Shown here: positions 1 to 64,000 of the stretch, in pieces
Layout of the letters: each line of letters starts with the position of its first letter
Position numbering within the stretch: position 1 is the stretch's first letter
From: Naegleria gruberi
Lineage: Eukaryota
Assembly: GCA_000004985.1 (NCBI GenBank)
Contig: GG738919.1
Direction: 5' to 3' (one strand)
DNA: 64,000 nucleotides
The notes under the pieces: model-generated
What the model was told of the DNA's origin: nothing
Databases searched by the model: none
Seen by the model: only the letters and a program-made list of their open reading frames with translations
Program-made: the position numbers and the translations under genes

Positions 1-180
1 TTTGTTACTCAACAATAATTGTAAATAATAAAACTATTCTATTTATTAAATTCTGAGTAGTGACTTTATTTCTCTATAATATACCTTAATTTCTTATATT
101 TAACAAAATACAACTGCAATGGAATAAGATTTTTCCTAAGAGGAACCACTCTGGTGAAACAAGTATAATAAATAATTGTA

Positions 181-2377
181 TTAAGCATAAAATAACATCT
201 TTTCCCATTCTTTCGATTCATTCAGTGAGGTCAAGCTTCCACATCTATATCCTCCTCTGCCAGTCAAATGCCATGAAATTTTATCTTTGCCTTCTGAAAG
301 ATCAGCAGTACCTAGTTGAACTAGAGACGATCCAGAGAAACCAAATGAGTGATTCTTCCAGTGATAAAAGAAACATCCATTCTCCTTAGTGGTTTCATTT
401 TCAAATGTTTCTCTCAAAACCTTTTGCTTCATACCCATAGCACAAAGTGCCAAAGCAGAAGAATTCTTGTGACGAGCGCCTATCAGAATACGAGTTCCTT
501 TGATAGCTTGAATATCTGCTTCACTAGTTGGGTGATGGTATGGTTTGTGATAGTAGAGACACCAACCTTTCAGCTTACTAATTGGTACATCAGTACAAAC
601 ACCGCTGACATAGAAAAGAGAACCTTCTCTGACTTTGAGACGAGCTGAATTGAACAAGTCAACTCTGTTTTGAAGTGAGTGAGCTCTGTAAGCTTCAAGT
701 AATAATTCACTTGGGACAACCTTTGAAATTTCCACAAATTCATACAATTCAATAGGATCCAAAGTTGGGAATCTAACATTATGTAAAATATCGTACAATA
801 GTTTGGCCAATTGTTGGCAGAAACTCTTATCGTGTGTATAATTGACAATCTTGAGAATTCTTTCCTTCTTTTGCTTCAATTCATCTGCATCTTGTTTGCG
901 AGAGGCAGAAGGATTGGTTAACATAATTTCAGGATTGAGTGTACTATATGCTAAGGTGTCAACTTCCTCTTCATATTCATCATCTTCATCCACAACATCC
1001 TTATCTGTTTCATCATCATCGTCATGTTTTGGATTGAGTTCAGAAATTGATAATTCTGGACTTGGTTGTGGAGCTTTCTGTTCTGAAATTGAAAGATTTC
1101 TCTCAGTCAAACTCTCTGTCAGCCCAGATTTCTTCAAATGATCTGGAAGATTTTCCTTCGAAAGTACCTTACTAGAACCATCCATTCCATAAGAGATGAC
1201 AGTCTTAGTTGGAGTTGAAGTACTTCCAACACTATTCTGATGACCTGAAGCAACATGTGTCTGTACAGTAATTTGATTTGCACCTGATTTTGGTGAAACA
1301 ATTTGCACACCCATTCTGTGAATTAATTGATGTTTTCCCCAAATAACGACAGCAATGAAAATATCCAATTCACCCAAGTGAATCTTGTCAGATTTTAACA
1401 AGTCAATCAGGGTTTCCTTTGTAATGTTTAAAAAGCTTTCCGAGAAGAACATTTGATTTGCATTTTCTTCCAAATATTCTTTACAGTACTTTCTCAATTC
1501 TAATAGTTTAGGATAAACGTCAATGACAAAAATACATACCATCAAAGTTATGGAATGATGATTCTTCCAAAACATCAAATACATTATCGGCTGATACACA
1601 ATCCTTCACATATTCAATACATTTCTCCTTCACTATTTGTACACCCAACTCATCACTCAATTTCAAAACACCAAATGCATTAAAATGATTAATATTAATC
1701 ACAGCTGAATAAAAGAAATCCAACAAGCACTTGAAATCATCTGGTCTCTTATCTGGAAACTTTAAATAACCCTGCATACAGTCTTTCATTTGTGAGTGGA
1801 ATAGTTTACTGAAATATTCACAACGAGCACATAAAATAGCTCTGTGTACTTTAAATTCCACAACAGAGCAGTCATCTGATGGATAATACTTGTTTTTAAA
1901 CTTGTCAGAGCTATTAGTTGTCTTGTAAGGTTTATCCTCTTCCATACTTCCAATCAATTTTGAAGGACCCACAACAATTGTCAAATCGGACATTATTTCC
2001 GATTCGAATAGTTTCATAATATCTTGTCTATATTGTTGTAAAAGTAATAAATCAAAAGAAGGATCCTTCTGTGTGGTCGATGAATTTGGTTTCCCAATAG
2101 AAATAGTTCTACTTCTAGCTGATGATGCTGATGAAGTTCCTGTGGTCAATCCAGTAACTCCCAACTTGGGAACAGCAGTTGTTGGTGTGGTGACACTTGT
2201 TGTTGCAGTCACTACTATTGAAGTAGCACCACTTGCAGAGGCAGCTGTACTTGCGAGAGTAGATGATGCTGAAGTTGTAGTAGGAGTCAATGTTGAGGAT
2301 GGTGTTGTTACAGTGCTGGGAGTCGATGATGATGATGAGGAAGTAACAGCAGTAGTGGAGGCGCTTGGAAGAGTCAT
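181..2377 (-). CDS. BTB/POZ-BACK domain protein with S/T-rich N-terminus and a C-terminal globular domain of uncertain family; two exons joined by one short intron
   Basis: ORF 1520..2377 gives a poly-Ser/Thr N-terminus followed by a BTB domain (HRAILCARCEYFSKLF...). ORF 181..1599 continues with BACK-like sequence (FLNITKETLIDLLKSD...IFIAVVIWGKH) and a C-terminal domain (GWCLYYH..ILIGARH..GCFFYHW..GYRCG). The frames are joined by a minus-strand GTATGT donor at 1539/1538. The acceptor is at plus 1467 or 1479, giving an intron of 61-73 nt. True ATG at 2375-2377; TAA stop at 181-183. Confidence 0.7.
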
Positions 2378-2756
2378 TGATAATTGTTCTCTCTAGATGT
2401 AAATATTTACAAAGTGACTATGGTGGTTTGTTCTTTCCAAAATCAACTAAACACAAGCAGTAAATTGTTAGTAGTTGTTGATTCAGTGTGGTGCCTTCGG
2501 AAAAGTGGAGGATTTGATTTTGTTTTTTAATTTTTTAAAATCATTATCGCGTGATGTTTGATCCGAATCAGCACCAAGAGAAGTGAAGAAATTGGAACTG
2601 TGCTGAGGAAATTCGCAGAACACGATTTTACTGTTCTTTGTTATATTAAGGAGCACGATAATGTTAGATTCACTTTGGTGATTGTGTTGATCTAGTTCAC
2701 ACAAGAGAATGATTGCCAAATGTTTGTGATTCAGTCATTTTTGATGTGAGCTCGTA

Positions 2757-3952
2757 TTAAACTTTGAATAATTGCAGCTTGTTATTGGGAAGAAGTGTTT
2801 GCCAGTGACTCAGGAATTGAAGTAGAGTTTTTGAACCATGTTTGAAGAGGTAGGAAATGAGGGAGTGGAGTGTATCATGATCGGAGGAGAGTAGTTTCTT
2901 TGTAATTTGAATCATTACAAAGTTAGTCCAAGAATTCGACAATTCGGCAAGTAAGAGTATGAGATAATGAGAAAGATTGCAGTCGAGGAGACTAATCTCA
3001 CCTGTATCGAAAATTCTACTGACATACTTGGATTGTTGTTTCCAATTTGAAAGAATGTTTGGTAATTCCTCAAGAAGGAGATTTGAAAATGTGTCCAAAT
3101 GTTGGGAAGAAAGGTCAGTGATGGAAAGAATCAATGTTTCCAATCCTCTACTATTGCTTGCCACAATTTTACATAAACGTTTGAAAAATTTGGAAATTCC
3201 AGAGCTGTACATTTCTGACAGTATTTCTAATTGTGAAGTAATTAATTTCACCTGGACAAAGGAGACATGTCTACATTTCACACAATATTCCAAAGAACTT
3301 GTATAGTAATTGGTGTTCACCTCTAGTAAAGGAAAATTATCTACATGTGAAACTGCATTAGAAAATAATTGAGAGAATTGACATTCCTTCTCAAACATCT
3401 GTTCCAAGTAGTTATCCAATATTCCAAACTATTTAAACTACTCACATCAGTAATCATATTCAAAATATTCACAATTGGAGGCTCATCCGATTTCTCCTCA
3501 TCAAAATTAATTTCTGTCTCTTCCTCTGCCCCTTCTGTATTAAAATCATCATCAGTTGCTGTTGTATCCTCATCCTCTTCTTGTTCATCATCTTCCATCA
3601 AATAATCAAAAGCAGTCTTCTCAGTCACTCCTGTTGTCTCTTTCGATTGTTGCAACATTGTCAATTGTAAGTTCATCCAATCCTGTATAATTCTCGTATA
3701 TAATGCATAATCCTCTTGTTTTCCACTAAACATTGAATTTCCAACATGACGAAAACAACTCGTCAGAAACAACTCTGTTAATCCAACAAGATTGCTCTTA
3801 ATATTCAATAAATTCTTCAACAATTTTACTCTATTCAAATCCTCCAAATAATCCACAGCACTTTCCCTCTCATCAAATTTCCTACACCAATCCAAAGCCA
3901 ATTCATAATCTAATTCCGAAGAAGGCTTGTTTCCATTCGTCGGAACGAACAC
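2757..3952 (-). CDS. hypothetical acidic protein, two exons
   Basis: ORFs 3341..3952 and 2757..3419 are joined by a minus-strand GTGAGT donor (plus 3440-3445) and a CAG acceptor (plus 3399-3400). This gives a 47-nt intron, and exon 2 begins ATGTTTGAGAAG. The upstream ORF starts on GTG, not ATG, so a further 5' exon or start in 3953-4100 is likely. The 5' end is unresolved. Confidence 0.45.
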
Positions 3953-4653
3953 ACTATTTACAAACCTTTAATATTCTTCCCTCTGAAAGATTTTAATGGA
4001 ATGGTACTTTGCATGAGAATTCCTTCCAATTGTTGAGTGGTTTCTTCCTCTTCATCAAGTTGCAACATTTTTTTTTTAATTTTTAATTTTATTTCCACTT
4101 TTAATCAGAAAATGATTTTGTAAAAATTGTTGAGAGTTGTATTCCAACAGTTGATTGTAAAGACCCAATGCATTTTTCAATCAATAATGGACCTTTACAA
4201 ATGGCCAATTCATCCAAATCTTTTCATTTTTGACTCTTGATCAGAGAAATCAAAACTAGATTTGTCTCTTTTTGTATTTTACATCATCTCTTGCTTTCAT
4301 ATTCCAAACACCAAATCAATTCTCTAAAAATCCCAATAGATCATGGATTTCGCAAAACTCCTCATTCTCAATCTACCTTTTCGAAATCATTCTTCTCCAA
4401 TCGCTTCCTTATGCAGTACCTTTTATGATGTTTTGTGGTGCGGATTCTTTCTTACTACCACCAACACTTTGCGCCAACAAACAACCTTTCATCATTAAAA
4501 AAAAAACAAATACAATCGTCGCTTATTTTTCTGCAACACACAACTTTGAGGAGAGAAATCATATTTCAAGGGTTTGAGAAAACGCATCATCTATTGTTCT
4601 TTTATTTAAAAAAAGTTCACGTTTAGACAGTATTGTGGAAAAAGAGATAGAAA

Positions 4654-7188
4654 ATGGTTGTGGATAATAGCGATAGTAGAACAAGTCTTCGAGTGAATGA
4701 ATCAGAGTTACGAGTGCCTTCTGCAGAATTATTAGAAATGGATAGTAATATGTCGAGTTTTTCGGGCTCGTTTGATATTGCCATCGGAGGAGGAGGAAAT
4801 AAACAATATGAAGACAACTATGATGAAAGGTCAACTACTCGTTCACATAGTAATAGCACTGCAAAGGAAAAGGCAATTTCTGTGCTGCAGAAGAAGTTTG
4901 ACATTAAAAATTTATTTAATAATGAAGAGATGGAAAAGAGAGATAAAGTGGGTTGGCTAAACTCTATTCGATTCAAGACTCTAACAATATTACTCTTGCT
5001 GTTCTTTGTGACAGTGTTGGCTTGTCTGGTAATATTGATCGTTGCCTTCCATTTATCATATACGAGGGTTGAGTACAATTCGGTGGTGGAAGCAAGTGTT
5101 AGAGTATCTCGAGGAATACACGAATATTATAGTGGTCTGTATGTTAAACTTTTGGAATATGCACCATGGGATTCAACTTTGAATCTGTTTGTGAATGTGA
5201 CCTATGAGGATGGTACCACAATTGAGCCAAGTCCTGAACTGGTTGACCAATATTTTACAAACAACATTTTTTGTTCATATATGAGCAATGTTAACTTGTC
5301 ACTTGTTGCTCTGTATTATTTGAACGGAACTAAATTAAGGAGTATGGCTTGCTTTAACTCAACATTGGAGGAGAGTTTACCTGAAGAATTGGAAAATCTT
5401 TCGCCAGATCATTATCTCATTAAGGATATGTCAGTAACATCAACTAGGAGAGCTACCTATATGAAGCCATCATCAAACAATGTAAATCACTCTAATGACA
5501 TGTTAATGCTCGTGGCAATGCCGGTACTGAGCTCGGATTATTCATCAGAATCTGGAGGTGTTATGGTATTCGGAAGATACCAGAACGCTGATGCTATTCA
5601 TGCATTAACTACCAAGACTCAACTTTGTATATCATTTTATAATTACAATTCTTCGAGCGATCAGCTTGTTGTTGAAAAATCAACATCAACAAGTGCTAAA
5701 CAATTCGATTCTGTTGTTTCTTCAAGTGAAGCATTGCAGGTAGATGTAGAAGATGACAGCTGGGTGTTACAATCAGCAATATATGTTTCTACATTTGATT
5801 CTGCAGATGCTGTGGCGACTACAAATAGGTATTGTTATTCTACCAAGACTAAAAATTCTGGAATGACTCCAGAAGCCATTGATGGTGAAAGAATGTCTGC
5901 TTATCAAATCATGTCTGATATTAATGGAGAAAAGACAATTCTCGTTAGAACAGACATGTCTAGAAAAATTTACACTAATGGAATCAATTCTTTCCTTATT
6001 ACTTGGGGAGTAATGACAGTCATGTTAATTATCCTTTCTGTAGCTGTAATGGCCTTTATTGAGCTAGTGGTGCTGAGAAGAATGGTGAGATTAACTAATT
6101 CAGTCGTTAAAATTACAAACAATTGGGAAACTGTTGTGATGAACGGCTCTAGAATTCCCAAATATACCCAAGACGAAATTGGTAGATTGGCAAACCGCGT
6201 TAATTTAATGCTTGGAGTTTTGGAAAAGTCCTATCAACACTTACAAAAGGATCACGAAAATGCTCAATCTCTATTAGATCGAACCTCTCTTGAGGAACAA
6301 AAATATAGACAAGTGTTGAATGCTATATCAGATTTCATTATTACCATTGATTCTAAAGATGGTAAAATATTGAATTATAACACATCATTCCAGGCTAAAA
6401 TCATGACCAGAGTGGTAAATGAGGCCACAGAGAAGAAGGTCACCAACAAGGCAATTAATGAATACTTTGACTCCAAGCCAACCATGCAAGAGTTGCTTGG
6501 TAGGATGGAGGACATTTGTTCTGGCACAGCCAAGATTTGGGAAACTAATTTTGTTTCAAGATACAATGCTCTCATACCCATTCATGTAAATTGTAGTAAG
6601 GTGAAGATTGTCATTGATGGAGGAGAAATTGTGGATGCATTTGTTCTGTTGGCAAGAAATATGGCCGACCAGTACGAACTTCAAAAGACAATCAAGACTC
6701 AACAAGAACAATTCTCAGAGCAAAGAATGAATTTCGAGTTTGACTATTATTGGAAGAATAAGGAAATGAAAGAAAAGTTGAGAATATTCTGTATTAATGA
6801 GAAATCATACGAAAATTGCCTATTCCTTGAAGAAGTTGAAGCATATAGAAAGATTAAACGTACACATAACCGTGTCAAGAAGCAACAGGAAATAATTGCC
6901 AAATTCCTGACAAAGGATGCCAAATATGAGCTCAATATTTCTAAAGAGGAAGAGTTTACAATCGTTTCTAAAATAAGGGATGGATATGGGCAGATAGATT
7001 TGTTGGATAAACTGTTTTCCATTGTACGGGGAATGTTTTATAGAGATACATTCCAAAGATTCCTCAAAGAATTGGATCAAGAGAATGAGTCCACTACTTC
7101 ATCTAGTGGATTGGACGTAGACGAAACATCAGATACAATCTCATCTTCCACATCCTTCACTGATTTCACTGGTCCTACAGATAAATAG
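4654..7188 (+). CDS. receptor-like membrane protein: N-terminal cytosolic tail, TM1, ~310-aa extracytoplasmic N-glycosylated sensor region, TM2, HAMP, PAS, C-terminal RGS (regulator of G-protein signalling) domain
   Basis: Single 844-aa ORF with an ATG start. Two hydrophobic helices (LTILLLLFFVTVLACLVILIVAF and FLITWGVMTVMLIILSVAVMAFIELVVL). HAMP signature DEIGRLANRVNLMLGVL directly after TM2. PAS-like core (VLNAISDFIITIDSKDGKILNYNTSF...ARNMADQ). RGS motifs (RIFCINEKSYENCLFLEEVEAYRK; KYELNISKEEEFTI; FYRDTFQRFLKE). Confidence 0.75.
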   Translation: MVVDNSDSRTSLRVNESELRVPSAELLEMDSNMSSFSGSFDIAIGGGGNKQYEDNYDERSTTRSHSNSTAKEKAISVLQKKFDIKNLFNNEEMEKRDKVGWLNSIRFKTLTILLLLFFVTVLACLVILIVAFHLSYTRVEYNSVVEASVRVSRGIHEYYSGLYVKLLEYAPWDSTLNLFVNVTYEDGTTIEPSPELVDQYFTNNIFCSYMSNVNLSLVALYYLNGTKLRSMACFNSTLEESLPEELENLSPDHYLIKDMSVTSTRRATYMKPSSNNVNHSNDMLMLVAMPVLSSDYSSESGGVMVFGRYQNADAIHALTTKTQLCISFYNYNSSSDQLVVEKSTSTSAKQFDSVVSSSEALQVDVEDDSWVLQSAIYVSTFDSADAVATTNRYCYSTKTKNSGMTPEAIDGERMSAYQIMSDINGEKTILVRTDMSRKIYTNGINSFLITWGVMTVMLIILSVAVMAFIELVVLRRMVRLTNSVVKITNNWETVVMNGSRIPKYTQDEIGRLANRVNLMLGVLEKSYQHLQKDHENAQSLLDRTSLEEQKYRQVLNAISDFIITIDSKDGKILNYNTSFQAKIMTRVVNEATEKKVTNKAINEYFDSKPTMQELLGRMEDICSGTAKIWETNFVSRYNALIPIHVNCSKVKIVIDGGEIVDAFVLLARNMADQYELQKTIKTQQEQFSEQRMNFEFDYYWKNKEMKEKLRIFCINEKSYENCLFLEEVEAYRKIKRTHNRVKKQQEIIAKFLTKDAKYELNISKEEEFTIVSKIRDGYGQIDLLDKLFSIVRGMFYRDTFQRFLKELDQENESTTSSSGLDVDETSDTISSSTSFTDFTGPTDK

Positions 7189-7415
7189 GTAATAATTATG
7201 AAGAAATAATCGCTTTTGTAAAGAAATCCATTTGAAATTTGGAAAAACTTGATTTTATGACAAGTAAGAATTACCTAGTTCCATTAGTAAAAATAAAATC
7301 TGTCAATTCATCTATCTGCATTGTGTTGTTCTTAAAGTAGAGAGTCTTTTTCAGAGTTTCTTCAAATGATTCGAAATAGAGCAAATCAAAAATATCATTG
7401 CCTAGAACTTTTGCA

Positions 7416-8510
7416 TTATGTTTGGAAAAGAGTTTGAATATTTCCAAGAATTTTTCGTAGTCTGCCTGTGTAGCAATAGCATGTGCGTGGTGGTTTCATG
7501 TTTGAGAAATAGTTGCAAATATCAATGATAATTTGCCTTTTATCTGACAAGTTCGTCACCATATGTAAAAGTGGTTCGTATGTGAGTGGATTATCTAAAT
7601 ATCTCCAAAACTTGCCAAATAATTCCACTGGTATTGGATAATCATTTGCAAGTCTACTGCTTGCGTAAATAAAATCTCTGTTCAATAGTTTAAAATACTT
7701 GGCACATTCATTCATTGAATTAACCACAACAATAAGTGCTTTCATGTAAGGATTTTTTGAGGTTGCCTTTTCATCATGAATATTTTTCAAAGGTTTTACA
7801 AGATTTTTGTAAACTTCTTTGAAAGCCACCAAAATATTACCCGGAATTTTATACCTCAAATTTGATTCACTTCCATAGCCATACTTTCCCCAATTTTCCA
7901 AAATGATCTTTGAAGCATGTCTGTAATTTCTACAAAATTCCATAAAATTCTCATTCGTTACCGTCACATCCAAATACTTTTGAATTTTATACTCTACACT
8001 AACCCTAATTCGTTCCTCCTCAAATTCCTTTCCAATTCTTTTCAAGTTCTTACTCATCATTGGATTATAATGTACAAATAACTTTTCCAATTCTCTATAA
8101 ATATCATCAAAGCTATTTCTTCTACCGTGACTCAATTTCAATGTCCCAGGAATACTCTCTATAAATCTCATCTTTAAATAAATTCCAAATCGTGCAATCC
8201 CAAACTCATCACCAAATAAATGTTTAATCGGGAGAGAACAATAAGAAAATCCATCACTATATCCAACACTAGATGAAGAGCCAGATCCGGAGCCAGATCC
8301 ACCACTGTCACCATTAGAAACATTAGATAATGATGATAAACCAAGGCTAATTGTCTCTTGTAATTGTGTTGGCAAATAATAGTCAACAGTTACAAAGCAA
8401 AATATTAAAGGCTTGAGTGAAACAAAATCCAAATAACGCAAAATATCAAAAATCAACTCGGCGGGAACCTGTCGTAATATTCCATGGTACTGTTGTTGTG
8501 ATGAGGACAT
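7416..8510 (-). CDS. hypothetical protein with N-terminal F-box-like motif
   Basis: 364-aa ORF with an ATG start (plus cat at 8508-8510). N-terminus VPAELIFDILRYLDFVSLKPL resembles an F-box. The rest is unrecognised. A 3' continuation beyond 7416 is not excluded. Confidence 0.5.
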   Translation of the reverse strand: MSSSQQQYHGILRQVPAELIFDILRYLDFVSLKPLIFCFVTVDYYLPTQLQETISLGLSSLSNVSNGDSGGSGSGSGSSSSVGYSDGFSYCSLPIKHLFGDEFGIARFGIYLKMRFIESIPGTLKLSHGRRNSFDDIYRELEKLFVHYNPMMSKNLKRIGKEFEEERIRVSVEYKIQKYLDVTVTNENFMEFCRNYRHASKIILENWGKYGYGSESNLRYKIPGNILVAFKEVYKNLVKPLKNIHDEKATSKNPYMKALIVVVNSMNECAKYFKLLNRDFIYASSRLANDYPIPVELFGKFWRYLDNPLTYEPLLHMVTNLSDKRQIIIDICNYFSNMKPPRTCYCYTGRLRKILGNIQTLFQT

Positions 8511-9049
8511 TTTTTTGTAATGTTGTTGTCACTTGTAATGTTGTTTGTTTTAAAACGTTCAGATTCAAAATTTACCATCAGTTGAGGAAATACTTTACTT
8601 CCCACTTTCCAGCTAGCTTCCAACCCACAAAAATAAGAGTTTTTAACAATACACATTACAATTAGTTGAAAAGTTGAATAGAACATCCCAAATTTGGGAA
8701 CAGTTCCTGAAACCAAATCCTCTTTTAGCTCAACTGTATTAAGAACGAACAAAACCTCAACATTATATTGTGCTACCTTTCAATTCGACTGTATTGATGA
8801 AGATAACTCACTGAAGTACCACATGCTTATGTTCTAATCAGAGAAGGCATTTAATTTTGGAAAAACAAATCATTCAAATTGAATATTACCGTATTGAAAA
8901 AGTGTTTGCAGTGAAGAGTGAGGATCCACTAGTCATGCCTGAGGTTGCTACCAATCAAAATTATTATTTGGCAGCTTTCATTGTTCCATTTGTGGTGTTA
9001 TTTATTTTGAAAGTCAATAATAATAAATTCGAAAACTTGTTAATAAAAA

Positions 9050-10078
9050 ATGTCTCAACTGAATCCACTTCCCTCGGACATGATCTTTCACATGATGCAA
9101 TTTTGTGATTTTGATCAGATGGCAGTTGTCATGATGGTTTCTTGTCAATGGTTCGGAGAGTCATTAAAATTTGAATTTGAAAAATCATATGCATCAATCG
9201 ATAGGAATAATTTTTCAGAGATTTGTTTACACCCATCATCATTGCTCATCACTAATCTTTCCATTTCACAAGCAACTTGTTCGTGGGATACATTGTTTGA
9301 ACTATTTTCTGAATCAAAATATTTGATAAATTTGAGATCATTATCCGTACATGGAAGAGATGAGACAGTTAATAAGATTGACAAGTTGTTTAAGGGGAAA
9401 ACTCTGAAAAATTTAACCTATTTGGATTTGGATAGAGTTAATATTGGTGATGATGGATTTAAGGCATTGGCTGATAGTCCTTATATCAAAAATTTAATTC
9501 ATTTGGAATCATTTTGGGGTGGGAATTCATATTTGACATCTAAATATATTTCAGAAAGTGAAAATTTCTCAAAATTGACATTTATTGACATTAGCAATAC
9601 ACAAAAGAGAAACTATGAAGGTTATATACATTTTTGTAAAAGTCAATTTCTGTCAAATTTGAAATCTATTTCATTTTCAAATGAAGCCGACGACACGTTG
9701 ATGGATTTATTGACACACAATACATACCTTACTAAACTTGAAAGAATCTATATGGATAGTGGGACTTTCACCCCTGATGGATTGAAAAAATACCTTAACA
9801 GTGAAAATGCTAAGAATATCACTGACCTATACTTGGATTATGCCGAATTGGGAGATGAAGGGATGAAAGTCATTGCTGAATGTCCAAATATGACCAACCT
9901 GAAAGAATTATCAATTGCAAATGCAAATATTAGCAATGTAGGAGCTCTATATTTATTGGAGAGCAAGTATCTGAAAAATCTTACAAGCTTAACACACAAA
10001 AGTAACGATCCATTTTATATGGGTCGTGATATTGATGAAGAAATGGATGCACTCTTGAAACAATCTTTTAAGAACTAA
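9050..10078 (+). CDS. F-box / leucine-rich-repeat (RNI-type LRR) protein
   Basis: ATG at 9050. N-terminal F-box-like sequence (LPSDMIFHMMQFCDFDQMAVVMMVSCQWF). Repeated LxxLxLxxNxIGDxG units follow (LTYLDLDRVNIGDDGFKALA; LYLDYAELGDEGMKVIA; LSIANANISNVGALYL). Confidence 0.6.
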   Translation: MSQLNPLPSDMIFHMMQFCDFDQMAVVMMVSCQWFGESLKFEFEKSYASIDRNNFSEICLHPSSLLITNLSISQATCSWDTLFELFSESKYLINLRSLSVHGRDETVNKIDKLFKGKTLKNLTYLDLDRVNIGDDGFKALADSPYIKNLIHLESFWGGNSYLTSKYISESENFSKLTFIDISNTQKRNYEGYIHFCKSQFLSNLKSISFSNEADDTLMDLLTHNTYLTKLERIYMDSGTFTPDGLKKYLNSENAKNITDLYLDYAELGDEGMKVIAECPNMTNLKELSIANANISNVGALYLLESKYLKNLTSLTHKSNDPFYMGRDIDEEMDALLKQSFKN

Positions 10079-10195
10079 TCAAGGGAATCAAACAAAATAC
10101 ATTACAAAAATTATCCTATGAAAATCTACGAATATCCACAAAGTTGTGGAAATTGATAAAAGGTAACCCTCCAACTTGATTCCAAAACAAAAAAA

Positions 10196-11656
10196 ATGAA
10201 ACGACACGATTCACATTCAACGGAGCATCTTTCGAAAAAAACCAAGCTAGATTGCTCCTCCCAATCTCTAATACACTTGACCAATGAAATACTGGCCAAT
10301 ATTTTCCTTTTTTTGGATCCAATCACCGATTTACTGCCAAATGTTATGGCTGTGTGTGAAAAGTTTTTTGAAATTTTGGGTGGGAAGGGAACATTGGACA
10401 CTAAACACATAATTTATGAAAAGATTATTCTCAAAAGTAGGATGAAATTGCATAGGGATCGTTTTGACAAGGCATACTTTGTTAGATTGGTTGATTTTGT
10501 GTCTAGAGCTGCTTGTGTGAACGCATGTAAAGTATTAAAATTGGGTAATAATTATGATGGGGATGAAGGATTGAGTTTAGTGTTGACAATTGATTTTTTC
10601 AAAAAATCAAAAGAAACTGGATGCTTTAATGGTTTGAAAAAGTTATCCTTGTTCAATATATCCATATTCAAGCAAATGAGCCAAAAAAACATCAAAATAT
10701 TGAAAGAATGGGTTTCAAGTTTGTCAAATTTGGAAGAATTACATCTAAATAATCTCATTCCACAAGATGTGATGAATGCTATTCTTATTGAATGTAAGAA
10801 TTTAAAACATTTGACATGCGTTAGTGGCAATTTGGCAATTAATGATGATATGGGACCATTTGCTCTGGAATCATTGGATATTTCCACTTCTGATGATAAT
10901 GACATCAACTATTCATTCTTTACCAGAACACCTCACCTAAAGAAGCTTGCAATTGGTTTTAACTATTGTTTTCCCAATACATTATTCTTGAATATTAGAG
11001 ATTATTGTAGAGAATTGACAGAGTTTTCATATGGTGAAAGAGATATGAATGAAACTGGGAATTTACAAATCATGATGCAAATGAATCAATTGGAAAAAGT
11101 CTGTATTAATACTCAGGAATTGGATCTGGACATTATTAGGCACATTGTAAACACCTTCAAGTTGAAAATGTTTCCAATTTCACTTGGTTCTGAAGGAGAT
11201 TTTAGTGATATTTTGGAGGTATTGGAGGAAACATTGGAACTCGTTGATGACTCCTACGTATTGTACCAAGCCAAACCTGAGACAAATTTTCTCCAAAAAT
11301 GTAAAAAGTTCAAACAAGCAAGAAGATTTCTGACATTTGGTGAGACATTGGAGAATAATCATGTCACCATAGGAGATCTATTCGAAGAATTACCTCTTCT
11401 TAATGAATTATTGTTAACTCTTTCTATTGAAAATATAAGAGAGCAATCATTGAAAGGAGCCAACCAAGCATTCAAACTCATTCATGGAAAGGAAGGAATT
11501 GTGAATGAATTGTTCAATGACACCACATTCTACACCAAGATTGAAACTCAAAGTAGAGGCTCACTTAAATTAAGAGTACGAATAGTTGATTTTGAAAACA
11601 TGGATTATGAACAAGATGAACAAGATGCAATATTCAAGATTTCACTTGTTAAATAG
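10196..11656 (+). CDS. F-box / LRR protein (second tandem member)
   Basis: ATG at 10196. F-box-like LIHLTNEILANIFLFLDPITDLL. LRR-like repeats (LKKLSLFNISIF, LEELHLNNLIP, LKHLTCVSGNLAIND). Confidence 0.55.
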   Translation: MKRHDSHSTEHLSKKTKLDCSSQSLIHLTNEILANIFLFLDPITDLLPNVMAVCEKFFEILGGKGTLDTKHIIYEKIILKSRMKLHRDRFDKAYFVRLVDFVSRAACVNACKVLKLGNNYDGDEGLSLVLTIDFFKKSKETGCFNGLKKLSLFNISIFKQMSQKNIKILKEWVSSLSNLEELHLNNLIPQDVMNAILIECKNLKHLTCVSGNLAINDDMGPFALESLDISTSDDNDINYSFFTRTPHLKKLAIGFNYCFPNTLFLNIRDYCRELTEFSYGERDMNETGNLQIMMQMNQLEKVCINTQELDLDIIRHIVNTFKLKMFPISLGSEGDFSDILEVLEETLELVDDSYVLYQAKPETNFLQKCKKFKQARRFLTFGETLENNHVTIGDLFEELPLLNELLLTLSIENIREQSLKGANQAFKLIHGKEGIVNELFNDTTFYTKIETQSRGSLKLRVRIVDFENMDYEQDEQDAIFKISLVK

Positions 11657-11756
11657 AAGTGGAGAAATCAACTCATCTTGATTTTGAGTACACAAAAGCG
11701 AAACTGTTCATTAAATATTTCCCTCCAAAAATAACGGAAAACAATTTATAAAAAAA

Positions 11757-12905
11757 ATGACTGAAACACTCTTGTTCTCCCGTCATAACCAAGTTGTCCT
11801 GAATAATATTAAGCTTTGGAACATTGGCATCCACAACAAAATTGATTTCTTAGCGGAAAACAAACTTTTCTTCAATTCAAGAATGGCCGAAATTAAGGAA
11901 CAAGCCATCCGATTAAATGATGATGATTTATCTCCCGAGGAAAGAGAAAAAATAAGTATTGAAAAGTTTGTTCTTGATTTGGTTCTGAGATGGAATGTGC
12001 AAGATTACTTTGATGATGATATTGAGAAAAGCTTTCAAGTTCCGTTTTTTTTGAATGAACATTTTAATAAGTATACCATGTACAGCTTGCTGTTTTTTAG
12101 AAATATATTGTTTGAATCTGAATATTATATGGAGGAGTACATTAGAGAATATCCAAAGATAGCAATTTATTCTCCCATGTTCAAATGTTTTGCTAGTTTT
12201 GTAAAGGAAGAATATGACTTGAAGAGCAAGAGATCTTCTATGTTAAATCAAATTCCCTTCTTGAACTTTATTATTAAGCTATTTAATTCTGTAGGAGTTG
12301 AAGTTAAGGTGAATGATTATTTGAGAGATGAGAATGGAAATATCCTGGTCAATCAATTACTAGCAATCAGCTATGAACAATTTAATATGTGTGGAATAGT
12401 TTCAAGTGACTTGTCAATAGAGAGCGAAGAGGAATGGAGAAACTGTATTTTCACATCACACATAATGCAAAGAAAACACACCAACACACAAAGAATGTTC
12501 TCTCTTTGTTTCATCATCCATGGTTGTAAAATTACCTTCTTTTATTCACATCAACCATATTCATTGGATTATTTCTTATTCAATAAGATTCAAACTTGGG
12601 ACTTTTGCAATGCAGATCATCTTATTGAAATAGTTGGATGCCTTTTCATGTTTATAAATCTTTCTTGGATGAATTCAAAAACAAATCCTTTTGGATATAT
12701 TGGTACACAGATTCTTTCTGCAATGAACACTGTTGCACTTTATGAACAAAAACTAAAAGAAAAACTAAAATATGAAGAGGAGAGACAACAGTATCGGATA
12801 ATTAAGGAAAAGCATAGATTGTTAAAAAAAAAGAGAAAGGACAAAAAAATTAAGTTTACTGAGAGTGTTATTGACCAATTATTGAAATGCACAATTACCA
12901 AATAG
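11757..12905 (+). CDS. hypothetical protein (no recognisable domain), Lys-rich C-terminus
   Basis: 382-aa ORF with an ATG start. Coding-like composition. No recognisable motif. Confidence 0.4.
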   Translation: MTETLLFSRHNQVVLNNIKLWNIGIHNKIDFLAENKLFFNSRMAEIKEQAIRLNDDDLSPEEREKISIEKFVLDLVLRWNVQDYFDDDIEKSFQVPFFLNEHFNKYTMYSLLFFRNILFESEYYMEEYIREYPKIAIYSPMFKCFASFVKEEYDLKSKRSSMLNQIPFLNFIIKLFNSVGVEVKVNDYLRDENGNILVNQLLAISYEQFNMCGIVSSDLSIESEEEWRNCIFTSHIMQRKHTNTQRMFSLCFIIHGCKITFFYSHQPYSLDYFLFNKIQTWDFCNADHLIEIVGCLFMFINLSWMNSKTNPFGYIGTQILSAMNTVALYEQKLKEKLKYEEERQQYRIIKEKHRLLKKKRKDKKIKFTESVIDQLLKCTITK

Positions 12906-13020
12906 TCTGGTAACAATTTCATAATTCAAATGTGTAGTATTGCTCATATTTAGGCTAATCTTGTTGTATATAATTTCACTGGTTTACTAATTTTACCAAC
13001 ATTTCAATATTTATTCGAGA

Positions 13021-13959
13021 TTAAAACTTTTTTGAAGGATTAACTTGCATTTCAGAACTTAAATTTCCATCATTCACAATTTTCTTTCTAACAACCATGT
13101 TAATATAAATTTCTGAAATGATTAAATTTCCACTCACAGCCAACCAAGCTGAAGCTCCATAAACTTCCTTCTGGGCTGCATCCAAAATGCCATATGAAGT
13201 ATCAGAGAGATTTGGATTGCCAGCAATGTAAAAACCAGCAAATAGAAATAGATAAATTCTCAGAGTGATGGCAGCACATACAGAACTGAAACATCGAATC
13301 ATCCATTCTCTATGTCTTTGAATTCTATCACCTTTAGGAAGATGTTTTACGAGTGGATTCTTGTGAGCAAAGGTTACGTATAAAAGAGCCATTCCCAGAG
13401 TGACAATCCATATCAGAGATAGGAGAGAGAAGGCAACTTTTGTGTTAACACCTCCTACACTATATGGAATGAGCCATAATCCACCCACGAATCCAATAAA
13501 CACACACGCTGAAAAGATGTAACCAATAATCTTGTGAATAATCATCACTCTTCTTCGAATCACATCCTGAAATTGCAATATACCAATGAGTAGACACAAT
13601 ATTCCACCAATAGCATGAACAATGAGTGCTGGATATCCCTTATCGACAGTATAGTCTTTTCCAATAAAGAGGTCCTTTCTATAATCTTCAGGATTATTTG
13701 GATTAACAGGAGAAGCTCTCATAATTCCGAATTGAACTGCTATTGCAACCCATCCAGCAAATATCAATAACCAATACACTATCCATCCAATAACTCGTCC
13801 ACATTGTTTTAAATTCTTTTTACTCATGATTGGTTTTTTGAACTTAACTGGAATGTTATCTTTAATATTGCCTGTTGTGGATTTGGAGTCGTCATGACGT
13901 GGTGCCTTGTCCAATATGAGGTCTTGAGAGGAGTTGGAAAGAGTCATATTGTCGCCCAT
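13021..13959 (-). CDS. polytopic membrane protein (5-6 TM), DUF2306-like
   Basis: 312-aa ORF with an ATG start. Multiple hydrophobic helices (VIGWIVYWLLIFAGWVAIAV, AIGGILCLLIGIL, IIGYIFSACVFIGFVGGLWLI, FSLLSLIWIVTLGMALLYV, AAITLRIYLFLFAGFYIAG). Confidence 0.5.
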   Translation of the reverse strand: MGDNMTLSNSSQDLILDKAPRHDDSKSTTGNIKDNIPVKFKKPIMSKKNLKQCGRVIGWIVYWLLIFAGWVAIAVQFGIMRASPVNPNNPEDYRKDLFIGKDYTVDKGYPALIVHAIGGILCLLIGILQFQDVIRRRVMIIHKIIGYIFSACVFIGFVGGLWLIPYSVGGVNTKVAFSLLSLIWIVTLGMALLYVTFAHKNPLVKHLPKGDRIQRHREWMIRCFSSVCAAITLRIYLFLFAGFYIAGNPNLSDTSYGILDAAQKEVYGASAWLAVSGNLIISEIYINMVVRKKIVNDGNLSSEMQVNPSKKF

Positions 13960-14336
13960 GCTTTTTTTTGTTGATTGGGTTTTTGTTTACAGTCAGTTAT
14001 AGTTAGTTGGCTGAGATTTCACATTAAGGTGGTCATGAAGGAATTGGAATTGGAAGAAAACAGTAATGGGGTTAAAAGAGTCGCATATTAGAAAATATAC
14101 CTCAGCAAATTGGAAGTGGAATAAATTGGCGCTATATTTGGTAGTTAAGGTATTGAAACAACTCATGTGGTCACTCCAGAAAATGTCAAGCAGAGAAGAA
14201 GGAAACAAATCCAACTCATTTGCAAACATTTCATTGCAATAGGTTGCCTTACAGAAACGACTTTATAAAGTCTGTATTAATAGCTTAATGCAAAATTATT
14301 GTTATGTACATTATTTTGGTGTTTATTTACATTATT

Positions 14337-15122
14337 TTAATTATCCATTTCCATGGTTAACTCCTTTTTCAATGAATAGAAGGTAAAGTGACCCATCAAA
14401 TTCAATGAATTGTACGAAAGATATCTGCAAATGGCTTCTCTTTGCTCTGGCCAAAATCCAGCATTGACTTGTTTGCCGAATAACTCAAATAACGAATGCA
14501 ATGATTCAAGGGCCTTCTTGTCATTAGTCAGCATGATTAAGTCTATCAAAATGGATGCAACTTGCTCAACAAAACAATTGGAAATCCTCAATTTTTGATT
14601 AGAATTTCTTTCAATCCATAACTTTTCCAAAGTATTCGAAACATGTTGAGAGAGTACATCCTCTCCAAAGCTCAAATTCAATCCCTTCTCATTGAAAATT
14701 TCATTCACCAAAACTTTAGCCTTCTTTCTCCTAATCATATTTACAAAAACAACTGCAATGTAGACTTGTTCTTCAAATATTACCAACAATTCGGAAGAAA
14801 CTTGACTCAACCAAGCAAATACCTTCTCCATTAATACCTCTTCATACTTGTTATTATTATTTAAGGAAGAAGCTTCGCATTCTGCTTGACTAGCAAATTG
14901 AATAATGAGGTTTTGTACGGAATGGAAAATCGACGTCACTTCAAATGCTGTAATTGTTTTTCTTGGCAATGATTTTGTATTCAAAATTGATTCAATTTCA
15001 TCTTGTATACAATGAGGAGAGCAAACATCTGGATTGGAATGTTGTTCTTCCTCCTCAGTTGCTGCTGGTGCTTGATGAGTTGATAAAAAGAAGGCTTCTT
15101 CGGTAGTGGTCGTCGTGCTCAT
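14337..15122 (-). CDS. hypothetical protein
   Basis: 261-aa ORF with an ATG start. Acidic N-terminus. No recognisable motif. Confidence 0.4.
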   Translation of the reverse strand: MSTTTTTEEAFFLSTHQAPAATEEEEQHSNPDVCSPHCIQDEIESILNTKSLPRKTITAFEVTSIFHSVQNLIIQFASQAECEASSLNNNNKYEEVLMEKVFAWLSQVSSELLVIFEEQVYIAVVFVNMIRRKKAKVLVNEIFNEKGLNLSFGEDVLSQHVSNTLEKLWIERNSNQKLRISNCFVEQVASILIDLIMLTNDKKALESLHSLFELFGKQVNAGFWPEQREAICRYLSYNSLNLMGHFTFYSLKKELTMEMDN

Positions 15123-15522
15123 TTGTAGGCTTTGAGAATTTTTGTTTTTTTTAAGTTTGTTTCCTTAAGAGTTTTTAAAAATAGCGCGCTTGTAATACAA
15201 TTGTAGTAGAAGTTGACAAAGCTTTGAGAGCAAGGTTTTTTGTAGGCTTATTGGAAAGTATTCGAATCTCCATAATTTTTTGACAAGCACTCTGTCACTG
15301 AAGCGTTCAACGTTAATGGTTGGATTAAAGATAATGAAGTTGAAGGAAAGTCATACTGTCTAAAGACAATTTCCAAAATAAATATTTCATCTTCTTTGAA
15401 CTTTACAAGTAATTTTCATGAAATAATTATCTTCATTATATATGTAAATTTTCTACTTTGGAATTTTATAAAGAATTTCTAAAAGAATCTTTATTTCTTC
15501 CATTCGAAATTAAGGAAAAAAA

Positions 15523-15981
15523 ATGAATCCAACCACAAACACTACGCAACCGCAACAACAAGCTATCAACCCATCCGAACCGGTTCCAGTCAGCCACGAA
15601 CAAAAATACGAAACGAAACCTTCGCATACTGGACAATCAGTTCATTATGTGCATGATCCAATTTATGTTCAACCTCAATATCAGCAGCCTGTCATGATGG
15701 TTCCTGTAGATATTGATCAAGATGCTGCAGAAGCTTCAAGTGCCTTCACCATGGCCATTTGTTTCTCTATCTTAATGACATGTTTTGGATGTGTTTGTAT
15801 GAGCAGTATTCCATTTTTGTTTGTTTGGGTAATGTACAGAAAATCGTCGAGTGAGAGGGCTAAAAGACTTTCCTCCCTGTCAATGCTCACCTTTTTTATC
15901 TTGCTATGCATGAACATTGTTTTCATAATCATAACTATTTGTGTTGTGACAATTGTGCCACCTGTTGTGATCTATACATAA
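15523..15981 (+). CDS. small Pro/Gln/Tyr-rich protein with two C-terminal TM helices (CD225/CYSTM-like organisation)
   Basis: 152-aa ORF with an ATG start. PQ/PY-rich N-terminal half. Two hydrophobic segments follow (AFTMAICFSILMTCFGCVCM; LTFFILLCMNIVFIIITICVVTIV). Confidence 0.4.
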   Translation: MNPTTNTTQPQQQAINPSEPVPVSHEQKYETKPSHTGQSVHYVHDPIYVQPQYQQPVMMVPVDIDQDAAEASSAFTMAICFSILMTCFGCVCMSSIPFLFVWVMYRKSSSERAKRLSSLSMLTFFILLCMNIVFIIITICVVTIVPPVVIYT

Positions 15982-16124
15982 AGTTGGTCTTGTAATGGTC
16001 CATGCCTCAAATAAATTCATTATACTTTGTTTCCTCTTCAAGCCATTCACCAGAAGAGCTAGTATAAAAACATCCACACAACAGAAAATCTGCTTTACCT
16101 TGAATCTACTCTTTGAGCAACAAT

Positions 16125-17000
16125 TCAATCATAAATAGCTAGACTTGATTCAAGAAAAATCATCATGTATTTGCAATCTTTCAGAAAGAAGAATCCACAC
16201 AAACTAGTACTATTTCCAAACTGTACATTTTCAATTAGTCTTCCTTCCACATCAAAGGTTGTTAAACACTGCGAATTATTAGAATGTATATAGGTCTTAC
16301 GATTGTATCTATCTACTTTCGTAGTAAAAGTCAAATACGCATAGTTAGTTTTCTTCTTTACAACTTTACCATTCTTGGTAAACACTCTCGTAAAATATAA
16401 ATACTTTGAATCGTATCCTCCCACAATCAAGTTATCATTTACATCCCATCCAATGCCATTAAACATTCGCATTTTCACTCGAATTTTATCGAGAATAAAT
16501 CCAGTCACTGAATCCATCAATGTTAAATATCCATCATAGGAGAAGTAAAATAATATCCCCCTATCATCCTCCACAATAGTATCAGTCTCAACTCCCGGCT
16601 TTATCCACACAATATCACCACTCTCAATATCAATTTTTCGTAATTCTCTCTTTCCAGCAATATTAATAATGGTCAGGAAACACTTTTCCTTTTTTAAGGG
16701 AAACAGTACTGGTATAGTGTATAGTGCTCCTTCAATATTTAGCTGATATTCATTAACTATTGATATATTAACTTGCATAGCAAGTGGATCATCATCATTG
16801 AATGAAAAATCGGCAACAACAATTTTAGTTTGATAGGGTTGCTGTTGGTTCATTGCTTTGGCAGCAACAATTAAAGTTTTATCAGGATAGGGACAATAAA
16901 TTGCTTGCCTAATATTCTCTGATCCGAAGGGAAAGCTAACTTCAGCCAGTTTATTCAAGTTGGTTTGATAGCCCTGGAGATTTGGTGTTGCTGTAGACAT
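16125..17000 (-). CDS. hypothetical protein (beta-rich, possibly propeller-like)
   Basis: 291-aa ORF with an ATG start. No recognisable motif. Confidence 0.4.
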   Translation of the reverse strand: MSTATPNLQGYQTNLNKLAEVSFPFGSENIRQAIYCPYPDKTLIVAAKAMNQQQPYQTKIVVADFSFNDDDPLAMQVNISIVNEYQLNIEGALYTIPVLFPLKKEKCFLTIINIAGKRELRKIDIESGDIVWIKPGVETDTIVEDDRGILFYFSYDGYLTLMDSVTGFILDKIRVKMRMFNGIGWDVNDNLIVGGYDSKYLYFTRVFTKNGKVVKKKTNYAYLTFTTKVDRYNRKTYIHSNNSQCLTTFDVEGRLIENVQFGNSTSLCGFFFLKDCKYMMIFLESSLAIYD

Positions 17001-17243
17001 TTTTTTTTAATAATTTTATTTTGTGAGTTACAAGTTCATTTGCAGTTCACTTAAAGTTCTACATTCTCATAAATATCTGGGATATTAACATAACCTTTCA
17101 TTATTATTTTATTCATACGAATATATCCAATGAGCATTCTCAAAGCAGAGGAAAGAAGAGTTCATATATGAACTAATTCTTGGTTCTTGTACTGCTGAGA
17201 ACAGGGTCTAGCTCACAGTCATTTTGTAATCAATTTCAAAAAA

Positions 17244-18200
17244 ATGCTAAAGTGTAGACCCCATCTTTCGTCAAGCTGTAATTTATTTCATACAAATCTT
17301 GCCATTGTTAAAAAACATCAGTGGCTCAGTCACAACATTTTCAATAATAGAACCTTTGAAAAATATAAATCTACCTGCTTACTACTTCTTCCAGGAATGG
17401 ACGGAACTAGTCTTCTGTTTGAACCATTTACTCAACAAATGATGGAAAAGAGCAAACAATTCAACCATCCTTTGCACATCTATCCGATACCTTATCCTAA
17501 TCAGCCATTGATGAACTATTCAGAGTTGGAACTATATTCGAGAAGAAAAATCAAAGAAATTCTTGACAATTATCACATGGAAGAAGAAACTAATGTTGTA
17601 ATTTTGGGAGAATCATTTTCTGGACCTATTGCCACGTCCATTACATCAATGATGAATAATGAACGGGAAGGAGGAGAATTTCCGATTAGTGGTTTGATAT
17701 TATGTTGTACATTTGTGGCCAATCCTAGACCAGTACTCAGTTTTCCTTTCAGGTTCATATTTTCTTCACCCAATTCCAATAATCAAAGCTTCAAAACTAA
17801 TCTAATGGATTCTCTAATTAGAATTTTATTTCAACAGGAGTGGCTTATGAAAATCATTAGTAAGCTCATGTTCCATTCAGAAAAACAGAGGAATCTATTT
17901 CTCAGAGCTATGAAAATAACTCCTCCTGAAGTTATTGGCCTCCGATTGAGAAATGTTCTATATGTGAACAGAATTGAAGAATTGAGAAAATGCAACAATA
18001 TTCCTCTATTAATTCTGAGAGCTAGGAATGATTGGATTGTCCCCAACTCTGCTCAACAACTCTTGGAGGAGGTATTCGAAGGAAATTGTAATTGTCCTCC
18101 ACCAATTGTTGGTTCTCATTTTCTTTTACAAAACAATCCAGAAGAAACTTCAGAAGTTATTTGGAAATTCGTTCAAAATTTACCCAAGGTCAAGTCATGA
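17244..18200 (+). CDS. alpha/beta-hydrolase fold protein
   Basis: ATG start. LLLLPGMDGTSLLF resembles the oxyanion-loop region. VVILGESFSGPIA is a nucleophile-elbow-like G-x-S-x-(S)G motif. Confidence 0.5.
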   Translation: MLKCRPHLSSSCNLFHTNLAIVKKHQWLSHNIFNNRTFEKYKSTCLLLLPGMDGTSLLFEPFTQQMMEKSKQFNHPLHIYPIPYPNQPLMNYSELELYSRRKIKEILDNYHMEEETNVVILGESFSGPIATSITSMMNNEREGGEFPISGLILCCTFVANPRPVLSFPFRFIFSSPNSNNQSFKTNLMDSLIRILFQQEWLMKIISKLMFHSEKQRNLFLRAMKITPPEVIGLRLRNVLYVNRIEELRKCNNIPLLILRARNDWIVPNSAQQLLEEVFEGNCNCPPPIVGSHFLLQNNPEETSEVIWKFVQNLPKVKS

Positions 18201-18323
18201 TCTTTTTCCACTTTATTCAATCCTCAAAAGTTTAGTTTTCATAATCAATCTAATAATTAATATTGAAAAAGTGGACTATATAAAAATTGAAATTCAATCA
18301 AAATAATAAATTGAAAAAAAATA

Positions 18324-20390
18324 ATGCTCTCACATACAGCCAAGATTTTCCGTCATTCAAGAAGGGTTTGCAATAAATCGGCCCTCTCATGTGTTGCCAC
18401 TTCATCATCATCGGCAATGCTCGGAATGAAGAATATTCCGACAACAACATTTCAAAATCAATTCCTTGTTGAAAATATCAAGAATTTTAGTACACAATTA
18501 AATGTTAGAAATCAACAACAAGAACAACCACTTGATGAATCAGCCTTGAGTCAACATATTTTCCAATTTATTCAACAACAATCTGCTAATCTTCCTTTGC
18601 AAAATTTTGCTGATTTGGACAAGTTACTTCAAACATTGATTTTCCAAGGACATCTCATCTTTAGAGCACAAACTATGGAAGAATGGAAACCTGTTTATTA
18701 TGAAATTTTGAATATTCTCTCTAGCAATTCTACTATTTTTGCTGATATTGACCAAACTCAATTGTCTCAAGTGGAAAAGGATGTTAATGAATTTGCTGAT
18801 GCTATCATTAGTACATTTGAAAAGTATGCTACTTCTGGTGGATTGGAGAATAAGGTTGTTGGTGATGTTTTGAGGTAGGTTTGAAATAGTTCAAATTTAT
18901 TCATCTATTTGTTTAATGATTGAACTATTTCATGTATATAGAATGTTGGCTGAAGATGTCATTGTTTCATCACTCCCAACTGTTAAATTTGCTCCAAATG
19001 GAGCTCATGCTCAATATGTTCAACATGTTGCTGACCAAATGGGAGATTATGTTGAAATGACTAATTTACCTCAAATCAAGGTCATTCTTCTCACTAGAAA
19101 GGCTTTAGGTTTGCACAAGCTTGGAGCTTTGGATAAGGCTTTGGAAACTTGTGATAAGGCTATTGAAATTATGCCAGATTTCTCCCCAAGTTATCTGTAA
19201 GTATTGTGAATTTGAAAAGTGAAATATTGAAAGACATTAGTGTTCGTGCCTCCACTTTCTTATTCATGGAAAAACCACAAGAATCCATTGAAGCTTGTAA
19301 CAAGACCCTCTCAATTGAAGAAGGAAATATGGAAGCCTATTTGTGTAGAGCTGTTTCCTACCTCAAATTGGGTGATACTGAAAAGGCACTTACTGACCTT
19401 AACACTTTGTTGGAAGCTCATCCATCCCGTTTCGATGCCTTGACCAAGAGAGCTGCCATCTATTTCTCCAAAAAGATGTACGACAGTGCCATTCTCGATG
19501 TTGAAAGAGCCATCTACTATAATTCCAACGATGTTCAAGTTTTCACTGATGTTGTCATGAGTTTCGATTGTGCCTCTGATAAGTGTGCTGAACAAATCAT
19601 TGTAGGTCTCTTCAATAAGACTCGTAATCAAATTGCTGATGCAGTTAAAGCATTCGATGAAGCTATTAAGGTCAATCCTGATGATGCTGTCTCATATCAT
19701 CAAAGAGGTCTCTTGCAATACAATTATATGGGTGATTCTAAGGCTGCTCTCGAAGATCTCCAACAAGCTATCGATAAGAGAAGTTCATTGACCTCTGAAA
19801 CATACACTGGTATTTTACTCCAAGATTATGCCATGATTGTTCTCAATATGTTCGTTGCTGAATATAAGGATAAGGCACCAGATGGAAATGTTCCAACCTT
19901 TGAAACTTCTCCAGCTTTGGCCACTGCTTACAGTTGTTTTGCTGAATCTACTACTAAAATGCCAGCTCCAGCTCAATTGAAGGCCATTACAAGTATGGGT
20001 AGTATTCACATTCTCATGAATGAAAATGAACAAGGTATCGAATTGTTCACTAAGGCTATTGAAGTTGCCAAGCCAAAGACTGCCAGTGGATACACTCCAG
20101 AATTGAGAAGTGAAATGGCTGCTGCTTACTTTAACAGAGCTCACGTCTATCACATGAAGATTATCAATAATGAATTGGCTCTCAAAGACTATGACATGGC
20201 CATCAAGTTGAATCCAAACAATCCATTGTTCTATCACTATCGTTCCATGCTCCACATCCACATGGGTAATGATGAATTGGCCAAGAAGGATGAAGATACT
20301 GCCAAGAAGATTACTGAAAGACAACAAGAAAGAATCAAACAAATGCAAAAATTGCAACAAGAAAGCAGTCCAGAACAACCAACCCTCTAA
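18324..20390 (+). CDS. TPR-repeat protein with predicted N-terminal mitochondrial-type presequence; three exons
   Basis: Exon 1 is 18324..18874 (donor GTAGGT at 18875). Exon 2 is 18942..19196 (acceptor TATATAG; donor GTAAGT at 19197). Exon 3 starts at 19241 (acceptor CATTAG) or, less plausibly, 19220, and runs to 20390. The frames of the three ORFs are consistent with phase-2 splices. TPR-like helices throughout (AYLCRAVSYLKLGDTEKALTDLNTLLEAHP etc.). Confidence 0.6.
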
Positions 20391-20474
20391 TTTATTAAAA
20401 AACAATATTTTCTATTCTTGTAATCTGTGCTTGAATGTCAGACACTTGACGTTTTAAATTAAATATTAAAAAAA

Positions 20475-23400
20475 ATGAAAAAATTATTCAGAAGGAAAAA
20501 GAAGAAGGATTCCACTGATGAAGAAACAACAGTCACCGATCAACAAGCACCAACTGATGAAGATGATGTAACAGCCACCAACTATGACTATGATGAGGAA
20601 TTAATGGACGAAGAAAACGAAAGTGACAATGAAGAGGAAGATATGGAACAAAAACAACTTTTATATCATCAATATAGTGATTATACATCGGAGGATTTAA
20701 AATCATCACTGGATGAAATTATAGATTCGATTGATGCTGAATATAGAGTTGAGGATTTTAGTTACATTGATGCCATTGCTCGTTCTCTCAAGAATGGAAC
20801 GGATAAAGAGGATTTACGTAAATTGAAGGATAATAAGAAGTTTTTGGATGATGCAGTCAAGCAAATTGTCTGTGTTAATTATAAGGGCTTCAATAAGAGT
20901 ATTCGTAATTTTTCTGACATGTTGGATTTGATGGAGAAGGGTCAAAGTCAAGTACAGAATATGATTGAAAAAGTTAGAACAACGAAGGAGTTGTTGGCTT
21001 TGAGATCTACAGATTTGATTTCATTGTATAGTAGTTATTTGCAACAGAAAGAGGTAAGGAGTTGTTGAGATTTTTAACATGTTTAAATTGAAACTGGAAT
21101 TTCGGATAGATTTTGGATATTTTAGATGTTGTGCAGAAAGTAAAGAATGCACCAAATGAGATTACATCGTCCATGAATTCAAAACACTTTTTATATGCAG
21201 CTCGTACTTTGAAAACTTATAATGGAATGGCAAATAGCGAAAGATTGAGATCTATCAAGGCTCTTCATGATATTCGTGACCAATTTATGGAATTTTATGA
21301 CAAAATGCCAGATATTATCACTGATGAATTGAAGGCTCAGCTTCACATTCATGCCTATCAAAAATCATTGGATATGATTGATGATGATGATTGGAGATAT
21401 CAATTGGCTGGTGGAAGTGGTAGTGGTATTCCTACCCATGCCAATTCACCAATTACTATTCCAAAACTGAATAGTAAATTGGCTAATCAAATTAAGAGAT
21501 TTTCCACAAGACCAGGTGTATCCCCAATTATAACTAAAGAAGATCCAGAACCAGAACAAAAAATCAAACCATTTTCACAAGTCCAAGATAATTTGGCACT
21601 AGATTATGAGAAGGAAGACCCAGCCCAGTATGTTATCAATTTAGTGGAAGCTCTCGATGTGTTGGGAACACTTTCTGAATTGCAATCCAAATTGGTACAA
21701 AATTTGAGATTCGAATTGAGACACTTGATAGAGTCTCACATTAACGAGTTTGCAAATTCATTGAAGGGATCTGACAGAGACTTGTTGTGGCTAATTATTC
21801 AAAATAAGAATTTAGCAAGTAATGAACAAGTTGGGCTCTTTTCCAGTAACTTTGACGATCCACTCGAACAACATAAAACCAACACTGGAAAGGCAATTTT
21901 GCAAGGAAGATTAATTTCGGAAATGATGGAAGGACTTTTTATCAAACTGAAAAAGGTGATGAAGAATTATCAATTCTTAATCAAATTACTCGAGCAAAAG
22001 TTAGCTCAGAGAGACAGCTCCATTATAGGCGATAAGGAATTGGGATCTATGAGTATTATTCTTTCCAAGCAGGTTATTACAAGAGTAAGAGAATCCATCT
22101 CTAAGAAATTAGAAGATTTGAGATTGAATTTTAGAACTGCTGGAGACTTTGAGGACTTGTTGCAGGAGTGCATGGAAGAATTAATGTACAACTTTATTGA
22201 TAAGAACTACGACGAGTCAGCAAGACAACGTGTAAAGGATCTAATCTTGATATTTGAAGTTCAAGTTGACTTGAAGACAAGAGATGCAGGAAAGAAGGAG
22301 AAACAAAATGCAGAAAAGGTTAAATCTAGCTTCAAGACACTTGTCATTAATACACTTTCCTCTCCAGATACACCAAGTCTCCTCTCCATTGAACACATTT
22401 GGAAAACTGTGGAAGATGAAATGGGATCCGTACTCAAGGAACTCTTAGGTTTGAGAAATAGTGATTTGGACAATTCAAGCAAGAGAAAATCCACCACAAA
22501 CCTCAGTGAATTTGCTGATAATGGTAAAAAGAAGAAGAAAATCTCTGATTTTAACTTTGAAATCAAATTCAAATTCTCCACCAATGTAGATTTTCCACTC
22601 ATGGCCATGAATGAATCTGAAGATCAAGGTTCAATGAAAATTTTGTGTGAATCGTTGAACAGCTACTTTATCTTCTCACCTTACAATATCATTTGGATGT
22701 ACAAGGTTGTTACTGGATTCGTCGATCAGATCTATTCCAATTTCAAAATTGTCAATGACAGAGACGAAGATGATGAAGATGAAAGAACCTATTCTGGAAA
22801 CAGCAATGAATCAATCCTCCAAATGTTCATGGATAATTTCATCATTGGTGCATTCATGCCACTCATCGAAGAGGACTATAGAAACAAATTGTCCAAACTC
22901 TTAACTGACCAAGACAAGCACAATACCAATGCCTTCCTCCCTAGAGAATCCCCAAACCAAACCTCCTCAACTTATACCTACGTTTCCAAAACTGAAAAGA
23001 GACCACTATTGAACAGTGCTCTCTTCTTAGCATCTTGGCTTAGAGAATTGTTCAAGATTTCTCTTTCCCTTCCAGTGTACAAAATGAGTATTTTTAATGT
23101 GATTGAAATTGTTTTGAAGAATTATTTGGCCTCTTGCAAGAGTCAATTTGATTCTGTCATTAGAGGCAAATTCATTCAACAATCTTTGACTGCAGAGTAT
23201 GAAAGTGTGTATCCAGTGTTGAAATCTGATCCAAACTTTAAACTTCTCTATACTAAATCAAAGTCACAAATTGATTCGTCAACCTATTCGAAACTCTCCG
23301 AGAAATTCTACAAGAAATTGTTTGTCATCATTGATGAAAAACTTCAAATCAATTATCCACACAATCTTCCAAAGACCAAATTCATTGACAATAACTCTCA

Positions 23401-24493
23401 ATTAATTCTCTTGGCAAATATCAATGATAGTTTGGAATGGTTAGCAGATCTCATCAAGAGCTACCAAAAGGAACTCATTCAAACAGAACTTTTTGCAGTC
23501 AAGACTCAACAAAAGACAGAAGAATACAGAGTAAAGAAAGAAGCTGCATCAACACCTAATACCACTAGTATGCATCAAGTGGCAAGCGATCCAAATATCA
23601 GAAAACCTATTAAGGTTCATCACTTGAGAGTTTTGAGTACGGATGCTGAGAGTGTAACCTCTGATCATTCAGATGAGGAAACCAATGCCATTCAAAGAAT
23701 TAAGAAATCTACCCTCTTCCTCTCCAATTATGAAAAGGATTACAGAGATTTGGCAATAAGATGTCTATTCTCACTCAAGTTGGATATTCGTGTTCACTGT
23801 TATCACTTTATTCATTGTAATTTGATGGACAATTTACTCAAGTTTGGAACCTACGACTGTGAAGATGAAAGAAAGGAACCTGAAGATTTCATCAATTTAT
23901 TCAATCAAGATTTGTTCAGAATTGAGAGATATCTTTCCTGCTATTTACCAAAGAGCAAATTGAGATATTTATTCGAATCTATTGAAAAGATGATTCTTGA
24001 TCTTTTTATTGGAAGTTTACCATTTGCCATTTCACAATTCTATGAAATGAAACTTGACGATAGCTCTTCAGCAATGTTAGGAGGTGGCGATCTTATCAAA
24101 TCACCTTCATTCTCCAAGCTTGGTTTAGAGAAAATGATGAGAAATATCTTTAGTTTGCAGCAACAGCTTTCCAGTTTCAGTTTTGTAGACGAAAGAAAAT
24201 TCGAATCCATTCGAGAATACTTCTATCTCCTCCAAATGCAATCCCACCAACTTTTAAGAATGATAGAAACCAAATCACTCAAACAATTACCATTCACACA
24301 AGATCAATACGAAGCCATTCTCCAAACCGATTACGATCACATCAAGAGAGATGTTAAGGATGTAAACGTGTGTCGTCAATTCTTTGAAAAGAAGATTAAG
24401 AAACAGCAAGAAGCTCTCGCTGCCAAATCAGTCAACTCTCCAACGACACCAACCAGAAGATTAGTTTCCTCTTCATTGCCAAAGAAAAAATAA
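20475..24493 (+). CDS. large CATCHR-type tethering-complex subunit, exocyst Sec8 (EXOC4)-like; two exons
   Basis: Exon 1 is 20475..21053 (donor GTAAGG). Exon 2 is 21137..24493 (acceptor TTGTGCAG); the intron is 83 nt. The N-terminal region (VNYKGFNKSIRNFSDMLDLMEKGQSQVQNMIEKVRTTKELL) resembles the Sec8 N-terminal helical region. Total length is about 1320 aa. Confidence 0.35.
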
Positions 24494-24836
24494 AACAATT
24501 AAGGATGATCTTTTTAAACCTATCTGATACCAGATAGCATTATAATACTGATATTTTCTGATCCATTGTTCATAAAAGTGCACACTCTGAATCGATAATC
24601 AATTTTGTTGGGTATTATAATATCTTGTGCTGTAATTTTTCCCGCCAAGAAAATTTTCGTTTTTTCAGTTTAAAAAAAAAGAACAAAATTGGATTCATTG
24701 CCACCCTCTCTTTTGATTGCTGCTGATTATCATCATTGTTTAATTTCGGAGGAAGGCACAATATAGTAGATATAATATTTAGGAGAAGGAAGTTATAAAC
24801 ACTGTACAACAAACAACATATAAGAAGGGGAACAAA

Positions 24837-26921
24837 ATGTCGGATAGAAGATCCCCAACTCAGGGGACGCTTAAACTGCAGCAAAACAAGGCAAGGCCTG
24901 TGAGGATGGCCTCAAAGCTGCTAATTTCTCAAAAAACATCTGTAAATTTAAATGCAAATAGTACTAGTTTTGAAAATTCGCAATCCATCACATCACTTCC
25001 AGGTGGATCGAATCAAACACAAAATTCAATAACCATCATGTCTGATGAAACTAGGAAAATTGTAGATATGCTAAAGAAGGAAGTAGAAACACTAAAGTAC
25101 GATCTGACAAACTCTGAAACAGAGAAGGAAACATATGTATTTCAGATTGGTGAAATTAAAAAGAAAAATAGACGAGATATGGAAAGATTGGAACAGGAAT
25201 TACATGATAGAAAAGAAAAGCAACATAGTATGGAGGAAAAACTGTCACGTGTTGAACAAATTGAGGATGCAATCATTAAACTCTATCTCGAGTTGAAAGA
25301 TAGAAGTTATGAGGCTGTTGGAAGTGATGATGACATTAAAGAGATTGAAAAGAAAGAAAAAGAGGAGCTCAAAAAAGAGAACCCACTTGTAATATTGGAT
25401 AGATTAAAAGCAAACTTGAGAACTTTATTGGTATTTAAGGACGATTATGAGAATGAACTGAAAGATCAAATTAGACGAAGAAAAACTGAAGCTGAGTATA
25501 AGGTTGAAGAATTGAAAATGAAAATTGAACAAATGCAACAAGAGAAAGATGAATATAAGAGTGCTGCTATGAAAGCTATTGAATTGAAAGATCGAGCTGT
25601 CAGAGATCAAAATGATAATACTGACTCTTTCTCTAATGAGATTAATACCTTAAAACAGGAAAATAGCATGCTTGCCAGCGTTCTTGCAAAGAAAGAACAG
25701 GAAATAGACAAGCTTCACGAGATGATTGATCGAAGAGATTCAATTCTTCGACACAGAGAAGTTCAAATGATGAAAATTACTCAACTGGAGAGTAAAATCA
25801 AAAACGATAAGACTAAACACCAATTCGATATCAACAGGGAGAAATCTGAAAAGTATCAAGTTCTCAAAAAGTATGACAATGATATTAATTTTTACCAGAA
25901 AATGGAAAATGAAAAGAAGGAAATGGAAAATGAGTTAAACAAAATGCGAGACGAAGTTAAATCCCTAAAGACAAATGCTAGTAGAGAAAAAGTTCAAGAA
26001 TTAACAGAGGTGAATCAGAAACTTCAAGAAAGAGTCAATTCATTAACCGAGGAGCTTAAGAAATACCAAGCAGAGTCACGATCTTTGAAAATCCAAGTCT
26101 CCAATTTGAGAAGATCCCAAGTTGAAATGAAGCAACAATACTTGAACATTTTCAATGCCAATTTAGAAGAAAAGAAGAAGAGGAAGGCCCAAGAAGAAGC
26201 CAATATCAAGGAACAAATTGAAAGACATTTCCACGAAAATGCTGAAAGAAATCCTCAATTGGCATCGTATTACAAGAAGAAACTGAAAGAGAAGGAGAGA
26301 GAAGTGGAAGAACTTGGAAAGAGGTTGAAGAGAATGATTCTTCACCAAAACAGAGAAAATCAAGTGGAAAAGAATTTTATCAAGGAAAAGACTTACTTGA
26401 TTGGAGAATTAACACAATTAAGAAGACAGATACCTAATGCCATCCCAAATGATGATTACACAAATCCAAACAGTCATGCTGCTCTCTTACAAAGAAATTC
26501 CTACCTTGAAGAAAAACTTAGAGACTATGAGAATTTACAAATCATTTCCAAATCTTCAACTGTAAGTTTTGTACATAGTATTTCATATTTATTGACTGTT
26601 TAAAAGGTTGCTTATGAAAAGATTGCAACAAATAAGATCAATACCTCTATAGATTTGGACAAGTCTGCATTTACAGACCTTCAAGAATATGTGGATGGTC
26701 CTGTCCCTGATTCACCAGCCAGCGTCAAGACACCTTCATTAGCCTTACCAGAATACAAATCTGGTAGACCATTATCTGCTACATACGCAACTTCAAAGAG
26801 AAAGGTTGGCGTTGCTCTGCCTCCTGCTGGCTCTCGACCCTTATCTGCTGGTCCCAGAAGACCCGTCTCTGCACGATTCGTTCAAAGACCAGTACAGGTT
26901 GGAACTTTAACAAACCAGTAG
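24837..26921 (+). CDS. long coiled-coil protein with basic Ser/Pro-rich C-terminal tail carrying RPLSA-type repeats; two exons
   Basis: Exon 1 is 24837..26561 (donor GTAAGT). Exon 2 is 26607..26921 (acceptor TTAAAAG); the intron is 45 nt. The ORF-track ORF at 26655 starts on TTG. Charged heptad-like sequence throughout. Tail contains GRPLSATY / SRPLSAGP / RRPVSARF. Confidence 0.55.
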
Positions 26922-27090
26922 GCGAATTCATGTTGTTGAATACTGGTGTAAAGGTCTGTTGCTATGATTAAGGTTTGGAGCATTGAGTCAGTCAAGAAAT
27001 GTAATACGTTTTGGAAATAATCCAACCAATCATAAAAATTAAAAATATTTAAAATTTAAACGAATAATTTATTACTACTTAGGAGGAGTT

Positions 27091-29955
27091 TCATTGTTGG
27101 AATGAAAGGAAGTTTGTGGTGGAGGTTGGAGTTGAGCTTGGTTGTGGTGCTTCTTTTTCTCTCTTCTTGGACTTAGAAGTTGTACCACTTGAAGATGGTG
27201 TAGAAGTGCCTCTTAGATAAGCATCATTATAAAGAGTCTTGACATCTGGCCTTTTTGACATTTCATGTGTAAGGCAACGTCTGATAAATTCCTTAGCTTC
27301 TTCTGAGACAGCAGGTTTATCAGGAAAACCAACTTGGGTGGCATTTACGATTGTTCCTTCGCTAAGAATTTTTTGTTGTGAAAGGTTGTTTCCAAATGGT
27401 TTTGTACCGTACAACATTTGGAAAAAGATTACACCCGCCGACCAAACATCAACCTTGTTTGAAATTTTAGGTGGTGGACCTTCACCTGATGGGTTATAAA
27501 AACATTCTGGAGGTAAATACCAATATGTTCCTGCACCCTGTGATGTCAACTCTATAGACTCTTCTTCATCCATAATTTTAGAAAGACCAAAATCTGTAAT
27601 CTTAATATTTCCATCCTTATCAAATAAAATGTTAGCAGGTTTCAAATCGTAGTGAATAACTCTTTGCTTTTGTTGGCATAAATAGTTAAGTCCACTAAAT
27701 ATTTGAGAAATGATATTCTTGGCTTCTCTTTCTGGTACTCTTTGGTGCTTTTTAATGTACAAATCCAAATCAGCACCCTCACAATATTCCAATACTGTAA
27801 CAAAAGTGTTATTGTCAAAGACAAAAGTGTCATACATCTTGATAAGCTTTTCATGATTAATGCTTTGATTAATTTGACATTCTCGCAACACGTGTTTGAT
27901 ATAATTCTCCTTTCGGTGCTCTTTCCAATTTGGATTCAGTTGATGTATTTTACATGCCACAACTTTAAAGTCTGTGAGATCATAGGCCTTGTAGACTTCA
28001 CTAAAGCCTCCTTTACCAAGCATTTTCATAAGGAAGTATTCATGATGATTACTTGGTTGTGGTTGTTGACCATTAATTTGAGGTGTTCCAGGACCATCTG
28101 GTGTGGTTGGAATATATTTTTGGTGTCCAATGATTGGATAATTCTTAAACATTGACTTTTCTTGATCTCTAATACGTTTGATTTCTCTGATCTGTATACT
28201 CTTTTCAATCAAGAGGTTCTCTTGTTCTGCAATATTTTGAGTTTCTTCCTTCTTGAGATGTATAAGTTTTAACTTGACTGTTTCCTCTTGCTCATTTAGG
28301 TCGTGCAATTGTTCTTCTAATTTTCTTATAAATTCGGCATCGTTTGTAGTAATTTGTTCCTTCTTCAATTGTTGTCTTTGTTTTTGAATATTCTTCTTTT
28401 GCTTTTCCAATTTGTCTTTTTCTGTCGTTATTCTATTTTCATTTTCTTTCAATTGTTGGAACAGTGTACCATCTTGCCAAACTTCATAAACGTCCAATCC
28501 TTTTTGATATGTAATAGTACCTATTGTTATTGACTTTTCATTAACCTTTTTCTTATCCTCAATTCTTTCTCTTTCAGCCCTTTCTCTTAAAAATTGGACT
28601 GCAATTTCTCTGAATCTCTTATTACGTTCGTTGTTTTTAATATCATAGTCATGGATTGCATTCTTCATTTGATTGATTTCACTCTCATAACCCTTTGTCT
28701 TGGATTCAGAATTTTCAAGCGATTTGTCTTTTTGTTTCAATTGCTCTTTAACATGTTCGAGTTCTAGTTGTAATTTGGCAATCTGTTGTTGATAAGCTTC
28801 AATGTTACTTTGAACGCCTGTATTATTTATGGCACTGGAACCCATACTAGAATTGGAATTGTAAGACATCATAAAACTGTTACTATTATTGCTAGCGTCA
28901 ACATATAAACTATTACTGTTTTGATTAGAGGAAGAAGATGCCATATTGGATTGACTCTTCTTTGAAGTGCTAGCTTGAAGACTTTGAAACATTTGAGGAA
29001 GTGTCTTTTGCTTCTTGTTTGAAGGCTCCACAAGTTCCTCACCCTCAATACTTAGAGAGTTTTCTTGTTTGTTACAATTTAAAGTAGTATTATTGCTGTT
29101 AGGAGGTGCGAGGTAAATTACAGGAGATGTTTGAGGTAGTGATTGAGGTTGGTTGGATTGATAAGTAGTACTGTTTTCAGTAATGCTCGATGAAACAGAT
29201 GAAGGAATAGTAATTTGATTATTGTTGTTGTTGTTGTTCGTACTGGTGTTGATAGTATTGTTTGAGTACTTGTCACCAGAGTTTTGTCCACTAATAATAT
29301 TAGAAGCATTATTATTGGAGGATCCAGCATTGTTTGTTGAAGAGGAAACTCCAGAAGATGAAGCTTGTTGAGCGGTAGATACAGGCTCACCATCGTCTTT
29401 CCTCATTCTCATATATCTGCTCTTGATTTGTTCCTTTGTTCTTTCGATACATGCATACTTTGCGACACCATCCCAATCAATGTTATTGTCCTTCTTATGT
29501 TTTGCAATTCCTTCTTTAATCTTTTTATCTTCTTCTGGGGTAAATCTTCTTCTCTTCTTTGCCGCAGCAGCAGCTGTTGAAAGATGAGCAGCAGCAGGAT
29601 TTGAAGTAGATGATGATCCTGTACTACTACCTGGAGCACCATTACCAGAACTTGATTTGTGGAGGTTGAAACTGCCTTGATTACCACTACCCATATTAAA
29701 ACTTTGGTGGTGGTCCATATTATTCACTCCATACATATTGTCATCTTCTTCTACAAGATGATCATCATTATCTCTCATCATTGCATTATTTACAAAGGTC
29801 CTTTGTAGGCCTGGTTGATATTCAGAAGACTCTTCACTGTTTACGCTTTCTTCCATGTGTTCTTCAGATTCGTCATTAGAGAGTGATACTGTTGTGCCAA
29901 ATCCCTGCGGAGAAGTTGGTTTAGAGTTGTTAGACTCTCCCGCTGTATGTTGCAT
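27091..29955 (-). CDS. TLK: Tousled-like Ser/Thr protein kinase with N-terminal Myb/SANT-like region and central coiled coil
   Basis: 954-aa single ORF with an ATG start. The C-terminal kinase domain carries TLK-specific motifs (GKGGFSEVYKAYDL, HYDLKPANILF, ITDFGLSKIMDEE, GAGTYWYLPPECF, PPKISNKVDVWSAGVIFFQMLYGTKPFG). Myb/SANT-like RRRFTPEEDKKIKEGIAKH..IDWDGVAKY..RTKEQIKSRYMRMRK at about 29397-29559. Confidence 0.85.
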   Translation of the reverse strand: MQHTAGESNNSKPTSPQGFGTTVSLSNDESEEHMEESVNSEESSEYQPGLQRTFVNNAMMRDNDDHLVEEDDNMYGVNNMDHHQSFNMGSGNQGSFNLHKSSSGNGAPGSSTGSSSTSNPAAAHLSTAAAAAKKRRRFTPEEDKKIKEGIAKHKKDNNIDWDGVAKYACIERTKEQIKSRYMRMRKDDGEPVSTAQQASSSGVSSSTNNAGSSNNNASNIISGQNSGDKYSNNTINTSTNNNNNNNQITIPSSVSSSITENSTTYQSNQPQSLPQTSPVIYLAPPNSNNTTLNCNKQENSLSIEGEELVEPSNKKQKTLPQMFQSLQASTSKKSQSNMASSSSNQNSNSLYVDASNNSNSFMMSYNSNSSMGSSAINNTGVQSNIEAYQQQIAKLQLELEHVKEQLKQKDKSLENSESKTKGYESEINQMKNAIHDYDIKNNERNKRFREIAVQFLRERAERERIEDKKKVNEKSITIGTITYQKGLDVYEVWQDGTLFQQLKENENRITTEKDKLEKQKKNIQKQRQQLKKEQITTNDAEFIRKLEEQLHDLNEQEETVKLKLIHLKKEETQNIAEQENLLIEKSIQIREIKRIRDQEKSMFKNYPIIGHQKYIPTTPDGPGTPQINGQQPQPSNHHEYFLMKMLGKGGFSEVYKAYDLTDFKVVACKIHQLNPNWKEHRKENYIKHVLRECQINQSINHEKLIKMYDTFVFDNNTFVTVLEYCEGADLDLYIKKHQRVPEREAKNIISQIFSGLNYLCQQKQRVIHYDLKPANILFDKDGNIKITDFGLSKIMDEEESIELTSQGAGTYWYLPPECFYNPSGEGPPPKISNKVDVWSAGVIFFQMLYGTKPFGNNLSQQKILSEGTIVNATQVGFPDKPAVSEEAKEFIRRCLTHEMSKRPDVKTLYNDAYLRGTSTPSSSGTTSKSKKREKEAPQPSSTPTSTTNFLSFQQ

Positions 29956-30016
29956 TGAAATTGATGATGATAATTAAAAGATAATTGTAAAATAATATAA
30001 CAATACAATTATCAAA

Positions 30017-30062
30017 ATAATAATAATATAATAATAATAATAGTAATAATAATAATAATAAA
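30017..30062. repeat. imperfect (AAT)n microsatellite
   Basis: aataataataatataataataataatagtaataataataataataa in the AT-rich region just upstream of the TLK start. Confidence 0.8.
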
Positions 30063-31204
30063 TTCAATTCTGATGAATAGATTGATGTTGAATTAAATTC
30101 TTTTTTGTTTGTTGTTGTTGTTAGAAGTGGAAGAAGAAGTTAAATTTCCTCGTCCTTTGTGTGTTCTAATATTCGCCAAAAATCAACGATAATAAACACC
30201 TATGAAGAAAAATCGAAAAAACTACTACTAGATAATTGAAAGAAACACAGTCCGTCTGAGACGTCTGAAAAAGCCTTCTGCTCTCTCGAGTGATGAAGCA
30301 AAACAAAGGCTCTGTGTCTAATAAAATGATAAGGGTTTTTTACCGCTTTGCAAATTTTATCTGGTCGCGCAAGGAGTGGTTTCCGTTTCACTGCTGGAAG
30401 ATGAGATTAAAGGGTGATTATTTTGGCCTCTCCTCCGTGTTGTAAGATTGTTGAGAGTTCTTGCAAAGGCACCACTCTATCACAATTCAATAGATGAAAT
30501 CGATTTGTACGATAATGTTGGAGTGTACAAAGCTACTTGTATGGGTGATCTCCCAATCAATGATGATGAAGGATTTTGTTGTGTGTTATTGTTGTAATAT
30601 TTATCGGCGCAATAGAACAATGTTGATAATGTTGATAATATTGTTCTTTCTTGTTCCTTGTTTGTTAACAAACTTTTGAGTAGTGAATGAGAAGTTGTTT
30701 GATTTCTTTACAACAAGTTGTTCAACTGTAATTGTGTTGAAACAATTTTTTGGTGATTTACTTCAAATTGCTTCCATGCCTATTGTAAAAAGCTTGAGAA
30801 AAAGATGTTTGGCAATTACTCTATTCTCATCTGTTTATTCCTAATAATCATTATCATGGAACATCCTATTTCCATAGCTGATTGAGATAAGATGATTCAA
30901 TCGAATTCCAATGCACAATAAAGGTGATAGGCACTACAGATAGATTCCAGCCAACTGTCTATTATCGATTGAATTAGTATTCTTGCCACGTTATTGTAGA
31001 ATGTACTTTTTGGATGAATGCGTTAAAAACTCAATTGGAAATAGGGTTATACCAACTATCTTGATTGGGAGAAAATCAATGATTAACTGTTGAGAATATT
31101 GCAAAATATCTCCATTATTGGTCTGTTGATAAATGATATCCTCAATACTTTGATATCATTTATTCGAAGATTTGCAACTTTTAAGGGATGAAATGTATCC
31201 ATTA

Positions 31205-32624
31205 TTAATAAGCCAAACCTCCACCACTAATAATTGTCCTGATTGAAATGTCACTCAGCTTTGAGTTGTCAATTCTTCTCTTGAGAAAGACAAAATGTTT
31301 GGAAATTTTCATATCTGTTTTCAAGTAAAAAGCAATGTGATAATATCTGGCACTGACACCAACAATTTCTGGAGTGACTGGTGTCTGGAAAATATCATTG
31401 TAATCCATATCGAGTTCATAGTATTCATCCTCTCCATCTCCCAGAGTGAATGTATTGTTGTTTCCTCTAATATGAATACAATCGGGTCTAGAGATGGACA
31501 ATAATTGCTCACACATGTTCACATCCAGTGCATCATTGAACTTTTCCAACCCTTTGAAAAGGAGAACATCAAATTTAGGATATCTCGATGAACCCAATCT
31601 ATCAATGGTTCTATCACTCTTAAGGAAGAGAGTAAAATCAGATCCACAATTAATACCAATTGGTTTTTCTATTTGATTATCCAGAAAGACTTCCTGAATT
31701 CCCTTCCTTGAAGTATTGTAGACACTGCCCAATTGATCCCTCGAATTACTTCCACAACAGAAAATACGACCATCCTTAAGGAGGGCAACAATGTGAAATG
31801 CTCCTGATTTGAGTTGGTACACAGGGGAAGGGAAGGTTTTAAATGTTTTGGTGATAACGTGTCGAGAATTTACCAAATTAGGTGTTTGAGTTCTGTTCGT
31901 GATAGAGAGAGAAATTTGTTAAACATTTTGATTGAGGTAAAAACTTACTCATCTGCAATCCAATCTTGTCCTGCAACTCTCATATCTGTTCCATTGATAA
32001 TAACGACTGAGAATGAAAAACAGCAAGTCATATGAGTACTTTAAACAGTTAGTATAAATGCAGAACTCTCAATACTTACATTATATCTCCTTCCTTCTTT
32101 CCATAATCAATTTTGAGTGGGTTGGCATTGCTTTTGTGAGTTGAAGAGCTATAGACACTGAATTGACCATAATCATTAGCCCCAATTCCATACAATTCGT
32201 CATTTCTAGTTGCAACAATGCTGTAAAATCCTCCACTCGATATCATTTTCACTGGTTTATCTTTGAGCTGATGTAAATAATAGACTGATCTTGTAGCAAA
32301 TGAATCCAATGGTACAGTAGTAAGTCCCATATGAAAACACGTTCTATTAATTCCCATTGTGTAGAGTGAACCATCCGAGAGGAGAATGAGAAGAAAGTCT
32401 GAACCAATTGATACTTGATCAATGTGTGATTCCAATGCTGAAAAGAAGACATCATAATCCTCGTTTCTGTAATTTCTACATTGGTTGGCAATATTGATTT
32501 TTACAAAGTTAGGTTTCTCCCTATGAGTCAAAACTGGTGAATGATCAGGTGCAGTTTCTTGTAAATTCTCTGTCACCTTGTTAGTCAGATGTCTTCCAAG
32601 AAGATATAACGTTGCTCCACTCAT
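31205..32624 (-). CDS. RCC1-repeat (regulator of chromosome condensation-like) protein; three exons
   Basis: Exon 1 is 32080..32624 (true ATG at 32622-32624; donor GTAAGT). Intron 1 is 32039..32079 and contains TACTAAC. Exon 2 is 31949..32038. Intron 2 is 31893..31948 (GTAAGT...ACAG). Exon 3 is 31205..31892. RCC1-like blades (GSDFLLILLSDGSLYTMG; YSIVATRNDELYGIGANDYGQ; FHIVALLKDGRIFCCGSNSRDQLG). Confidence 0.65.
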
Positions 32625-33252
32625 GATTCTCTTCAATTCTCTCTATTCTTGTTTTTTCCGGTTGTGAAAAGTGTGACAATTTTGATTATCTGAATAAATT
32701 ATTATTACTAGTAATTCGCTATTAATTATAATAGTAGAAACCCAAAGATGAAGTATTGACAATCTTTTTGATTATTATTTGAATCCATTCTTCATCTTTG
32801 GTTGACATTGAATTTGGTTAGTTTCCAAAAACCTCTTTGTGGAAAATTAAAAAGGCAACCCAGTGTTATGATGACAAGTAAAGATGTCTTCATCAATTAA
32901 TGAAGAATTATTATTAATAATAATAATGCAATGTTATTATTCGGTTGAGAGAGGAATGTAGTGAATGAAAATTGTTTCATGATACTTTAATTTTGATTTT
33001 CCGAAGAATATCTAATATTGTTGTTGTAATTGTTAATGATGAGGAATTTAATAGCCAAAGAAGAACTATATCTTTAATATTAATAATCCAATCCAATATT
33101 CCAAATTATTCTAATGATGAAAGCTTCTTTGCTCTTTTTCTGGCTTGCAGATATTATGAGAGCATTTTTGCCATAGCAAACTTTGGTTGTAAAACGATGT
33201 AGTCAACGAATAATTAAAAAACTTGTTGAAAAAAAAATACGCAAAAGTCAAA

Positions 33253-33802
33253 ATGGTACGTACTGCAGTCACTCTCTTAAAAAATATTTACCTTCTCTTT
33301 TCTAATTAATACTTGCTTGGTATGAATTATTTACTTACTCTTGAACATATTATAGGCCACAACTAAGAAGAAGTGTAGAAAGATGAGAGGTCACGTCTCT
33401 CACGGTCACGGTCGTATCGGTAAGCACAGAAAGCACCCTGGTGGTCGTGGTATGGCTGGTGGTCAACACCATCACAGAATCTGGGTTGACAGATTCCATC
33501 CTGGTTATTTCGGTAAGATCGGTATCAGAAGATTCCACATGAATAAGAATCACTTCTTGACAAATTGTCTCAATGTTGACGAATTGTGGAAGGTTGCCGG
33601 ACAAGAAGTCTACCAACAAGCCAAGGAAGGTAAATTCGGTGGTAAGGCTGTCGTTATTGATGCTCACAAGGCTGGTTTCGACAAGATCATGGGTAGAGGT
33701 GACTTGCCAAAGATCCCAATCGTCGTCAGAGCTAGACTCTTCTCCAAGTCTGCTGAAGAAAAGATCAAGGCTATTGGTGGTGTCTGCGAACTCACTGCTT
33801 AA
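33253..33802 (+). CDS. rpl27a: 60S ribosomal protein L27a (uL15); the first exon is the ATG only
   Basis: ATG at 33253-33255 is immediately followed by a GTACGT donor. The intron is 33256..33355, 100 nt, with acceptor TATAG. Exon 2 is 33356..33802. The spliced protein is [37 protein letters not shown]..., the canonical L27a N-terminus. Confidence 0.85.
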
Positions 33803-33931
33803 ACTTCTTTCCAAACTATAAAAAAAATTATTTAAAATCATTATTCTTGTTGATTTTTGTTCATCTCCAAGAAATTCTAGCAAGTGTTTTACCAGTCAAT
33901 TTGGATATTGGAAGATTGAAAAAGGTTGAAT

Positions 33932-34711
33932 TTATTTTGACATGGCACTCCAATGTTTGTGAGTTTGGTTGATAATGTGCTTAGCATAGGCCTTATCTAA
34001 AACTGTGGTATTGAATCCAAAATGATTTTCAGGTTTTCCATCGGTAGTCTTGTACATTCTAAACCAATCAATGATATCATTAATCTTTCCCTTTGGAATA
34101 TCATAAATGTCCTGTAAATCTTCATCTGGTTGTTGTGTTGAGGTTTCAGATTCTGAAACAACTCTACCAATAACTTTCCAATCCATTTCACCTTCATCAA
34201 TCATTGCAAGAATTCCAAAAACTTTGATTTTATAAACTTCTCCCATTTCCAAAGCAACATCACTAATTTCCACAACATCAATTGGATCATTGTCACCTTG
34301 AACAGCAACAGTTGGTTGATAAACACCATCCTTAACTTGTCCAAAAGGAACATGAATTAATTTCTTTGGATCTTCCCAAGTTTGAGGAAGCATTCCGTAA
34401 TTGAAAGGAATTCCACCAGCATCAAGTCTATAAGTAAATTCTCTGAGTTTTCCCTTCTTTTCATCTTGAATTATTGGATTAAATTGCTCCTTTGTATTGA
34501 CTTCCATCTTTTTCAGAGTGTGCATTGGAATTTCATTAACAAAATAGTAATGATTAGCACTTGCTTGAAGTGGAATATCATGCCACGGAGAAATGAATGT
34601 ATTCTTATTGATGGATCGATACATGATTTTAAAGCCATGATTTCCGAGGGTTCCCTCCAAAACTTTAGAAATTGAAAGTTTGCCCATTTGCGAGCAAATT
34701 TGTGAAGCCAT
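33932..34711 (-). CDS. ppa: soluble inorganic pyrophosphatase (family I)
   Basis: DNDPIDVVE signature, FNYGMLPQTWEDP, and a conserved core. The ORF track begins on TTG at 34726; the true ATG (MASQIC...) is at 34709-34711. Confidence 0.9.
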   Translation of the reverse strand: MASQICSQMGKLSISKVLEGTLGNHGFKIMYRSINKNTFISPWHDIPLQASANHYYFVNEIPMHTLKKMEVNTKEQFNPIIQDEKKGKLREFTYRLDAGGIPFNYGMLPQTWEDPKKLIHVPFGQVKDGVYQPTVAVQGDNDPIDVVEISDVALEMGEVYKIKVFGILAMIDEGEMDWKVIGRVVSESETSTQQPDEDLQDIYDIPKGKINDIIDWFRMYKTTDGKPENHFGFNTTVLDKAYAKHIINQTHKHWSAMSK

Positions 34712-35016
34712 TTTTTTTTCAATCAATTTGGGAACTTTTAGAATTTTTTTATTTGAAAATTGAAATGTTATGAAATTAAATGTTTAATCATTAACATTAT
34801 TGAAATTTACAATTTTTTCATATGAAAAAACAAATAAATTAAAAAAATTGTTGTTTTTATGAAACTTAAAAATGGAAATTCTTAAATTTGGAAAAAGCGA
34901 AGGGTGTTTCTTTTTAATACTGATGATTACTGATGCCTAATTGTTTATGATATATCTCTCAACAATTGCCTTTGATTATTAGTTCTATCTCTTATCATTT
35001 CAAATCTCAAAAAGAA

Positions 35017-36290
35017 ATGCCACCTTTCAAACAATTAATCACCGAGCAGTTTCATCGACCTGCTAATCAGAACAACGACAATTGGAGTTTTTTTTCATTG
35101 TTAGAATCGAATATAAATTCATCTTCATATTCGAAATTTGATTTAATGGATACTAATGTTACACTTTCGAATTTGGATCCTATTCCTCAATCGATTGGAG
35201 CAATTACAATATCAAGTACATTTTTAGTATTATTTAATATCTTGATGATTGTTATTGCTTCGTCTTTTATTCGAACTAAAATACGAAAGGAAATGAAACG
35301 AAATCAAATTATAATGGTAGGAATGGTTTTTATTCTATCCATTGTTCAATGTATTGGAATACTTGGGAGGAATATTTATGATATCATTTCCATTATCATT
35401 AATAATCAATATAATACTTTCGTCCAAAATACCTATTCATCTGAATCTCAAGAATTCATTGACACTTTCGAATATCACAATTGCTCGATTACAACCACTC
35501 AAGCAGGCATCAAATTTTCCCATGTTGTAGCCATGCATCTAACAGGTTCAATTGAAGTTCTTTTCATTGTTGGAAATCTCATTACAATGGTTGTAATCAT
35601 GAGCTTTGTAGGACATGTCTTTCTAGAAACTGTCAAGATTGCAGGAAGTTTCGAAGAGGCAAACTCACGACTAACAAAACGACTCATGATTATCCAGAAT
35701 TCATTCACTATTTTTTTCTGCGTTTCATTTGGTTCGATTGTTGTGGCTATTGCAGTGCTTTTCTTTTTCATCAAGATTCACTTTATTGAGGATTATCAGT
35801 TTCTGCTATTTATGATTGGATATATTATTTACTTTTTGCAGATTGTCATTAATTTGGTCATTTCAATGGTAAGTTTAAAGTTTTCATTGGAGAAAAATTT
35901 ATTCGAAATATGAAGATTGTTGCTTTCAAGGTTTTGAAAACAATTAAAACAAGAGCAACTAAGACAAACAAACAACAATCACAAAGACCAATCATTAAGG
36001 TTATTACACTGCAGTTGGCTCTTGTTTTTTCTGCTCTGTCACAAATCATCGCGATCGGTTGTGCCACAGCTTTGGATGACTGGAGTTACATGACACTGTT
36101 CTATAATTTCATCAATTCTGCTGGAATTTTAACATTTGGAATTGTAACTGTTCTATTATATCAGCCAATATTTACAGAATCTGCAAGAGCAGTGAAAGAA
36201 TTGAATAATCAGAGTGAAACTTCTTCTGGAAGGAAAAAATCATTGTTTAAAAAAGCTCAAACAATTCCAACAGAAAATTCTAATGTTTGA
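35017..36290 (+). CDS. seven-transmembrane receptor-like protein; two exons
   Basis: The ORF-track start at 34966 is TTG; the first ATG is at 35017. Exon 1 ends at 35868 (donor GTAAGT). Exon 2 starts at 35916 or 35931 (both in frame) and runs to 36290. Seven hydrophobic helices are counted across the two exons. Family not recognised. Confidence 0.5.
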
Positions 36291-36373
36291 TTGAATTGAC
36301 CCCTTATTAATAAGTATATGAGTTAAATAACGTGAAAGAAGATATTTTGATTCAATAAGTTAATTTTATGTTT

Positions 36374-38104
36374 TTACTTAAGGTCAACTCCTTTATTGGA
36401 GTTTCTACCAACCTTGAACCTGTAAATAACATGGGCAATAATGAAACCGATAGAAATAATAAATAATGCAAAATTGAGAACTCCATAGAAAAGGAATGGA
36501 CCACTTGGTTTCCAATCATCGAATAAATATCCACCAACCTTTGTGGCCACTAAAATACCAGCAGCACCAAAGAGAGTAAAGATACCACTTACGCTACCTC
36601 TGACCTTACTTGGTGATTCAGCAGTGACAAGGATTTGAGAACAAATAATGACACCAATTTCACCAATACCAATCAATGCAATTGGTAAATAGACAAAACC
36701 ACCAGTGACATCAGTGAGGAAAGATAACATGGTATAACCAACACCTGAAATTGCAGAGACAATTGCCATAACAATCAATCTCGACATTTTTCTAACAAAA
36801 TCAGTCTTGAAATCATCCTCTTGTTCAGGTTGTTGTTCAACATCTTGATTCTTCTTTCTTCTAAATCTCAAGTCAGCAAAAATACCAACAAATGGAGCAG
36901 CAATGAGAGCAAAAGTTTGACAAATACCAGAAATAGTACCACCTCTAGCAGTAGCATCTGCCTTGGATGAATCATGAATGTCAATCATTTGTTGAGAGAC
37001 CCACAATGTAATAAAGGTAGTAATGAGAATAGAGTCACCTCTAGCAACGAAACCAGAAATGTAGGCAAGAATGAGAGATGGTCTCTTTGCTGGAGCAACA
37101 AATAAACCTTCCCAAATGATATTTTTGAATCTGATGAAGGATTTCTTAATGTTGAATCTTTCTTCATCATCCTCTTCTTCACAATCACTACTTTCAGCCA
37201 TTTCTCTTCTGGTTGCTTCACGTTCTTGTTTAGAGTCACAAATTGGGAAAATTCTTCCCTTGAAGAAGATCATTAAGGCACACATGGCAATAATACAGAA
37301 GAAGGCCATAATCATAAAGGCAATCATACCTGCTTGACCTGTTGAAATGGTTGGATCAGCACTTTGAATCCATAATGGAATCTTTAAACAAGCCAAAGCA
37401 GAGACAACAGCACCAAGACCAGATGCCAATCCCAACAAACCAGATGCTTTACCTCTATCCTTATTCTTGACATAGTCACCAACAATGGCAGTTAACATAC
37501 TACTTGTACTGGCAGCACCAATAGCAAAAATAATTCTGTAGATTATCAATTGCCAAATAGTTTCAGCAAATGTATAGAGGAACAATCCAATTCCCATAAA
37601 TAAGAAACCAATCATGTACACAAACTTTCTACCTCTCAAAATATCAGTCAGCACGCCCCAAATCAAGCCAAATGCCAAAATGCACAATTCATTGTAAAAC
37701 GACAAGTCACCAGCCAATTTACCTTGATCTTTTCTATTTACAGTACCTCTCAGATAAGCTTCGAAAACATAACTTGACATGGCATTAATAAATACGAACA
37801 TACTAAGCAAAATGACAACCAAAATATAGAAACAAGTAATATGAACCCACGTAATACCAGGTTTCAGTTCAATAAAACCCAAATATCTATCAGTTCGAAT
37901 ACAGCCACACAATAGTTTTGGTTTCTTTTTGGAAGGAGGACCGGTTGGAGAGGAAGGTTCGCTACCTGGTGATTGATAGGCAATATTATTCTGCACTTCT
38001 TGATTGTCATCTGTTTGATTGACAGAGGAAAGGCCAGCAAGAGGAGGAATTATAATTGCAGGTGATGAAGTTGAATCAGCAGTACTTTGATACGAATTTT
38101 CCAT
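36374..38104 (-). CDS. major facilitator superfamily transporter
   Basis: 576-aa ORF with an ATG start. About 12 hydrophobic helices. MFS-type loop motif GDYVKNKDRGKASGLLGLASGLG. Central acidic loop. Confidence 0.75.
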   Translation of the reverse strand: MENSYQSTADSTSSPAIIIPPLAGLSSVNQTDDNQEVQNNIAYQSPGSEPSSPTGPPSKKKPKLLCGCIRTDRYLGFIELKPGITWVHITCFYILVVILLSMFVFINAMSSYVFEAYLRGTVNRKDQGKLAGDLSFYNELCILAFGLIWGVLTDILRGRKFVYMIGFLFMGIGLFLYTFAETIWQLIIYRIIFAIGAASTSSMLTAIVGDYVKNKDRGKASGLLGLASGLGAVVSALACLKIPLWIQSADPTISTGQAGMIAFMIMAFFCIIAMCALMIFFKGRIFPICDSKQEREATRREMAESSDCEEEDDEERFNIKKSFIRFKNIIWEGLFVAPAKRPSLILAYISGFVARGDSILITTFITLWVSQQMIDIHDSSKADATARGGTISGICQTFALIAAPFVGIFADLRFRRKKNQDVEQQPEQEDDFKTDFVRKMSRLIVMAIVSAISGVGYTMLSFLTDVTGGFVYLPIALIGIGEIGVIICSQILVTAESPSKVRGSVSGIFTLFGAAGILVATKVGGYLFDDWKPSGPFLFYGVLNFALFIISIGFIIAHVIYRFKVGRNSNKGVDLK

Positions 38105-39085
38105 TTCTTCTTCTGTGTGCAGATGTTATATAAAATTGTTAGAAACAAACTAGTAACCTGAAACTCTTTAAAGTTTAAATAGTAGAGAGTTAATATAATA
38201 CGGATTGAACACAAATGTTTCCGATAATGTAGTACTCTTCAATCTATAATATGAATATATATTGATTGAACACTCCAATATTGTGTATTGTGTGTCCTTG
38301 TTCAAAGTTTATGAAAATGCCCAAAAGAGAGCCTTCTTGGAGGTGTGGTGTTCGGGTTTTTTGTTTGAAGAATTTTCTCGCCTCCAAACTTCTTCTCCAT
38401 CTCCTATCTTACGGAAAAGTGAAGAAGGGCAAATTTGCTCTGCAAACAATGTTGCTATTTGTTGAATTGGTCTCCTGAGTGTGGAGGTCAAACAACAATA
38501 ATATCTACTGTACAGTGGTGGTGGGCAAAGTTTGGCCGAGAGACTGAGGAATGTTCAATAAGCGTGGAAATGGAGCACATTGAAAAATGCTTGATATGGA
38601 CAATTGGTTGGCTCATTTAGATGAGGATGGAATGATCAGGAATGTGTAATGTGGAATTCATTGTTATTCATTGTTTGTGTGTGGAATGGTTGAGTAAATT
38701 GTTGATGTGAGTTGTTGTTGATCATGATGAATGAAAAAGATCTTGAAGAAAAGGATGAAAGCGCATTTTGTCTCGAGTAACAGTCCGGAAATGAGCGAAT
38801 CCGATCCAATCAAAGTCCAGTCAAGGAGTAACAGGACTAATTTGGTGAAAAGTACAGTAGATTGAAACTGTAAAGGAGACTTGGTTATATTAACATGTTT
38901 GTGGAAGGAATCATGATTACAATAATGTTGTAACCTTATCTACCTTAAACTTTTTCAAATGACAATAACGAATCAAACAAGATGAAGGAGTTTACCTTGT
39001 GGTAATACTTTGTTGGCACCTTAAAAGAGTTTTTAGGAATTAAATTGAACAATTCGGTACAAATAACAAGATTCCTTTTGAATTT

Positions 39086-39667
39086 TTATTCGCCCATATC
39101 CTTTCTGACACCTTCAGCTTGTTCTCTTTCTGCCAAATCAAATGGTCTTCCGTCCAGTTTCTTTAACGATGGTAATCTTCTCAATACTTCAATTCTCCAA
39201 TTTTCACCTGCATCCTTAGTATTCTTTTCCAATGGATTACCAGTCAGTAAAATTTCTTCCAAGTCAGGGAGATCTTTCAGTCTGTCAATTTCAGACCAAG
39301 AACTAATCTTGTTATTTCCACAATATAATACTTTGAGTTTCTTCAATTTTTCAACACCAGCTAACGATGTCAAGTTATTATAAGACAACCACAATTGTTC
39401 CAAAGTTGGTGCAACAGCGTCAAGATTTTCCAATCTCTTGATTTGATTTCTAGCCAGTGATAAAATTTCCAAAGATACCAATCCTTGCAAACCACCAATT
39501 CTGTCTATACAATTTGTTGAGAGAGCTAATCTTTTACAATTTTTCATTTGAGACACAGTAGTGTCCATCTTTTCAATTGGAGGAACCCATCCATATAATA
39601 ATACTTGTTCAGCTTCGGAAGCTTTTTGTCCACTCTTTTCTTCCCACGACTTTACAGCATCTCTCAA
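39086..39667 (-). CDS. DNAL1: axonemal outer-arm dynein light chain 1 (LC1/DNAL1, LRR protein); initiator Met not resolved
   Basis: Near-colinear match to Chlamydomonas LC1 (HGxIPPIEKMD, LALSTNxIxxIxxL, LRILSLxRNxIKxIENLDAVAxTLExLWxSYNxI, LKKLDG). The ORF begins on TTG. A candidate ATG at 39738-39740 (minus) is followed by GTAGGT, but the splice phase could not be made consistent. Confidence 0.8.
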   Translation of the reverse strand: MRDAVKSWEEKSGQKASEAEQVLLYGWVPPIEKMDTTVSQMKNCKRLALSTNCIDRIGGLQGLVSLEILSLARNQIKRLENLDAVAPTLEQLWLSYNNLTSLAGVEKLKKLKVLYCGNNKISSWSEIDRLKDLPDLEEILLTGNPLEKNTKDAGENWRIEVLRRLPSLKKLDGRPFDLAEREQAEGVRKDMGE

Positions 39668-39919
39668 AAAGAAGACCTTTTATTCCGATTATTAAAATTC
39701 AACATTTGATCAATTTATTGTTCATTTCCAAACCTACCATCCTGTTTGTATTTCCTCAGTTATTAATTATCCAAATTTACAGGCAAACCTGAATTGTATT
39801 TTTTTATTTTTAAAAACCAACTTTCCCATACAACCAAGTGATTTCCGTAGTGTACTAATTTTTGGCGCCAATCATACTATCCCTTTCCCTTTTATGAAAT
39901 ATTTTTTACTGATAATGTA

Positions 39920-40000
39920 GCAGACTTGGCCGAGTGGTTAAGGCGACAGACTTGAAATCTGTTGGGGAAACCTTCGTAGGTTCGAATCCTGCAGTCTGCG
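39920..40000 (+). tRNA. tRNA-Ser (anticodon UGA)
   Basis: Acceptor stem GCAGACT/AGTCTGC. D-arm GCCGAGTGGTTAAGGC. Anticodon loop CTTGAAA. Long variable arm. T-arm GTAGGTTCGAATCCTGC. Discriminator G. Confidence 0.9.
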
Positions 40001-40007
40001 AATGAAC

Positions 40008-40012
40008 TTTTT
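40008..40012 (+). terminator. Pol III T-run terminator after tRNA-Ser
   Basis: TTTTT eight nt downstream of the tRNA 3' end. Confidence 0.5.
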
Positions 40013-40321
40013 GATTTGAAACAAAAAAAAAGATACTTCTTGTTAAAAGGCAAGAAGATAGTGTTGTGTATAATTTTTGTGATGTGTGTTTTTTAAGCAT
40101 TTTGAAATGTTTTTGCTTGGAATCTCAATACGATTCTTTGAGCGCACCTAAAAAGCGCTTTTGAAACCGGACAATGAAAACTTGGACAAGAACTATTTAT
40201 CGCCATCAAAATGACATTTTCAAAAAAAATCAAAAGAAAGAGGTTCTCTACCCAGACTATTCGTTTATCAATATAATTCTTTGATTAGTTTGATTTCCCT
40301 AAACTTGCAACCGATACAAAC

Positions 40322-43300
40322 ATGTCTAGCCATCTATCAGATGGACACGATCACTATAATTCTGATTGCAATCAACCTTTGGAATCACATCAACAAAATC
40401 AACAACAATTAGATGATGATTCCAAACAAGACAATAATCTTCAAAAAACAACAATACCAACAACAACAACTACTGTTTTGGATCATCATTCATTATCAGA
40501 AAATCACATTGCACTATTAAATAATCATCATTCTCATCATCATCACATCATCCAAGAAGAATCATTGTATATAGATGGAGAGCAATTTGATGATGGTGAT
40601 GATTATGTGGTCAAGCAGGGTGATAGACAGTTGGTTGAGAGTGCACCTAGTAGTGTGGAGGAGATTCATGGTGGTGTTCAGGAGGAATCAATATCGTTGT
40701 TATCGAAAATGTATTGGAAAGTGAAGGATAAAATTGTGGACCTGATGTGCTATGTGATTAAAAAGAAACCACTTGGTGATGATTTTGAATTGGAGGAAAA
40801 GGAGCAAGAATTAAAAGAAGAAACTCAACAGGAAGTGGAACCAGTTGAAAAATCCAATTTTGCCTCAGAAGACGAAACTGAACGAAAGTTTGAAAAAATT
40901 TATATTAACAATCGAGAAGAAAATAGAAAATGCAGAAAACCCTTTCCCAAAAACTCTGTCACAACCACCAAATATTCAATACTGACCTTTATTCCAAAAA
41001 ATCTATTCGAACAATTCAGAAAGGCAATCAATGTTTATTTACTATTAACTGTTATTGCAGTTTTAATTCCAGATCTATCACCCATGTTTCCTCCAGCTGC
41101 TGTATTACCCATTACAATCATTGTCCTTGTCCAGATGGCCAAAGATGGATTCGAGGATTTTCAAAGATATCGTCAGGATCGAAAGGCAAACAATGAGAAA
41201 TGTCGAGTGATTAGAGATGGAATCTTACAGGAAATTCAAGTGAAAAATATAGAGATTGGTGATGTGGTTTCGATAAAGAAAGATGAGGTTTTCCCAGCTG
41301 ATTTGTTGTGTATACATTCGTCGAGAGAGGATGAGTTGTGTTATATTGAAACTGCAAATTTGGATGGAGAAACTAATCTAAAGAGTAGAAGACCTATTAA
41401 GGGATCTTCTAAAGTATTTCATCATGATGTTGCGGAGAATAATATTGGAGATTTTGCACAATTGAAAGGAAAGGTTCAAGTCGAGATGGCAAATAACAAT
41501 TTGGATGTGTTTGAGGGCATGCTGAAAATGCAAACTCAAGTGATGGGATATGGTGAATTAATCTCAATTAATGAACCACTCACAATGGAAAATCTATTGC
41601 TTAGAGGATGCACTCTGAGAAATACTCAACACATATTTGGAATTGCAATCTATCTCGGCAAGCACACAAAGATTTTTATGAATACGAAGGAGAATAAGGT
41701 GAAGAGAAATGAATTGTGGGTAACTCTGAATAAGATTTTGGTATTCTTGGTTTTATTTCAACAAGTGTTGTGTGCAATAGTTGCTGGACTGCAGGGAAAC
41801 TTTCATGACACATTCGAAAGCGGTGCATTCTATTTGGCTCCTCTTGATGATTCACCAGCTTCGTTTGTTTCTGTCATGTCAACTTGGGTCACTACGTTTA
41901 TATTGTTAAATTACATTGTCAATGAGACAATTATTATTGGATTTGAAGCTGTCAAGACATTCCAATCGTGGGATATTCAATCAGATGCTGAAATGAGATT
42001 TGGTGATATTAAAACTCAGGTCAGAACAGCAAATTTGAATCAAGCACTTTCATCACTTGATTTTATCTTCTCTGACAAGACTGGAACACTAACACAGAAT
42101 GAAATGAAGTATTCAGATTCATGGACAGATGGCATGTATTATTCAGAGAAAAGCAATCCTGGCTCAATGAAAGAGAAACTAGTGCAATATCATCAATTTG
42201 GTAAGATTGACATTGAAAATCAACCTCATCATCATCAACAAACATCTGTACATGGAGCAGAACATCATGCTAGCTGCATTAGAGAGTTTTTAACATGTCT
42301 CACCTTGAATAACAGTGTCATGCCAGAGAAGGATTTACAAAACCCTGAAAGAATTAATTACAATGGACCTTCCTCAGATGAAATTGCACTTTTGGAGGCT
42401 GCTACCAATAATGGATTCAAATTAATTCAGAGAACCAACGAAGGATTAGTAATTGATGAAATGGGAGAAACTAGATTTTATGAAATTATTGCAACCTTTC
42501 CATTTACATCTGATAGAAAAAGAATGACAGTTCTTGTGAAAACTCAAGAAGGAAGATATATTGCCTATGTGAAAGGTGCAGATAACGTCATGCTGAAGAG
42601 ATGTAGAGCTAGAAAGGAATATGTTCATGAATTGAAATCTGCTCTTCTCAATTTTTCAGTTCAGGGCTTGAGAACATTGGTAATTGGTAGGAGGGAGCTC
42701 TCAATGAGTGAATTTGAAACTTGGTTCGATGGTTATAATAAGGCCTCCATGTCAAGTAAGAATAGAGGAAAGATGATTGCTCAGAGTGCAAGTGATCTGG
42801 AAATTGATTTGGAGCTGGTTGGTTGTACAGCCATTGAAGATAAATTACAAGATGATGTGGCCAAGTCAATTGATTATCTTTCCAGAGCTGGTTTGAAGAT
42901 TTGGGTCTTGACAGGTGATAAGACAGAGACAGCAATTAATATTGCCTACTCAACCAATGTATTGGTGAAAGACAAGACCATTGAAATCAGAATCAGAGAT
43001 GCCAACACACATCAACAAGCCAAAAAGAAACTGAAGGAAGCACTAGAATTCTTACAAAACAATTCGAATAAGGGATTTGAATTTGGTCTCATTATCGACT
43101 CCAAATCTCTAGAGTTTATTCTCGACAAGTATGAGAAACGTTTCATTGAACTAGCTCGATATGTCCACTGTGCTGTCTGCTGTCGTTTAAAACCACTCCA
43201 AAAGTCCAGCATTGTAAAACTAATTGAAAGTAAGCTTCACAAGAAGGCCCTCTCCATTGGTGATGGTGTCAATGATGTGGCAATGATCCAAGCAGCATCC

Positions 43301-44185
43301 ATCGGTGTTGGAATTCAAGGAAAGGAAGGATCTCAAGCTTCTCGTTCCTCTGACTTTTCAATTCCTCGTTTTAAAAACCTGGTAAGATTATTGGCCGTTC
43401 ATGGAAGAAATTGCAGTGTGAGAAATGCCGACTTTTTACATTTGAGTTTCTACAAGAATTTTATATTGCTCCTTCCTCAATTTTTCAATATTTTCTATTG
43501 TGGATATTCTGGAACTTTAATATTCGATTCTTGGGAATTAATTGTCTATATTGGAATTTACTTCTTTTTTCAACCGATTGCATTTGGATCGTGTGAAAAG
43601 GATTTACCTGAGGAGGTGATTTTAGAGCATCCAGAACTCTATGATTCACTCAAAAAATCTGGAAATTTATTCAATCTCAGAACATTAATCATGTGGGGAA
43701 TTGCTGCCATCTATCATGCACTTGTCATTTTCTTTGGAATTATTCTGAGTGTGGATGGAGATTTTATGGAGAATGGACCTACTGACCTATATCATTTTGG
43801 TAAAATTATCATGACATGTATGGTTTGTGTGGTCACTTTGATATACATTTTGGAGATTAAAACATTGACAGTTCCAGTTTTAATCTTAATGCCACTTGGT
43901 TTTTTATTTTACTTTGCATTCAATGCTTGTTATTCTCCAATTGCAGATGAATTGGGAGATCCTGAGAGTTTATACATTTATTATGAAACTTTTGTGAGTG
44001 TACAAGCTACCTTGACTACGATTCTAGTAGTTGTAGTTGCAATTTTACCGAATATCATTTGGAAAGCTGCCAAGATTACCTTTTTCCCATCAGAGTCTCA
44101 ACGACTTTTATTGGAATATCTTGAAAAGAAGGAACACCAAACTCAAGAGGAAGCTAATAAGGGAAAGCAACCAAACTCAAAGTAG
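40322..44185 (+). CDS. P4-type ATPase (phospholipid flippase)
   Basis: 1287-aa ORF with an ATG start. P-type motifs DKTGTLTQNEM and GDGVNDVAMIQAASIGVGI. P4-characteristic N-terminal region PKNLFEQFRKAINVYLL. Ten TM helices. His-rich N-terminus. Confidence 0.9.
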   Translation: MSSHLSDGHDHYNSDCNQPLESHQQNQQQLDDDSKQDNNLQKTTIPTTTTTVLDHHSLSENHIALLNNHHSHHHHIIQEESLYIDGEQFDDGDDYVVKQGDRQLVESAPSSVEEIHGGVQEESISLLSKMYWKVKDKIVDLMCYVIKKKPLGDDFELEEKEQELKEETQQEVEPVEKSNFASEDETERKFEKIYINNREENRKCRKPFPKNSVTTTKYSILTFIPKNLFEQFRKAINVYLLLTVIAVLIPDLSPMFPPAAVLPITIIVLVQMAKDGFEDFQRYRQDRKANNEKCRVIRDGILQEIQVKNIEIGDVVSIKKDEVFPADLLCIHSSREDELCYIETANLDGETNLKSRRPIKGSSKVFHHDVAENNIGDFAQLKGKVQVEMANNNLDVFEGMLKMQTQVMGYGELISINEPLTMENLLLRGCTLRNTQHIFGIAIYLGKHTKIFMNTKENKVKRNELWVTLNKILVFLVLFQQVLCAIVAGLQGNFHDTFESGAFYLAPLDDSPASFVSVMSTWVTTFILLNYIVNETIIIGFEAVKTFQSWDIQSDAEMRFGDIKTQVRTANLNQALSSLDFIFSDKTGTLTQNEMKYSDSWTDGMYYSEKSNPGSMKEKLVQYHQFGKIDIENQPHHHQQTSVHGAEHHASCIREFLTCLTLNNSVMPEKDLQNPERINYNGPSSDEIALLEAATNNGFKLIQRTNEGLVIDEMGETRFYEIIATFPFTSDRKRMTVLVKTQEGRYIAYVKGADNVMLKRCRARKEYVHELKSALLNFSVQGLRTLVIGRRELSMSEFETWFDGYNKASMSSKNRGKMIAQSASDLEIDLELVGCTAIEDKLQDDVAKSIDYLSRAGLKIWVLTGDKTETAINIAYSTNVLVKDKTIEIRIRDANTHQQAKKKLKEALEFLQNNSNKGFEFGLIIDSKSLEFILDKYEKRFIELARYVHCAVCCRLKPLQKSSIVKLIESKLHKKALSIGDGVNDVAMIQAASIGVGIQGKEGSQASRSSDFSIPRFKNLVRLLAVHGRNCSVRNADFLHLSFYKNFILLLPQFFNIFYCGYSGTLIFDSWELIVYIGIYFFFQPIAFGSCEKDLPEEVILEHPELYDSLKKSGNLFNLRTLIMWGIAAIYHALVIFFGIILSVDGDFMENGPTDLYHFGKIIMTCMVCVVTLIYILEIKTLTVPVLILMPLGFLFYFAFNACYSPIADELGDPESLYIYYETFVSVQATLTTILVVVVAILPNIIWKAAKITFFPSESQRLLLEYLEKKEHQTQEEANKGKQPNSK

Positions 44186-44307
44186 TACTGAGGAATATTT
44201 TGAATGAATGATATTAAGGACAATTAAAGTTTTGGTTTACGATTTTCAAAGAGAAAGAAATTTCCAATGTCGACTGTTGGGTCGTTGGTCTAGAGGAATG
44301 CAATTTT

Positions 44308-44422
44308 AGAAAAGGTAAAATGATTCTCCCATGCCGGGAATTGAACCCGGACCTCCTGGGTGAAAGCCAGGTATCCTAGCCATTGGACTACACGGGAATC
44401 TTATTCATAATGAAAATATTCC
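44308..44422. repeat. left arm of ~115-bp inverted repeat containing tRNA-Glu plus conserved flanks
   Basis: The reverse complement of this arm matches 47864..47979 nearly base for base. The 72-nt tRNA is identical in both arms. About 20 nt of 3' flank and about 25 nt of 5' flank match with one or two mismatches. Confidence 0.8.
44326..44397 (-). tRNA. tRNA-Glu (anticodon UUC)
   Basis: Minus-strand sequence TCCCGTGTAGTCCAATGGCTAGGATACCTGGCTTTCACCCAGGAGGTCCGGGTTCAATTCCCGGCATGGGAG. Anticodon loop CTTTCAC. Identical to the copy at 47889..47960. Confidence 0.9.
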
Positions 44423-44543
44423 CTTAATGAATTTTAAATAACATGATCCTGTATCTTATTTCCTTTAGCATCAAAAGCTGTTTCTAATTGAAATTCAACT
44501 TACAACATCGAGTACACTATTATTTTGGTGTAATGGTAGTATT

Positions 44544-47500
44544 TTATTTGAGTTTTGAATAAATTTTTTCCAAATACTGTGTTATTTCTCTGAAGGAAGG
44601 CCTCTTACTTGGAATGGAATTCCAACATTGCTTCATCAATTCCACATAATCACTACACACGTTACAAACAGTTTCATGATCTAGAGAATTTTTCTTCTCA
44701 AATGGTTCAATAAACTCTCTCAACCACACCTCCAATTCTTCATTGTTATTCCAGGGAATTTTAGGACGTTCACCCCTCACCACCATCACTGGAACGGATA
44801 ATGCAAGTGAATCTTGATGTGGTGATTGAGAAAATTTGTGAATTTTAGGAGAATTGGAAAAAAATGGTTTCTCCTCAAAGAATAGTTCATACATAATGAT
44901 ACTGTAACTGTACACATCGAGTGCATTTCCAATTTCTTGTCCACTTCCAATTAATTCTGGAGCCATATATAGAATGGTACCTAAATTCATTGTCATTGAG
45001 AAACTTCCACTATTTGAGGTCAACTTGGACAAACCAAAATCACAAATTTTAGGTTTCAAATTGGCGTCCAGCAAAACATTTCCACATTTAAGATCTCTGT
45101 GAATTAAAGATAATGGCTTCAATGAGTGTAAATAGTCCATTCCTTTGGATACTCCCGATAAAATTTCAATCTTTTCCTTTAAATTCAACTTTTTTCGTCC
45201 TGATTTAGAGTTGGCAATTGCAGTTTCCAAACTCCCATTTTCCAAATATTCCACAACCATATATCTTGTATTTGAGCTGATAGATATTCCAAATAATCGA
45301 ACAATAGCTGGATGTCTAAGACTATTCAATAAACTTGCTTCATGCTCAAATTCATCCTCAAGTAATTCATCATCTGTTTTCAAGCTCTTCACAGCAACAT
45401 TAATACCATTCCATTGAGCTAAGTATACACTACCATGACTTCCTTCACCAATTCTCTTGCTTATTTCAATATCTTCAATTGGAATTAACAAATTATTGGA
45501 AGATTTCGTCTGAATATTTGTCAAGAGCGGGGTTGAAATCTCTCCAAATACAAACTTCTTGTCAATAATCTTTTTAGCAATTTGGGATTCACGTTTATCC
45601 TTTTTGTGGAGTCTAAATAATCTTTTTCCAATCTGAGTAGTCAAAAAAGCTCCAAATCCCAATAAGATTAACAGCAATATCACTCCAAATATTGTTGAAA
45701 CAGCAATGGCTGAATAATTCTTGAATTTACAAACTCTACTTGTTGGTAAACCTTCATATCCAAAATCGAATGGGCACTTCTCCACATTAATTCCAATTTC
45801 AAAGTTGTAGAGAAATTCTGATAACGAAACTTGAATATTAAAATTGCTTTCTCCTTCACACCATTCAAATGATAAATTCATAATGGTATTGTTGGCTTCC
45901 TTCTCGTGCATGATAATAATCGAAGATTTTGAATTAATGGAAGAAACAACAGGTAATGCTTGGAGTGATGTAAGAGTATTGTTGAACTCATCAATTATTT
46001 GAATAATTTCTAATGTTATTTGCTGACCTGGATAGAGAGATAGTTTTGGAATTGTATTGCTGGTGGAAGAATAAATGCTTTTAGAATTTGACGTTTTCCA
46101 CAACACTTGTTGGATGTGACTAGAACCACACTGTCCAGATAATGCACCATCAGATGAAACTACACAACTTTTCAAAAATCGATTATCCTGTGGAAAATAT
46201 ATGAAATTCCCTGAATAAGTAGCATCGTTTCCAATATTACTTGTTTGAAAAACTCTAACTTCCCCATAACAAGCACCTCCCTTAACAGCCAAGTTGTACT
46301 CAAAATTAGATCCTGAAAAGTAGAAAAAGCTGTTTGAGGAATAAATGGCACCACCATTTCCACAATCCTTAACACTCAAACATCCTTCAAAGTTTCCAAT
46401 AGCTTGATTGGAAATGAATTTTGAAAATCTATCTGTAATAAAAGACCTTTCAGAATAAATAGCACCTCCATTAGATGCCTTATTATTGATAAATAGACAA
46501 TTAGCAGTTGTAAGTTTTGCTTCATTCAAATAGAGCGCACCTCCTTGATTAGACCAATTGTCTCTAAACGTGCATTCAATGATCCTAATACGTTCACTAT
46601 CAAGTTTCTGTTTTCCATTATTATTAATTGACAGGGCATTTCTATTTCTTTCAAATATACAGCTTTCAATTGATAAATCGTTGACTTGTTGGAATGAGAG
46701 AGGTTCAACATTATCTGAAAAGTTCATAGATTCAAATTTGGCTTGAATATTTCCAATAACTTGAATACTTGAATTATTAGAAAGTGAAATTGCACTCACT
46801 AATATAGATTCGCTTCCAATCCACACATTATTAGTTTGTTCCATTTTACATTCTTTCATAATTATAGCCCTCACAGACATGATAAATAGTGTGGAACCTT
46901 CGAATTGATTTGAAGTAAAAATTATTTGCTCTGATGAGGTGATGGCTATAACGCTTTGTTTGAAAATGCTATCATTCATTCCAAAATCAATAATATTATC
47001 ATTATACACTTTAGATTTTCCTTGAATATTCGAATTTACAATTAATCCATTCTCAATTCTAATCTTTGCTGTTGAAAGTGAGCAATTCAATAATGTTGAA
47101 TTGTGAATAAGCGCTGGATATAAATAACTCCAAAGTGAACATTTATACATTGTCGATTTTTGAATAATTAGTAAATCTGCATAATAGTTAAGCTCTACAT
47201 TTTCCAAAATACAGGAATCGATCATCCAAAGTGGAATTTTAGACGAACTTGCACTATCAATTTTCAAATTAGATAATTTCACATTTGATAATATAAATTG
47301 ATCACATTGTTTCGATAGATAACTAATACTTTCAAGAACATCCCACTCACTTTGTGTAATATAATAGTAGTCCTTTCGGTTCCCAATAATTAATGAATTA
47401 GTTCCATTCTGAATATCTTCCAATAAATAGGACGAAATTGTTAAATTAATTAATTTTCTATTATTATTAATAAATGTTGGCTTTGTCAAATTACTCATCA

Positions 47501-47771
47501 AATAAATTTTAATATTCAATTCATCATCGGAAGAAGTTAAATTATTTGAAAGATAATTTCGAATTTGTTGTAATGAAGAACATGGACTGGAGGGAGATAG
47601 ACAAGGAAGATTCGACTCATTGTTATTTGTATTTTCATTATAGAAGAAGGTTAATTGGAGAGAAAGAGTGAAGGGAAGAATGGATAATAGAAAAAGAAAG
47701 GCAAGATTTGGATTCATTTTTTTAATATTGAAAAAGATGAAGATCCGATAACAATACAGCCCCATCGACAT
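44544..47771 (-). CDS. receptor protein kinase (TKL-type): signal peptide, large ectodomain with parallel beta-helix/PMP-like GGAIY repeats, one TM, cytoplasmic kinase domain
   Basis: 1075-aa single ORF with an ATG start. Ectodomain repeats NGGAIYSERSF, GNGGAIYSSNSF, KGGACYGE. TM helix IAVSTIFGVILLLILLGFGAFLTT. Kinase motifs GEGSHGSVYLAQW, VAVKSLK, HRDLKCGNVLLD, ICDFGLSKL, ILYMAPE. Confidence 0.8.
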   Translation of the reverse strand: MSMGLYCYRIFIFFNIKKMNPNLAFLFLLSILPFTLSLQLTFFYNENTNNNESNLPCLSPSSPCSSLQQIRNYLSNNLTSSDDELNIKIYLMSNLTKPTFINNNRKLINLTISSYLLEDIQNGTNSLIIGNRKDYYYITQSEWDVLESISYLSKQCDQFILSNVKLSNLKIDSASSSKIPLWMIDSCILENVELNYYADLLIIQKSTMYKCSLWSYLYPALIHNSTLLNCSLSTAKIRIENGLIVNSNIQGKSKVYNDNIIDFGMNDSIFKQSVIAITSSEQIIFTSNQFEGSTLFIMSVRAIIMKECKMEQTNNVWIGSESILVSAISLSNNSSIQVIGNIQAKFESMNFSDNVEPLSFQQVNDLSIESCIFERNRNALSINNNGKQKLDSERIRIIECTFRDNWSNQGGALYLNEAKLTTANCLFINNKASNGGAIYSERSFITDRFSKFISNQAIGNFEGCLSVKDCGNGGAIYSSNSFFYFSGSNFEYNLAVKGGACYGEVRVFQTSNIGNDATYSGNFIYFPQDNRFLKSCVVSSDGALSGQCGSSHIQQVLWKTSNSKSIYSSTSNTIPKLSLYPGQQITLEIIQIIDEFNNTLTSLQALPVVSSINSKSSIIIMHEKEANNTIMNLSFEWCEGESNFNIQVSLSEFLYNFEIGINVEKCPFDFGYEGLPTSRVCKFKNYSAIAVSTIFGVILLLILLGFGAFLTTQIGKRLFRLHKKDKRESQIAKKIIDKKFVFGEISTPLLTNIQTKSSNNLLIPIEDIEISKRIGEGSHGSVYLAQWNGINVAVKSLKTDDELLEDEFEHEASLLNSLRHPAIVRLFGISISSNTRYMVVEYLENGSLETAIANSKSGRKKLNLKEKIEILSGVSKGMDYLHSLKPLSLIHRDLKCGNVLLDANLKPKICDFGLSKLTSNSGSFSMTMNLGTILYMAPELIGSGQEIGNALDVYSYSIIMYELFFEEKPFFSNSPKIHKFSQSPHQDSLALSVPVMVVRGERPKIPWNNNEELEVWLREFIEPFEKKNSLDHETVCNVCSDYVELMKQCWNSIPSKRPSFREITQYLEKIYSKLK

Positions 47772-47863
47772 AAGGTAATCAATTTTCCTTGAATATGGTG
47801 AGTGAATTTAAATTCTAGGGTCAATATTCTTGGCTTTGTCATAATGTATGTTGATTCATGGAA

Positions 47864-47979
47864 GGAATATTTTCATAATGAACAAGATTCCCGTGTAGTC
47901 CAATGGCTAGGATACCTGGCTTTCACCCAGGAGGTCCGGGTTCAATTCCCGGCATGGGAGAATCATTTTTACCTTTTCC
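47864..47979. repeat. right arm of ~115-bp inverted repeat (tRNA-Glu plus flanks)
   Basis: See the left arm at 44308..44422. The two arms are in inverted orientation and bracket the receptor-kinase gene. Confidence 0.8.
47889..47960 (+). tRNA. tRNA-Glu (anticodon UUC), second copy
   Basis: Identical 72-nt sequence to the minus-strand copy. Followed by TTTTT at 47966-47970. Confidence 0.9.
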
Positions 47980-48157
47980 AACTAATAATTCTTTCTTTTC
48001 ATAAACTAACTTTAATTGTCCTTATAATATCATTATTGCTTTTTTGATTCAAAAAGATTTTAAAAATTAGTTCTAGGAGAGAACTCTTTGTTCCTGCATA
48101 CACTCGAACTCTAAAAATTACTACTTTTTCATTGCAATAATAAATTCAAAAAGAAAA

Positions 48158-49417
48158 ATGCTTCCAAAATCCAAGTACAGTCCCAACAATTTTCGAAAAT
48201 ATCAAACCACACCCAAGAAACGTAAAACTTCATCCGATTCCAATCTGGCAAATGAAATTGTCGATTTAACTCTCGATGAAAATCATATCATTTCCATTGA
48301 TGATGATGAGGAGGAGCAAATTCATCACTCCGAGAGAGTAAAATGTATTTTAATTGATCATCATCATAACGAGTTTAATGATGAAGAAGAATTTGAACTG
48401 ATGAGTTTATTGATTGGTAAATTGAGAGGAAAGTTTATTCGGTCAGTTTCTCTGGAATTTGATTCGTGCTATCAGTTGAGTGTTAAAGCAATGAAGAAAC
48501 CATTTGATGTAAAGATTTCGTATAATCACAAATTGGTTGTTGTCTCTGATTATAATGCAAATTCATTGTTTCTTTTTGATTTGATAACAAAGAGATATTT
48601 GACGAAACTATATATTAAGAATCCACATTATATTGCCATAGAATCAAATGTGGATTATCGTGAAGGAACTGAAAATGATGCAATTATTGTAACAAGTGCT
48701 AGTAACCATGTTTACAAAATTGACATTAAATTGAGTGTGAAAAATGGAAAGAGTTCAGAAATTTGGAAAGTTGGTGGAACGAAACATTTCAATTCCCCAT
48801 GTGGAGTAGTTGTCTATCATAACAAGGCAATGGATAGAAGAGAATCCCATGAAAATTCATATTTCAGATTAAATCAACAAGAAAGAGATGAAAATCTTGT
48901 AATGGTTTGTGATTTTAATAATAATAGAATTCAAGTGTTGGGTTCAAAGTATGGAAATTTGATTTCTTCAATTACATTGATTCCTGGAATTGGATTACAA
49001 ACTCCGTGGATGATTGATGTGAATTCGTATGGAGATTTGGTTCTTTCTGAATTTTCGAATAGAGTTCAATTGATTAGATATGTTTCGAATGTGTACGATT
49101 ATATGGATATTGCAGAAAGGGAAGAGATGGATTCAGACGGATGGGTTTCTCTTCATCAATTCTCATCTGAATCAAATTCAAGAAATGTCAAGACCAAATG
49201 TTGTGGAATTGTAGTTGACAAGACCACTCAGAATGTAATAATATGTGATAGAGATTCGAATATCATTAGAATATTCAATGTGAATGGAATATTTATCAAG
49301 GAAGTGAGAGGAGTCATTAATAATCCGAGAGGAATCTGCATTGATGAAAGAAGTGGAGAATTACTCATTGTGGATTCGGAAAGAAAATGTGTTAAGGTAT
49401 TTGGACATGTTAATTGA
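48158..49417 (+). CDS. NHL-repeat (six-bladed beta-propeller) protein with basic/acidic N-terminal region
   Basis: ATG start. N-terminus has KKRK and an acidic stretch. C-terminal repeats of NHL type (DFNNNRIQVLG, SEFSNRVQLIR, DRDSNIIRIFNVNG, VDSERKCVKVFG). Confidence 0.6.
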   Translation: MLPKSKYSPNNFRKYQTTPKKRKTSSDSNLANEIVDLTLDENHIISIDDDEEEQIHHSERVKCILIDHHHNEFNDEEEFELMSLLIGKLRGKFIRSVSLEFDSCYQLSVKAMKKPFDVKISYNHKLVVVSDYNANSLFLFDLITKRYLTKLYIKNPHYIAIESNVDYREGTENDAIIVTSASNHVYKIDIKLSVKNGKSSEIWKVGGTKHFNSPCGVVVYHNKAMDRRESHENSYFRLNQQERDENLVMVCDFNNNRIQVLGSKYGNLISSITLIPGIGLQTPWMIDVNSYGDLVLSEFSNRVQLIRYVSNVYDYMDIAEREEMDSDGWVSLHQFSSESNSRNVKTKCCGIVVDKTTQNVIICDRDSNIIRIFNVNGIFIKEVRGVINNPRGICIDERSGELLIVDSERKCVKVFGHVN

Positions 49418-49711
49418 TTAAATTTGTGTAATTTTAATTTCAAATATTAAACCATTCAAAATTAAAAACTATCGGAATCTAATTGCAAATAGTAAGGAAA
49501 GGAATTATCTTATCGGAATCTGAAGATTCAAATTCAAGTCAACCAAGGAAAGGAATTATCATTAAAGAAGGAAATGATCATAAAAGAAAAATAGACAATT
49601 CTCTCAACATTCCTTATGAGGAGATTGAAGTGATTGAGTATTAATTCCATCAAGGATTGACCTTATTATTCTCTAATATATTTTAGAAACAAAACACTCA
49701 ACAAGAACAAG

Positions 49712-50176
49712 ATGAAACGTTTGCTTACTAGCGTCTTAATAATTGCCTGCCTTTCGGTACTGATGATGGACATGACACTATGCTTCTTCCAACAACCATT
49801 CAATAACATGTTCAACAATAATTTCCAATTTCCTGGAGCTGCAACAACTGGTTTTCCAAATATGTGGATGAATAACAATTATGCATGGAACAATCCAGCG
49901 GCAACTTATGGAGCAGCAGGTTGGAACAATTACAATCCAGCAACAACCTACGGAACAGGTTTTGGCTACAATACTGGATTTAATGGTGCAGCAGCTTTCC
50001 CATACGGAAGCAATAACAACTTTATCAAGAGTGGAGCCATTCCATCGTCAGGTTATGGTGGTCATCAAGTCATCACAACACCAACAAGAGAAGGTTATGA
50101 TGTAGAGTATCAATTCCCAGGAGGAAGAGCTAAAAAGTACTATTCTTCTCAAAGCTTTGTGCAACAAGTACTTTAA
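49712..50176 (+). CDS. small secreted Asn/Gly/Tyr/Trp-rich low-complexity protein
   Basis: ATG start. Signal-peptide-like MKRLLTSVLIIACLSVLM. Body rich in N, G, Y, W, A, F (NNYAWNNPAATYGAAGWNNYNP...). Confidence 0.5.
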   Translation: MKRLLTSVLIIACLSVLMMDMTLCFFQQPFNNMFNNNFQFPGAATTGFPNMWMNNNYAWNNPAATYGAAGWNNYNPATTYGTGFGYNTGFNGAAAFPYGSNNNFIKSGAIPSSGYGGHQVITTPTREGYDVEYQFPGGRAKKYYSSQSFVQQVL

Positions 50177-50212
50177 TAAAAGTTTTTTATTTTAGTAAGA
50201 ACGAATATTGGC

Positions 50213-50485
50213 TTACTTAGTCTTGGTGAAACCAATGAGAGCAGCGTTTTCTCTGAAGCATTGTCTGCAAATGTTAAGACCGTACTTTCTGATCATACCC
50301 TTTCTGTTACCGCAAACCTTGCATCTTCTAGCACCCTTTGAGTTATTCTTTGGGTGAGTGAACCAGATATTTTCGTAGCCCACTAGATATTGATGGTAAA
50401 GAACAAGTTGTTATGTTGGTTGAATCATGATGGTGAATTGTTTTGTCAGAGGTAAATTACCAAGTTGTTTAAAATGATACGTACT
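50213..50485 (-). CDS. rps29: 40S ribosomal protein S29 (uS14); start codon split by a phase-1 intron
   Basis: Exon 2 (50213..50382) encodes [55 protein letters not shown]. The only way to obtain a start codon is A (50485, the last nt of exon 1) plus TG (50382-50381). This uses a GTACGT donor at 50484-50479 and a CTAG acceptor, giving a 102-nt intron at 50383..50484. Product is 56 aa, matching S29 length. Confidence 0.8.
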
Positions 50486-51090
50486 GTTTATGTGGAGTAG
50501 TTAAGAATTTTTTTTTCAACAAAATTTTAGAGAGTTAACCAAGATGCCAATATTTTACAACGAAAGTTTTAAGCAGAGAATCACCAGCTGATGAAAAAAA
50601 TTGTCTTATTGTTGTAGAGCAATCATGAGCCTTATCATCATCAAAAGGATCATTAACTTCTCTCCAATGATGAAGATATTCGTTGGGAGATTTATTATGA
50701 AAGCATATTATTAATAATTCTAATTTTCGGAGAATATCATCATTATTTTGAATGGTTATTCTCAAGAATTAGAAATATCTTCATAATGAAGAACGAACAA
50801 TAATTCCTACTAATTATTATTTAACCTAATTGTGTAGTTTTACATTGACTAAGAACCCTCTACTATTTTACTTCTCTTGTTGACGCGTTAATATAATTTT
50901 GTTGGAACAAAGGCTTTGAATATTATAAACTCATCAATTCTATATAGGAACCAACCTTCAGGAACCGTTATCTTATAGTAAAAACATCCAACTACGGATT
51001 AGAGCTAAACACTAATGTCCAATTGTCGAGATATAATGATAACCATTGATAGCACGTCGTCTCACTCAAATAAATTACGCAAATAACATC

Positions 51091-53295
51091 ATGAACCTAT
51101 TTGCCATTCAGCAAGCTATCATCATAACAAGCCTCATCCTATTATTTAATCATGCTTCAGGAAGTAATGTCTGGCATCATTTAGATGAACAATTTCCAAC
51201 CAATGAATTTCATTTAAGAAGAACAAGACAAAACAATGATAGGAGTATTAGCTCATCCGTTTATTTATCAACTATTAAAAACACGTATCAGAAACAAGAT
51301 GCTTCCTTCCTGTCCTCTATCAAATTACTGTATGGAACTGGCCATTTGCTATTCTTCACCCTAAAGGAGAAGAACATTACAAGAGCTATTGATCTGAATG
51401 ATAGGAAAATAGCTGTAATTTCTCATGAGAATTTTGAAATGTATGATGCTGCTCTACAGTATTACTCACAGAGGAATAATGTAACAATTAGTCCTCAATT
51501 GGTTCATCAATTGGATTATCTTTCTAATGATTGTGTATGGGGAGATCCCATGAATTATTATGATGTTCTAGTAACAGATTTAGAGAGGTTACAATTTATC
51601 ATCCTCTACACCTCAACAAGCTTTACAAAAAAAGAAATAGGTCGATGGAGTGATTACCAAATGATTAGAGAGCTAACTGTACCAACTCTAGTCAAATATA
51701 TTGATAGAGGCATTAGTGACTTTTCTATCACTCTAAAAATGGATTATTTCATTAACAACATGTTAACAAACACAAAGAAAAGTGATTATTTTGATAGTAA
51801 TGTCTATCAGCTACAGTACCTGTATGGAAATGGAGGATTTCTTTCTAAGAATGATCAAGATTTTTTAAATTTCTACTTTCAAACTGGTCCTTTAAGATAC
51901 TATCAAAAGAATGAAACTTTTCAATTCAGTGCGAAATTTAATGGAACTTTGATTCCCCTCAATAATGTTTTCTGTTTTCTTCCAGAAGCGTCTTTTCATT
52001 CTGTTTGTGGTGATATTTCCTATTATAATTACCTTTTAGGTACCGAGGCAATTAATTATGTTGTGATTGTTGTTGGAGCTTTATATTATTTGAGCTTACT
52101 TACAGTTTGTAAAACCAATACTATCAAGAGAAGATTATTGACGCCTTACTTGATTCCAGTTCTTGTCATGTTCAATGCAGGTTTCTACTCTAGATATACT
52201 GACCGTGTATGCCATTCAATGAGAATGGTATTCTTACTAGCAAGCATAGCATTGTTAGTGGGTGTGTATGGCGTTACACTAATGAGATTCTACTATTTAA
52301 GAAATTTGTATTGCATATTGAAAAACATTCCTGAGAGATTTATCAAGTTGAATCGATTTTTATCATCAACTGGATTTGGAATTGTATCTTCACTTGTTTG
52401 TGGATGTGTCTTTGCAACAATTTCTATTATTTATGTTACTACTTACCATTTTACAAGAGAACAACTATTTTCGTATGGATCAGAGGTTGTTTTTACAAGC
52501 ACATTTATGGTCTTGTCATGTGCTTCTTGCCTCTGTGGAATAATAGTTTTTGGTATAGATATTATTGTAAATTGGAGAAAGATCAAAGCAAAAGGCATAA
52601 TACACTTTCTAACATTCGAGGATCCTTATCATGTTCGATTGGATATATTGACTTATGTTTGTGTTATTTTATGCATTTTGGCAATACTCTTTTTTAATGC
52701 TTTCTATAGAACTACGGAGTCATACATGATTCAGACACTTTTTAGATCAATAACCTTTATGTCAGTTTATTTCCTGTGTGGCTGGACAGCAATTATTATG
52801 GAGTGGATTAATTTCTTTAGAAGAAGGAAGAGAGGCCGCTCAACCAATAATTCCAGTGTTTCTCCAGATAAGAGGAGTGAATCAGGCGATGAATCTATCG
52901 AAGAGCTTGTAAAGATTGATGCCTTCTTTGAAATGTTTAAATCATTTAGTGAAAAGGAGTTTTCACTCGAGAATTCCCTACTCTTTGAAAGATTTAAACA
53001 ATTGGAAAGCTCTTCTATTGGTGGAGAAGCCATCCCACCTAGAGAGATTGAAGATCTTTATGATTCATTCTTTAGGCCCTACGCTATTTATGAAGTTAAC
53101 TTTTCATATAAAACAAGGAGGGATATTGAAGCCATTTTTCAGTCCAAGAAGGGCATTTCAATCAATGATTTGAAAGCCATTATTGAATTTGATCTATTGA
53201 TGAATATGAAAGATACATTTGAAAGATTGAGAATGACTGGCGAGTTTAAAAGATGGCATATTTCCAAATCAATTCAATCCATGCAAAGCATTTAA
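51091..53295 (+). CDS. 7TM-RGS protein: signal peptide, ~300-aa extracellular domain, seven TM helices, C-terminal RGS domain
   Basis: The ORF-track start at 51046 is TTG; the first ATG is at 51091 (MNLFAIQQAIIITSLILLFNHASG signal peptide). Seven hydrophobic helices between about residues 330 and 600. C-terminal RGS motifs FSLENSLLFERFKQL, YEVNFSYKTRRDIEAIF and LLMNMKDTFERLRMTGEFKRW. Confidence 0.65.
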   Translation: MNLFAIQQAIIITSLILLFNHASGSNVWHHLDEQFPTNEFHLRRTRQNNDRSISSSVYLSTIKNTYQKQDASFLSSIKLLYGTGHLLFFTLKEKNITRAIDLNDRKIAVISHENFEMYDAALQYYSQRNNVTISPQLVHQLDYLSNDCVWGDPMNYYDVLVTDLERLQFIILYTSTSFTKKEIGRWSDYQMIRELTVPTLVKYIDRGISDFSITLKMDYFINNMLTNTKKSDYFDSNVYQLQYLYGNGGFLSKNDQDFLNFYFQTGPLRYYQKNETFQFSAKFNGTLIPLNNVFCFLPEASFHSVCGDISYYNYLLGTEAINYVVIVVGALYYLSLLTVCKTNTIKRRLLTPYLIPVLVMFNAGFYSRYTDRVCHSMRMVFLLASIALLVGVYGVTLMRFYYLRNLYCILKNIPERFIKLNRFLSSTGFGIVSSLVCGCVFATISIIYVTTYHFTREQLFSYGSEVVFTSTFMVLSCASCLCGIIVFGIDIIVNWRKIKAKGIIHFLTFEDPYHVRLDILTYVCVILCILAILFFNAFYRTTESYMIQTLFRSITFMSVYFLCGWTAIIMEWINFFRRRKRGRSTNNSSVSPDKRSESGDESIEELVKIDAFFEMFKSFSEKEFSLENSLLFERFKQLESSSIGGEAIPPREIEDLYDSFFRPYAIYEVNFSYKTRRDIEAIFQSKKGISINDLKAIIEFDLLMNMKDTFERLRMTGEFKRWHISKSIQSMQSI

Positions 53296-53327
53296 TAATT
53301 TAACATTTCTTTGTAATTTACACTATT

Positions 53328-54218
53328 TTACAATTTCTTTTTTCTGAAAATTGAAATAAATATGATAATGACACACTTGAACAAACCAATCAACATGAAA
53401 CCATGTGAAATTGCAAAGTACAACATTCTAATCATTTTCATTGACATGTCACCAGTTCCATCATTCTTTCCTCCATAACTTGAAGTGCCTCCCCAAGTAT
53501 ACAGCTCAAATTCATGAATATTAGCTTTTGGATTTCTCTTAATAAAAGACAAGAATGATCCTGCCTTATAACAAAAAGCAGCCAATGCAAGAACAGCTCC
53601 AATTTCATAAATAATAAATCCAACATGAAACATTCCACTGCTCACCTTCTCACCAGTCATGACATAACTCAAAAAGAGCAAGACAACAAGTGTGAGAGGA
53701 ACAAAAACACCCAATGAGAAGAAATGGCCATGAATTAATGATCCCTGTTGATAGGCATAATCTCCAACCTTACTAAATGGAACACTATTCTTTGTCAATT
53801 CTCTAAAAACAAATCCCGATGAAATGGCACACAAAATCATGATACCAATAAACACAATCATATGTTTTCCAATCCTTAAATAATAAGCAGGTATTTGAGT
53901 GTGTAATTGTACCATATCCTTCTTATTGGAATCCGAACAAGATTGATTCTTAAAAGAAGAACAAGAACGTTGATTACTACTAGTAGTTGCTCCTTCCTTT
54001 AACAGCGAATTTTCTTCATCAGATTCCTCATCCAACAATATACTACTACTCTGCTCTGTTGCAGAAGTGTTATTAATACGATTATTCTTTTCTTCTCTTA
54101 TCATCATTAATTCTTCTCCTTCATCATGATCATCTTCAATAGGATTATTATTTGGGAAGGATTTCAAATTTTTAGAGAGTGGATCATCGAGAGTAACGGG
54201 AGAACATTGTTTCGACAT
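53328..54218 (-). CDS. four-TM membrane protein with acidic N-terminal region
   Basis: 296-aa ORF with an ATG start. Four hydrophobic helices in the C-terminal half. Family not recognised. Confidence 0.45.
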   Translation of the reverse strand: MSKQCSPVTLDDPLSKNLKSFPNNNPIEDDHDEGEELMMIREEKNNRINNTSATEQSSSILLDEESDEENSLLKEGATTSSNQRSCSSFKNQSCSDSNKKDMVQLHTQIPAYYLRIGKHMIVFIGIMILCAISSGFVFRELTKNSVPFSKVGDYAYQQGSLIHGHFFSLGVFVPLTLVVLLFLSYVMTGEKVSSGMFHVGFIIYEIGAVLALAAFCYKAGSFLSFIKRNPKANIHEFELYTWGGTSSYGGKNDGTGDMSMKMIRMLYFAISHGFMLIGLFKCVIIIFISIFRKKKL

Positions 54219-54484
54219 TTTTTTTTGTGGATCTTCTACTGAAAACGGAGTTTTTTTTATGGATTTCGCAGACTATTGTACAAATAAGGTAAAATTTAAA
54301 GTCAATATCATTTTGTTGTGAACAGTTGAGGGTTTACAAAAAACTAAAAAGTTGTAAACTTTTCAGTTGAAGGTAATGAGGTGGATTACGGTTCTTGACT
54401 TTTGTGCTACATGACTGTTTAAGAACCTGAAAGTGCCTTTAAAACCTGTCATTAATCCATTTACAAACAAAATGTCAGTTTTTG

Positions 54485-54874
54485 ATGGCACTGACATTTA
54501 TTATTATATGTCTGTTACTGTTCAATTATAATCCAACCGCTGCCCAGTCAAATGCCAACTTTACTGGAACATCACAGTTTATTCAAACCATTGATTCTGC
54601 CATGAACGAGTTAGCTCAAGACACAAGCTTCTCTTCCTATGTCAGTAACAATCATCCATTCAGTGTTCCAACATGTTTAGGTAAAGTCAACTATCCATCT
54701 AATCCATTCCCATCCACAATGACAGAAATTATCTATTGTACTCATATTCTTCCAGTAGATGAGGATATTTGGTCTCGTCTCTATAAGAAAGTAGGCGATG
54801 GATTGACAGCAAAGATCAATGCAAAGTATAAATTGAATTTAAAGGCTAAATACATTGGAATTTATACTTCCTAA
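54485..54874 (+). CDS. small secreted protein
   Basis: The ORF-track start at 54482 is TTG; the ATG is at 54485. Signal-peptide-like MALTFIIICLLLFNYNPTAAQ. 129 aa. Confidence 0.4.
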   Translation: MALTFIIICLLLFNYNPTAAQSNANFTGTSQFIQTIDSAMNELAQDTSFSSYVSNNHPFSVPTCLGKVNYPSNPFPSTMTEIIYCTHILPVDEDIWSRLYKKVGDGLTAKINAKYKLNLKAKYIGIYTS

Positions 54875-55285
54875 CAATCTTATCTTTCAATTTTGGATCA
54901 AAATAAATGGTTTTAACCAACTCCTCAATGAAATTATTTGAAATATTCACATCAACAAACGAACACTGTTGGATCATTTGAATACACTCCACAGAATGGA
55001 GATTAATGGTAAATGTTTTCAATTTTGGATACAAGTCGTGTATGGAATAAAGTATTTTCAACGAGTTCCTTAATAAATCTTCTGAAATCGAGAAATCTTT
55101 AACTTCTTGTAACGACACAACTAACCCACGTAATCAAGGTAGGAGAAAATTTCATGAAGAATTTCTTCAAGGTAGATTTGCAAGCATTTAATATGGCATA
55201 TTAATTTTGGCGGTAAAGTTTTTCATTGATTAAGGGAGACAAATTTGTGGAAATTAAAGAAGAATTTATTGAATAGAATGCATAT

Positions 55286-57667
55286 TTATTGTAATATTAA
55301 TATAAAATAAATAACAATCATGCCAATTGTCATTGCCATATTTGTAAATCCATTGTAAATACTCAATGCTGATCCAAGAACCATTGAATTGACTCCTCTC
55401 TTTGAGCTAAAAGTTGAAGGTTGAGGTAAAACTCTATCTCCACATCTCTCACCTCCAAATCCACTCTTACATGAACAAGTATTGATGGAAGTGCAATTTC
55501 CATTTCCGGAACATGCTAATGGATCATTGTAAAGAGTTCCAAAACAGAGTGGAAGACAAAAAGTGTTGGTTTCATCGGTGAGAGAGTTGGCTGGACAAGC
55601 TTGTTTGGAAATCTTGAGAATACGATTGGAGAAACCACCTGAAACTAACAAATCTCCTTTTGGAGTAAATGAAAGACCTGTAGCACTCATAAAAATGGTT
55701 GTTGCATCAGAATATGATTCAGGAATGCTACTGTTTTTGCTTCCAAAGATTGTTACCAGAATTCCCTTTGAAGTAATCTTTCGAATATTGTTTCCATCTG
55801 AGAAGAAAACTTCTCCCTCTTTTGAAACAGCAACCGATGAAGGATATCCAATTCCAGTACTTGTAGCAATTCCAAAATCTTCACCAACAGTGCTGTCTCC
55901 ATTACCTGCCACTGTTGTAATATTACCATTCTTAGAGAGCTTTCTAATGAGATAATTATCATAATCAGCAATATACAAATCACCATTTGGAGCCAGTGCG
56001 ATATCTTGTGGACCACTGAACTTTGTCTTTGTTGCCAATCCATCACCATTGAACCCACCATCTTCCAACACTCCAGCAATGATACTCATCACTCCATTTG
56101 TAGAAATCTTTCGAATAACATGACTCGATCTATCAGCCACCAACAACTCACCACTCTCTGTCAAAATTACAGCTTGAGGAGAACCCAAACCACTCACAAC
56201 TGTATCAACAGTTCCATTCGATGCAAAAATCCTTCTAATTGCTCCATTAAACAAATCTGCAATGAAAATATCACCATTTTTGGAACATGCAATTCTGGTT
56301 GGTTCGTTGAACTTGGCCAACTTGGCATCTGATCCATCACCACTATAGCCATGGTCACCTGTGCCGGCGTATTGTGAGATAATACCATTTGGGGAGATTT
56401 TTCTGATTTTGTGATAGGCACTTTCGGCTATGAAAGTTTCGTCTAGAATGTTTGTGCAGGCATGTTTAGGATAGTAGACAAAGGCTTGTTGGCTGTTGTA
56501 GCCATCTCCTGTAAACTTTTTAACATCTCCAGTAAAGTCTGGTTTGAGGGTGAGAGTGATACTATTTCCTTTAGTGTCAACCTTTCGAATATACAAGTTT
56601 CCATTATCTGCAATAAACATTTCGCCCAAGCTTGATAGAGCAACACTGGTTGGAGCAGAAAGAAGGGCTGAAGTTGCAGGAACGTTTTCATCTTCTCTGC
56701 TATAACCACTACTATTTGGGACTCCAGCAACTGTTGAAATAATTCCACTTTTCGAAACCTTTCGAATAAGGGAATTCAAAGTATCAGCAATATAGACCTC
56801 ACCAGTGGATTCATAAAAGAAAACACCATAAGGTGTGTTCAGTAGAGCTTGCTTTGCTTGAGAACCATCTCCTCCATAACCATTTATGGTTCCATTTCCA
56901 GCAAAAGTGGAAATTATTCCATTTGCATCAATCTTTCGAATAACGTGATTCTTTGAATCGGCAATATACAATTCACCAGTTGAACTAATTGACAAACCAA
57001 TTGGACTATTCAATTGTGCTGTTTTGGCATTTCCGCCATCACCAGAAAATCCTTCTTCACCATTTCCAGCTATTGTTGAAATATTACCATTTAGAGAAAT
57101 CTTTCTAATCACATGATTTGATTTATCAGCAATATAAACTTCACCATTCGATGCTACTGCAACACCAGTTGGAGTATTCAATCTTGCACGAGTTGCCAAA
57201 CCATTGTCTCCACTGTAACCCAAGTCACCCTTCATTCCTGCCACAATTGTTTGAATTCCCTTCGAATTTAATCTAACAATGACACCTCCTACTGGATCAC
57301 TAATGAGCAAATCATTGGAATTTGGATAGAGAGCAACACCTCCTGGTTGAAACTCCAAATCCTTCGTTAAAGTTGTAATTCCACTCACAGTATCCAACAT
57401 TCTAATCTTGGTCATGCTATCCTCAGTCATGTAGAGAATATTACTCGAGGCAGAGATGGCAAACATGTTGGGACGAGAGAATACGAAAGAGGATGGTATA
57501 TTACTTCCCTCCTTCTCACCAGCAACCACAACTGAAACATTGTACTTGATAGCTGTCAGTTGTGCATTCACTACTGCACAAAGGAGAAACAAGAGAATCG
57601 CAATATGACAGCAGACTTTGTGAATCTGATTGGTTTGCATGTTTTTTTTTGAAATGTGTCTTTCCAT
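55286..57667 (-). CDS. type-I membrane protein with ~11 tandem NHL repeats, an EGF-like Cys-rich module and C-terminal TM
   Basis: ATG start. Signal peptide. Repeated NHVIRKISxNGxISTIAGNG / GDGGxAxxAxLNxPxGx units. EGF-like CLPLCFGTLYNDPLACSGNGNCTSINTCSCKSGFGGERCG. C-terminal hydrophobic MAMTIGMIVIYFILIL. Confidence 0.7.
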   Translation of the reverse strand: MERHISKKNMQTNQIHKVCCHIAILLFLLCAVVNAQLTAIKYNVSVVVAGEKEGSNIPSSFVFSRPNMFAISASSNILYMTEDSMTKIRMLDTVSGITTLTKDLEFQPGGVALYPNSNDLLISDPVGGVIVRLNSKGIQTIVAGMKGDLGYSGDNGLATRARLNTPTGVAVASNGEVYIADKSNHVIRKISLNGNISTIAGNGEEGFSGDGGNAKTAQLNSPIGLSISSTGELYIADSKNHVIRKIDANGIISTFAGNGTINGYGGDGSQAKQALLNTPYGVFFYESTGEVYIADTLNSLIRKVSKSGIISTVAGVPNSSGYSREDENVPATSALLSAPTSVALSSLGEMFIADNGNLYIRKVDTKGNSITLTLKPDFTGDVKKFTGDGYNSQQAFVYYPKHACTNILDETFIAESAYHKIRKISPNGIISQYAGTGDHGYSGDGSDAKLAKFNEPTRIACSKNGDIFIADLFNGAIRRIFASNGTVDTVVSGLGSPQAVILTESGELLVADRSSHVIRKISTNGVMSIIAGVLEDGGFNGDGLATKTKFSGPQDIALAPNGDLYIADYDNYLIRKLSKNGNITTVAGNGDSTVGEDFGIATSTGIGYPSSVAVSKEGEVFFSDGNNIRKITSKGILVTIFGSKNSSIPESYSDATTIFMSATGLSFTPKGDLLVSGGFSNRILKISKQACPANSLTDETNTFCLPLCFGTLYNDPLACSGNGNCTSINTCSCKSGFGGERCGDRVLPQPSTFSSKRGVNSMVLGSALSIYNGFTNMAMTIGMIVIYFILILQ

Positions 57668-57925
57668 TTTCTCTACCGGATTAGTATATCCGATGAAATG
57701 GAAAGCTTACTGTATGGTGGTAGTGTCACATTGAACGAATGCTTTTTTCCAAATAAGTATATGGACAAACCACAGTAGAATGTTTGAATCGTTCAATATT
57801 CACGCACTGGAAGTAAAGTCTTCATCTATCAGTAATGGATTCTAGTTTAAAATTTGAATGTTGATGAATGGTCTAGTTGACTATGTTGTGTTTTCATTTT
57901 ACAAGATTTAGACAAATATTAAAAA
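57668..57925. promoter_or_regulatory. shared divergent (bidirectional) promoter region of the two NHL-EGF paralogs
   Basis: 258 bp lie between two ATG start codons that point away from each other. The region contains a near-palindrome CCGGATTAGTATATCCGA and an inverted 9-10-mer ATTGAACGA..TCGTTCAAT spaced about 50 bp apart. Confidence 0.4.
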
Positions 57926-60391
57926 ATGAACAAATCTTGTGTAACAGTTGTGCTTTTTTACTGCATCTGTTTATTGGGTTTCTTATTGCATGTTAAAGCA
58001 GAGCAATACGAAACCTCTGAAAATCCAAATTTTTCTATTCGTTACAATCTCACACTTGTTACTGGAAATGGTGATAAGAGAGGAACAGGCGTTCCTTACA
58101 GTATTGTAATGACAAGACCTGTGGGATTGGCATATTCTCAAAAGAGGAACACTATTTATCTTTCTGAAGGTAATTTGATGAGAAAACTTGACTTGACAAC
58201 TGGCATGACTTATATATTTGCAAATGTTGAAAATCCTGGTTTGCTTGCTTTCTCTCCTAATGAAACAACTCTCTACGTATGCTTCCCACTCTCAAATAAG
58301 GTTCAAAGAATGGACTTTCTTCCAAATGGAACCGAAATCTTTTCAGATTTTGCTGGAAATGGAAATTCTGGAAATACAGGTGAAGGTGGCTTGGCTATTA
58401 ATGCTCAATTGAATCAACCAAGTGGTGTAGCAGTTGATTCAAATGGTGATGTTTACATTTCAGATTCTGGAAATGGTTTAATCAGAAAGGTTTCCATCTC
58501 TTCAGGAATAATTACAAAATTTGCTGGAACAAGTCAAGGATTTGCAGGAGATGGTGGTTTGGCAAAGAATGCCAAGTTGAGTAATCCAAGAGGATTGAAT
58601 TTTGGTCCAAATGGTGATTTGTACATTGCAGATTCTGATAATAATGTGGTGAGAAGAATTAATTCGAGTGGAATTATTACAACCATTGCAGGTGATACCA
58701 CATCAGGTTATTCTGGAGATGGAGGTGATGCTAAATTGGCAAAGATGAAAAATCCAATCAATGTTATTGTCTCAAAAACTAATGAAATATTCATTAGTGA
58801 TGCAGATAATAATGTTATTAGAAAGGTTTCCAATGGAAATATTTCAACAATTGCTGGTAATGAATTGGTGGGTTCTGGATTCAGTGGAGATGGAGGAGAT
58901 TCTAAAAACGCATTGATTTCCATGGTACAAGGATTTGTATGGATCAATGATGAGTTGGTATTTGGAGATTTGGTAAATTCTATTAGAAAGATCAGTAAGA
59001 GTGGAATCATTTCATCCCTCACACAAAAACTTCCATTCACTGGTGATGGTGTTAATGTAGATTTGAGTTTTATACTCTATCCTAAAGGTATTTGTGTGAA
59101 TGAGAATACAGGTGATATTATTTTTTCAGAAGCTTATGGAGATACTATTCGAAAGATTGCCAAGAATAGAATAATTACAAAAATAGCAGGTATTGGAAGT
59201 GCCAATAATTCTGCTGGAGTTGAAAATGGGCAAGCGCTCTCTGTTTCTCTTCATATGCCAAGTCTTATTCAATGTCAACCAAATGGTGATGTTTATGTTG
59301 CTGATTATTTCTCCAATCTCATTCGTTTAGTTTCGACCAATGGCAGTATAACGAATGTTGCTGGAACTGGTGTTGGGGGATACAGTGGAGATGGTGGTAA
59401 TGCTAAATTAGCCAAATTGAATGCACCTAATTCAGTCAAAGTTTCTTCCAGTGATGAAATTGTTATTGCAGACACTTCCAATAATGTTATTCGAAAGGTT
59501 TTCAAAAATGGAACAATTATTACAATTGCTGGTACTATTGGAAGTCAGGGATACAGTGGAGACAATGGTCTAGCAATTAGTTCAGTTCTTTCCAGCCCAT
59601 CAGATGTTGCTATTGCACCAAATGGTGAGGTATTCATTGCCGATTGGGGAAACCATGTTATTCGAAAGATTGATACTAAAGGTATCATTACAACAATTGT
59701 AGGCAATGGCACAGAAGGTAATGGTGGTGAGGGATTTAATAGACCTCTAACTGCTCAATTGAAATTTCCAAAATCAATCTCACTTTCGAAAGATGGAGAA
59801 TTGTTCATTTCAGATTACAATGGAATTAAGAAATTAACAGTGAAAGGAACAATTGCTCATATTGCTGGAGTTGGAGATGATAGATATGTTCCTCTAACTC
59901 AAAATTACCTCTCAGATGCCACAACTGCCTCAGTTTTCACAGATCAAATTCACATCATGTCAAATGGTGATTTGATTATTGGCATTGGAAATGGTTATGA
60001 CAATGGCAAGATCTACAAGCTATCCAAACTCACTTGCACCCAACCAAACTATTCTCCAGACAGCACCAACACTTTCTGTCTCCCTTCATGTTTTGGTTTG
60101 ATTGCTGACAGCAACAATATCTGCTCAGGAAATGGTTCATGCATTTCGACCAATACCTGCCAATGCAAGCCAGGATATACTGGAGCCCAATGTCAATCTC
60201 GTATTGAACCAACCATTTCCAAACAACCAGCCTACCCTCTCACAAGTAGCTCCTCAATTCTTCCTCAAAAATCGAAAGGAGTGATTGGAGGAAATTCCAA
60301 TCCACGTGGAGTTGCTTCGAGTGTTTGCGTTGGAATGAAAATTTCTGGAATTTTGTTGATTTTATGGGTCGTTCTGATGTTTTGCTTTTAA
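57926..60391 (+). CDS. paralogous NHL-repeat + EGF-like type-I membrane (or GPI-anchored) protein
   Basis: ATG start. Signal peptide. NHL repeats (NNVIRKVSNGNISTIAG, NHVIRKIDTKGIITTIVG). EGF-like CLPSCFGLIADSNNICSGNGSCISTNTCQCKPGYTGAQCQ. C-terminal hydrophobic ISGILLILWVVLMFCF. Confidence 0.7.
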   Translation: MNKSCVTVVLFYCICLLGFLLHVKAEQYETSENPNFSIRYNLTLVTGNGDKRGTGVPYSIVMTRPVGLAYSQKRNTIYLSEGNLMRKLDLTTGMTYIFANVENPGLLAFSPNETTLYVCFPLSNKVQRMDFLPNGTEIFSDFAGNGNSGNTGEGGLAINAQLNQPSGVAVDSNGDVYISDSGNGLIRKVSISSGIITKFAGTSQGFAGDGGLAKNAKLSNPRGLNFGPNGDLYIADSDNNVVRRINSSGIITTIAGDTTSGYSGDGGDAKLAKMKNPINVIVSKTNEIFISDADNNVIRKVSNGNISTIAGNELVGSGFSGDGGDSKNALISMVQGFVWINDELVFGDLVNSIRKISKSGIISSLTQKLPFTGDGVNVDLSFILYPKGICVNENTGDIIFSEAYGDTIRKIAKNRIITKIAGIGSANNSAGVENGQALSVSLHMPSLIQCQPNGDVYVADYFSNLIRLVSTNGSITNVAGTGVGGYSGDGGNAKLAKLNAPNSVKVSSSDEIVIADTSNNVIRKVFKNGTIITIAGTIGSQGYSGDNGLAISSVLSSPSDVAIAPNGEVFIADWGNHVIRKIDTKGIITTIVGNGTEGNGGEGFNRPLTAQLKFPKSISLSKDGELFISDYNGIKKLTVKGTIAHIAGVGDDRYVPLTQNYLSDATTASVFTDQIHIMSNGDLIIGIGNGYDNGKIYKLSKLTCTQPNYSPDSTNTFCLPSCFGLIADSNNICSGNGSCISTNTCQCKPGYTGAQCQSRIEPTISKQPAYPLTSSSSILPQKSKGVIGGNSNPRGVASSVCVGMKISGILLILWVVLMFCF

Positions 60392-61094
60392 TTGTGTTGA
60401 ATTTGCATGATAATAAAGAATTGTTGTAAGAATCTTGTTGTGGTTTACAATAGGTAGGAGTGACAGAGCTGTAATGATGAGGAGTTTAATTTGTCTTTAT
60501 AAGGCAATGTGGGACATATACAAACTTACAATATTTTGGTTATGAAATTGACACAATCAAGGAAATTTGTGTTCCAATTCATTACCTTTCTGTCTTTTCA
60601 CCTCAATAGAAAAATATCAAAATCAAATCTATTCGAAAGCTTATATTTTGTATAAACTTAACAACTTTCGTGTTGAGGTTCTTTCAGTGACTATGTTAAA
60701 AATCCGCAAAATATCCATTTCATCTGAGCTCCAACATATCTCTGTAATAAATTCTTCATTTTTATAGTTTTCACTTGGAAGAGGAATTGAAATTGGAATA
60801 ATTGCGCTTTCGAATGGTCTTTCGCAATAATTCATGTAAAATATTGGGTATTGAGCCTCTTAAACAAACTAAACACTGCAAGATATGATTCTACAGATCC
60901 AAACAATGTTTAAACATCTTTCGGCTAGAGTTTCGGGCAATGTTTTTATGTTCAATGTTGGAAACTCTCGAGTTCGACCTTCAGTTCGAAAGGTGAAAAA
61001 ACAACGCTTGTCAGTCCACTTCTAAATACCAACTTTAAAAAAAAGAAACTTCTTAACTACGCACAACCTATCTAGTTTCGTTTAGTGTTTAGTT

Positions 61095-62393
61095 ATGGTT
61101 GCCATCATTAATACGCCAACAATAGACGAAACGAAGAATAATTTCAATAATTCTTCATCAGTAGCAGCTGCCTCAGCTATTACAACATATTTCAACAATA
61201 ATAATATTGGAAACGTTTCGAATAACATGTTAGTGCCCAACAAAACAACAAAACATTGAATTAGTAACGGCTTCACAAGATGATAGTATTAATAACAATT
61301 CTTTACAAACAATAACACCGCTCTATCAACAACATGGAAATTCTTCGATAGGTGTGGAAAGTAACGTTTCGTCTACTTTAGTTCAACCAATTCAACAAGA
61401 AAGCGAGAGTATCCAACAAATGATTTCGAATTTTAAATTGCGCCCATTAAGAGTTTACCAACAAGAACAAGAAAGAATGGAAAATCGTCAAGTTTCGTCA
61501 CATGCTCCTCAAAATTCCTCATCGTCGAGCTCTAGATTACAATTAGTTTCGCCTTCCCCTAATAATAGCCTTCTAATGTTCCTTCACTTACAAATTCTCC
61601 GCAAGTTAATAGTATTTCAACTGTTATCATTCCATCTAATAATCATCAAACTCTAGTTTCGAATAATTCCTCAACAAATCAAGCTAATGAAAATCCAATT
61701 CAAGTAGTTTATAGTGAAACAAATCAGCAACAATTTGATGATTCACAAGGATTGTTGGGTTCTTTTGATATTTCCTCAGATTCTACTAGTGGAAAGAATG
61801 GTCAATCGAATATCAAGTCATTTGTCAAAGCTGCCTTATTAATTTTCCACATTATTTGTCAAATTGTAATGAGTGGCATGATTGGTATTTCATTCATTCT
61901 ATACGATTGGAAAACCATGATCATTTTCACTCCCAAAATTGTCATTGGATTTCTAATAATTTTGGCAGTTTACAAAAAGAAGAATGGTTTCTTACATTTT
62001 CTATTAGGAAGCATCCTTTTAGATTTGATTTACACCACCATTTTGGTTGGTCTGAGGTTTTATGTAACAGCCAGACCTGGACAAGTTACTTTTCTGACAC
62101 AGGAATCGAATAATGCATTTACTGAACTTTCTAAGAATCCAATAGAGTTAGCACCAAATCATGTGCTTGTCCACACTCCAGAATGGACACACTCAAGTGT
62201 TGAATGGATTAAGGCAGCTACCCCAATTCCAGAATCACCAAATGAGCACACTGATATGCAAGGAACAAGTGCTGCAACTGAAGCTCAAAGGAAAAAGCTT
62301 CCTGGCTTGTGGTTTCAATTCGGAATTCAAATTATGGGCGGATTTATTGTTCTCCTGACAATAATATGGACACTCATAGTTGGTCAACAGTAA
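61095..62393 (+). CDS. S/N/P-rich protein with C-terminal 3-4 TM domain; one 58-nt intron plus one unexplained frame discontinuity
   Basis: ATG at 61095. Frame 0 runs to a GTTAGT donor at 61229. A GATAG acceptor places exon 2 at 61287 in frame +1. The coding signal then switches back to frame 0 at about 61546-61569, where two in-frame stops sit in a low-complexity stretch. It then continues to TAA at 62393 through hydrophobic helices. Confidence 0.35.
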
Positions 62394-62486
62394 ATAACCA
62401 TTCAATATTATTAAACATTTATTACAAAAACTTATTATTATTGAATACATTCAAATATGTAAAAAATTATCTCCACAACTTAAAGA

Positions 62487-63610
62487 ATGGCCGTTCGTTT
62501 GCTGTTGAGTGATTTTACTGATCGTGATCATCATTATGATTTCACTCTGGAAAATATGCTCACCCGAAAACTCATGTTCCGATTTGATCTCAAGTTAATT
62601 CCGAAGAGTTTCATCTGTCCATTTTCTACAAAGCGATCATCATCAATTAATGATTTTAATCTCAATGTAATTATTTAATTATATTTAACTATAATTTAAA
62701 AATTTAATATTTAATATAAATATTTATAATAATATATTAATTAAATGGTATTCAACTTAAGAATACGGAATTAAAATTTAAAAAACCAGTCGATGTAAAA
62801 TTCTCTCCTCAATTTCAATGTCTCATCATTTCCGATGAGAATGGACTCTATTTTCTCAATCATAAGAATGCAAGTTTGATGAAATTTGTGGCGGGAAAAG
62901 ATTTTGGAAGTTTGTGTGTTGATTATTGTGCTTCTGATTGTGGAAAATCAAAGGATTATTTGATTGTTACGACACAGTTCATTACTACTCAGATTAGAAA
63001 GTATGATTTGGAGAAGATATTGTTTCATTTCAATGATCAATTGTGGAGGAGTGGTTTCGAATGGAGCAATTCTCAATTGTGTAGAATGAGTGGAATTGCC
63101 TTTTCGAGGAGGAATGCAAAGAGTGGATCTTTGTTTGTTTCAGATTGGACTTATTGTTACATGTTAAATGCAGGAAATGGAAAAGTAGTGACAAGATTTC
63201 ATATATTCGATAGCTCTCTACAATACGAAATGAGAAGACCCATTCATGGCATTGAGTTTTACAAAGGTAATTTATGGCTTGTGGAGACTACTAATGATAT
63301 TTGCCATATTCATCAATTTAAATGGGAAAATAGCAAGTGGAATAATTTCAAAATTCATCAATTTAAATGCAAAGGTGCCACCTGTCGTGATATCAAGGTC
63401 ATTAATGAAAAATACTTGGCAATCAGTGATTCTAAAGGTAGAATTCTCCTCTTTGATTTGGTTGATTTCAAATTCCTTAGAAAGAGTCAAATTACTAGTC
63501 AAGACAAAATTACAATGGATGTAGGTCTGCAAGGAATTTGTTTCAATCCACTTTTAAATGAAATGTATGCATGTGACTTTGAAACTGATAAAGTTCACAT
63601 TATTTTGTGA
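62487..63610 (+). CDS. NHL-like beta-propeller protein; two exons
   Basis: Exon 1 is 62487..62666 (ATG start; donor GTAATT). The intron is 62667..62761, 95 nt, very AT-rich, with acceptor CTTAAG. Exon 2 is 62762..63610. NHL-like blades (ISDSKGRILLFDL, GICFNPLLNEMYACDFETDKVHII). The N-terminal region resembles the 48158 gene. Confidence 0.5.
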
Positions 63611-63756
63611 TCATTATTCAACAAGTACATTCTCATTGTAAAGCTGTTGTCATTTGACTTTTGATGGACAATTATTATCTCTTTAAGAGTTGTTTAATAC
63701 TACTACTTTATTTTTAGTGATTCGCAGTCAATTCGGTCGCTCAAGTTGTTAAAAAA

Positions 63757-64000
63757 ATGTTAAAACGACACCAAGCAAAGATAATCATTGCCATCACAGC
63801 TTTTGGAATTTTCAGCATTCTTTTTTGCTGTTTCCTGTTCATATCACATTCGAATGGATATTCATTCTTTCGGAAATTCTATCCTATCGATCGCACACGA
63901 ATGATTGTCGTTTCCAAATATACGGAAGATGTTTCATGGCTCGATACCTACCTTCCACACATTCCACATGCAGTCTACGATCGATTAAATCCACAGGCGC
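63757..64000 (+). CDS. 5' part of a type-II membrane protein gene running off the window end
   Basis: ATG at 63757. MLKRHQAKIIIAITAFGIFSILFCCFLF is a signal anchor. This is followed by RMIVVSKYTEDVSWL, a motif that recurs in a family of luminal (glycosyltransferase-like) proteins. No stop before the end of the window. Confidence 0.35.
   Translation, partial: MLKRHQAKIIIAITAFGIFSILFCCFLFISHSNGYSFFRKFYPIDRTRMIVVSKYTEDVSWLDTYLPHIPHAVYDRLNPQA

Follow-up and report, generated by a model that had tools for sequence, protein, structure and literature searches.

A putative receptor-GAP of Naegleria gruberi joining a prokaryote-type CHASE4-HAMP-PAS input block to an RGS domain

Introduction

The 844-residue open reading frame considered here raises the question whether a membrane sensor with the input half of a histidine kinase can end in an RGS domain and, if it does, which function such a protein would have. 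The first-pass annotation of the window, i.e. the whole stretch of 64,000 nucleotides of Naegleria gruberi DNA that was analyzed, had read the domain order of a sensor kinase into this frame, with an RGS domain in the place of the kinase core, and had proposed a GAP regulated by a ligand that acts without a GPCR. Self-activating G proteins have a known alternative to signalling by GPCR-GEFs, namely receptor-GAPs, examples of which are AtRGS1 and the 7TM-RGS proteins of Naegleria.

Gene model and genomic setting

The frame runs from ATG to stop at 4654–7188, as originally annotated, and its product is identical to the annotated N. gruberi 'predicted protein' P0001 (844 residues; 100% identity, 100% coverage), from which it follows that the public gene model is the same single exon 4654..7188. 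The ATG is preceded, at a distance of 2 codons, by an in-frame stop. At the given base composition, 844 sense codons are expected by chance with P ~1e-28, or ~1.5e-23 over all positions of the window. The gene matches its flanks in GC content and lies among ordinary eukaryotic genes (BTB/BACK, LRR, Sec8, kinases, P4-ATPase). A search of the window for a second member of the CHASE4-HAMP-PAS-RGS family found none. That two adjacent genes have been read as one fusion is, at the level of sequence, ruled out for practical purposes by the occurrence of the colinear fusion in at least 40 clusters and three named genera (see below). Two minor observations may be added: the GC content noted for the stretch is 33%, and a JGI contig (L002, 2547 nt, ORF 242–2539) carries no poly(A) and stops 8 nt past its ORF.

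Domain organization

From the N-terminus, the protein comprises TM1, a 314-residue CHASE4 ectodomain, TM2, a HAMP region, a coiled-coil signalling helix, a PAS domain, a 28-residue helix and the RGS domain. The features are located as follows.

4654..7188, plus strand: whole coding sequence, single exon, ATG to stop, 844 residues plus stop, from the ORF list
4654..4965, plus strand: N-terminal cytosolic tail, residues 1–104, poorly conserved (9–23% identity to homologs), predicted disordered (pLDDT <50, residues 1–86)
4978..5049, plus strand: predicted TM1, about residues 109–132, hydropathy maximum 3.48, five Lys/Arg in the 15 residues before it and one after
5050..5991, plus strand: predicted extracytoplasmic sensor, residues 133–446, CHASE4, tandem PDC/Cache-like fold; Pfam CHASE4 core at residues 167–329 (nt 5152–5640)
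5992..6063, plus strand: predicted TM2, about residues 447–470, hydropathy maximum 2.93, followed by LRRMVR, 67–75% identity in homologs
6070..6225, plus strand: HAMP, residues 473–524, AS2 motif DEIGRLANRVNLM at residues 507–519 (nt 6172–6210), Pfam HAMP 18.5 bits, sub-threshold
6226..6300, plus strand: predicted coiled-coil signalling helix from HAMP AS2 to the PAS N-cap, residues 525–549, within an unbroken helix 508–557 in the model
6301..6660, plus strand: cytoplasmic PAS, residues 550–669, sub-threshold Pfam matches, fold from structure
6661..6741, plus strand: helical PAS-to-RGS linker, residues 670–696, running straight into RGS helix 1 (helix 671–701 in the model)
6742..7101, plus strand: RGS, residues 697–816, Pfam match at residues 697–805 (nt 6742–7068)
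7102..7185, plus strand: C-terminal tail, residues 817–844, rich in Ser, Thr and Asp, predicted disordered (pLDDT <50)

The RGS and CHASE4 domains pass their Pfam gathering scores; HAMP and PAS stay below theirs in this protein, and these two calls find support in profile comparison, in the paralogs, in fold searches and in a confident AlphaFold model. The latter was computed as a monomer from 79 family sequences and has a mean pLDDT of 82 (a model from 5 sequences, with a pLDDT of 39.5, was discarded). Identity between Naegleria species amounts to 43–76% in every domain versus 9–23% in the tails, by which measure all domains are under constraint. Profile searches for HisKA or HATPase_c gave no match in the protein even at E-values up to 10. 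By its domain content it shares the input half only of sensor histidine kinases and is not itself a histidine kinase; the reading of a sensor-kinase order in which RGS replaces the kinase core, made in the first-pass annotation, is thus borne out domain by domain.

Transmembrane segments and ectodomain

The protein has only two hydrophobic segments, and the 314 residues between them agree with the extracytoplasmic domain of about 310 residues, bracketed by two TM helices, that had been proposed. The excess of Lys and Arg before TM1 over those after it indicates that the N-terminus is inside, and an N-in/C-in topology is predicted, the charge distribution fitting the positive-inside rule.

The profile search and the structure prediction suggested as checks in the first-pass annotation both identify the ectodomain as CHASE4. 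Pfam CHASE4 (PF05228) scores 39.6 bits (gathering score 26.2) and matches 5/5 close homologs. The model shows the architecture described for the CHASE4 structure of PA2072 (PMC12625894), in which a membrane-distal subdomain resembling PAS and a membrane-proximal one accompany a long scaffold helix, and a fold search recovered the solved CHASE4 domain 8wct_A. The ectodomain is 43–51% identical between Naegleria species, with invariant R392 and D434 and an invariant pair of cysteines, C325/C394. Glycosylation of this domain, which had also been claimed, is not borne out: seven N-x-S/T sequons fall in its 314 residues versus eight in the other 530 (Fisher p = 0.43), and only those at N224 and N235 are kept in all five close homologs. 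The known ligands of bacterial CHASE4 domains are diverse (extracellular ATP and Fe3+, haem, probably copper), and we therefore make no prediction of a ligand.

HAMP region and signalling helix

The HAMP region directly follows TM2, as had been noted from the sequence alone, and its AS2 motif begins 37 residues past TM2. Its 18.5 bits lie below the gathering score of Pfam HAMP (PF00672), which is 25, and of the five close homologs only three give a match with E below 1; paralogs and distant members nevertheless exceed the gathering score (P0009, 27.5 bits; P0015, 27.7; P0007, 30.2; P0051, 32.4). NCBIfam matches fall on the TM2-HAMP region of bacterial sensors, and the prokaryotic protein P0006 aligns here with its own HAMP. 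Across the family the AS2 signature DE-x-G...N-x-M is well kept (D507 in 50/57, E508 in 56/57, G510 in 39/57, N517 in 56/57 and M519 in 44/57 sequences), and the AlphaFold model contains the helix-loop-helix of a HAMP domain (helices 438–489/491–497, a loop, and 508–557). The proline typical of AS1 is replaced by arginine (R476) and is present in just 15 of 67 family members.

The signalling helix, residues 525–549, has a clear heptad register, with 75% hydrophobic residues at the a and d positions. Measured from N517 to D560, HAMP and PAS are 36, 42 or 43 residues apart in the family, compared with 29 in P0006; the spacings 29, 36 and 43 follow one another in steps of one heptad and are hence quantised, as in bacterial transmitters. 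When the HAMP-PAS region was used for a profile search of PDB sequences, only spurious coiled-coil matches (IncA, FliG) came up. In the model, helices run on unbroken at both the HAMP-PAS and the PAS-RGS junctions.

PAS domain and PAS-to-RGS linker

The proposed PAS fold after HAMP is confirmed structurally, the model having a five-stranded antiparallel sheet with flanking helices, whereas the Pfam matches remain sub-threshold (PAS, 15.0 bits versus 22.6; PAS_9, 12.9 bits versus 27). Fold searches place the domain close to the cofactor-binding PAS domains of FixL, NifL and LOV. Identity between Naegleria species is 46–48%, N576 and F579 are nearly invariant in the family, and the internal length of PAS ranges between 60 and 147 residues. 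From PAS to RGS, as measured from R668 to F696, 44 of 67 family members have the same distance of 28 residues. The heptad pattern of this linker is weak, the hydrophobic fraction at a/d reaching a maximum of 0.50, so that any dimeric coiled-coil coupling into the RGS domain would be hypothetical.

RGS domain

The C-terminal RGS domain of the first-pass annotation scores 42.3 bits with Pfam RGS (PF00615), against a gathering score of 23.9; the five close homologs match as well (best E 1.8e-14), and the region is all-helical with the RGS-box fold. The residues of RGS4 that contact G-alpha, S85, E87, N88, E126, N128, D163 and R167, correspond to S718, E720, N721, E759, N761, D798 and R802, and all seven are identical. 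The mapping relied on an RGS4 sequence whose numbering agreed with the seven contact residues. These positions are invariant among the close homologs (alignment A1). In the wider family (RGS4 numbering) E87 is found in 63/73, N88 in 59/73, N128 in 63/71, D163 in 55/69 with Glu in 10 more, and R167 in 57/67 sequences; the position of E126 varies (Pro in 16, Gln in 15, Glu in 14). Judged from these residues, the domain would be of the GAP-competent, R4-like type. On the other hand, it is only about 20–24% identical to R4-subfamily members (RGS3, RGS4, RGS8, RGS16), which are small proteins, soluble or anchored by an amphipathic helix, and have no sensor domains, unlike the 844-residue protein.

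Family and origin of the input block

An exhaustive HMMER search uncovered CHASE4 and RGS together in at least 40 clusters (50% identity) from Naegleria, Willaertia, Acrasis and metagenomes, whereas a word-indexed search with a 32-sequence profile gave 8 proteins and no new members. To the named members N. gruberi contributes at least 7 paralogs, the others being from N. lovaniensis, Willaertia magna and Acrasis kona; the colinear fusion is also present in the independent assemblies of the last three, in an SRA run (L001) and on many metagenome contigs. The search for orthologs called for in the first-pass annotation thus finds the fusion conserved, and on sequence grounds the protein belongs to a sizeable family and is not a singleton. 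Sister forms include CHASE-PAS-RGS (P0063, with CHASE, PF03924) and CHASE4-HAMP-cyclase, the cyclase forms lying on eukaryotic contigs. The PAS-RGS pair is also retained with different or unrecognised ectodomains (P0062, P0063, P0065) and in a soluble form (P0045).

In a comparison of the Naegleria profile with a prokaryotic CHASE4-HAMP-PAS-HK-REC protein, the two are colinear from TM1 to the start of PAS (hhalign probability 97.4, E 1.4e-11, 394 columns); with the wider family profile and a prokaryotic CHASE4-HAMP-PAS protein, E reaches 1.6e-54. By these alignments the input block is homologous, as one unit, to a prokaryotic CHASE4-HAMP-PAS kinase. Prokaryotic relatives of the module have HK, GGDEF/EAL, HD-GYP or cyclase outputs. 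We infer a horizontal, prokaryotic origin of the TM1-CHASE4-TM2-HAMP-PAS block, which would have been joined to a eukaryotic RGS domain in an ancestor of Heterolobosea, with family expansion afterwards.

A literature search found no paper on the CHASE4-HAMP-PAS-RGS architecture, in keeping with the earlier statement that HAMP-PAS-RGS was not known to have been characterised; an earlier mention is possible, e.g. in Anantharaman et al. 2011. Public databases already contain the proteins, labelled automatically as RGS, CHASE4 or HAMP, and the novelty lies in the type of input module, the concept of a receptor-GAP being established.

Proposed function and alternatives

The G-alpha5 and G-alpha7 subunits of N. 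fowleri are self-activating and 7TM-RGS proteins are their GAPs (Bosch et al. 2022, PMC9283941); the same genome encodes 28 7TM-RGS proteins and 79 further RGS proteins (PMC9283941), and N. gruberi has a lineage-specific expansion of G-alpha (PMC3971589). As self-activating G-alpha is governed by receptor-GAPs in N. fowleri, a receptor-type GAP is the most likely function, and we consider it reasonably probable that the 844-residue protein is a ligand-controlled receptor-GAP with prokaryote-type input and RGS output. We infer for it GAP activity, regulation by a ligand and the sign of this regulation, dimerization and a plasma-membrane location. The protein would be a two-pass plasma-membrane protein, probably a dimer, in which a small ligand bound by the extracellular CHASE4 domain would send a signal through TM2, HAMP and the heptad-register coiled coil to the cytoplasmic PAS domain, and from there through the fixed-length helix to the R4-like RGS domain, which would speed GTP hydrolysis on membrane-bound G-alpha-GTP. 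Since Naegleria G-alpha subunits include self-activating ones limited by GTP hydrolysis, control of the GAP by a ligand would set the signal level without a GPCR; the regulated, GPCR-independent GAP of the first-pass annotation would, by analogy, fit the published N. fowleri biochemistry.

The same architecture might also arise by error, through the merging of two adjacent genes into one, a chimeric assembly or contaminating bacterial DNA, or be the dead relic of a horizontal transfer. The exact protein was indeed not found on other contigs in the gene-position index, but the uninterrupted frame, the recurrence of the same colinear fusion in independent assemblies and many metagenome contigs, the equal GC content, the eukaryotic neighbours and the constraint on all domains effectively refute such an artefact. 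Alternatively, CHASE4-HAMP-PAS could merely anchor and dimerise the RGS domain near lipidated G-alpha, giving a constitutive GAP without ligand control. RGS proteins anchored by a TM segment occur widely in eukaryotes and in many kinds (PMC3971589), no ligand is on record for the present architecture, and the linker before RGS has no clear coiled-coil register. However, a plain anchor needs neither 314 conserved ectodomain residues, with their invariant arginine, aspartate and cysteine pair, nor a conserved AS2 motif and heptad-quantised linker lengths, and the same input block also drives cyclases on eukaryotic contigs and acts in prokaryotes as the sensor for HK, GGDEF and cyclase outputs; we regard a constitutive tether as unlikely.

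Somewhat further from our expectation is the reading of the RGS domain as a docking or effector module for G-alpha-GTP instead of a GAP, as in GRK2, RGS-RhoGEFs and Axin; activated G-alpha would then sequester, localise or regulate the receptor, and information would pass from the G protein to the sensor. The cytoplasmic PAS domain could itself be the primary sensor, with a bound cofactor that responds to an intracellular cue (e.g. redox state, oxygen or a metabolite), CHASE4 then being secondary or vestigial. Its confident fold, its resemblance to cofactor-binding PAS domains, the near-invariance of N576 and F579 and the retention of PAS-RGS with other ectodomains or none speak for this, whereas a PAS domain behind HAMP often serves purely as a relay in bacterial transmitters, the variable PAS loop lengths do not suggest one fixed cofactor pocket, and conservation of the ectodomain equals that of the PAS domain (43–51% versus 46–48%). 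As a replacement for ligand sensing by CHASE4 we consider it improbable; the two readings are not mutually exclusive.

Comparison with known systems

The closest functional parallel to the proposed ligand-controlled receptor-GAP is given by the 7TM-RGS proteins (AtRGS1; N. fowleri 7TM-RGS, PMC9283941), which are likewise integral-membrane proteins with a C-terminal cytoplasmic RGS box and are proposed or shown to be ligand-modulated GAPs on self-activating G-alpha, the role suggested here. The RGS domains of both have the canonical G-alpha interface and, as 7TM-RGS proteins occur in Naegleria too, the same G-alpha substrates are likely. In contrast, the input here is a two-TM prokaryote-type module (CHASE4, HAMP, PAS) and not a 7TM bundle, probably with dimeric helix/coiled-coil mechanics; with its two hydrophobic segments the protein probably works like the 7TM-RGS proteins but stands outside their family.

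Prokaryotic CHASE4-HAMP-PAS transmitters (P. aeruginosa PA2072/IsmP, CHASE4-...-GGDEF-EAL; CHASE4 kinases, e.g. P0006) are colinear with it from TM1 to PAS, have HAMP right after TM2 and share the heptad series of HAMP-to-PAS spacings. Their outputs are two-component, c-di-GMP or cAMP enzymes, whereas the output here is a eukaryote-specific, protein-binding GAP domain; moreover, the present protein belongs to a eukaryote, and its ectodomain is about 50–100 residues longer and has conserved cysteines. Fungal group III hybrid histidine kinases (Nik1/TcsC) and the plant CHASE cytokinin receptors also carry prokaryote-type sensor or transmitter domains in eukaryotes, but keep histidine-kinase output and phosphorelay where the 844-residue protein has RGS.

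A wider proposal is that heterolobosean amoebae possess a whole receptor class in which prokaryote-derived two-TM sensors (CHASE4 or CHASE, HAMP, PAS) are grafted on RGS, helix/coiled-coil mechanics gating the off-switch of self-activating G-alpha independently of GPCRs and beside 7TM-RGS, as the first case of HAMP/PAS control of a non-enzymatic eukaryotic output; we put it forward tentatively, as a possibility that falls a little short of probable. The significance of the family is tempered in that automatic domain labels are already public and that its functions are putative throughout. The family would show the receptor-GAP logic reached a second way, via a bacterial-type input, and would link prokaryotic CHASE/HAMP/PAS transmitters with eukaryotic heterotrimeric G proteins, which are normally treated apart. 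It would offer a natural test of whether regulation by HAMP/signalling-helix mechanics extends from enzymes to a binding domain, and a template for engineered small-molecule-gated control of G proteins. Relatives in the Naegleria lovaniensis/fowleri lineage have an extracellular sensor without human counterpart, which is of interest for the discovery of drug targets in N. fowleri.

Domain organization

Analysis of the hydropathy of the 844-residue protein reveals two strong transmembrane (TM) segments flanking 314 residues, and the distribution of Lys/Arg around them fits an N-terminus-in, loop-out, C-terminus-in topology, in agreement with the two helices and ~310-residue extracytoplasmic domain proposed in the first-pass annotation. 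Pfam searches bore out the terminal RGS domain of that proposal and added CHASE4, which it had not named; the HAMP and PAS domains that it had also claimed fall below threshold for this protein.

Features of the protein encoded at 4654–7188 (+)
about aa 109–132: first transmembrane segment (TM1)
aa 167–329: CHASE4, Pfam 39.6 bits (gathering score 26.2), above
about aa 447–470: second transmembrane segment (TM2)
aa 473–524: HAMP, Pfam 18.5 bits (gathering score 25), below
aa 507–519: motif of the HAMP helix AS2, DEIGRLANRVNLM, as first quoted
nt 6202–6333: HAMP N517 to PAS D560
aa 561–669: PAS, a five-stranded sheet in the AlphaFold2 model; Pfam PAS 15.0 bits and PAS_9 12.9 bits, both below threshold
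nt 6655–6741: PAS R668 to RGS F696
aa 697–805: RGS, Pfam 42.3 bits (gathering score 23.9), above

The sub-threshold HAMP and PAS assignments were nevertheless retained because profile alignment, paralog scores, conservation and the AlphaFold2 model support them. A profile of the five close Naegleria homologs can be aligned colinearly, over TM1, CHASE4, TM2 and HAMP and as far as the start of PAS, with P0006, a CHASE4-HAMP-PAS-HK-REC protein from a prokaryote (hhalign probability 97.4, E 1.4e-11, 394 columns), and a 32-member family profile does so at E 1.6e-54. The HAMP gathering score is exceeded in more distant family members (27.5, 27.7, 30.2 and 32.4 bits), and NCBIfam gives weak matches only, each to the part of a bacterial sensor that spans TM2 and HAMP. 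Among 79 family members, AS2 conserves D (50/57), E (56/57), G (39/57), N (56/57) and M (44/57), and in PAS N576 (78/78) and F579 (76/78) are nearly invariant.

The AlphaFold2 model built on the 79 family sequences has a mean pLDDT of 82, with 470 residues at or above 90 (only 39.5 on average with 5 input sequences). TM2 runs on into the first HAMP helix, AS1, followed by a loop and a 50-residue helix (508–557); beyond PAS, a 31-residue helix (671–701) leads into the RGS helices. Structure comparison relates the RGS domain to RGS3 (2oj4; score 16.2, 1.8 Å) and to RGS4 of the Gi-alpha1-AlF4 complex (1agr; 15.9, 1.6 Å), the PAS domain to 4l9f, 3bwl and 3mjq (12.3–13.4), and the ectodomain to the solved bacterial CHASE4 domain 8wct_A (12.5, 3.1 Å over 189 aligned residues) and to the tandem-PDC sensors DctB, vpHK1S and LuxQ (10.8–12.4). 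Foldseek gives TM scores of 0.86–0.87 for RGS (RGS8 and RGS16 from G-alpha complexes), 0.76–0.79 for PAS against PAS domains, and about 0.43 for the ectodomain against the TlpA dCache domain. Two ectodomain cysteines conserved in the family alignment, C325 (53/71) and C394 (54/57), are compatible with an extracellular disulfide. The description of the ectodomain as glycosylated did not hold up: it carries 7 sequons in 314 residues against 8 in the other 530 (p = 0.43), and N224 and N235 alone are kept in all close homologs. We thus assign, with high confidence, the order TM1-CHASE4-TM2-HAMP-PAS-RGS to a single chain.

Family distribution and variant architectures

A word-indexed search recovered four close homologs only (two from N. 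lovaniensis, one from an SRA assembly and one from ENA), all colinear and 48–52% identical to the window protein. An exhaustive profile search yielded 3431 matches at E up to 1e-3, 55 of them at E up to 1e-30, many covering the whole profile. The best 155 of the 3431 were scored with per-domain HMMs built from the Naegleria alignment; among these, at least 40 clusters (represented at 50% identity) have a CHASE4 ectodomain and RGS in a single chain, in most cases separated by TM2-HAMP and PAS, so that the fusion noted in one gene proves to be recurrent. Named members come from Heterolobosea only, the rest being metagenomic: N. gruberi (the 4654–7188 gene, NAEGRDRAFT_54250, D2VY64, _76151, _60041, _74859 and _80549), N. 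lovaniensis, Willaertia magna and Acrasis kona, whose members are automatically named "RGS7", "RGS21", "RGS9" and "regulator of G-protein signaling".

Variant architectures show that the parts of the family are modular. CHASE (PF03924), the cytokinin-receptor type, precedes PAS-RGS in P0063 (JGI, 705 aa; 51.5 bits, above threshold) and more weakly in P0062 (796 aa; 21.5 bits, gathering score 25), and HAMP was detected in neither. Two TM segments and an unrecognised ectodomain precede PAS-RGS in P0065 (N. gruberi) and P0043 (Acrasis), and P0045 is a soluble PAS-RGS protein. NAEGRDRAFT_80549 (P0167, 1427 aa) carries a C-terminal RCC1-like beta-propeller (WD40_RLD, 260 bits) after CHASE4-HAMP-PAS-RGS, through which G-alpha regulation might be coupled to a GEF-like module for small GTPases. 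Finally, CHASE4-HAMP is joined to an adenylate/guanylate cyclase in P0051 and P0054, adjacent and divergent at 1731–5970 of JGI metagenome contig Ga0606064_0664; the pair adjoins ORC5_C, zf-CCHC and tyrosine-recombinase genes, and the contig looks eukaryotic because of the encoded ORC5-like protein, the same input apparently driving a cyclase there.

In prokaryotes, the closest relatives of this input block have HisKA/HATPase, GGDEF-EAL, HD-GYP or cyclase outputs. Since the block is abundant in prokaryotes and the named eukaryotes carrying it here are Heterolobosea only, we infer from this distribution that it was probably acquired from prokaryotes by horizontal transfer.

Conservation, linkers and the G-alpha interface

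The structured domains are 43–76% identical between Naegleria species and the N-terminal tail 9–23%, which indicates selection on the whole chain. Linker lengths were counted between conserved anchors across the family alignment. From HAMP N517 to PAS D560 they are 36 (16 sequences), 42 (2) or 43 residues (36), and 29 in P0006; on the alignment, these spacings read as one-heptad steps. From PAS R668 to RGS F696, 28 residues are found in 44 of 67 sequences, and the PAS-internal span N576–R668 is anywhere between 60 and 147. Hydrophobic residues fall in a clear a/d register along the AS2-to-PAS helix (0.75 at best, 0–0.38 in unrelated registers), and the PAS-to-RGS helix shows no such register (maximum 0.50). 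In bacterial-type transmitters the signal passes along rigid helical connectors, and the linker pattern is as expected of these, with predicted coupling strong from HAMP to PAS and weaker from PAS to RGS, because the latter is suggested by conserved length and the modelled continuous helix only.

The RGS4 residues at the interface with the switch regions of G-alpha (S85, E87, N88, E126, N128, D163, R167; the numbering of the reference sequence reproduces the textbook residues) align with S718, E720, N721, E759, N761, D798 and R802. All seven are identical to RGS4 and invariant in five close homologs. The RGS box has every feature of R4-like RGS domains that sequence and model can show.

Proposed function

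The reading towards which we lean, from sequence, model and analogy, is a receptor-type GAP in which a ligand on CHASE4 would tune RGS engagement of G-alpha independently of a GPCR. A ligand from outside would act on CHASE4, the signal would travel through TM2, HAMP and the coiled coil to PAS, and engagement of membrane-bound G-alpha-GTP by RGS would change in either direction, setting the level of self-activating G-protein signalling without a GPCR. All functions assigned here to the protein are ones that we infer. A constitutive membrane-tethered GAP is unlikely given the conserved sensor and the quantised linkers. Less probable still is an RGS domain serving as docking or effector module for G-alpha, as the chain has no downstream output and the GAP interface is intact. 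PAS as the primary intracellular sensor, compatible with the receptor-type GAP, ranks lower again.

That the fusion is an artefact or two separate genes is very improbable, the colinear arrangement recurring across Naegleria, Willaertia and Acrasis. The 844 codons at 4654–7188 (+) are indeed uninterrupted from ATG to stop, as first claimed, an in-frame stop lying two codons before the ATG; given the base composition of the window (A and T about 33% each, a stop codon having probability 0.073) the chance of such a run is ~1e-28, or 1.5e-23 once all positions on the two strands are allowed for. From end to end, the translated ORF shows 100% identity to an annotated N. gruberi "predicted protein" of 844 aa (P0001); the source is accordingly a heterolobosean amoeboflagellate, and the public gene model consists of this one exon.

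Some N. fowleri G-alpha subunits are self-activating, nucleotide exchange outpacing hydrolysis, and RGS domains of 7TM-RGS proteins speed hydrolysis on them via the canonical interface (Bosch, Jeck, Siderovski, JBC 2022, PMC9283941). That genome encodes 28 7TM-RGS proteins and 79 other RGS-domain proteins, the latter without described architectures; the article's text and accessible supplements make no mention of HAMP or CHASE (PMC9283941). RGS proteins with a TM anchor occur widely, and an expansion of G-alpha specific to its lineage is reported for N. gruberi (De Mendoza et al. 2014, PMC3971589). A paper that lists 24 N. gruberi histidine kinases mentions neither CHASE4 nor RGS (Kabbara et al. 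2018, PMC6324907). Bacterial CHASE4 domains sense extracellular ATP and Fe3+ (PA2072/IsmP), haem and probably copper, and in the solved fold a scaffold helix is combined with two subdomains, one distal and PAS-like, the other proximal and small (PMC12625894, PMC13277305); ligand specificity clearly cannot be carried from one protein to another.

By analogy, the window protein probably works like 7TM-RGS proteins (AtRGS1 and those of N. fowleri), whereas seven TM helices define that family and it has two. Its entire input half is common to prokaryotic CHASE4-HAMP-PAS transmitters, which confirms the sensor-kinase order initially recognised, with RGS as output; these transmitters, however, end in a kinase, cyclase or GGDEF core, and since the window protein has none it is not a two-component kinase. 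What is new is therefore the input class, the concept of a receptor-GAP being already known. Family proteins are already in NCBI and UniProt under automatic RGS, CHASE4 or HAMP labels, public yet functionally uncharacterised. No description of RGS fused to HAMP or CHASE4 was found in targeted full-text searches, which did not reach Anantharaman et al. 2011, the likeliest survey. Exotic domain fusions are a known feature of Naegleria; a HAMP/PAS transmitter driving RGS is truly unusual to signalling specialists and testable by assays already set up for Naegleria.

Genomic setting

The GC content of the gene equals that of its flanks and the surrounding ORFs are ordinary eukaryotic ones (BTB/BACK, LRR, Sec8-like, protein kinases, P4-ATPase, MFS transporter, NHL/EGF proteins), which rules out contamination. 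A family HMM search revealed no second CHASE4-HAMP-PAS-RGS member within the 64-kb window. The homolog P0003, 82% identical to P0004 of N. lovaniensis, lies on a Naegleria-like contig (2601–8586; SRA run SRR29240419) beside an upstream phage-type single-subunit RNA polymerase (RPOL_N/RNA_pol); the N. gruberi window has different neighbours, which shows that local synteny is not maintained.

Other features of the window
25231–25428 (+), inside the 588-aa ORF 24837–26603: very weak family RGS HMM match (independent E 0.018, 4.3 bits), probably chance; the ORF matches nothing in Pfam at E up to 1e-4
27091–29955 (-): 954-aa ORF with a Myb-like DNA-binding domain (aa 135–184) and a protein kinase domain (aa 643–913), an unusual pairing
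44544–47771 (-): 1075-aa ORF in which a Chlamydia polymorphic-membrane-protein (Chlam_PMP) repeat match precedes a protein kinase domain, possibly a receptor-like kinase whose ectodomain has repeats of bacterial type
181–2377 (-): BACK in ORF 181–1599 and BTB in ORF 1520–2377, overlapping in different frames, probably a single BTB-BACK gene broken by an intron or frameshift
55286–57667 (-) and 57926–60391 (+): paralogous divergent gene pair with NHL/teneurin-like beta-propeller repeats, the second with EGF-like domains as well

Follow-up and report, generated by a model that had tools for sequence, protein, structure and literature searches.

The two tRNA-Glu(UUC) genes that flank a receptor-like kinase gene in this 64-kb stretch of Naegleria gruberi nuclear DNA (the window) quite probably stem from an old and ordinary local duplication of a tRNA gene in inverted orientation, to which the kinase gene is a bystander. 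Both were called by ARAGORN (anticodon TTC) and by Rfam alike, and each copy scores 67 bits against Rfam RF00005 (gathering score 29), covers the full model (1-71) and forms a full cloverleaf. As the original prediction had stated, they are identical across 72 nt and opposite in orientation: the left gene (44326-44397, minus strand) is transcribed leftwards, away from the kinase gene, and the right gene (47889-47960, plus strand) is transcribed rightwards, its 5' end lying 117 nt from the kinase ATG in a divergent arrangement. Their A box, TAGTCCAATGG, fits the pattern TRGYNNARNGG, and their B box, GGTTCAATTCC (44337-44347 on the left, 47939-47949 on the right), fits GGTTCRANYCC. A scan of the window with the latter pattern returned three sites against 0.29 expected, all within tRNA genes, and no extra B box outside the three tRNA genes. 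The left 3' trailer (44310-44325, minus strand) carries two T4 runs (AATCATTTTACCTTTT) at +6 and +13 that resemble Pol III terminators, and the right one (47961-47977, plus strand) a T5 run at +6 and a T4 run at +14 (AATCATTTTTACCTTTT). Upstream of the left gene, the motif GGAATATTTT at 44413-44422 (-25 to -16; 47864-47873 on the right) is a candidate TATA-like upstream Pol III element, and a similar motif precedes a tRNA-Ser gene at -24 to -15. Hence, both copies have, as far as their sequence goes, the cloverleaf, anticodon, A and B boxes and T-run terminator of a functional tRNA gene, and since these features and the upstream AT-rich motif are intact, both are probably expressed.

The homology that links the two copies is not confined to the tRNA genes. 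A repeat finder reports one inverted repeat (44310-44432 and 47854-47976; 123 nt, 93% complementary), which is the strongest across the window and bears out the claim that the arms are near-identical on alignment. While the coordinates first proposed for the arms (44308-44422 and 47864-47979) agree with this ungapped core to within about 10 nt, gapped local alignment stretches the arms further, to roughly 44203-44432 on the left (minus strand; 230 nt, about -35 to about +123 relative to the tRNA gene) and 47854-48037 on the right (plus strand; 184 nt, -35 to about +77). Likewise, flanks of some 20-25 near-identical nt had been predicted, and the flanks are indeed homologous, but their actual extent is 35 nt on the 5' side and 18 nt on the 3' side, followed by an indel and a distal block. 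On the 5' side (44398-44432, minus strand; 47854-47888, plus strand), 30 of the 35 nt are identical, five being substituted, and homology then ends sharply, with leader mismatches at -6 and -12. On the 3' side, the first 18 nt are near-identical apart from a single T indel (trailers T4 versus T5), beyond which the left copy is longer by about 40-47 nt (about 44259-44309, minus strand; a left insertion or a right deletion), before a second homologous block that includes the perfect 17-mer AACTTTAATTGTCCTTA (48008-48024, plus strand; partner 44215-44231, minus strand), a word with only these two sites in the window. The left-only stretch holds no partial tRNA detectable by Rfam (E <= 10), and an A-box-like word in it at 44286 is within chance expectation. 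Identity free of any mismatch is restricted to a core of 86 nt, namely the tRNA body and 5 plus 9 adjoining nt.

With the tRNA genes removed, the upstream flanks align with a local score of 45 (shuffle null 17.8 +/- 3.1) and the downstream flanks with a score of 52 (20.8 +/- 3.5), and none of 1000 shuffles attained either flank score. Homology from -35 to about +77 or +123 thus exceeds chance on both sides, so the pair is a segmental duplication at the level of DNA: it runs beyond the Pol III transcript at either end, which argues against a retrocopy, and the distal 17-mer, some 48-95 nt downstream and past the T-run terminators, implies that the duplicated unit reached well beyond the point of termination. 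A retroposed tRNA copy or a tRNA-derived SINE can be ruled out on these grounds, as 35 nt of upstream and also post-terminator sequence are shared and neither an A-rich tail nor direct repeats are found. The original prediction of a duplication thus holds, but its dating as recent does not, because the flanks differ by 7-14% substitutions and several indels (downstream, about two substitutions per roughly 50 aligned nt and some six indels, one of them the 40-47 nt mentioned above), which speaks against a very recent copy. Alignment of the arms shows neither a target-site duplication nor direct repeats at the arm ends, and no junction microhomology that would point to a repair pathway was seen.

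Mechanistically, we envisage that a chromosomal segment of about 0.2 kb, comprising some 35 nt of upstream sequence, the 72-nt tRNA-Glu(UUC) gene, its T-run terminator and another 75-125 nt, was copied at the DNA level into a neighbouring intergenic spacer in opposite orientation. This would have left two independent Pol III genes diverging from a native single-exon kinase gene, both raising the gene dosage of tRNA-Glu(UUC) in a genome whose tRNA genes number about 900. Purifying selection would then have held the tRNA body identical while the unselected flanks drifted; occasional gene conversion may have contributed but is not required for the identity of the tRNA genes. The data themselves show the repeat with its extent and significance, the intact features of the genes and the species; how the segment was duplicated, that both copies are expressed and that neither acts on the kinase gene are what we infer from them. 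Consistent with such a history, tRNA genes are generally known to duplicate often (PMC13063481), and local duplicates of one tRNA type are a known feature of this genome: among the 924 tDNAs reported for its 41 Mb, 77 pairs lie within 1 kb of each other where 39 are expected (PMC2888827, Additional file 2), and same-amino-acid pairs closer than 1 kb (8 parallel and 4 antiparallel, against about 1 and 1 expected) occur at some six times the chance rate (PMC2888827). The same survey (Bermudez-Santana et al. 2010, PMC2888827) found close copies of same-isoacceptor tRNA genes, antiparallel ones included, above random expectation; it counted only pairs less than 1 kb apart and without regard to flank homology, however, so that the present pair, 3.5 kb apart with a protein-coding gene in between, falls outside its count. 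All three tRNA genes of the window are crowded into 8 kb, the remaining 56 kb being free of them, a pattern suggestive of some regional effect for which one duplication does not wholly account.

As for the gene between the arms, the ORF at 44544-47771 (minus strand) is a single exon of 1075 aa whose predicted product has a signal peptide (about residues 22-44), an ectodomain of PMP repeats, one transmembrane helix (about 688-712) and a TKL-type kinase domain (768-1067). This assignment to the TKL receptor kinases, already made in the original prediction, is backed by Pfam matches to Pkinase (181 bits) and PK_Tyr_Ser-Thr (172 bits), by the nearest solved chains (CTR1, ZAK, TAK1, LysM-RLK, CERK1 and RAF), by hydrophobic segments at 22-44 and 683-716, and by the catalytic motifs GEGSHG, VAVK, HRD, DFG and APE. 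Judging from these features, the ORF encodes a TKL-group receptor-like kinase and the gene is intact. Its codon usage is native (GC3 0.264, codon-usage distance 0.055, inside the range of neighbouring ORFs), and paralogues in N. gruberi, N. fowleri and N. lovaniensis place it in a Naegleria family, although no homologue in the protein collection searched exceeds 38% identity. Neither the N. gruberi reference proteome nor the transcript-derived proteins in the collection searched appear to include it. The flippase ORF adjoining the left arm is 100% identical to XP_002670065.1, which identifies the window as N. gruberi DNA. The spacer that holds the left arm runs from the flippase stop (44185) to the kinase stop (44544), and the one that holds the right arm from the kinase ATG (47771) to the ATG of an NHL-repeat gene (48158). 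So the kinase gene is bracketed as had been claimed, but not 'exactly', with the arms stopping 111 nt and 82 nt away from its ORF. Together, the arms occupy most of these two short spacers (358 and 386 nt), and tRNA genes may have come to lie there since such spacers would be the only free sites in gene-dense DNA.

Could the bracket do more than add tRNA genes? One option is that the two tDNAs, bound by Pol III and TFIIIC, isolate the kinase gene from its neighbours, either as paired boundary elements or by silencing Pol II locally. Each arm offers a consensus B box, the right tRNA gene begins just 117 nt from the kinase ATG, and precedents exist in fission yeast, where centromeric tDNAs form barriers whatever their orientation (PMC2040200) and the mating-type region is flanked by inverted-repeat boundaries with TFIIIC sites (IR-L/IR-R; PMC7474672). 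These systems share with the Naegleria pair the placement of tRNA genes or B-box sites in inverted repeats that flank a domain. However, the fission yeast repeats are kilobases long and divide heterochromatin from euchromatin or from centromeric core chromatin (PMC2040200, PMC7474672), whereas here 0.2-kb arms, known from sequence alone, enclose a single ordinary gene in uniformly gene-dense DNA with ordinary genes. No repeat-rich, transposon-rich or heterochromatin-like domain lies on either side of the pair in the 64-kb window, whose sequence does not suggest a chromatin junction. Moreover, no tRNA gene occurs within 10 kb of the kinase homologues in three other heterolobosean genomes (W. 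magna, N. lovaniensis and N. fowleri), so that the family as a whole does not share the bracket; and where some 900 tDNAs are spread over a compact genome, chance alone will place one next to many genes. To our minds, paired insulation is thus quite unlikely. That a diverging tRNA-Glu pair might keep a fast-evolving kinase gene isolated or quiet, and in doing so explain why it is absent from the gene set, seems very unlikely: low expression would fit the absence of the protein from the reference proteome and the transcript-derived proteins, yet absence from an annotation is weak evidence on expression.

A similar caution applies to inversion. Since the arms are inverted and share a perfect core of 86 nt, recombination between them is physically possible, and it might repeatedly invert the 3.4-kb kinase segment, such that both orientations would be present in populations or lineages. 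Evolutionary breakpoints in yeasts are enriched in tRNA genes, recombination between near-identical copies being one proposed cause (PMC2675101), and a natural 24-kb flip/flop region on Saccharomyces chromosome XIV is likewise bounded by an invertible inverted repeat (PMC9731477). The latter, however, relies on 4-kb gene pairs kept almost identical by continual homogenisation, and it has been observed in both orientations (PMC9731477), whereas the Naegleria pair has one known orientation, diverged flanks and an identity tract of 86 nt within 123 nt at 93%, which makes a poor substrate. Nor is there a sign of ongoing homogenisation, as identity past the selected tRNA body is no longer than chance allows (14 adjoining nt, p about 0.12 at 14% divergence), and the 24 large ORFs scanned include no recombinase gene. 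The whole ORF would also turn over together with its own spacers, of which 117 nt lie upstream and 146 nt downstream as counted up to the tRNA genes, and both tRNA genes would be restored intact by an exchange within their identical core, so that inversion would switch nothing. We therefore consider recurrent inversion very improbable and reject an invertible switch, since the segment, although bounded by inverted repeats, has neither a promoter nor a coding part that spans the site of recombination.

Two further scenarios concern the origin of the arrangement rather than its use. Many or all tRNA-Glu(UUC) genes of N. gruberi may share their flanks through expansion of a unit of about 0.2 kb, two copies of which lie 3.5 kb apart by accident. 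While some 900 tDNAs do imply many rounds of copying, and the recurrence of the GGAATATTTT motif at nearly equal distance upstream of tRNA-Ser may reflect functional conservation, a same-amino-acid neighbour within 3.5 kb is expected for only about 0.4% of tDNAs (our estimate from 924/41 Mb x 3.5 kb x ~1/20), and, apart from the AT-rich motif, the tRNA-Ser and Glu flanks show no similarity on alignment (scores of 17-22, the null mean). Proximity together with the shared, indel-rich distal sequence favours local copying, and we regard a dispersed unit as quite unlikely. Metagenome scans returned no match. Highly improbable, in our view, is gain of the kinase gene, whether carried in by a transposon with terminal inverted repeats or captured at a fragile tRNA site. 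It may draw on the yeast finding that 34% of gene-gain sites adjoin tRNA genes (PMC2675101) and on the kinase being without a homologue above 38% identity in the collection searched, yet the gene is native in codon usage and has its place in an old family of Naegleria, no transposase or recombinase domain turned up in the 24 large ORFs scanned, there is no target-site duplication, and the outer ends of the arms fade through indels rather than stop sharply. On the strength of these fading ends, the lack of direct repeats and the kinase being the sole internal ORF, a transposon with terminal inverted repeats is ruled out. The breakpoint and gene-gain sites of yeast (Gordon, Byrne and Wolfe 2009, PMC2675101) do resemble the present locus in that tRNA genes lie beside a lineage-restricted, fast-evolving gene and that near-identical tRNA copies are possible recombination substrates; unlike them, the Naegleria locus has no Ty-like elements, and neither a breakpoint nor a gain is backed by comparison.

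A local inverted duplication, which we favour, is one more case of tRNA families growing through short local DNA duplications and matters little as it stands. Were the insulator reading true, a heterolobosean would have a domain of just one gene bracketed by tDNAs. If either insulation or an inversion polymorphism were proved, the locus would offer a small and tractable system in which to study how tDNAs affect an adjacent Pol II gene in an early-branching eukaryote. Independently of this, the intact 1075-aa kinase ORF, apparently lacking from the N. gruberi reference proteome, should be added to it. In Dictyostelium, another protist with a compact AT-rich genome and hundreds of tRNA genes, an external B box lies downstream of the tRNA genes. 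Conserved downstream sequence is a feature that the Naegleria pair has in common with these genes, but it differs from them in having no extra B box downstream, GGTTCRANYCC being found only inside the three tRNA genes of the window. To our knowledge, nothing is known about upstream Pol III promoter elements in Heterolobosea, and the AT-rich motif some 16-25 nt upstream of the three tRNA genes may be a lead to such an element. Finally, their diverged leaders and trailers allow the two tRNA-Glu copies to be told apart by pre-tRNA sequencing.

Three tRNA genes are recognised by ARAGORN in the whole 64-kb window, a tRNA-Ser(UGA) at 39920-40000 (+) and two copies of tRNA-Glu(UUC), which Rfam places at 44326-44397 (-) on the left and 47889-47960 (+) on the right (~44325-44398 and ~47888-47961 in ARAGORN). 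The tRNA-Glu copies are identical over their 72 nt, score 67 bits each in Rfam (gathering score 29) with the full model covered, and retain cloverleaf, A and B boxes, terminators and an upstream motif. With these structural features intact in both, we read the two as probably working genes. They lie in an inverted repeat (44310-44432 / 47854-47976; 123 nt, 93% complementary, 3421 nt between the arms) that the repeat finder ranks best in all 64 kb, the window's other inverted repeats all belonging to a diverging pair of NHL-repeat paralogues (55.3-60.4 kb). The repeat observed in the original prediction is correct, its coordinates being off by at most ~10 nt. Judging from the sequence, the tRNA pair is best read as a short local inverted duplication and an ordinary product of tRNA-family growth.

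When both copies are read in tRNA-strand orientation, homology on the 5' side of the gene covers exactly 35 nt (30/35 identical, positions -6 and -12 being among the differences) with background beyond; downstream of the gene, an initial 18 nt agree apart from one T (T4 vs T5). There follow in the left arm (~44259-44309) about 40-47 nt without equivalent in the right arm, and beyond this left-arm-specific stretch a distal 3' block becomes alignable again with a few small indels, including a perfect 17-mer (44215-44231 / 48008-48024) that has no third site in the window. In full, the left arm spans 230 nt (~44203-44432) and the right arm 184 nt (~47854-48037). With the tRNA excluded and 1000 shuffles as null, the upstream flanks score 45 (null 17.8 +/- 3.1) and the downstream flanks 52 (null 20.8 +/- 3.5), 0/1000 shuffles being as high in either case, and flanks of tRNA-Ser scored against those of tRNA-Glu reach merely 17-22. 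The claim that the pair arose by duplication is borne out by this homology past the tRNA on both sides, with flank-only scores above all shuffles. The left-arm-specific stretch itself contains the palindrome GTCGAC and, twice, the word CCAAC. A tRNA remnant suspected there from the word TGGTCTAGAGG was rejected, as the Rfam search at E <= 10 came back empty and the word is within chance for an A-box-like pattern with 9 sites vs 7.5 expected.

Because homology spans 35 nt upstream and continues beyond the T-run terminators, the copy was made from DNA rather than from a Pol III transcript, and retroposition is excluded by homology that exceeds the transcript. A transposon reading was likewise rejected, there being no transposase, target-site duplication or sharp termini; direct repeats at the arm ends were not found, nor were transposase, integrase or recombinase domains in the 24 large ORFs scanned. 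An assembly artefact is unlikely, given that the arms carry substitutions and indels and each sits in unique context. What we envisage is a short local inverted duplication that would have yielded two working tRNA-Glu genes, with selection probably keeping the tRNA body constant. The perfect identity tract measures 86 nt, 14 nt beyond the 72-nt gene, and since an excess of this length has a probability of about 0.12 given how far the flanks have diverged, gene conversion is not required. As a less likely alternative to a copy made on the spot, other tRNA-Glu(UUC) genes of the genome may carry the same flanks. That the duplication is recent, as previously proposed, does not fit well with 5/35 substitutions in the upstream flank, ~2 substitutions per roughly 50 aligned nt downstream and about six flank indels, which point to a copy with a history and not to a fresh one.

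In this context, 924 tDNAs have been reported in 41 Mb of N. gruberi (PMC2888827), with 77 adjacent pairs <= 1 kb apart vs 39 expected at random (PMC2888827, Additional file 2) and, for the same amino acid, 8 parallel plus 4 antiparallel pairs vs ~1.0 + 1.0 expected (PMC2888827). By these survey counts, local same-type tRNA duplicates, antiparallel ones included, are documented in N. gruberi (PMC2888827), although the surveyed pairs lie <= 1 kb apart (PMC2888827) and our tRNA-Glu pair, at 3.5 kb, falls outside this limit. From the same survey figures, we estimate that about 0.4% of tDNAs would have a same-amino-acid neighbour within 3.5 kb by chance. Proximity of the tRNA-Glu genes by itself is already improbable as chance, and the flank homology settles the point.

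Both tRNA-Glu genes face outwards, with their 5' ends toward the kinase gene (ORF 44544-47771, -) that lies between the arms. Between the kinase ATG and the start of the right tRNA, which is divergently oriented, lie 117 nt; the left tRNA begins 146 nt past the kinase stop. On the outer sides, about 17 nt separate the left arm end from the stop of a P4-type flippase ORF (40322-44185; 100% identity to XP_002670065.1 from Naegleria gruberi NEG-M across 1287 aa), and about 120 nt lie between the right arm end and the start codon of an NHL-repeat gene (48158-49417). The two spacers concerned are short (358 and 386 nt) and largely taken up by the arms; the window has a GC content of ~34% and is packed with long single-exon ORFs. 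As for the notion that the repeat brackets the kinase gene exactly, arms do lie on either side of it, but this is trivial for any two adjacent intergenic tRNA genes and unremarkable here because gene-dense DNA leaves spacers as the sole sites for tRNA genes.

Recombination between the arms, which had been proposed to invert the kinase segment, is possible in principle and unsupported here. Evolutionary breakpoints in yeast show a roughly threefold enrichment of tRNA genes, one proposed cause being recombination of near-identical tRNA copies (PMC2675101). However, the substrate for flip/flop would be just 86 identical nt, unlike the almost identical 4-kb repeats of the one well-studied natural flip/flop of this kind (PMC9731477). 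Moreover, an inversion would be without obvious effect, since the complete kinase gene would move along with its own spacers, and both tRNA genes would be rebuilt. Inverted segments with tRNA genes of opposite orientation at their ends have reportedly been seen among Saccharomyces species; as our literature search found no paper worded in these terms, they are not counted here as evidence. Equally unsupported is a role of the tRNA-Glu pair as a boundary around the kinase gene. The arms do contain B boxes, the kinase is perhaps poorly expressed (a weak hint), and in fission yeast tDNAs are proven barriers (PMC2040200; PMC7474672). The latter, however, part heterochromatin from other chromatin, whereas the tRNA-Glu pair has ordinary genes on both sides, and no tRNA gene lies <= 10 kb from the kinase homologues of W. 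magna, N. lovaniensis and N. fowleri (loci L002, L004 and L005).

Two loci with a flippase relative, L001 of N. lovaniensis and L003 of N. fowleri, show no synteny with ours; the relatives are about 55-63% identical only, their downstream genes differ and 0 tRNA genes were found there. Over all five comparison loci (120 kb of heterolobosean DNA), ARAGORN detected 0 tRNA genes vs 3 in 64 kb of N. gruberi, which, small as the sample is, fits N. gruberi having tRNA genes at far higher density than its relatives. Metagenome scans gave 0 matches, whether the query was the whole tRNA or its central 36 nt.

The kinase ORF is intact (1075 aa) and has been fairly labelled a TKL receptor-like kinase. 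This is based on Pfam matches (Pkinase 181 bits, PK_Tyr_Ser-Thr 172 bits and, N-terminally, a Chlamydia-PMP repeat), on hydropathy (an N-terminal hydrophobic segment at 22-44, preceded by a second Met, residue 19, plus a single strong transmembrane segment at about 688-712), on a full set of kinase motifs (GEGSHG, VAVK, HRD, DFG, APE) and on the nearest solved kinase domains (CTR1, ZAK, TAK1, LysM receptor kinases, CERK1, RAF), all of the TKL group. Its GC3 (0.264) and codon-usage distance (0.055) are inside the range of neighbouring ORFs; being ordinary in both, the gene is native and a foreign origin is rejected. An exhaustive HMMER search found full-length relatives (1050-1290 aa) of just 33-43% identity, assigned by protein name to N. 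gruberi, N. fowleri and N. lovaniensis. No match of >= 50% identity exists among about 15 billion public proteins, exact look-ups were likewise empty, and no transcript-derived protein is on record for this ORF. Since the protein collection does contain four N. gruberi paralogues as well as the adjacent flippase (XP_002670065.1), the kinase ORF appears to lack annotation in, and to be missing from, the reference proteome of N. gruberi.

Returning to the tRNA genes, the motif GGAATATTTT lies at -25..-16 in both tRNA-Glu copies and has a counterpart, GAAATATTTT, at -24..-15 of tRNA-Ser. In consensus form, G[GA]AATATTTT, it maps to 39896-39905 (+) for tRNA-Ser(UGA) and to 44413-44422 (-) and 47864-47873 (+) for tRNA-Glu, and from two independent examples (n=2) it suggests a candidate TATA-like upstream Pol III element in Naegleria. 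A window scan found the B-box pattern confined to the three tRNA genes, so the window has no solitary TFIIIC sites; an external downstream B box of the Dictyostelium type, sought by pattern, was not found. Within 8 kb (39920-47960), three intergenic spacers in a row each hold a tRNA gene, against 0 in the remaining 56 kb, and given a genome average of ~1 tRNA gene per 44 kb this part may be a loose tRNA-rich neighbourhood.

Elsewhere in the window, the diverging paralogues at 55286-57667 (-) and 57926-60391 (+) encode teneurin-like NHL-repeat proteins, one with an EGF-like domain, and their internal repeats account for the rest of the window's repeats, inverted as well as direct. The NHL-repeat gene adjoining the tRNA pair, 48158-49417 (+), is a third and shorter one. 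ORF 27091-29955 (-; 954 aa) joins a Myb-like DNA-binding domain to a C-terminal protein kinase domain, an unusual pairing, and in ORF 4654-7188 (+; 844 aa) a CHASE4 sensor domain, which is of bacterial type, is joined to an RGS domain, a eukaryotic G-protein regulator.

Follow-up and report, generated by a model that had tools for sequence, protein, structure and literature searches.

An ancient head-to-head pair of putative NHL-repeat surface glycoproteins and two small TRIM-NHL-type genes in a nuclear window of Naegleria gruberi

The window, a 64-kb stretch of a Naegleria gruberi nuclear scaffold, contained four NHL-repeat genes (labelled g1 to g4) that fall into two families, A (g2 and g3) and B (g1 and g4). 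Two independent six-frame HMM scans confined the NHL signal in the 64-kb window to these genes, and the Pfam HMM search and gene models confirmed the original prediction that all four exist where they had been placed and encode NHL-type propellers. The prediction had also treated them as a single family, and this part failed: the best Pfam and PDB matches assigned g2 and g3 to the teneurin/bacterial NHL type and g1 and g4, which have no signal peptide or membrane segment, to the TRIM-NHL type. The reading that best accounts for these results, with a probability of roughly 75%, is that the window holds two unrelated NHL gene sets, namely an old inverted duplication encoding putative GPI-type surface glycoproteins (g2/g3) and small TRIM-NHL-type propellers (g1/g4). 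The only clear local duplication in the stretch was the back-to-back g2/g3 pair, which is ancient. The gene group, whose gene models, domains, paralogous relations, age, selection regime and fold were established, is a real finding and a fairly ordinary one.

Gene g2 (NAEGRDRAFT_74930; 55286..57640, minus strand) encodes 784 aa when read from the second ATG of an open reading frame that reaches 57667, and this product is identical to EFC37371. The start is probably this second ATG, at 57640, because it gives exactly the annotated 784-aa protein and because in a related strain the ATG further upstream is not in frame. Pfam matches to TEN_NHL (6e-57) and NHL (1.5e-37) were obtained, and the protein comprises, in order, a signal peptide, 12 NHL blades (counted directly and by HMM), an eight-cysteine region formed by a linker and an EGF module, a short stalk, and a C-terminal hydrophobic tail. 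The predicted signal peptide, an N-terminal hydrophobic segment (57563..57640, minus strand; MQTNQIHKVCCHIAILLFLLCAVVNA, with Q following the inferred cleavage site), ends with V at -3 and A at -1, as read from the sequence. The eight-cysteine module (55442..55597, minus strand; cysteine positions 691-742) combines a 2-Cys linker with a 6-Cys EGF-like domain and carries the family-specific motif TNTFCLPxCFG.

Gene g3 (NAEGRDRAFT_74931; 57926..60391, plus strand) encodes 821 aa, exactly EFC37325, with matches to TEN_NHL (4e-49), NHL (1e-32) and EGF_2 (1.7e-6). It consists of a signal peptide, 12 NHL blades, the eight-cysteine linker and EGF region, a stalk rich in Ser, Thr and Pro, and a hydrophobic tail at the C-terminus. 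Its N-terminal hydrophobic segment (57926..58000, plus strand; MNKSCVTVVLFYCICLLGFLLHVKA, with inferred cleavage before E) was modelled as a helix at residues 2-27, and its eight-cysteine module (60035..60193, plus strand; cysteines 704-756) was delimited by the EGF_2 match and by alignment to g2. The secreted architecture that had been proposed for both genes was retained in its signal peptide, NHL array and EGF module, with 12 blades and not about 11. The EGF assignment held in g3, which scored 28.7 bits over the Pfam cut-off of 22.1; in g2, at 15.9 bits below this cut-off, it comes solely from the alignment to g3, in which all cysteines are conserved. An AlphaFold2 model of g3 (pLDDT 80.7) contained 48 strands arranged as 12 four-stranded blades, as well as a C-terminal helix at 808-820, with low confidence (pLDDT < 50) in the EGF and tail regions. 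The best sequence and fold matches of this model were NHL propellers, including a teneurin-like protein, teneurins, SOQ1, NHLRC2, and the PknD-derived "Pizza" proteins in the PDB. The twelve blades of g2 and g3 would most simply form two six-bladed propellers (6+6), as suggested by the blade count and by tandem-propeller fold matches, the latter with low TM-scores.

The paralogy of g2 and g3 was borne out by one collinear alignment with 37% identity over ~800 aa (E 7e-138), and amino-acid identity between them was 37-40%. The likeness extended beyond the repeat consensus. The non-repeat C-terminal Cys/EGF module was 50% identical (E 3e-20), with its cysteine pattern kept, and the atypical N-terminal blades were 32% identical (E 1e-16); both regions were absent from the 120 best NHL matches and from the N. 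gruberi paralog NAEGRDRAFT_53411 (P0047). The blades of g2 matched the blades of the same number in g3 better than expected by chance (diagonal mean score 83.6 vs. 55.7 off-diagonal), a value that was reached in 0 of 100000 permutations. The head-to-head arrangement and the same architecture are the pattern that is expected from an inverted local duplication, and the adjacency of the two genes is clearly not due to chance. Saturation at synonymous sites (proportion of synonymous differences, 0.66) shows this duplication to be old, and no long near-identical DNA tracts were left between the two genes. Together with the low identity, these observations contradict the view that the genes are still expanding. 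Neither copy is a pseudogene, since the open reading frames are intact in two strains and dN/dS was 0.15 for g2 and 0.29 for g3 relative to a related strain that has 97-98% amino-acid identity, keeps the same head-to-head pair, and differs at a dS of ~0.05. Purifying selection acts on both genes.

Gene g1 (NAEGRDRAFT_53769; 48158..49417, plus strand) is a 419-aa open reading frame that is 100% identical to N. gruberi EFC37322, matched Pfam NHL (E 1.2e-12), and contains a six-bladed TRIM-NHL-type propeller after an N-terminus that is acidic and rich in His. Gene g4 (NAEGRDRAFT_81947) has two exons, both on the plus strand. Exon 1 (62487..62666) has 60 codons, and exon 2 (62762..63610) encodes a degenerate six-bladed NHL-type propeller. 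The intron between them (62667..62761, plus strand) is 95 nt long, GT..AG and very AT-rich, and holds a 20-nt tandem repeat; the spliced 342-aa product is exactly EFC37327. A hydropathy scan of g1 and g4 found no signal peptide or membrane segment, and their products are presumably cytosolic or nuclear. In both, the propeller is preceded by 55-110 residues that are mostly disordered by prediction; the proteins would thus be little beyond a six-bladed TRIM-NHL-type propeller after a short disordered N-terminus. The family profile matched the TRIM-NHL structures in the PDB (Thin, 4e-19; TRIM71, 2e-15; TRIM2/3, 1e-13; Brat, 4e-6). However, g1 and g4 are unlike TRIM-NHL proteins (Brat, TRIM71/LIN-41, TRIM2/3, Thin/TRIM32, and Mei-P26) in that no RING, B-box, coiled-coil, or filamin domain was found. 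Brat and LIN-41 bind RNA.

The small-gene family is fast-evolving and was detected in Naegleria only. Full-length homology of g1 to the N. lovaniensis protein P0127 was observed (E 1e-22). The pairwise score of g1 and g4 was 24.6 bits, whereas g1 scored 98.6 bits with an N. lovaniensis protein and g4 scored 55.5 bits with N. gruberi P0130. The two genes are not sisters because each scores higher with homologues elsewhere than with the other, and within their own family they are mutually the most distant relatives. These scores also ruled out g1 and g4 as recent copies of one another.

The small genes may lie beside the large pair by coincidence in an NHL-rich genome, with the pair alone forming a meaningful unit, and we put this at about an even chance. 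Families A and B have different architectures, topologies, and closest structural matches, and each has members on further scaffolds (P0047 on one of 236 kb and P0130 on one of 17 kb). On the other hand, if a few dozen NHL genes are present among ~15,700, four of these in ~11 consecutive genes would be very improbable according to a rough estimate that was not computed from the genome. Any functional link between the two families is putative.

The hydrophobic segments of g2 and g3 were located solely at the extreme N- and C-termini. In g2, the C-terminal tail MAMTIGMIVIYFILILQ (55289..55351, minus strand), identified by hydropathy, has a G-S-A small-residue triplet ahead of it and is GPI-signal-like. 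The C-terminal end of g3 (60308..60388, plus strand), also GPI-signal-like, consists of an A-S-S triplet, a 6-residue spacer, and the 16-residue hydrophobic tail ISGILLILWVVLMFCF, which extends to the final residue. The membrane tail that had been predicted is thus present as a C-terminal hydrophobic stretch, but it resembles a GPI signal and has no cytoplasmic extension; it looks like a putative GPI-attachment signal rather than an anchor with a cytoplasmic tail. This reading comes from inspection of the tails, with putative omega sites read by eye. Evidence for GPI-anchored proteins in the genus Naegleria has been presented in a pangenome paper (PMC9928731). Alternatively, both proteins could be type I transmembrane receptors that practically lack a cytoplasmic tail, as the single predicted C-terminal hydrophobic helix would allow. 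This appears rather unlikely, because the hydrophobic stretch is only 16 residues long, runs to the last or next-to-last residue without a basic stop-transfer flank, and has a small-residue triplet 6-9 residues upstream. P0047 shares the NHL array, the stalk, and the hydrophobic tail with the pair and terminates likewise.

Under the preferred reading of a GPI-type pair, an ancestral secreted-glycoprotein gene would have undergone an inverted tandem duplication long ago, giving rise to the divergent pair, and both copies would have been retained under purifying selection while diverging to 37-40% identity. The protein would begin with a cleavable signal peptide, continue with twelve NHL blades with a period of ~56 residues, a disulfide-rich linker, one EGF-like domain, and a short Ser/Thr/Pro stalk, and end with a hydrophobic peptide that directs GPI attachment, anchoring the mature protein to the exterior of the plasma membrane. 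N-glycosylation sequons numbered 8 in g2 and 13 in g3. The two propeller faces might then be offered to ligands on other cells, prey, or the substrate; a putative function in adhesion or ligand binding at the surface is plausible.

A common origin of all four genes is improbable. The group could be the relic of an ancient NHL island, in which one propeller gene was duplicated locally and one line acquired a signal peptide, additional blades, an anchor, and an EGF module, whereas the other remained a small intracellular form. The four genes lie together, g2 and g3 were weakly picked up by the small-family HMM (E 4e-11 and 4e-6, respectively), and g1 was picked up by the g2/g3 blade HMM (E 4e-6); however, this cross-detection is no more than the general NHL repeat consensus, and the two families differ in their best solved-structure matches. 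Moreover, the flanking genes show no paralogy, the orientation of g4 is at odds with a mirror-image segmental duplication, and in N. lovaniensis the 10 kb to each side of a small-family pair are devoid of large NHL genes. Least probable, and largely refuted already, is the proposal of one lineage-specific surface-receptor or adhesion family with continuing local duplication, for although the window has four NHL-type genes within 15.5 kb and none elsewhere in its 64 kb, g2 and g3 are adjacent paralogs, and head-to-head small-family NHL genes in N. lovaniensis indicate that local duplication occurs in these families, the proposal is contradicted by the types and topology of g1 and g4, their distance within their own family, the synonymous saturation of the pair, and the lack of any tract pointing to recent conversion or duplication.

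In teneurins, which have type II membrane topology, eight EGF repeats lie on the N-terminal side of the one NHL propeller, and the chain further includes an FN-plug, a shell of YD repeats, and a C-terminus resembling a toxin. Teneurins and bacterial teneurin-like proteins (TEN_NHL PF25021; PDB 9ifo, 6fb3, and 6vhh) were the top Pfam and PDB matches of the g2 and g3 propellers (9ifo, 1.4e-64), and teneurins likewise are extracellular and combine an NHL propeller with EGF-type modules. In contrast, g2 and g3 are oriented the other way round, from an N-terminal signal peptide to a C-terminal anchor, with twelve blades and one EGF module after the propellers, and a Pfam search detected neither YD nor toxin domains. 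Bacterial multi-NHL surface proteins and the PknD sensor domain (PDB 1rwi) have the ~56-residue repeat unit in common with the pair, and the repeat consensus GDGG-A..A.L..P.G[VI]..D..G.[LV]YIAD..N..IRK[VI]...G.I.T.AG is common to g2/g3 and bacterial NHL proteins. Among the 120 best matches (30-43% identity), the named proteins were all bacterial except for N. gruberi P0047, and PknD and the designed Pizza proteins matched at 1e-28 to 3e-13. However, bacterial NHL proteins carry T9SS sorting tails, Ig/Big or kinase domains, whereas g2 and g3 combine a signal peptide of eukaryotic type with N-glycosylation sequons, an EGF module, and a GPI-like tail. P0047 (1074 aa) resembles g2 and g3 in its type of NHL repeat, its stalk rich in Ser and Thr, and its hydrophobic tail at the end, and its identity to g3 (39%) is on a par with that of g2, but it has ~18 blades, lacks the EGF module and the TNTFCLPxCFG motif, and is located on another scaffold. 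The YWTD propeller-EGF modules of the LDL-receptor family (LRP6 E1-E4, LRP4, and LRP2) also place tandem six-bladed propellers, then EGF, on a ligand-binding surface protein. Fold matches of this family to the g3 model covered 690-820 aligned columns with low TM-scores (0.23-0.25), and the family differs from g2/g3 in having YWTD and not NHL repeats and an EGF module for each propeller. The likeness is one of design and does not amount to family membership.

The spacer of the divergent pair (57641..57925) is 285 bp between annotated starts; the 258 bp reported earlier is correct between ORF starts, whereas 285 bp applies if g2 starts at the second ATG. Across the window, spacers between head-to-head genes span 239-701 bp, and the g2/g3 spacer is thus of typical length. 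Its inverted repeats, which had been singled out, were at chance level: the longest has 9 nt and was equalled in ~20% of shuffled sequences and in ~20% of other 258-bp window tiles. The neighbours of g2 and g3 are typical Naegleria genes, one with a spliceosomal intron, and the related strain has an almost identical spacer.

The original prediction described the four NHL-repeat genes of the window as a single surface-receptor or adhesion family that is still expanding by local duplication. The observation was largely right and its interpretation half right: the two central genes (g2 and g3) are a real pair of paralogs with a putative surface location, but the pair is old, and the two small genes (g1 and g4) constitute a different, predicted intracellular family. 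All four genes fall within 48.1-63.6 kb. The g1 gene (EFC37322/NAEGRDRAFT_53769; 48158-49417, + strand) is a 419-aa ORF that is 100% identical to the GenBank protein, and EFC37322 is located on a 216,243-bp scaffold. The g2 gene (EFC37371/NAEGRDRAFT_74930; 55286-57640, with the ORF extending to 57667, - strand) and the g3 gene (EFC37325/NAEGRDRAFT_74931; 57926-60391, + strand) are arranged head to head, and their products (784 and 821 aa, respectively) matched the annotated proteins exactly. The g4 gene (EFC37327/NAEGRDRAFT_81947; 62487-62666 and 62762-63610, + strand) needs a 95-nt GT..AG intron that was read from the sequence, and its spliced product (342 aa) is exactly the annotated protein. 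This intron also contained an AT-rich 20-nt tandem repeat of 2.5 copies (62690-62736). GenBank labels these genes as 'predicted protein' only, the N. gruberi genome having been published in 2010, and searches of the literature and of supplements gave no mention of Naegleria NHL genes or of the four locus tags. Both gene sets add new and uncharacterised members to a well-known kind of protein, the NHL propellers.

The NHL and EGF HMM searches that had been proposed as a check were successful in part. The NHL family (PF01436, Pfam gathering threshold of 20 bits) was detected in g1, g2, and g3 (47.6, 126.2, and 110.9 bits, respectively), and TEN_NHL fitted g2 (193.6 bits, 6e-57) and g3 (168 bits, 4e-49) better than NHL did. 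The EGF domain of g3 passed the thresholds of both EGF_2 (PF07974; 28.7 bits against 22.1) and EGF (PF00008; 21.6 bits against 21.5). The EGF_2 score of g2 was 15.9 bits and thus under the cut-off, yet all six cysteines align to those of the g3 EGF domain, in a module that is 50% identical between the two proteins. The spliced g4 protein matched zero Pfam families at E-values up to 10, and the NHL threshold was not reached. Despite the absent Pfam match, g4 is an NHL propeller, with an NHL-like fold of six blades. Its residues 64-340 were linked in an exhaustive HMMER search to the N. lovaniensis protein P0127 (E 1.8e-5), a protein that exceeds the Pfam NHL threshold (1.6e-15) and is also similar to g1 (1e-22). 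Furthermore, an HMM that was built from g1, P0127, and the N. gruberi protein P0129, with g4 left out, picked up exon 2 of g4 in a six-frame scan of the window (E 3.7e-15). Other ORFs in the 64 kb gave no NHL signal in either of the two six-frame HMM scans (next best E 0.34 and 0.65). The predicted number of four NHL-repeat genes is correct, with g1 to g3 identified by Pfam, g4 by homology and HMM, and nothing further in the 64 kb.

The g2 and g3 proteins aligned by BLASTP in one collinear full-length segment with 37% identity (E 7e-138). At the same time, g3 was equally similar (30-43%) to scores of bacterial multi-NHL proteins, which ranked above g2 in the database search, and the parts outside the repeat consensus were therefore tested separately. 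In such repeat proteins, 37% identity is no closer than the identity to bacterial proteins, and paralogy must rest on the non-repeat parts. The atypical N-terminal blades of g2 and g3 were 32% identical (E 1e-16), and the 50% identity of their C-terminal module (E 3e-20) included eight equally spaced cysteines and the common motif TNTFCLPxCFG. Both modules were absent from the best 120 NHL matches and from NAEGRDRAFT_53411, a 1074-aa N. gruberi NHL paralog that is encoded on another scaffold. Direct reading and HMM analysis identified twelve blades in each protein, rather than about 11 as claimed, and the predicted model of g3 (pLDDT 80.7) contained 48 strands, corresponding to twelve four-stranded blades. 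The mean score of position-matched blades was 83.6 on the diagonal vs 55.7 off the diagonal, a value reached by none of 100,000 permutations, and the pairing was clearest for the atypical blades 1, 7, 11, and 12. The claim that the pair are paralogs was borne out, and the sequences indicate that g2 and g3 descend from one 12-blade gene. They constitute a local inverted tandem duplicate, being adjacent and collinear over their full length with the non-repeat modules included, in an arrangement that is kept in a second strain; their adjacency is above chance. A larger mirror-image segmental duplication around the spacer was rejected, as the flanks were not significantly similar (E 0.016 for the flanking membrane proteins at 53328-54218 and 61752-62393, confined to hydrophobic segments) and the orientation of g4 was wrong.

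A profile of the C-terminal 8-cysteine module of g2 and g3 (a 2-Cys linker and the EGF-like domain) returned a lone 99-aa EGF fragment in a search of proteins, and even the query's own cluster was missed. The same profile identified 14 loci in a metagenome scan, with tblastn matches that were limited to the EGF/Cys part (residues 685 onwards). These loci were rejected as relatives of the pair, being tandem EGF repeats without NHL blades and thus unrelated EGF-repeat proteins. Long tandem EGF-like arrays, likewise without NHL blades, were encoded on the metagenome contigs L002-L013 (several of them named JAESGV01...; GC of about 0.40). They have NTC[QS]CK[PS]G in common with the g2/g3 module, and some also have the preceding Cys-linker pattern.

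The same two genes were found head to head on a metagenomic contig of a close relative, at 97-98% amino-acid identity. Between this related strain and the window, dS was about 0.05 and dN/dS was 0.15 for g2 and 0.29 for g3. Purifying selection acts on both genes, neither of which is a pseudogene, and the proposed check for a degenerate copy came out in favor of two intact paralogs. When g2 was compared with g3, synonymous sites were saturated (proportion of differences 0.66), and all that remained in the DNA was the 168-171-nt blade period, at 60-75% identity. Recent gene conversion was rejected, since the two genes matched each other over no more than 94 nt at 72% and 31 nt at 90%. The two copies stem from an old duplication and have not been homogenised. 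This saturation, the finding of the same two genes in the related strain, and the absence of near-identical tracts give no support to a family that is still expanding.

Hydrophobic segments in g2 and g3 were confined to the extreme N- and C-termini. The N-terminal segments resembled signal peptides: position -3 is V and position -1 is A (...VVNA|Q in g2 and ...HVKA|E in g3). The C-terminal segments were 16 residues long and ended 0-1 residue before the C-terminus (MAMTIGMIVIYFILILQ in g2 and ISGILLILWVVLMFCF in g3), a basic cytoplasmic flank was absent, and a small-residue triplet was located 6-9 residues upstream of the tail (G-S-A in g2 and A-S-S in g3); the omega sites and the tail pattern were read by eye. 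The C-terminus of NAEGRDRAFT_53411 ends alike. This pattern is suggestive of GPI attachment and not of a membrane anchor that continues into the cytoplasm. The predicted combination of signal peptide and membrane tail was therefore retained with regard to the hydrophobic segments at both ends, but the tail has no cytoplasmic extension and is GPI-signal-like. Evidence for GPI-anchored proteins in the genus Naegleria was given in a pangenome paper (PMC9928731). Predicted N-glycosylation sequons numbered 8 in g2 and 13 in g3. The pair proteins would be secreted via the ER, glycosylated, and then moved onto a GPI anchor, and could be displayed on a short stalk, with the EGF module as a spacer under two stacked or side-by-side six-bladed propellers. 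Such an architecture suggests glycoproteins that bind ligands at the cell surface. In design, they come closest to the propeller-EGF unit of the LDL-receptor family, which was among the fold matches of g3, with low TM-scores; the usual binding site of NHL and YWTD propellers is the top face. Since a GPI-anchored protein cannot signal by itself, the pair is likelier to function in adhesion or in prey or substrate recognition, possibly with a transmembrane partner, than as a classical receptor. After correction, the N. gruberi pair can be described as putative surface glycoproteins, uncharacterised so far, in which a double NHL propeller is combined with an EGF module and a GPI-like tail. N. gruberi is a bacterivorous amoeba and a model relative of the pathogen N. 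fowleri, and g2 and g3 are reasonable candidates for adhesion or prey recognition, although the practical value is modest.

In addition to the TEN_NHL scores, the best PDB match of g3 was a teneurin-like protein (1.4e-64), followed by PknD-derived Pizza proteins, SOQ1, and NHLRC2. Teneurins are type II proteins in which an EGF array precedes the NHL domain, and they also possess a YD-repeat shell and a toxin-like domain at the C-terminus. In contrast, g2 and g3 have an N-terminal signal peptide, a C-terminal anchor, and a single EGF module after the NHL array, and YD, RHS, and Tox domains were not found in them by Pfam. g2 and g3 are not teneurins. An unlikely origin of the propeller is that the 12-blade NHL array of g2 and g3, together with the array of NAEGRDRAFT_53411, was a bacterial surface-protein module that was taken up by horizontal transfer and then acquired an EGF module, a GPI signal, and the signal peptide of a eukaryote. 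The named proteins in the best 120 matches were all bacterial except for one N. gruberi paralog, and the repeat unit design was identical, but the database searched is dominated by bacteria and repeat-consensus similarity is a poor phylogenetic guide. If true, the transfer would have provided this amoeba with a prey- or substrate-recognition receptor family, and would parallel, as a separate event, the bacterial origin that has been proposed for the teneurin ectodomain; unless it is true, these genes do not bear on any open question of long standing. The possibility that the contig is a bacterial contaminant was rejected because of the eukaryotic neighbours, the spliceosomal intron in g4, and a GC content of 0.36-0.38 that is close to the window mean. 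GC content ranged from 0.31 to 0.38 across the window, which is nuclear DNA of N. gruberi.

The ORF starts of g2 and g3 are 258 bp apart, as was claimed for a shared promoter with short inverted repeats. In the region 57640-57667 (2923-2982 on contig L001 of the related strain), the upstream ATG of g2 (MERHISKKN...) lies across a poly-A/T run. The related strain has one base fewer in this poly-A run, and its upstream ATG is therefore out of frame. For this reason, and because the annotated protein begins there, the true start of g2 is probably the second ATG at 57640, in which case the spacer would be 285 bp. The nine head-to-head ORF pairs in the window had spacers of 239-701 bp, and that of g2 and g3 is therefore typical. 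The best inverted repeat in the spacer was 9 nt long (ATTGAACGA / TCGTTCAAT, 50 nt apart). Inverted repeats of at least 9 nt occurred in 21-23% of shuffles and in 20% of the other 258-bp tiles of the window; this is the level of chance, and the repeats were rejected as regulatory evidence. That the related strain conserves the spacer is not informative, given the equal conservation of the coding sequence. A bidirectional promoter common to g2 and g3 is possible, and no sequence feature singles the spacer out.

The small genes differed from the pair in both location signals and ancestry. Neither g1 nor g4 contained a signal peptide or a hydrophobic segment. They aligned end to end with P0127 and with the N. 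gruberi proteins P0129 and P0130, and exhaustive searches identified this family only in Naegleria and in a few metagenomic fragments. In a comparison with the PDB, the family profile matched the NHL domains of TRIM-NHL proteins (Thin 4e-19, TRIM71 2e-15, TRIM2/3 1e-13, and Brat 4e-6). Because the best PDB matches differ from those of g3, g1/g4 and g2/g3 belong to different branches of the NHL superfamily, and the grouping of all four genes into one surface family was not upheld. In genome scans, a "cluster of repeat-domain genes" can thus combine unrelated families. Members of both families were also found on other N. gruberi scaffolds. Furthermore, g1 and g4 were the least similar pair in their family (24.6 bits); the nearest relative of g1 was an N. 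lovaniensis protein (98.6 bits), and that of g4 was P0130 (55.5 bits). As their mutual score is the lowest in the family, they are not recent local copies of each other. Although their propellers are most similar to those of TRIM-NHL proteins, RING, B-box, and coiled-coil domains were not found in g1 and g4 by Pfam, and their N-termini are short with low model confidence. g1 and g4 are not TRIM proteins, but represent a new, small, fast-evolving, Naegleria-restricted family of stand-alone TRIM-type NHL propellers. By analogy with TRIM-NHL propellers, our best guess is that they may act as protein- or RNA-binding scaffolds from which the ubiquitin-ligase part is absent.

Inspection by eye of the g1 N-terminus (48158-48330, residues 1-58) revealed a basic PKKRK motif resembling a nuclear localisation signal, as well as EIVDLTLDE and HIISIDDDEEE, which combine a hydrophobic core with acidic stretches in the manner of a SUMO-interaction motif. 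In N. lovaniensis, two genes of the g1/g4 family (337 and 353 aa) were located head to head on PYSW02000016.1 (8834-11062), 153 bp apart. They scored 138 bits against each other, and large NHL genes were absent from the 10 kb on either side; local pairing is thus a recurrent feature of the family. This N. lovaniensis locus is bordered (1-386) by an 893-aa gene that contains a tyrosine recombinase domain (Phage_integrase) and may be a Crypton- or DIRS-like mobile element.

The neighbours of the four genes are ordinary eukaryotic genes, including those encoding a P4-type phospholipid flippase (P4-ATPase), a receptor-like kinase, and a multi-pass membrane protein that matched RGS weakly. The kinase (1075 aa; 44544-47771, - strand) is head to head with g1 at a distance of 386 bp. 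Its N-terminus has a hydrophobic segment, followed by a Chlamydia-PMP-type repeat region, a membrane segment and, at the C-terminus, a Tyr/Ser-Thr kinase domain (3.5e-53). The multi-pass membrane protein (749 aa; 51046-53295, + strand) had a C-terminal RGS match at E 0.004, under the Pfam cut-off, and may be a 7TM-RGS-type protein. Two small ORFs on the + strand (154 aa at 49712-50176, rich in N, G, Y, and F, and 130 aa at 54482-54874) contained N-terminal hydrophobic leaders and had no Pfam matches; when the kinase and the membrane proteins are counted as well, this is a neighbourhood with many secreted and membrane proteins. In GenBank, g1 is modelled as a 481-aa protein, with the natural end of the ORF (...CVKVFGHVN and a stop) swapped for a 68-aa tail (region 49395-50102). 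This tail is encoded at 49899-50102, in another frame, across the 154-aa ORF, and is probably the product of a mis-predicted intron of about 500 nt, since the homologues stop at the last NHL blade.

Follow-up and report, generated by a model that had tools for sequence, protein, structure and literature searches.

Probable assembly of a start codon by splicing in the ribosomal protein S29 gene of Naegleria gruberi

Introduction

How does Naegleria gruberi begin the synthesis of ribosomal protein S29 if the DNA directly before residue 2 of the protein reads GTG instead of ATG? The question arises from a locus on the minus strand of a 64,000-nt stretch of genomic DNA (hereafter, the window; G+C content 34%). 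For N. gruberi, the data on the S29 start comprise one assembly, including base G50383, and this 64-kb portion of the genome. The original prediction was that an intron interrupts the S29 (uS14) initiation codon, such that A and TG are united in the mRNA, and that L27a (uL15), also encoded in the window, carries its intron directly after its ATG. Start-proximal introns were accordingly proposed to be a recurring pattern of ribosomal protein genes.

Start-codon introns are indeed over-represented in ribosomal protein genes, where they lie in phase 0 between codons 1 and 2 (Nielsen & Wernersson 2006, PMC1626468). Spironucleus Rps4 provides a further start-codon intron case (PMC6679479). Our analysis leads us to conclude that the S29 AUG of N. 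gruberi is very probably built by splicing A50485 to TG across a 102-nt intron, and that this event takes place in an old first intron that relatives share.

An S29 Gene without a Genomic ATG

The features discussed here are collected in Table 1. The coordinates first proposed for S29 proved exact when checked on the sequence. Slashes mark exon–intron boundaries throughout.

Table 1. Positions in the window of the S29 and L27a gene features and of their promoter motifs
Feature	Position	Strand	Description
L27a (uL15) start codon, end of exon 1	33253..33255	+	ATG
L27a intron	33256..33355	+	100 nt, phase 0 directly after ATG, GTACGT...TATAG
L27a exon 2	33356..33802	+	codons 2-149 and stop
S29 exon 2	50213..50382	-	TG of start codon, codons 2-56, TAA; from translation, Pfam PF00253 and PDB S29 chains
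S29 intron, GT-AG (predicted)	50383..50484	-	102 nt, phase 1 inside codon 1, GTACGT...ATCTAG; donor homologous to introns of three relatives
Candidate branch site CTCTGAC	50445..50451	-	fits YNYTRAY; putative branch A 50446, 63 nt before 3' splice site
S29 leader exon 1 (predicted 5' end)	50485..50508	-	up to about 24 nt, assuming that transcription begins past the A-run motif
Promoter-proximal motif TTGTTGAAAAAAAA, S29	50509..50522	-	exact 14-mer
Motif TTGTTGAAAAAAAA, L27a	33223..33236	+	upstream of L27a
Upstream motif pair GTTGTAAAA ... GGTTAAC, S29	50534..50561	-	single match in window against 0.01 expected

Read on the minus strand, 5' to 3', the locus runs ...TTGTTGAAAAAAAAATTCTTAACTACTCCACATAAACA/GTACGTATCATTTT...CTCTGAC...ACCATCAATATCTAG/TGGGCTACGAAAATATCTGG..., and exon 2 (50382 to 50213) consists of TG GGC TAC ... 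ACT AAG TAA, that is, 55 codons after TG and then the stop. That exon 2 begins with TG and specifies residues 2–56 of S29, as had been claimed, is borne out by its translation and by two independent comparisons. Specifically, the 56-residue product matches Pfam family PF00253 (Ribosomal_S14) at 52.6 bits (cutoff 27; E 3.6e-14), and its residues 1–54 align with residues 1–54 of the 56-residue 40S S29 chains of yeast and others (PDB, E 1e-22). Because the alignment to these chains is collinear, the S29 family has no room for an N-terminal extension. Both CxxC pairs of the zinc knuckle are present (C21-x2-C24 and C39-x2-C42), and they are conserved in relatives.

The contiguous DNA offers no start codon for this protein. 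In the S29 frame, the genomic triplet at codon 1 is GTG, followed by codons for GYENIWF, and a TAA lies 12 codons upstream of codon 1 with no ATG between; the absence of an in-frame upstream ATG was thus correctly noted. The sole ATG within the predicted intron, at 50428, is in frame and reaches the upstream TAA after 5 codons. Excising the 102 nt from 50484 to 50383 joins A50485 to TG and gives the 56-residue S29 product. The predicted spliced junction is CCACATAAACA/TGGGCTACG, which can also be written CCACATAAACA/TGGGCTACGAAAAT.

By every test available (intact open reading frame, codon bias, conserved promoter motifs), the locus appears to be a live gene under purifying selection. The codon bias of exon 2 is 0.80, against a window median of 0.35, a value of the type found in highly expressed genes, and S29 and L27a show the top codon bias in the window. 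One additional high value came from reading a Ser/Thr-rich open reading frame out of frame and is an artefact, and a third ribosomal protein gene in the window was rejected. Relative to its Naegleria fowleri counterpart, exon 2 is 89% identical in nucleotides and 91% in amino acids, with 8 synonymous and 5 non-synonymous codon changes.

These properties bear on the idea that the locus is a decaying copy, or that an assembly error (A read as G) altered its start, with a functional S29 gene carrying an intact ATG elsewhere in the N. gruberi genome. The idea draws on the fact that 64 kb of the genome were seen, on the intact ATG in all three relatives described below, and on the lack of an annotated S29 for comparison in the protein collection. 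Yet the reading frame is intact, the 8:5 ratio of synonymous to non-synonymous codons is typical of constraint, the codon bias is the highest in the window, and the promoter motifs and the donor are conserved. Moreover, a single S29 was found near L27a in the relatives, and the locus occupies the orthologous position; an A at 50383 would leave the conserved donor without any acceptor before the coding sequence. We consider decay or error highly unlikely and, judging from its sequence, take the locus to be the N. gruberi gene for cytosolic ribosomal protein S29, apparently single-copy.

The Predicted Intron in the Start Codon

The predicted intron has the features of a U2-type GT-AG intron: a GTACGT donor, a YNYTRAY-like site, an acceptor that is the first AG past the donor, and an orthologous intron in relatives. 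Its arrangement exceeds chance. Specifically, the interior contains no AG at all, no GT other than the one at 50484 follows an A in the 275 nt leading up to the acceptor, and the hexamer GTACGT occurs 4 times in the 64-kb window, with 2 of these occurrences being the S29 and L27a donors. AG-free windows of 94 nt make up 1.2% of the 64-kb sequence and 9% of shuffles of the intron's own G-poor composition. The leader exon contains no ATG; its last base, A50485, is the A of the predicted AUG, and it aligns with the leader exons of the relatives. The original prediction that removal of 50383..50484 creates A+TG and a 56-residue protein gains support from the donor, which aligns in three relatives, from the first-AG acceptor, and from the intron in the N. 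fowleri gene model.

Three observations count against this reading. The donor deviates from the canonical AG/GTAAGT at positions -1 (A) and +4 (C). The predicted distance from branch to acceptor is 63 nt in N. gruberi S29 compared with about 20 nt in N. fowleri; in the comparable place to CTCTGAC, N. fowleri has ACTGAC, and the metagenomic contig L128, introduced below, has CCTTGAC. Finally, the exact 56-residue S29 protein was not found among the 15 billion proteins of a collection that draws in part on transcriptome assemblies.

Other identities for this segment were tried and rejected. A U12-type intron is not indicated, as its donor sequence, GTATCC or ATATCC, is absent. The segment has neither significant structure (fold z=+0.89) nor an Rfam match that would suggest a structured RNA or snoRNA; Rfam matches within the window are limited to three tRNAs. 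A bacterial promoter scan is irrelevant in a eukaryote. Noise in a survey of introns bridging open reading frames prevented a reliable splice consensus for N. gruberi from being drawn up. Candidate introns of non-ribosomal genes in the window have GTAAGT, GTATGT, or GTGAGT donors and look shorter, at about 40–60 nt.

The notion is that S29 expression proceeds as follows. Transcription would begin shortly after the conserved promoter block of the ribosomal protein genes (GTTGTAAA, GGTTRAC, TTGTTGAAAAAAAA), giving a transcript whose leader exon, about 24 nt or less, would end in ...CAUAAACA. The spliceosome would then excise the 102-nt U2-type intron using the donor A/GUACGU, the probable branch sequence CUCUGAC, and the first downstream AG as acceptor (CUAG/UG). 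Exon ligation would make AAAC-AUG-GGC, such that the S29 AUG is present in spliced mRNA only, where its context is good, with A at -3 and G at +4. Unspliced RNA would be unable to yield S29, with GUG at the start position and an in-frame UAA 12 codons upstream. If so, translation of S29 strictly requires splicing. For N. gruberi, we infer the splicing at these sites, the branch point, and the transcription start.

The GTG situated exactly at codon 1 raises a different prospect, namely that the intron lies in the 5'UTR only, or is retained, and that ribosomes initiate S29 at the genomic GUG, a near-cognate codon, making the A of exon 1 irrelevant. The homologous intron of the relatives, which is purely 5'UTR, lends this prospect some credit. 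However, there is no AG between the donor and CTAG/TG, so no acceptor that leaves GUG in the mRNA is available to the S29 donor. Retention would place a 5-codon AUG-initiated uORF and the in-frame UAA just upstream of the GUG. Splicing, by contrast, regenerates in N. gruberi the AAC-AUG-G context, which in the relatives is present at the DNA level. An abundant ribosomal protein initiated at GUG would be unusual. Near-cognate initiation is therefore, to our minds, very improbable, and we return to the reading in which splicing builds the AUG.

The Same Locus in Related Organisms

Orthologous S29 DNA was reached via synteny with L27a, through members of the uL15 cluster. The comparison covers N. 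gruberi, N. fowleri (L088), Naegleria lovaniensis (L089), and L128, a 7.1-kb metagenomic contig of a Naegleria-like organism. The gene order marks the S29 loci of the four taxa as positional orthologues: in every taxon, a homologue of the convergent open reading frame 49712-50176 adjoins S29, and L27a, pyrophosphatase, MFS, and LRR genes precede it.

In all three relatives, the S29 start codon is intact in the DNA. The N. fowleri gene lies on the minus strand (L088 17538..17371; 91% amino-acid identity), and the sequence upstream of it reads CACACTCAAG/GTTTGT...ACTGAC...CCAACAG/TGAAACAATAACAACATGGGC. The corresponding sequences are CACACCAAG/GTTAGT...CATCAG/TGAAACAAAGACAACATGGGC in N. lovaniensis (L089 17122-17289, minus strand) and CCACAAACT/GTATGT...CCTTGAC...CAAATAG/TAACAACATGGGC in L128. 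A four-way alignment places the S29 donor in the same column in all four taxa, and the region where the intron starts is conserved, with GTNNGTRTCATTTT in three of them and GTATGTACCAG in L128. The intron of the relatives is wholly 5'UTR, with the ATG 15 nt (N. fowleri), 15 nt (N. lovaniensis), or 7 nt (L128) after the acceptor, and the protein begins MGY, without an N-terminal extension, in each of the three.

The N. fowleri intron can be recognized in a deposited gene model. Excising the 60-nt intron at L088 17613..17554 from the deposited span 17714..17448 gives the protein KAF0975536.1 exactly, and the N. fowleri annotation was made with BRAKER1 and RNA-seq (PMC6831594). Thus, the homologous intron is already part of a transcript-informed model. 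The protein of that model is another matter: the S29 locus (L088 17371-17714, minus strand) is annotated as FDP41_005530/KAF0975536.1, a 68-residue "hypothetical/secreted protein," which is a spurious out-of-frame open reading frame that reaches from the promoter across the 5'UTR intron and on into S29. The N. lovaniensis gene table (L089) lists no gene at the S29 locus. In the protein collection searched, S29 is absent for N. gruberi and N. lovaniensis, and its 5.8 billion clusters contain no Naegleria S29.

With the relatives in hand, one further arrangement can be weighed, in which an exon farther upstream supplies a full ATG plus extra codons, its last base completes the NTG, and the product is an N-terminally extended S29. 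Several A/GT and other GT sites between 50657 and 51012 could serve as donors for such an exon. They are poor donors, however, located on the upstream side of the conserved promoter block, and an intron starting at one of them would contain 4 to 27 AGs before the acceptor. In solved ribosomes, eukaryotic S29 has 56 residues, with Met1 directly before residue 2, and the proteins of the relatives begin MGY, unextended. An upstream coding exon is thus exceedingly improbable, and the short untranslated leader exon ending in A50485 remains our candidate for exon 1.

Beyond the genus, the S29 start codon of the outgroup Acrasis kona is intact. The deposited A. kona S29 of 72 residues (JAOPGA020000309.1, L083 2001-2266, plus strand) appears wrong at its C-terminus; respliced as GFQK/GTAAAT...TTATAG/TTCAGGTAA, it gives the canonical 56 residues ending in FR. 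A metagenome scan for close S29 relatives returned 80 loci, the best at 63% identity and none from Naegleria. Among these 80, none has a clear AG/TG split and 36 have an intact ATG at codon 1. Several further searches were uninformative. The homologue search for the divergent upstream neighbor, a 734-residue protein, returned the N. gruberi protein itself only; synteny via the nearby P4-ATPase led to four Naegleria and Willaertia paralogue loci, none with S29; exact look-ups of the window open reading frames 48158-49417 and 49712-50176 found no record; and a degenerate DNA pattern for GYENIWF gave unrelated Acidobacteria matches or none in GTDB genomes and IMG/VR.

Some features of the material are recorded here for their own sake. 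Contig L128 is MLSBCLC_10064155 of JGI metagenome 3300002220, and a second contig, L129, is ERZ27315067; both derive from an uncultured Naegleria-like organism. The L128/L129 organism shares about 86-88% identity in S29 and L27a coding DNA with N. gruberi and N. fowleri alike, and the gene order is common to them. A separate sample, ERR1078381, contains DNA with 1 mismatch to N. gruberi over 271 aligned bases. In the interval ~39700-49700, between the LRR gene (39086-39667) and the small open reading frame beside S29, N. gruberi has about 10 kb that are absent from the relatives here. This segment contains tRNA-Ser(TGA) at 39920, a P4-ATPase gene, a receptor-like kinase gene, and an NHL-repeat gene, and the kinase gene is flanked by opposed tRNA-Glu(TTC) genes (44325-44398, minus strand; 47888-47961, plus strand).

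L27a and a Promoter Block Shared with S29

The spliced 149-residue L27a product is identical to the deposited N. gruberi protein EFC35835.1, and the L27a matches assign the window to N. gruberi strain NEG-M. The match of deposited 149-residue proteins to the spliced product validates the L27a intron, and the phase-0 position is occupied also in N. fowleri, N. lovaniensis, and the L128 contig (4/4 taxa). Placement of this intron directly after the ATG was therefore rightly proposed. The two N. gruberi L27a records differ: the model on this scaffold, XP_002670063.1, to which the window's L27a open reading frame is identical, has 139 residues, starts at an internal Met, and is without the first 10 residues, while EFC35835.1, on an 11.6-kb contig, has the correct 149 residues. 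Donor hexamers of S29 and L27a tend to agree by species more than by gene: GTACGT is found twice in N. gruberi and GTTTGT twice in N. fowleri, N. lovaniensis has one GTTTGT and one GTTAGT, and L128 has one GTACGT and one GTATGT.

The two genes also have promoter motifs in common. The exact 14-mer TTGTTGAAAAAAAA occurs twice in the window, upstream of S29 and upstream of L27a, compared with 0.69 occurrences expected when up to 1 mismatch is allowed. It lies 24 nt upstream of the donor at S29 and 19 nt upstream at L27a, and it is conserved upstream of both genes in the four taxa. The motif (A/G)TTGTAAA(A/C) is conserved in 8/8 promoters (S29 and L27a, four taxa). A GTTGAC-like second box is kept in most of the eight; L128 S29 has a degenerate version (GGTTTGC), and in N. 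gruberi L27a the box is inverted (GTCAAC). The resulting ordered block, (A/G)TTGTAAA(A/C), then GTTGAC or GGTTAAC, then TTGTTGAAAAAAAA, with the first-intron donor about 19–24 nt farther on, spans 50509-50561 (minus strand) and 33185-33236 (plus strand) and is common to S29 and L27a in L088, L089, and L128. We found no description of this shared ribosomal-protein promoter block in the literature searched.

In light of these data, the recurring pattern of start-codon introns stands in part. Both window genes fit the pattern; what Naegleria species conserve at S29, however, is a first intron close to the promoter and not its placement at the ATG. We speculate, with considerable doubt and from two ribosomal protein genes (S29 and L27a), that Naegleria ribosomal protein genes share a cassette comprising three promoter motifs, about 20 nt of leader exon, and a 50–105-nt first intron, and that this cassette is reliable enough for N. 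gruberi to have dispensed with its genomic S29 ATG and to depend wholly on splicing for the AUG. We regard this as unlikely as it stands.

Possible Origin of the Split Start Codon

The comparison points to an old promoter-proximal first intron of S29 that is common to the four taxa and purely 5'UTR in the three relatives. Among these taxa, the split start codon is specific to N. gruberi and probably derived: the relatives and the outgroup A. kona have an intact ATG, so the N. gruberi state is most simply the derived one. The 3' ends of the intron suggest a route. L128 reads CATCAAATAG/TAACAACA/TGGGC, whereas N. gruberi reads CATCAATATCTAG/TGGGC. Perhaps an 8-nt deletion, comprising the exon-2 leader and the A of the ATG, placed the acceptor against TG in N. 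gruberi; we infer this scenario from a short AT-rich alignment, on which it depends. Because the leader exon ends in A, such a loss could be tolerated. A leader deletion explains the N. gruberi boundary as well as an acceptor shift does.

Relation to Known Introns at Start Codons

Introns that split start codons are rarer but already known, and the S29 structure is of a known kind. What S29 shares with the class of PMC1626468 is a ribosomal protein gene that is short, conserved, and highly expressed and whose first intron sits right at its beginning. The window's L27a (ATG/GT) is a textbook start-codon intron of that type; the S29 intron, unlike that class, lies in phase 1 within codon 1 (A/TG) and belongs to a rarer class that disrupts the start codon. 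In microsporidia, the L19 start codon of Nosema ceranae and Encephalitozoon cuniculi is interrupted by an intron (PMC2685015). As in S29, a short spliceosomal intron splits the initiation codon in a compact, intron-poor genome, a likeness drawn at the level of the whole codon. The microsporidian case differs in that it involves another protein and fungal relatives rather than Heterolobosea.

In Yarrowia lipolytica, 42 introns have their 5' splice site after one of the three start-codon bases (A, T, or G), and 5'UTR introns that end directly upstream of the ATG are numerous (PMC13309789). Both Yarrowia states are seen for one orthologous S29 intron when N. gruberi is set against its relatives. 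The Yarrowia sites are backed by RNA-seq and have been experimentally linked to expression level (PMC13309789), while the Naegleria S29 case is a prediction from sequence comparison. Classical intron sliding concerns coding sequence and is well supported for 1-nt shifts only (PMC3488318). The S29 intron resembles it in that one boundary is fixed and the other differs by 8–16 nt of mRNA between related species. In contrast to classical sliding, the boundary that moved passes through untranslated leader, which left the AUG as the sole element to be kept.

What is new locally is the contrast between species with a 5'UTR intron and a species with a split AUG, the annotation gap, and the layout of promoter, leader exon, and intron.

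Significance

The S29 finding leaves our knowledge of splicing and translation unchanged. Its immediate use is in annotation. A split start explains the annotation gap for a universal ribosomal protein, S29 being missing or mis-modelled in three Naegleria annotations, and a gap of this sort can bias scores of completeness and comparisons of presence and absence. Other Naegleria ribosomal protein genes can be searched for with the arrangement of promoter, leader exon, and intron as a pattern, and the same arrangement offers a handle for expression constructs in an organism with few genetic tools.

From the evolutionary side, a single orthologous intron that is 5'UTR-only in some species and splits the start codon in another bears on how start-codon introns arise. 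Should the cassette that we doubtfully propose prove real, S29 synthesis, and possibly ribosomal protein synthesis generally, would be hard-wired to splicing capacity, and the series formed by N. gruberi, L128, and N. fowleri would display rare, readable steps of an intron boundary entering a start codon.
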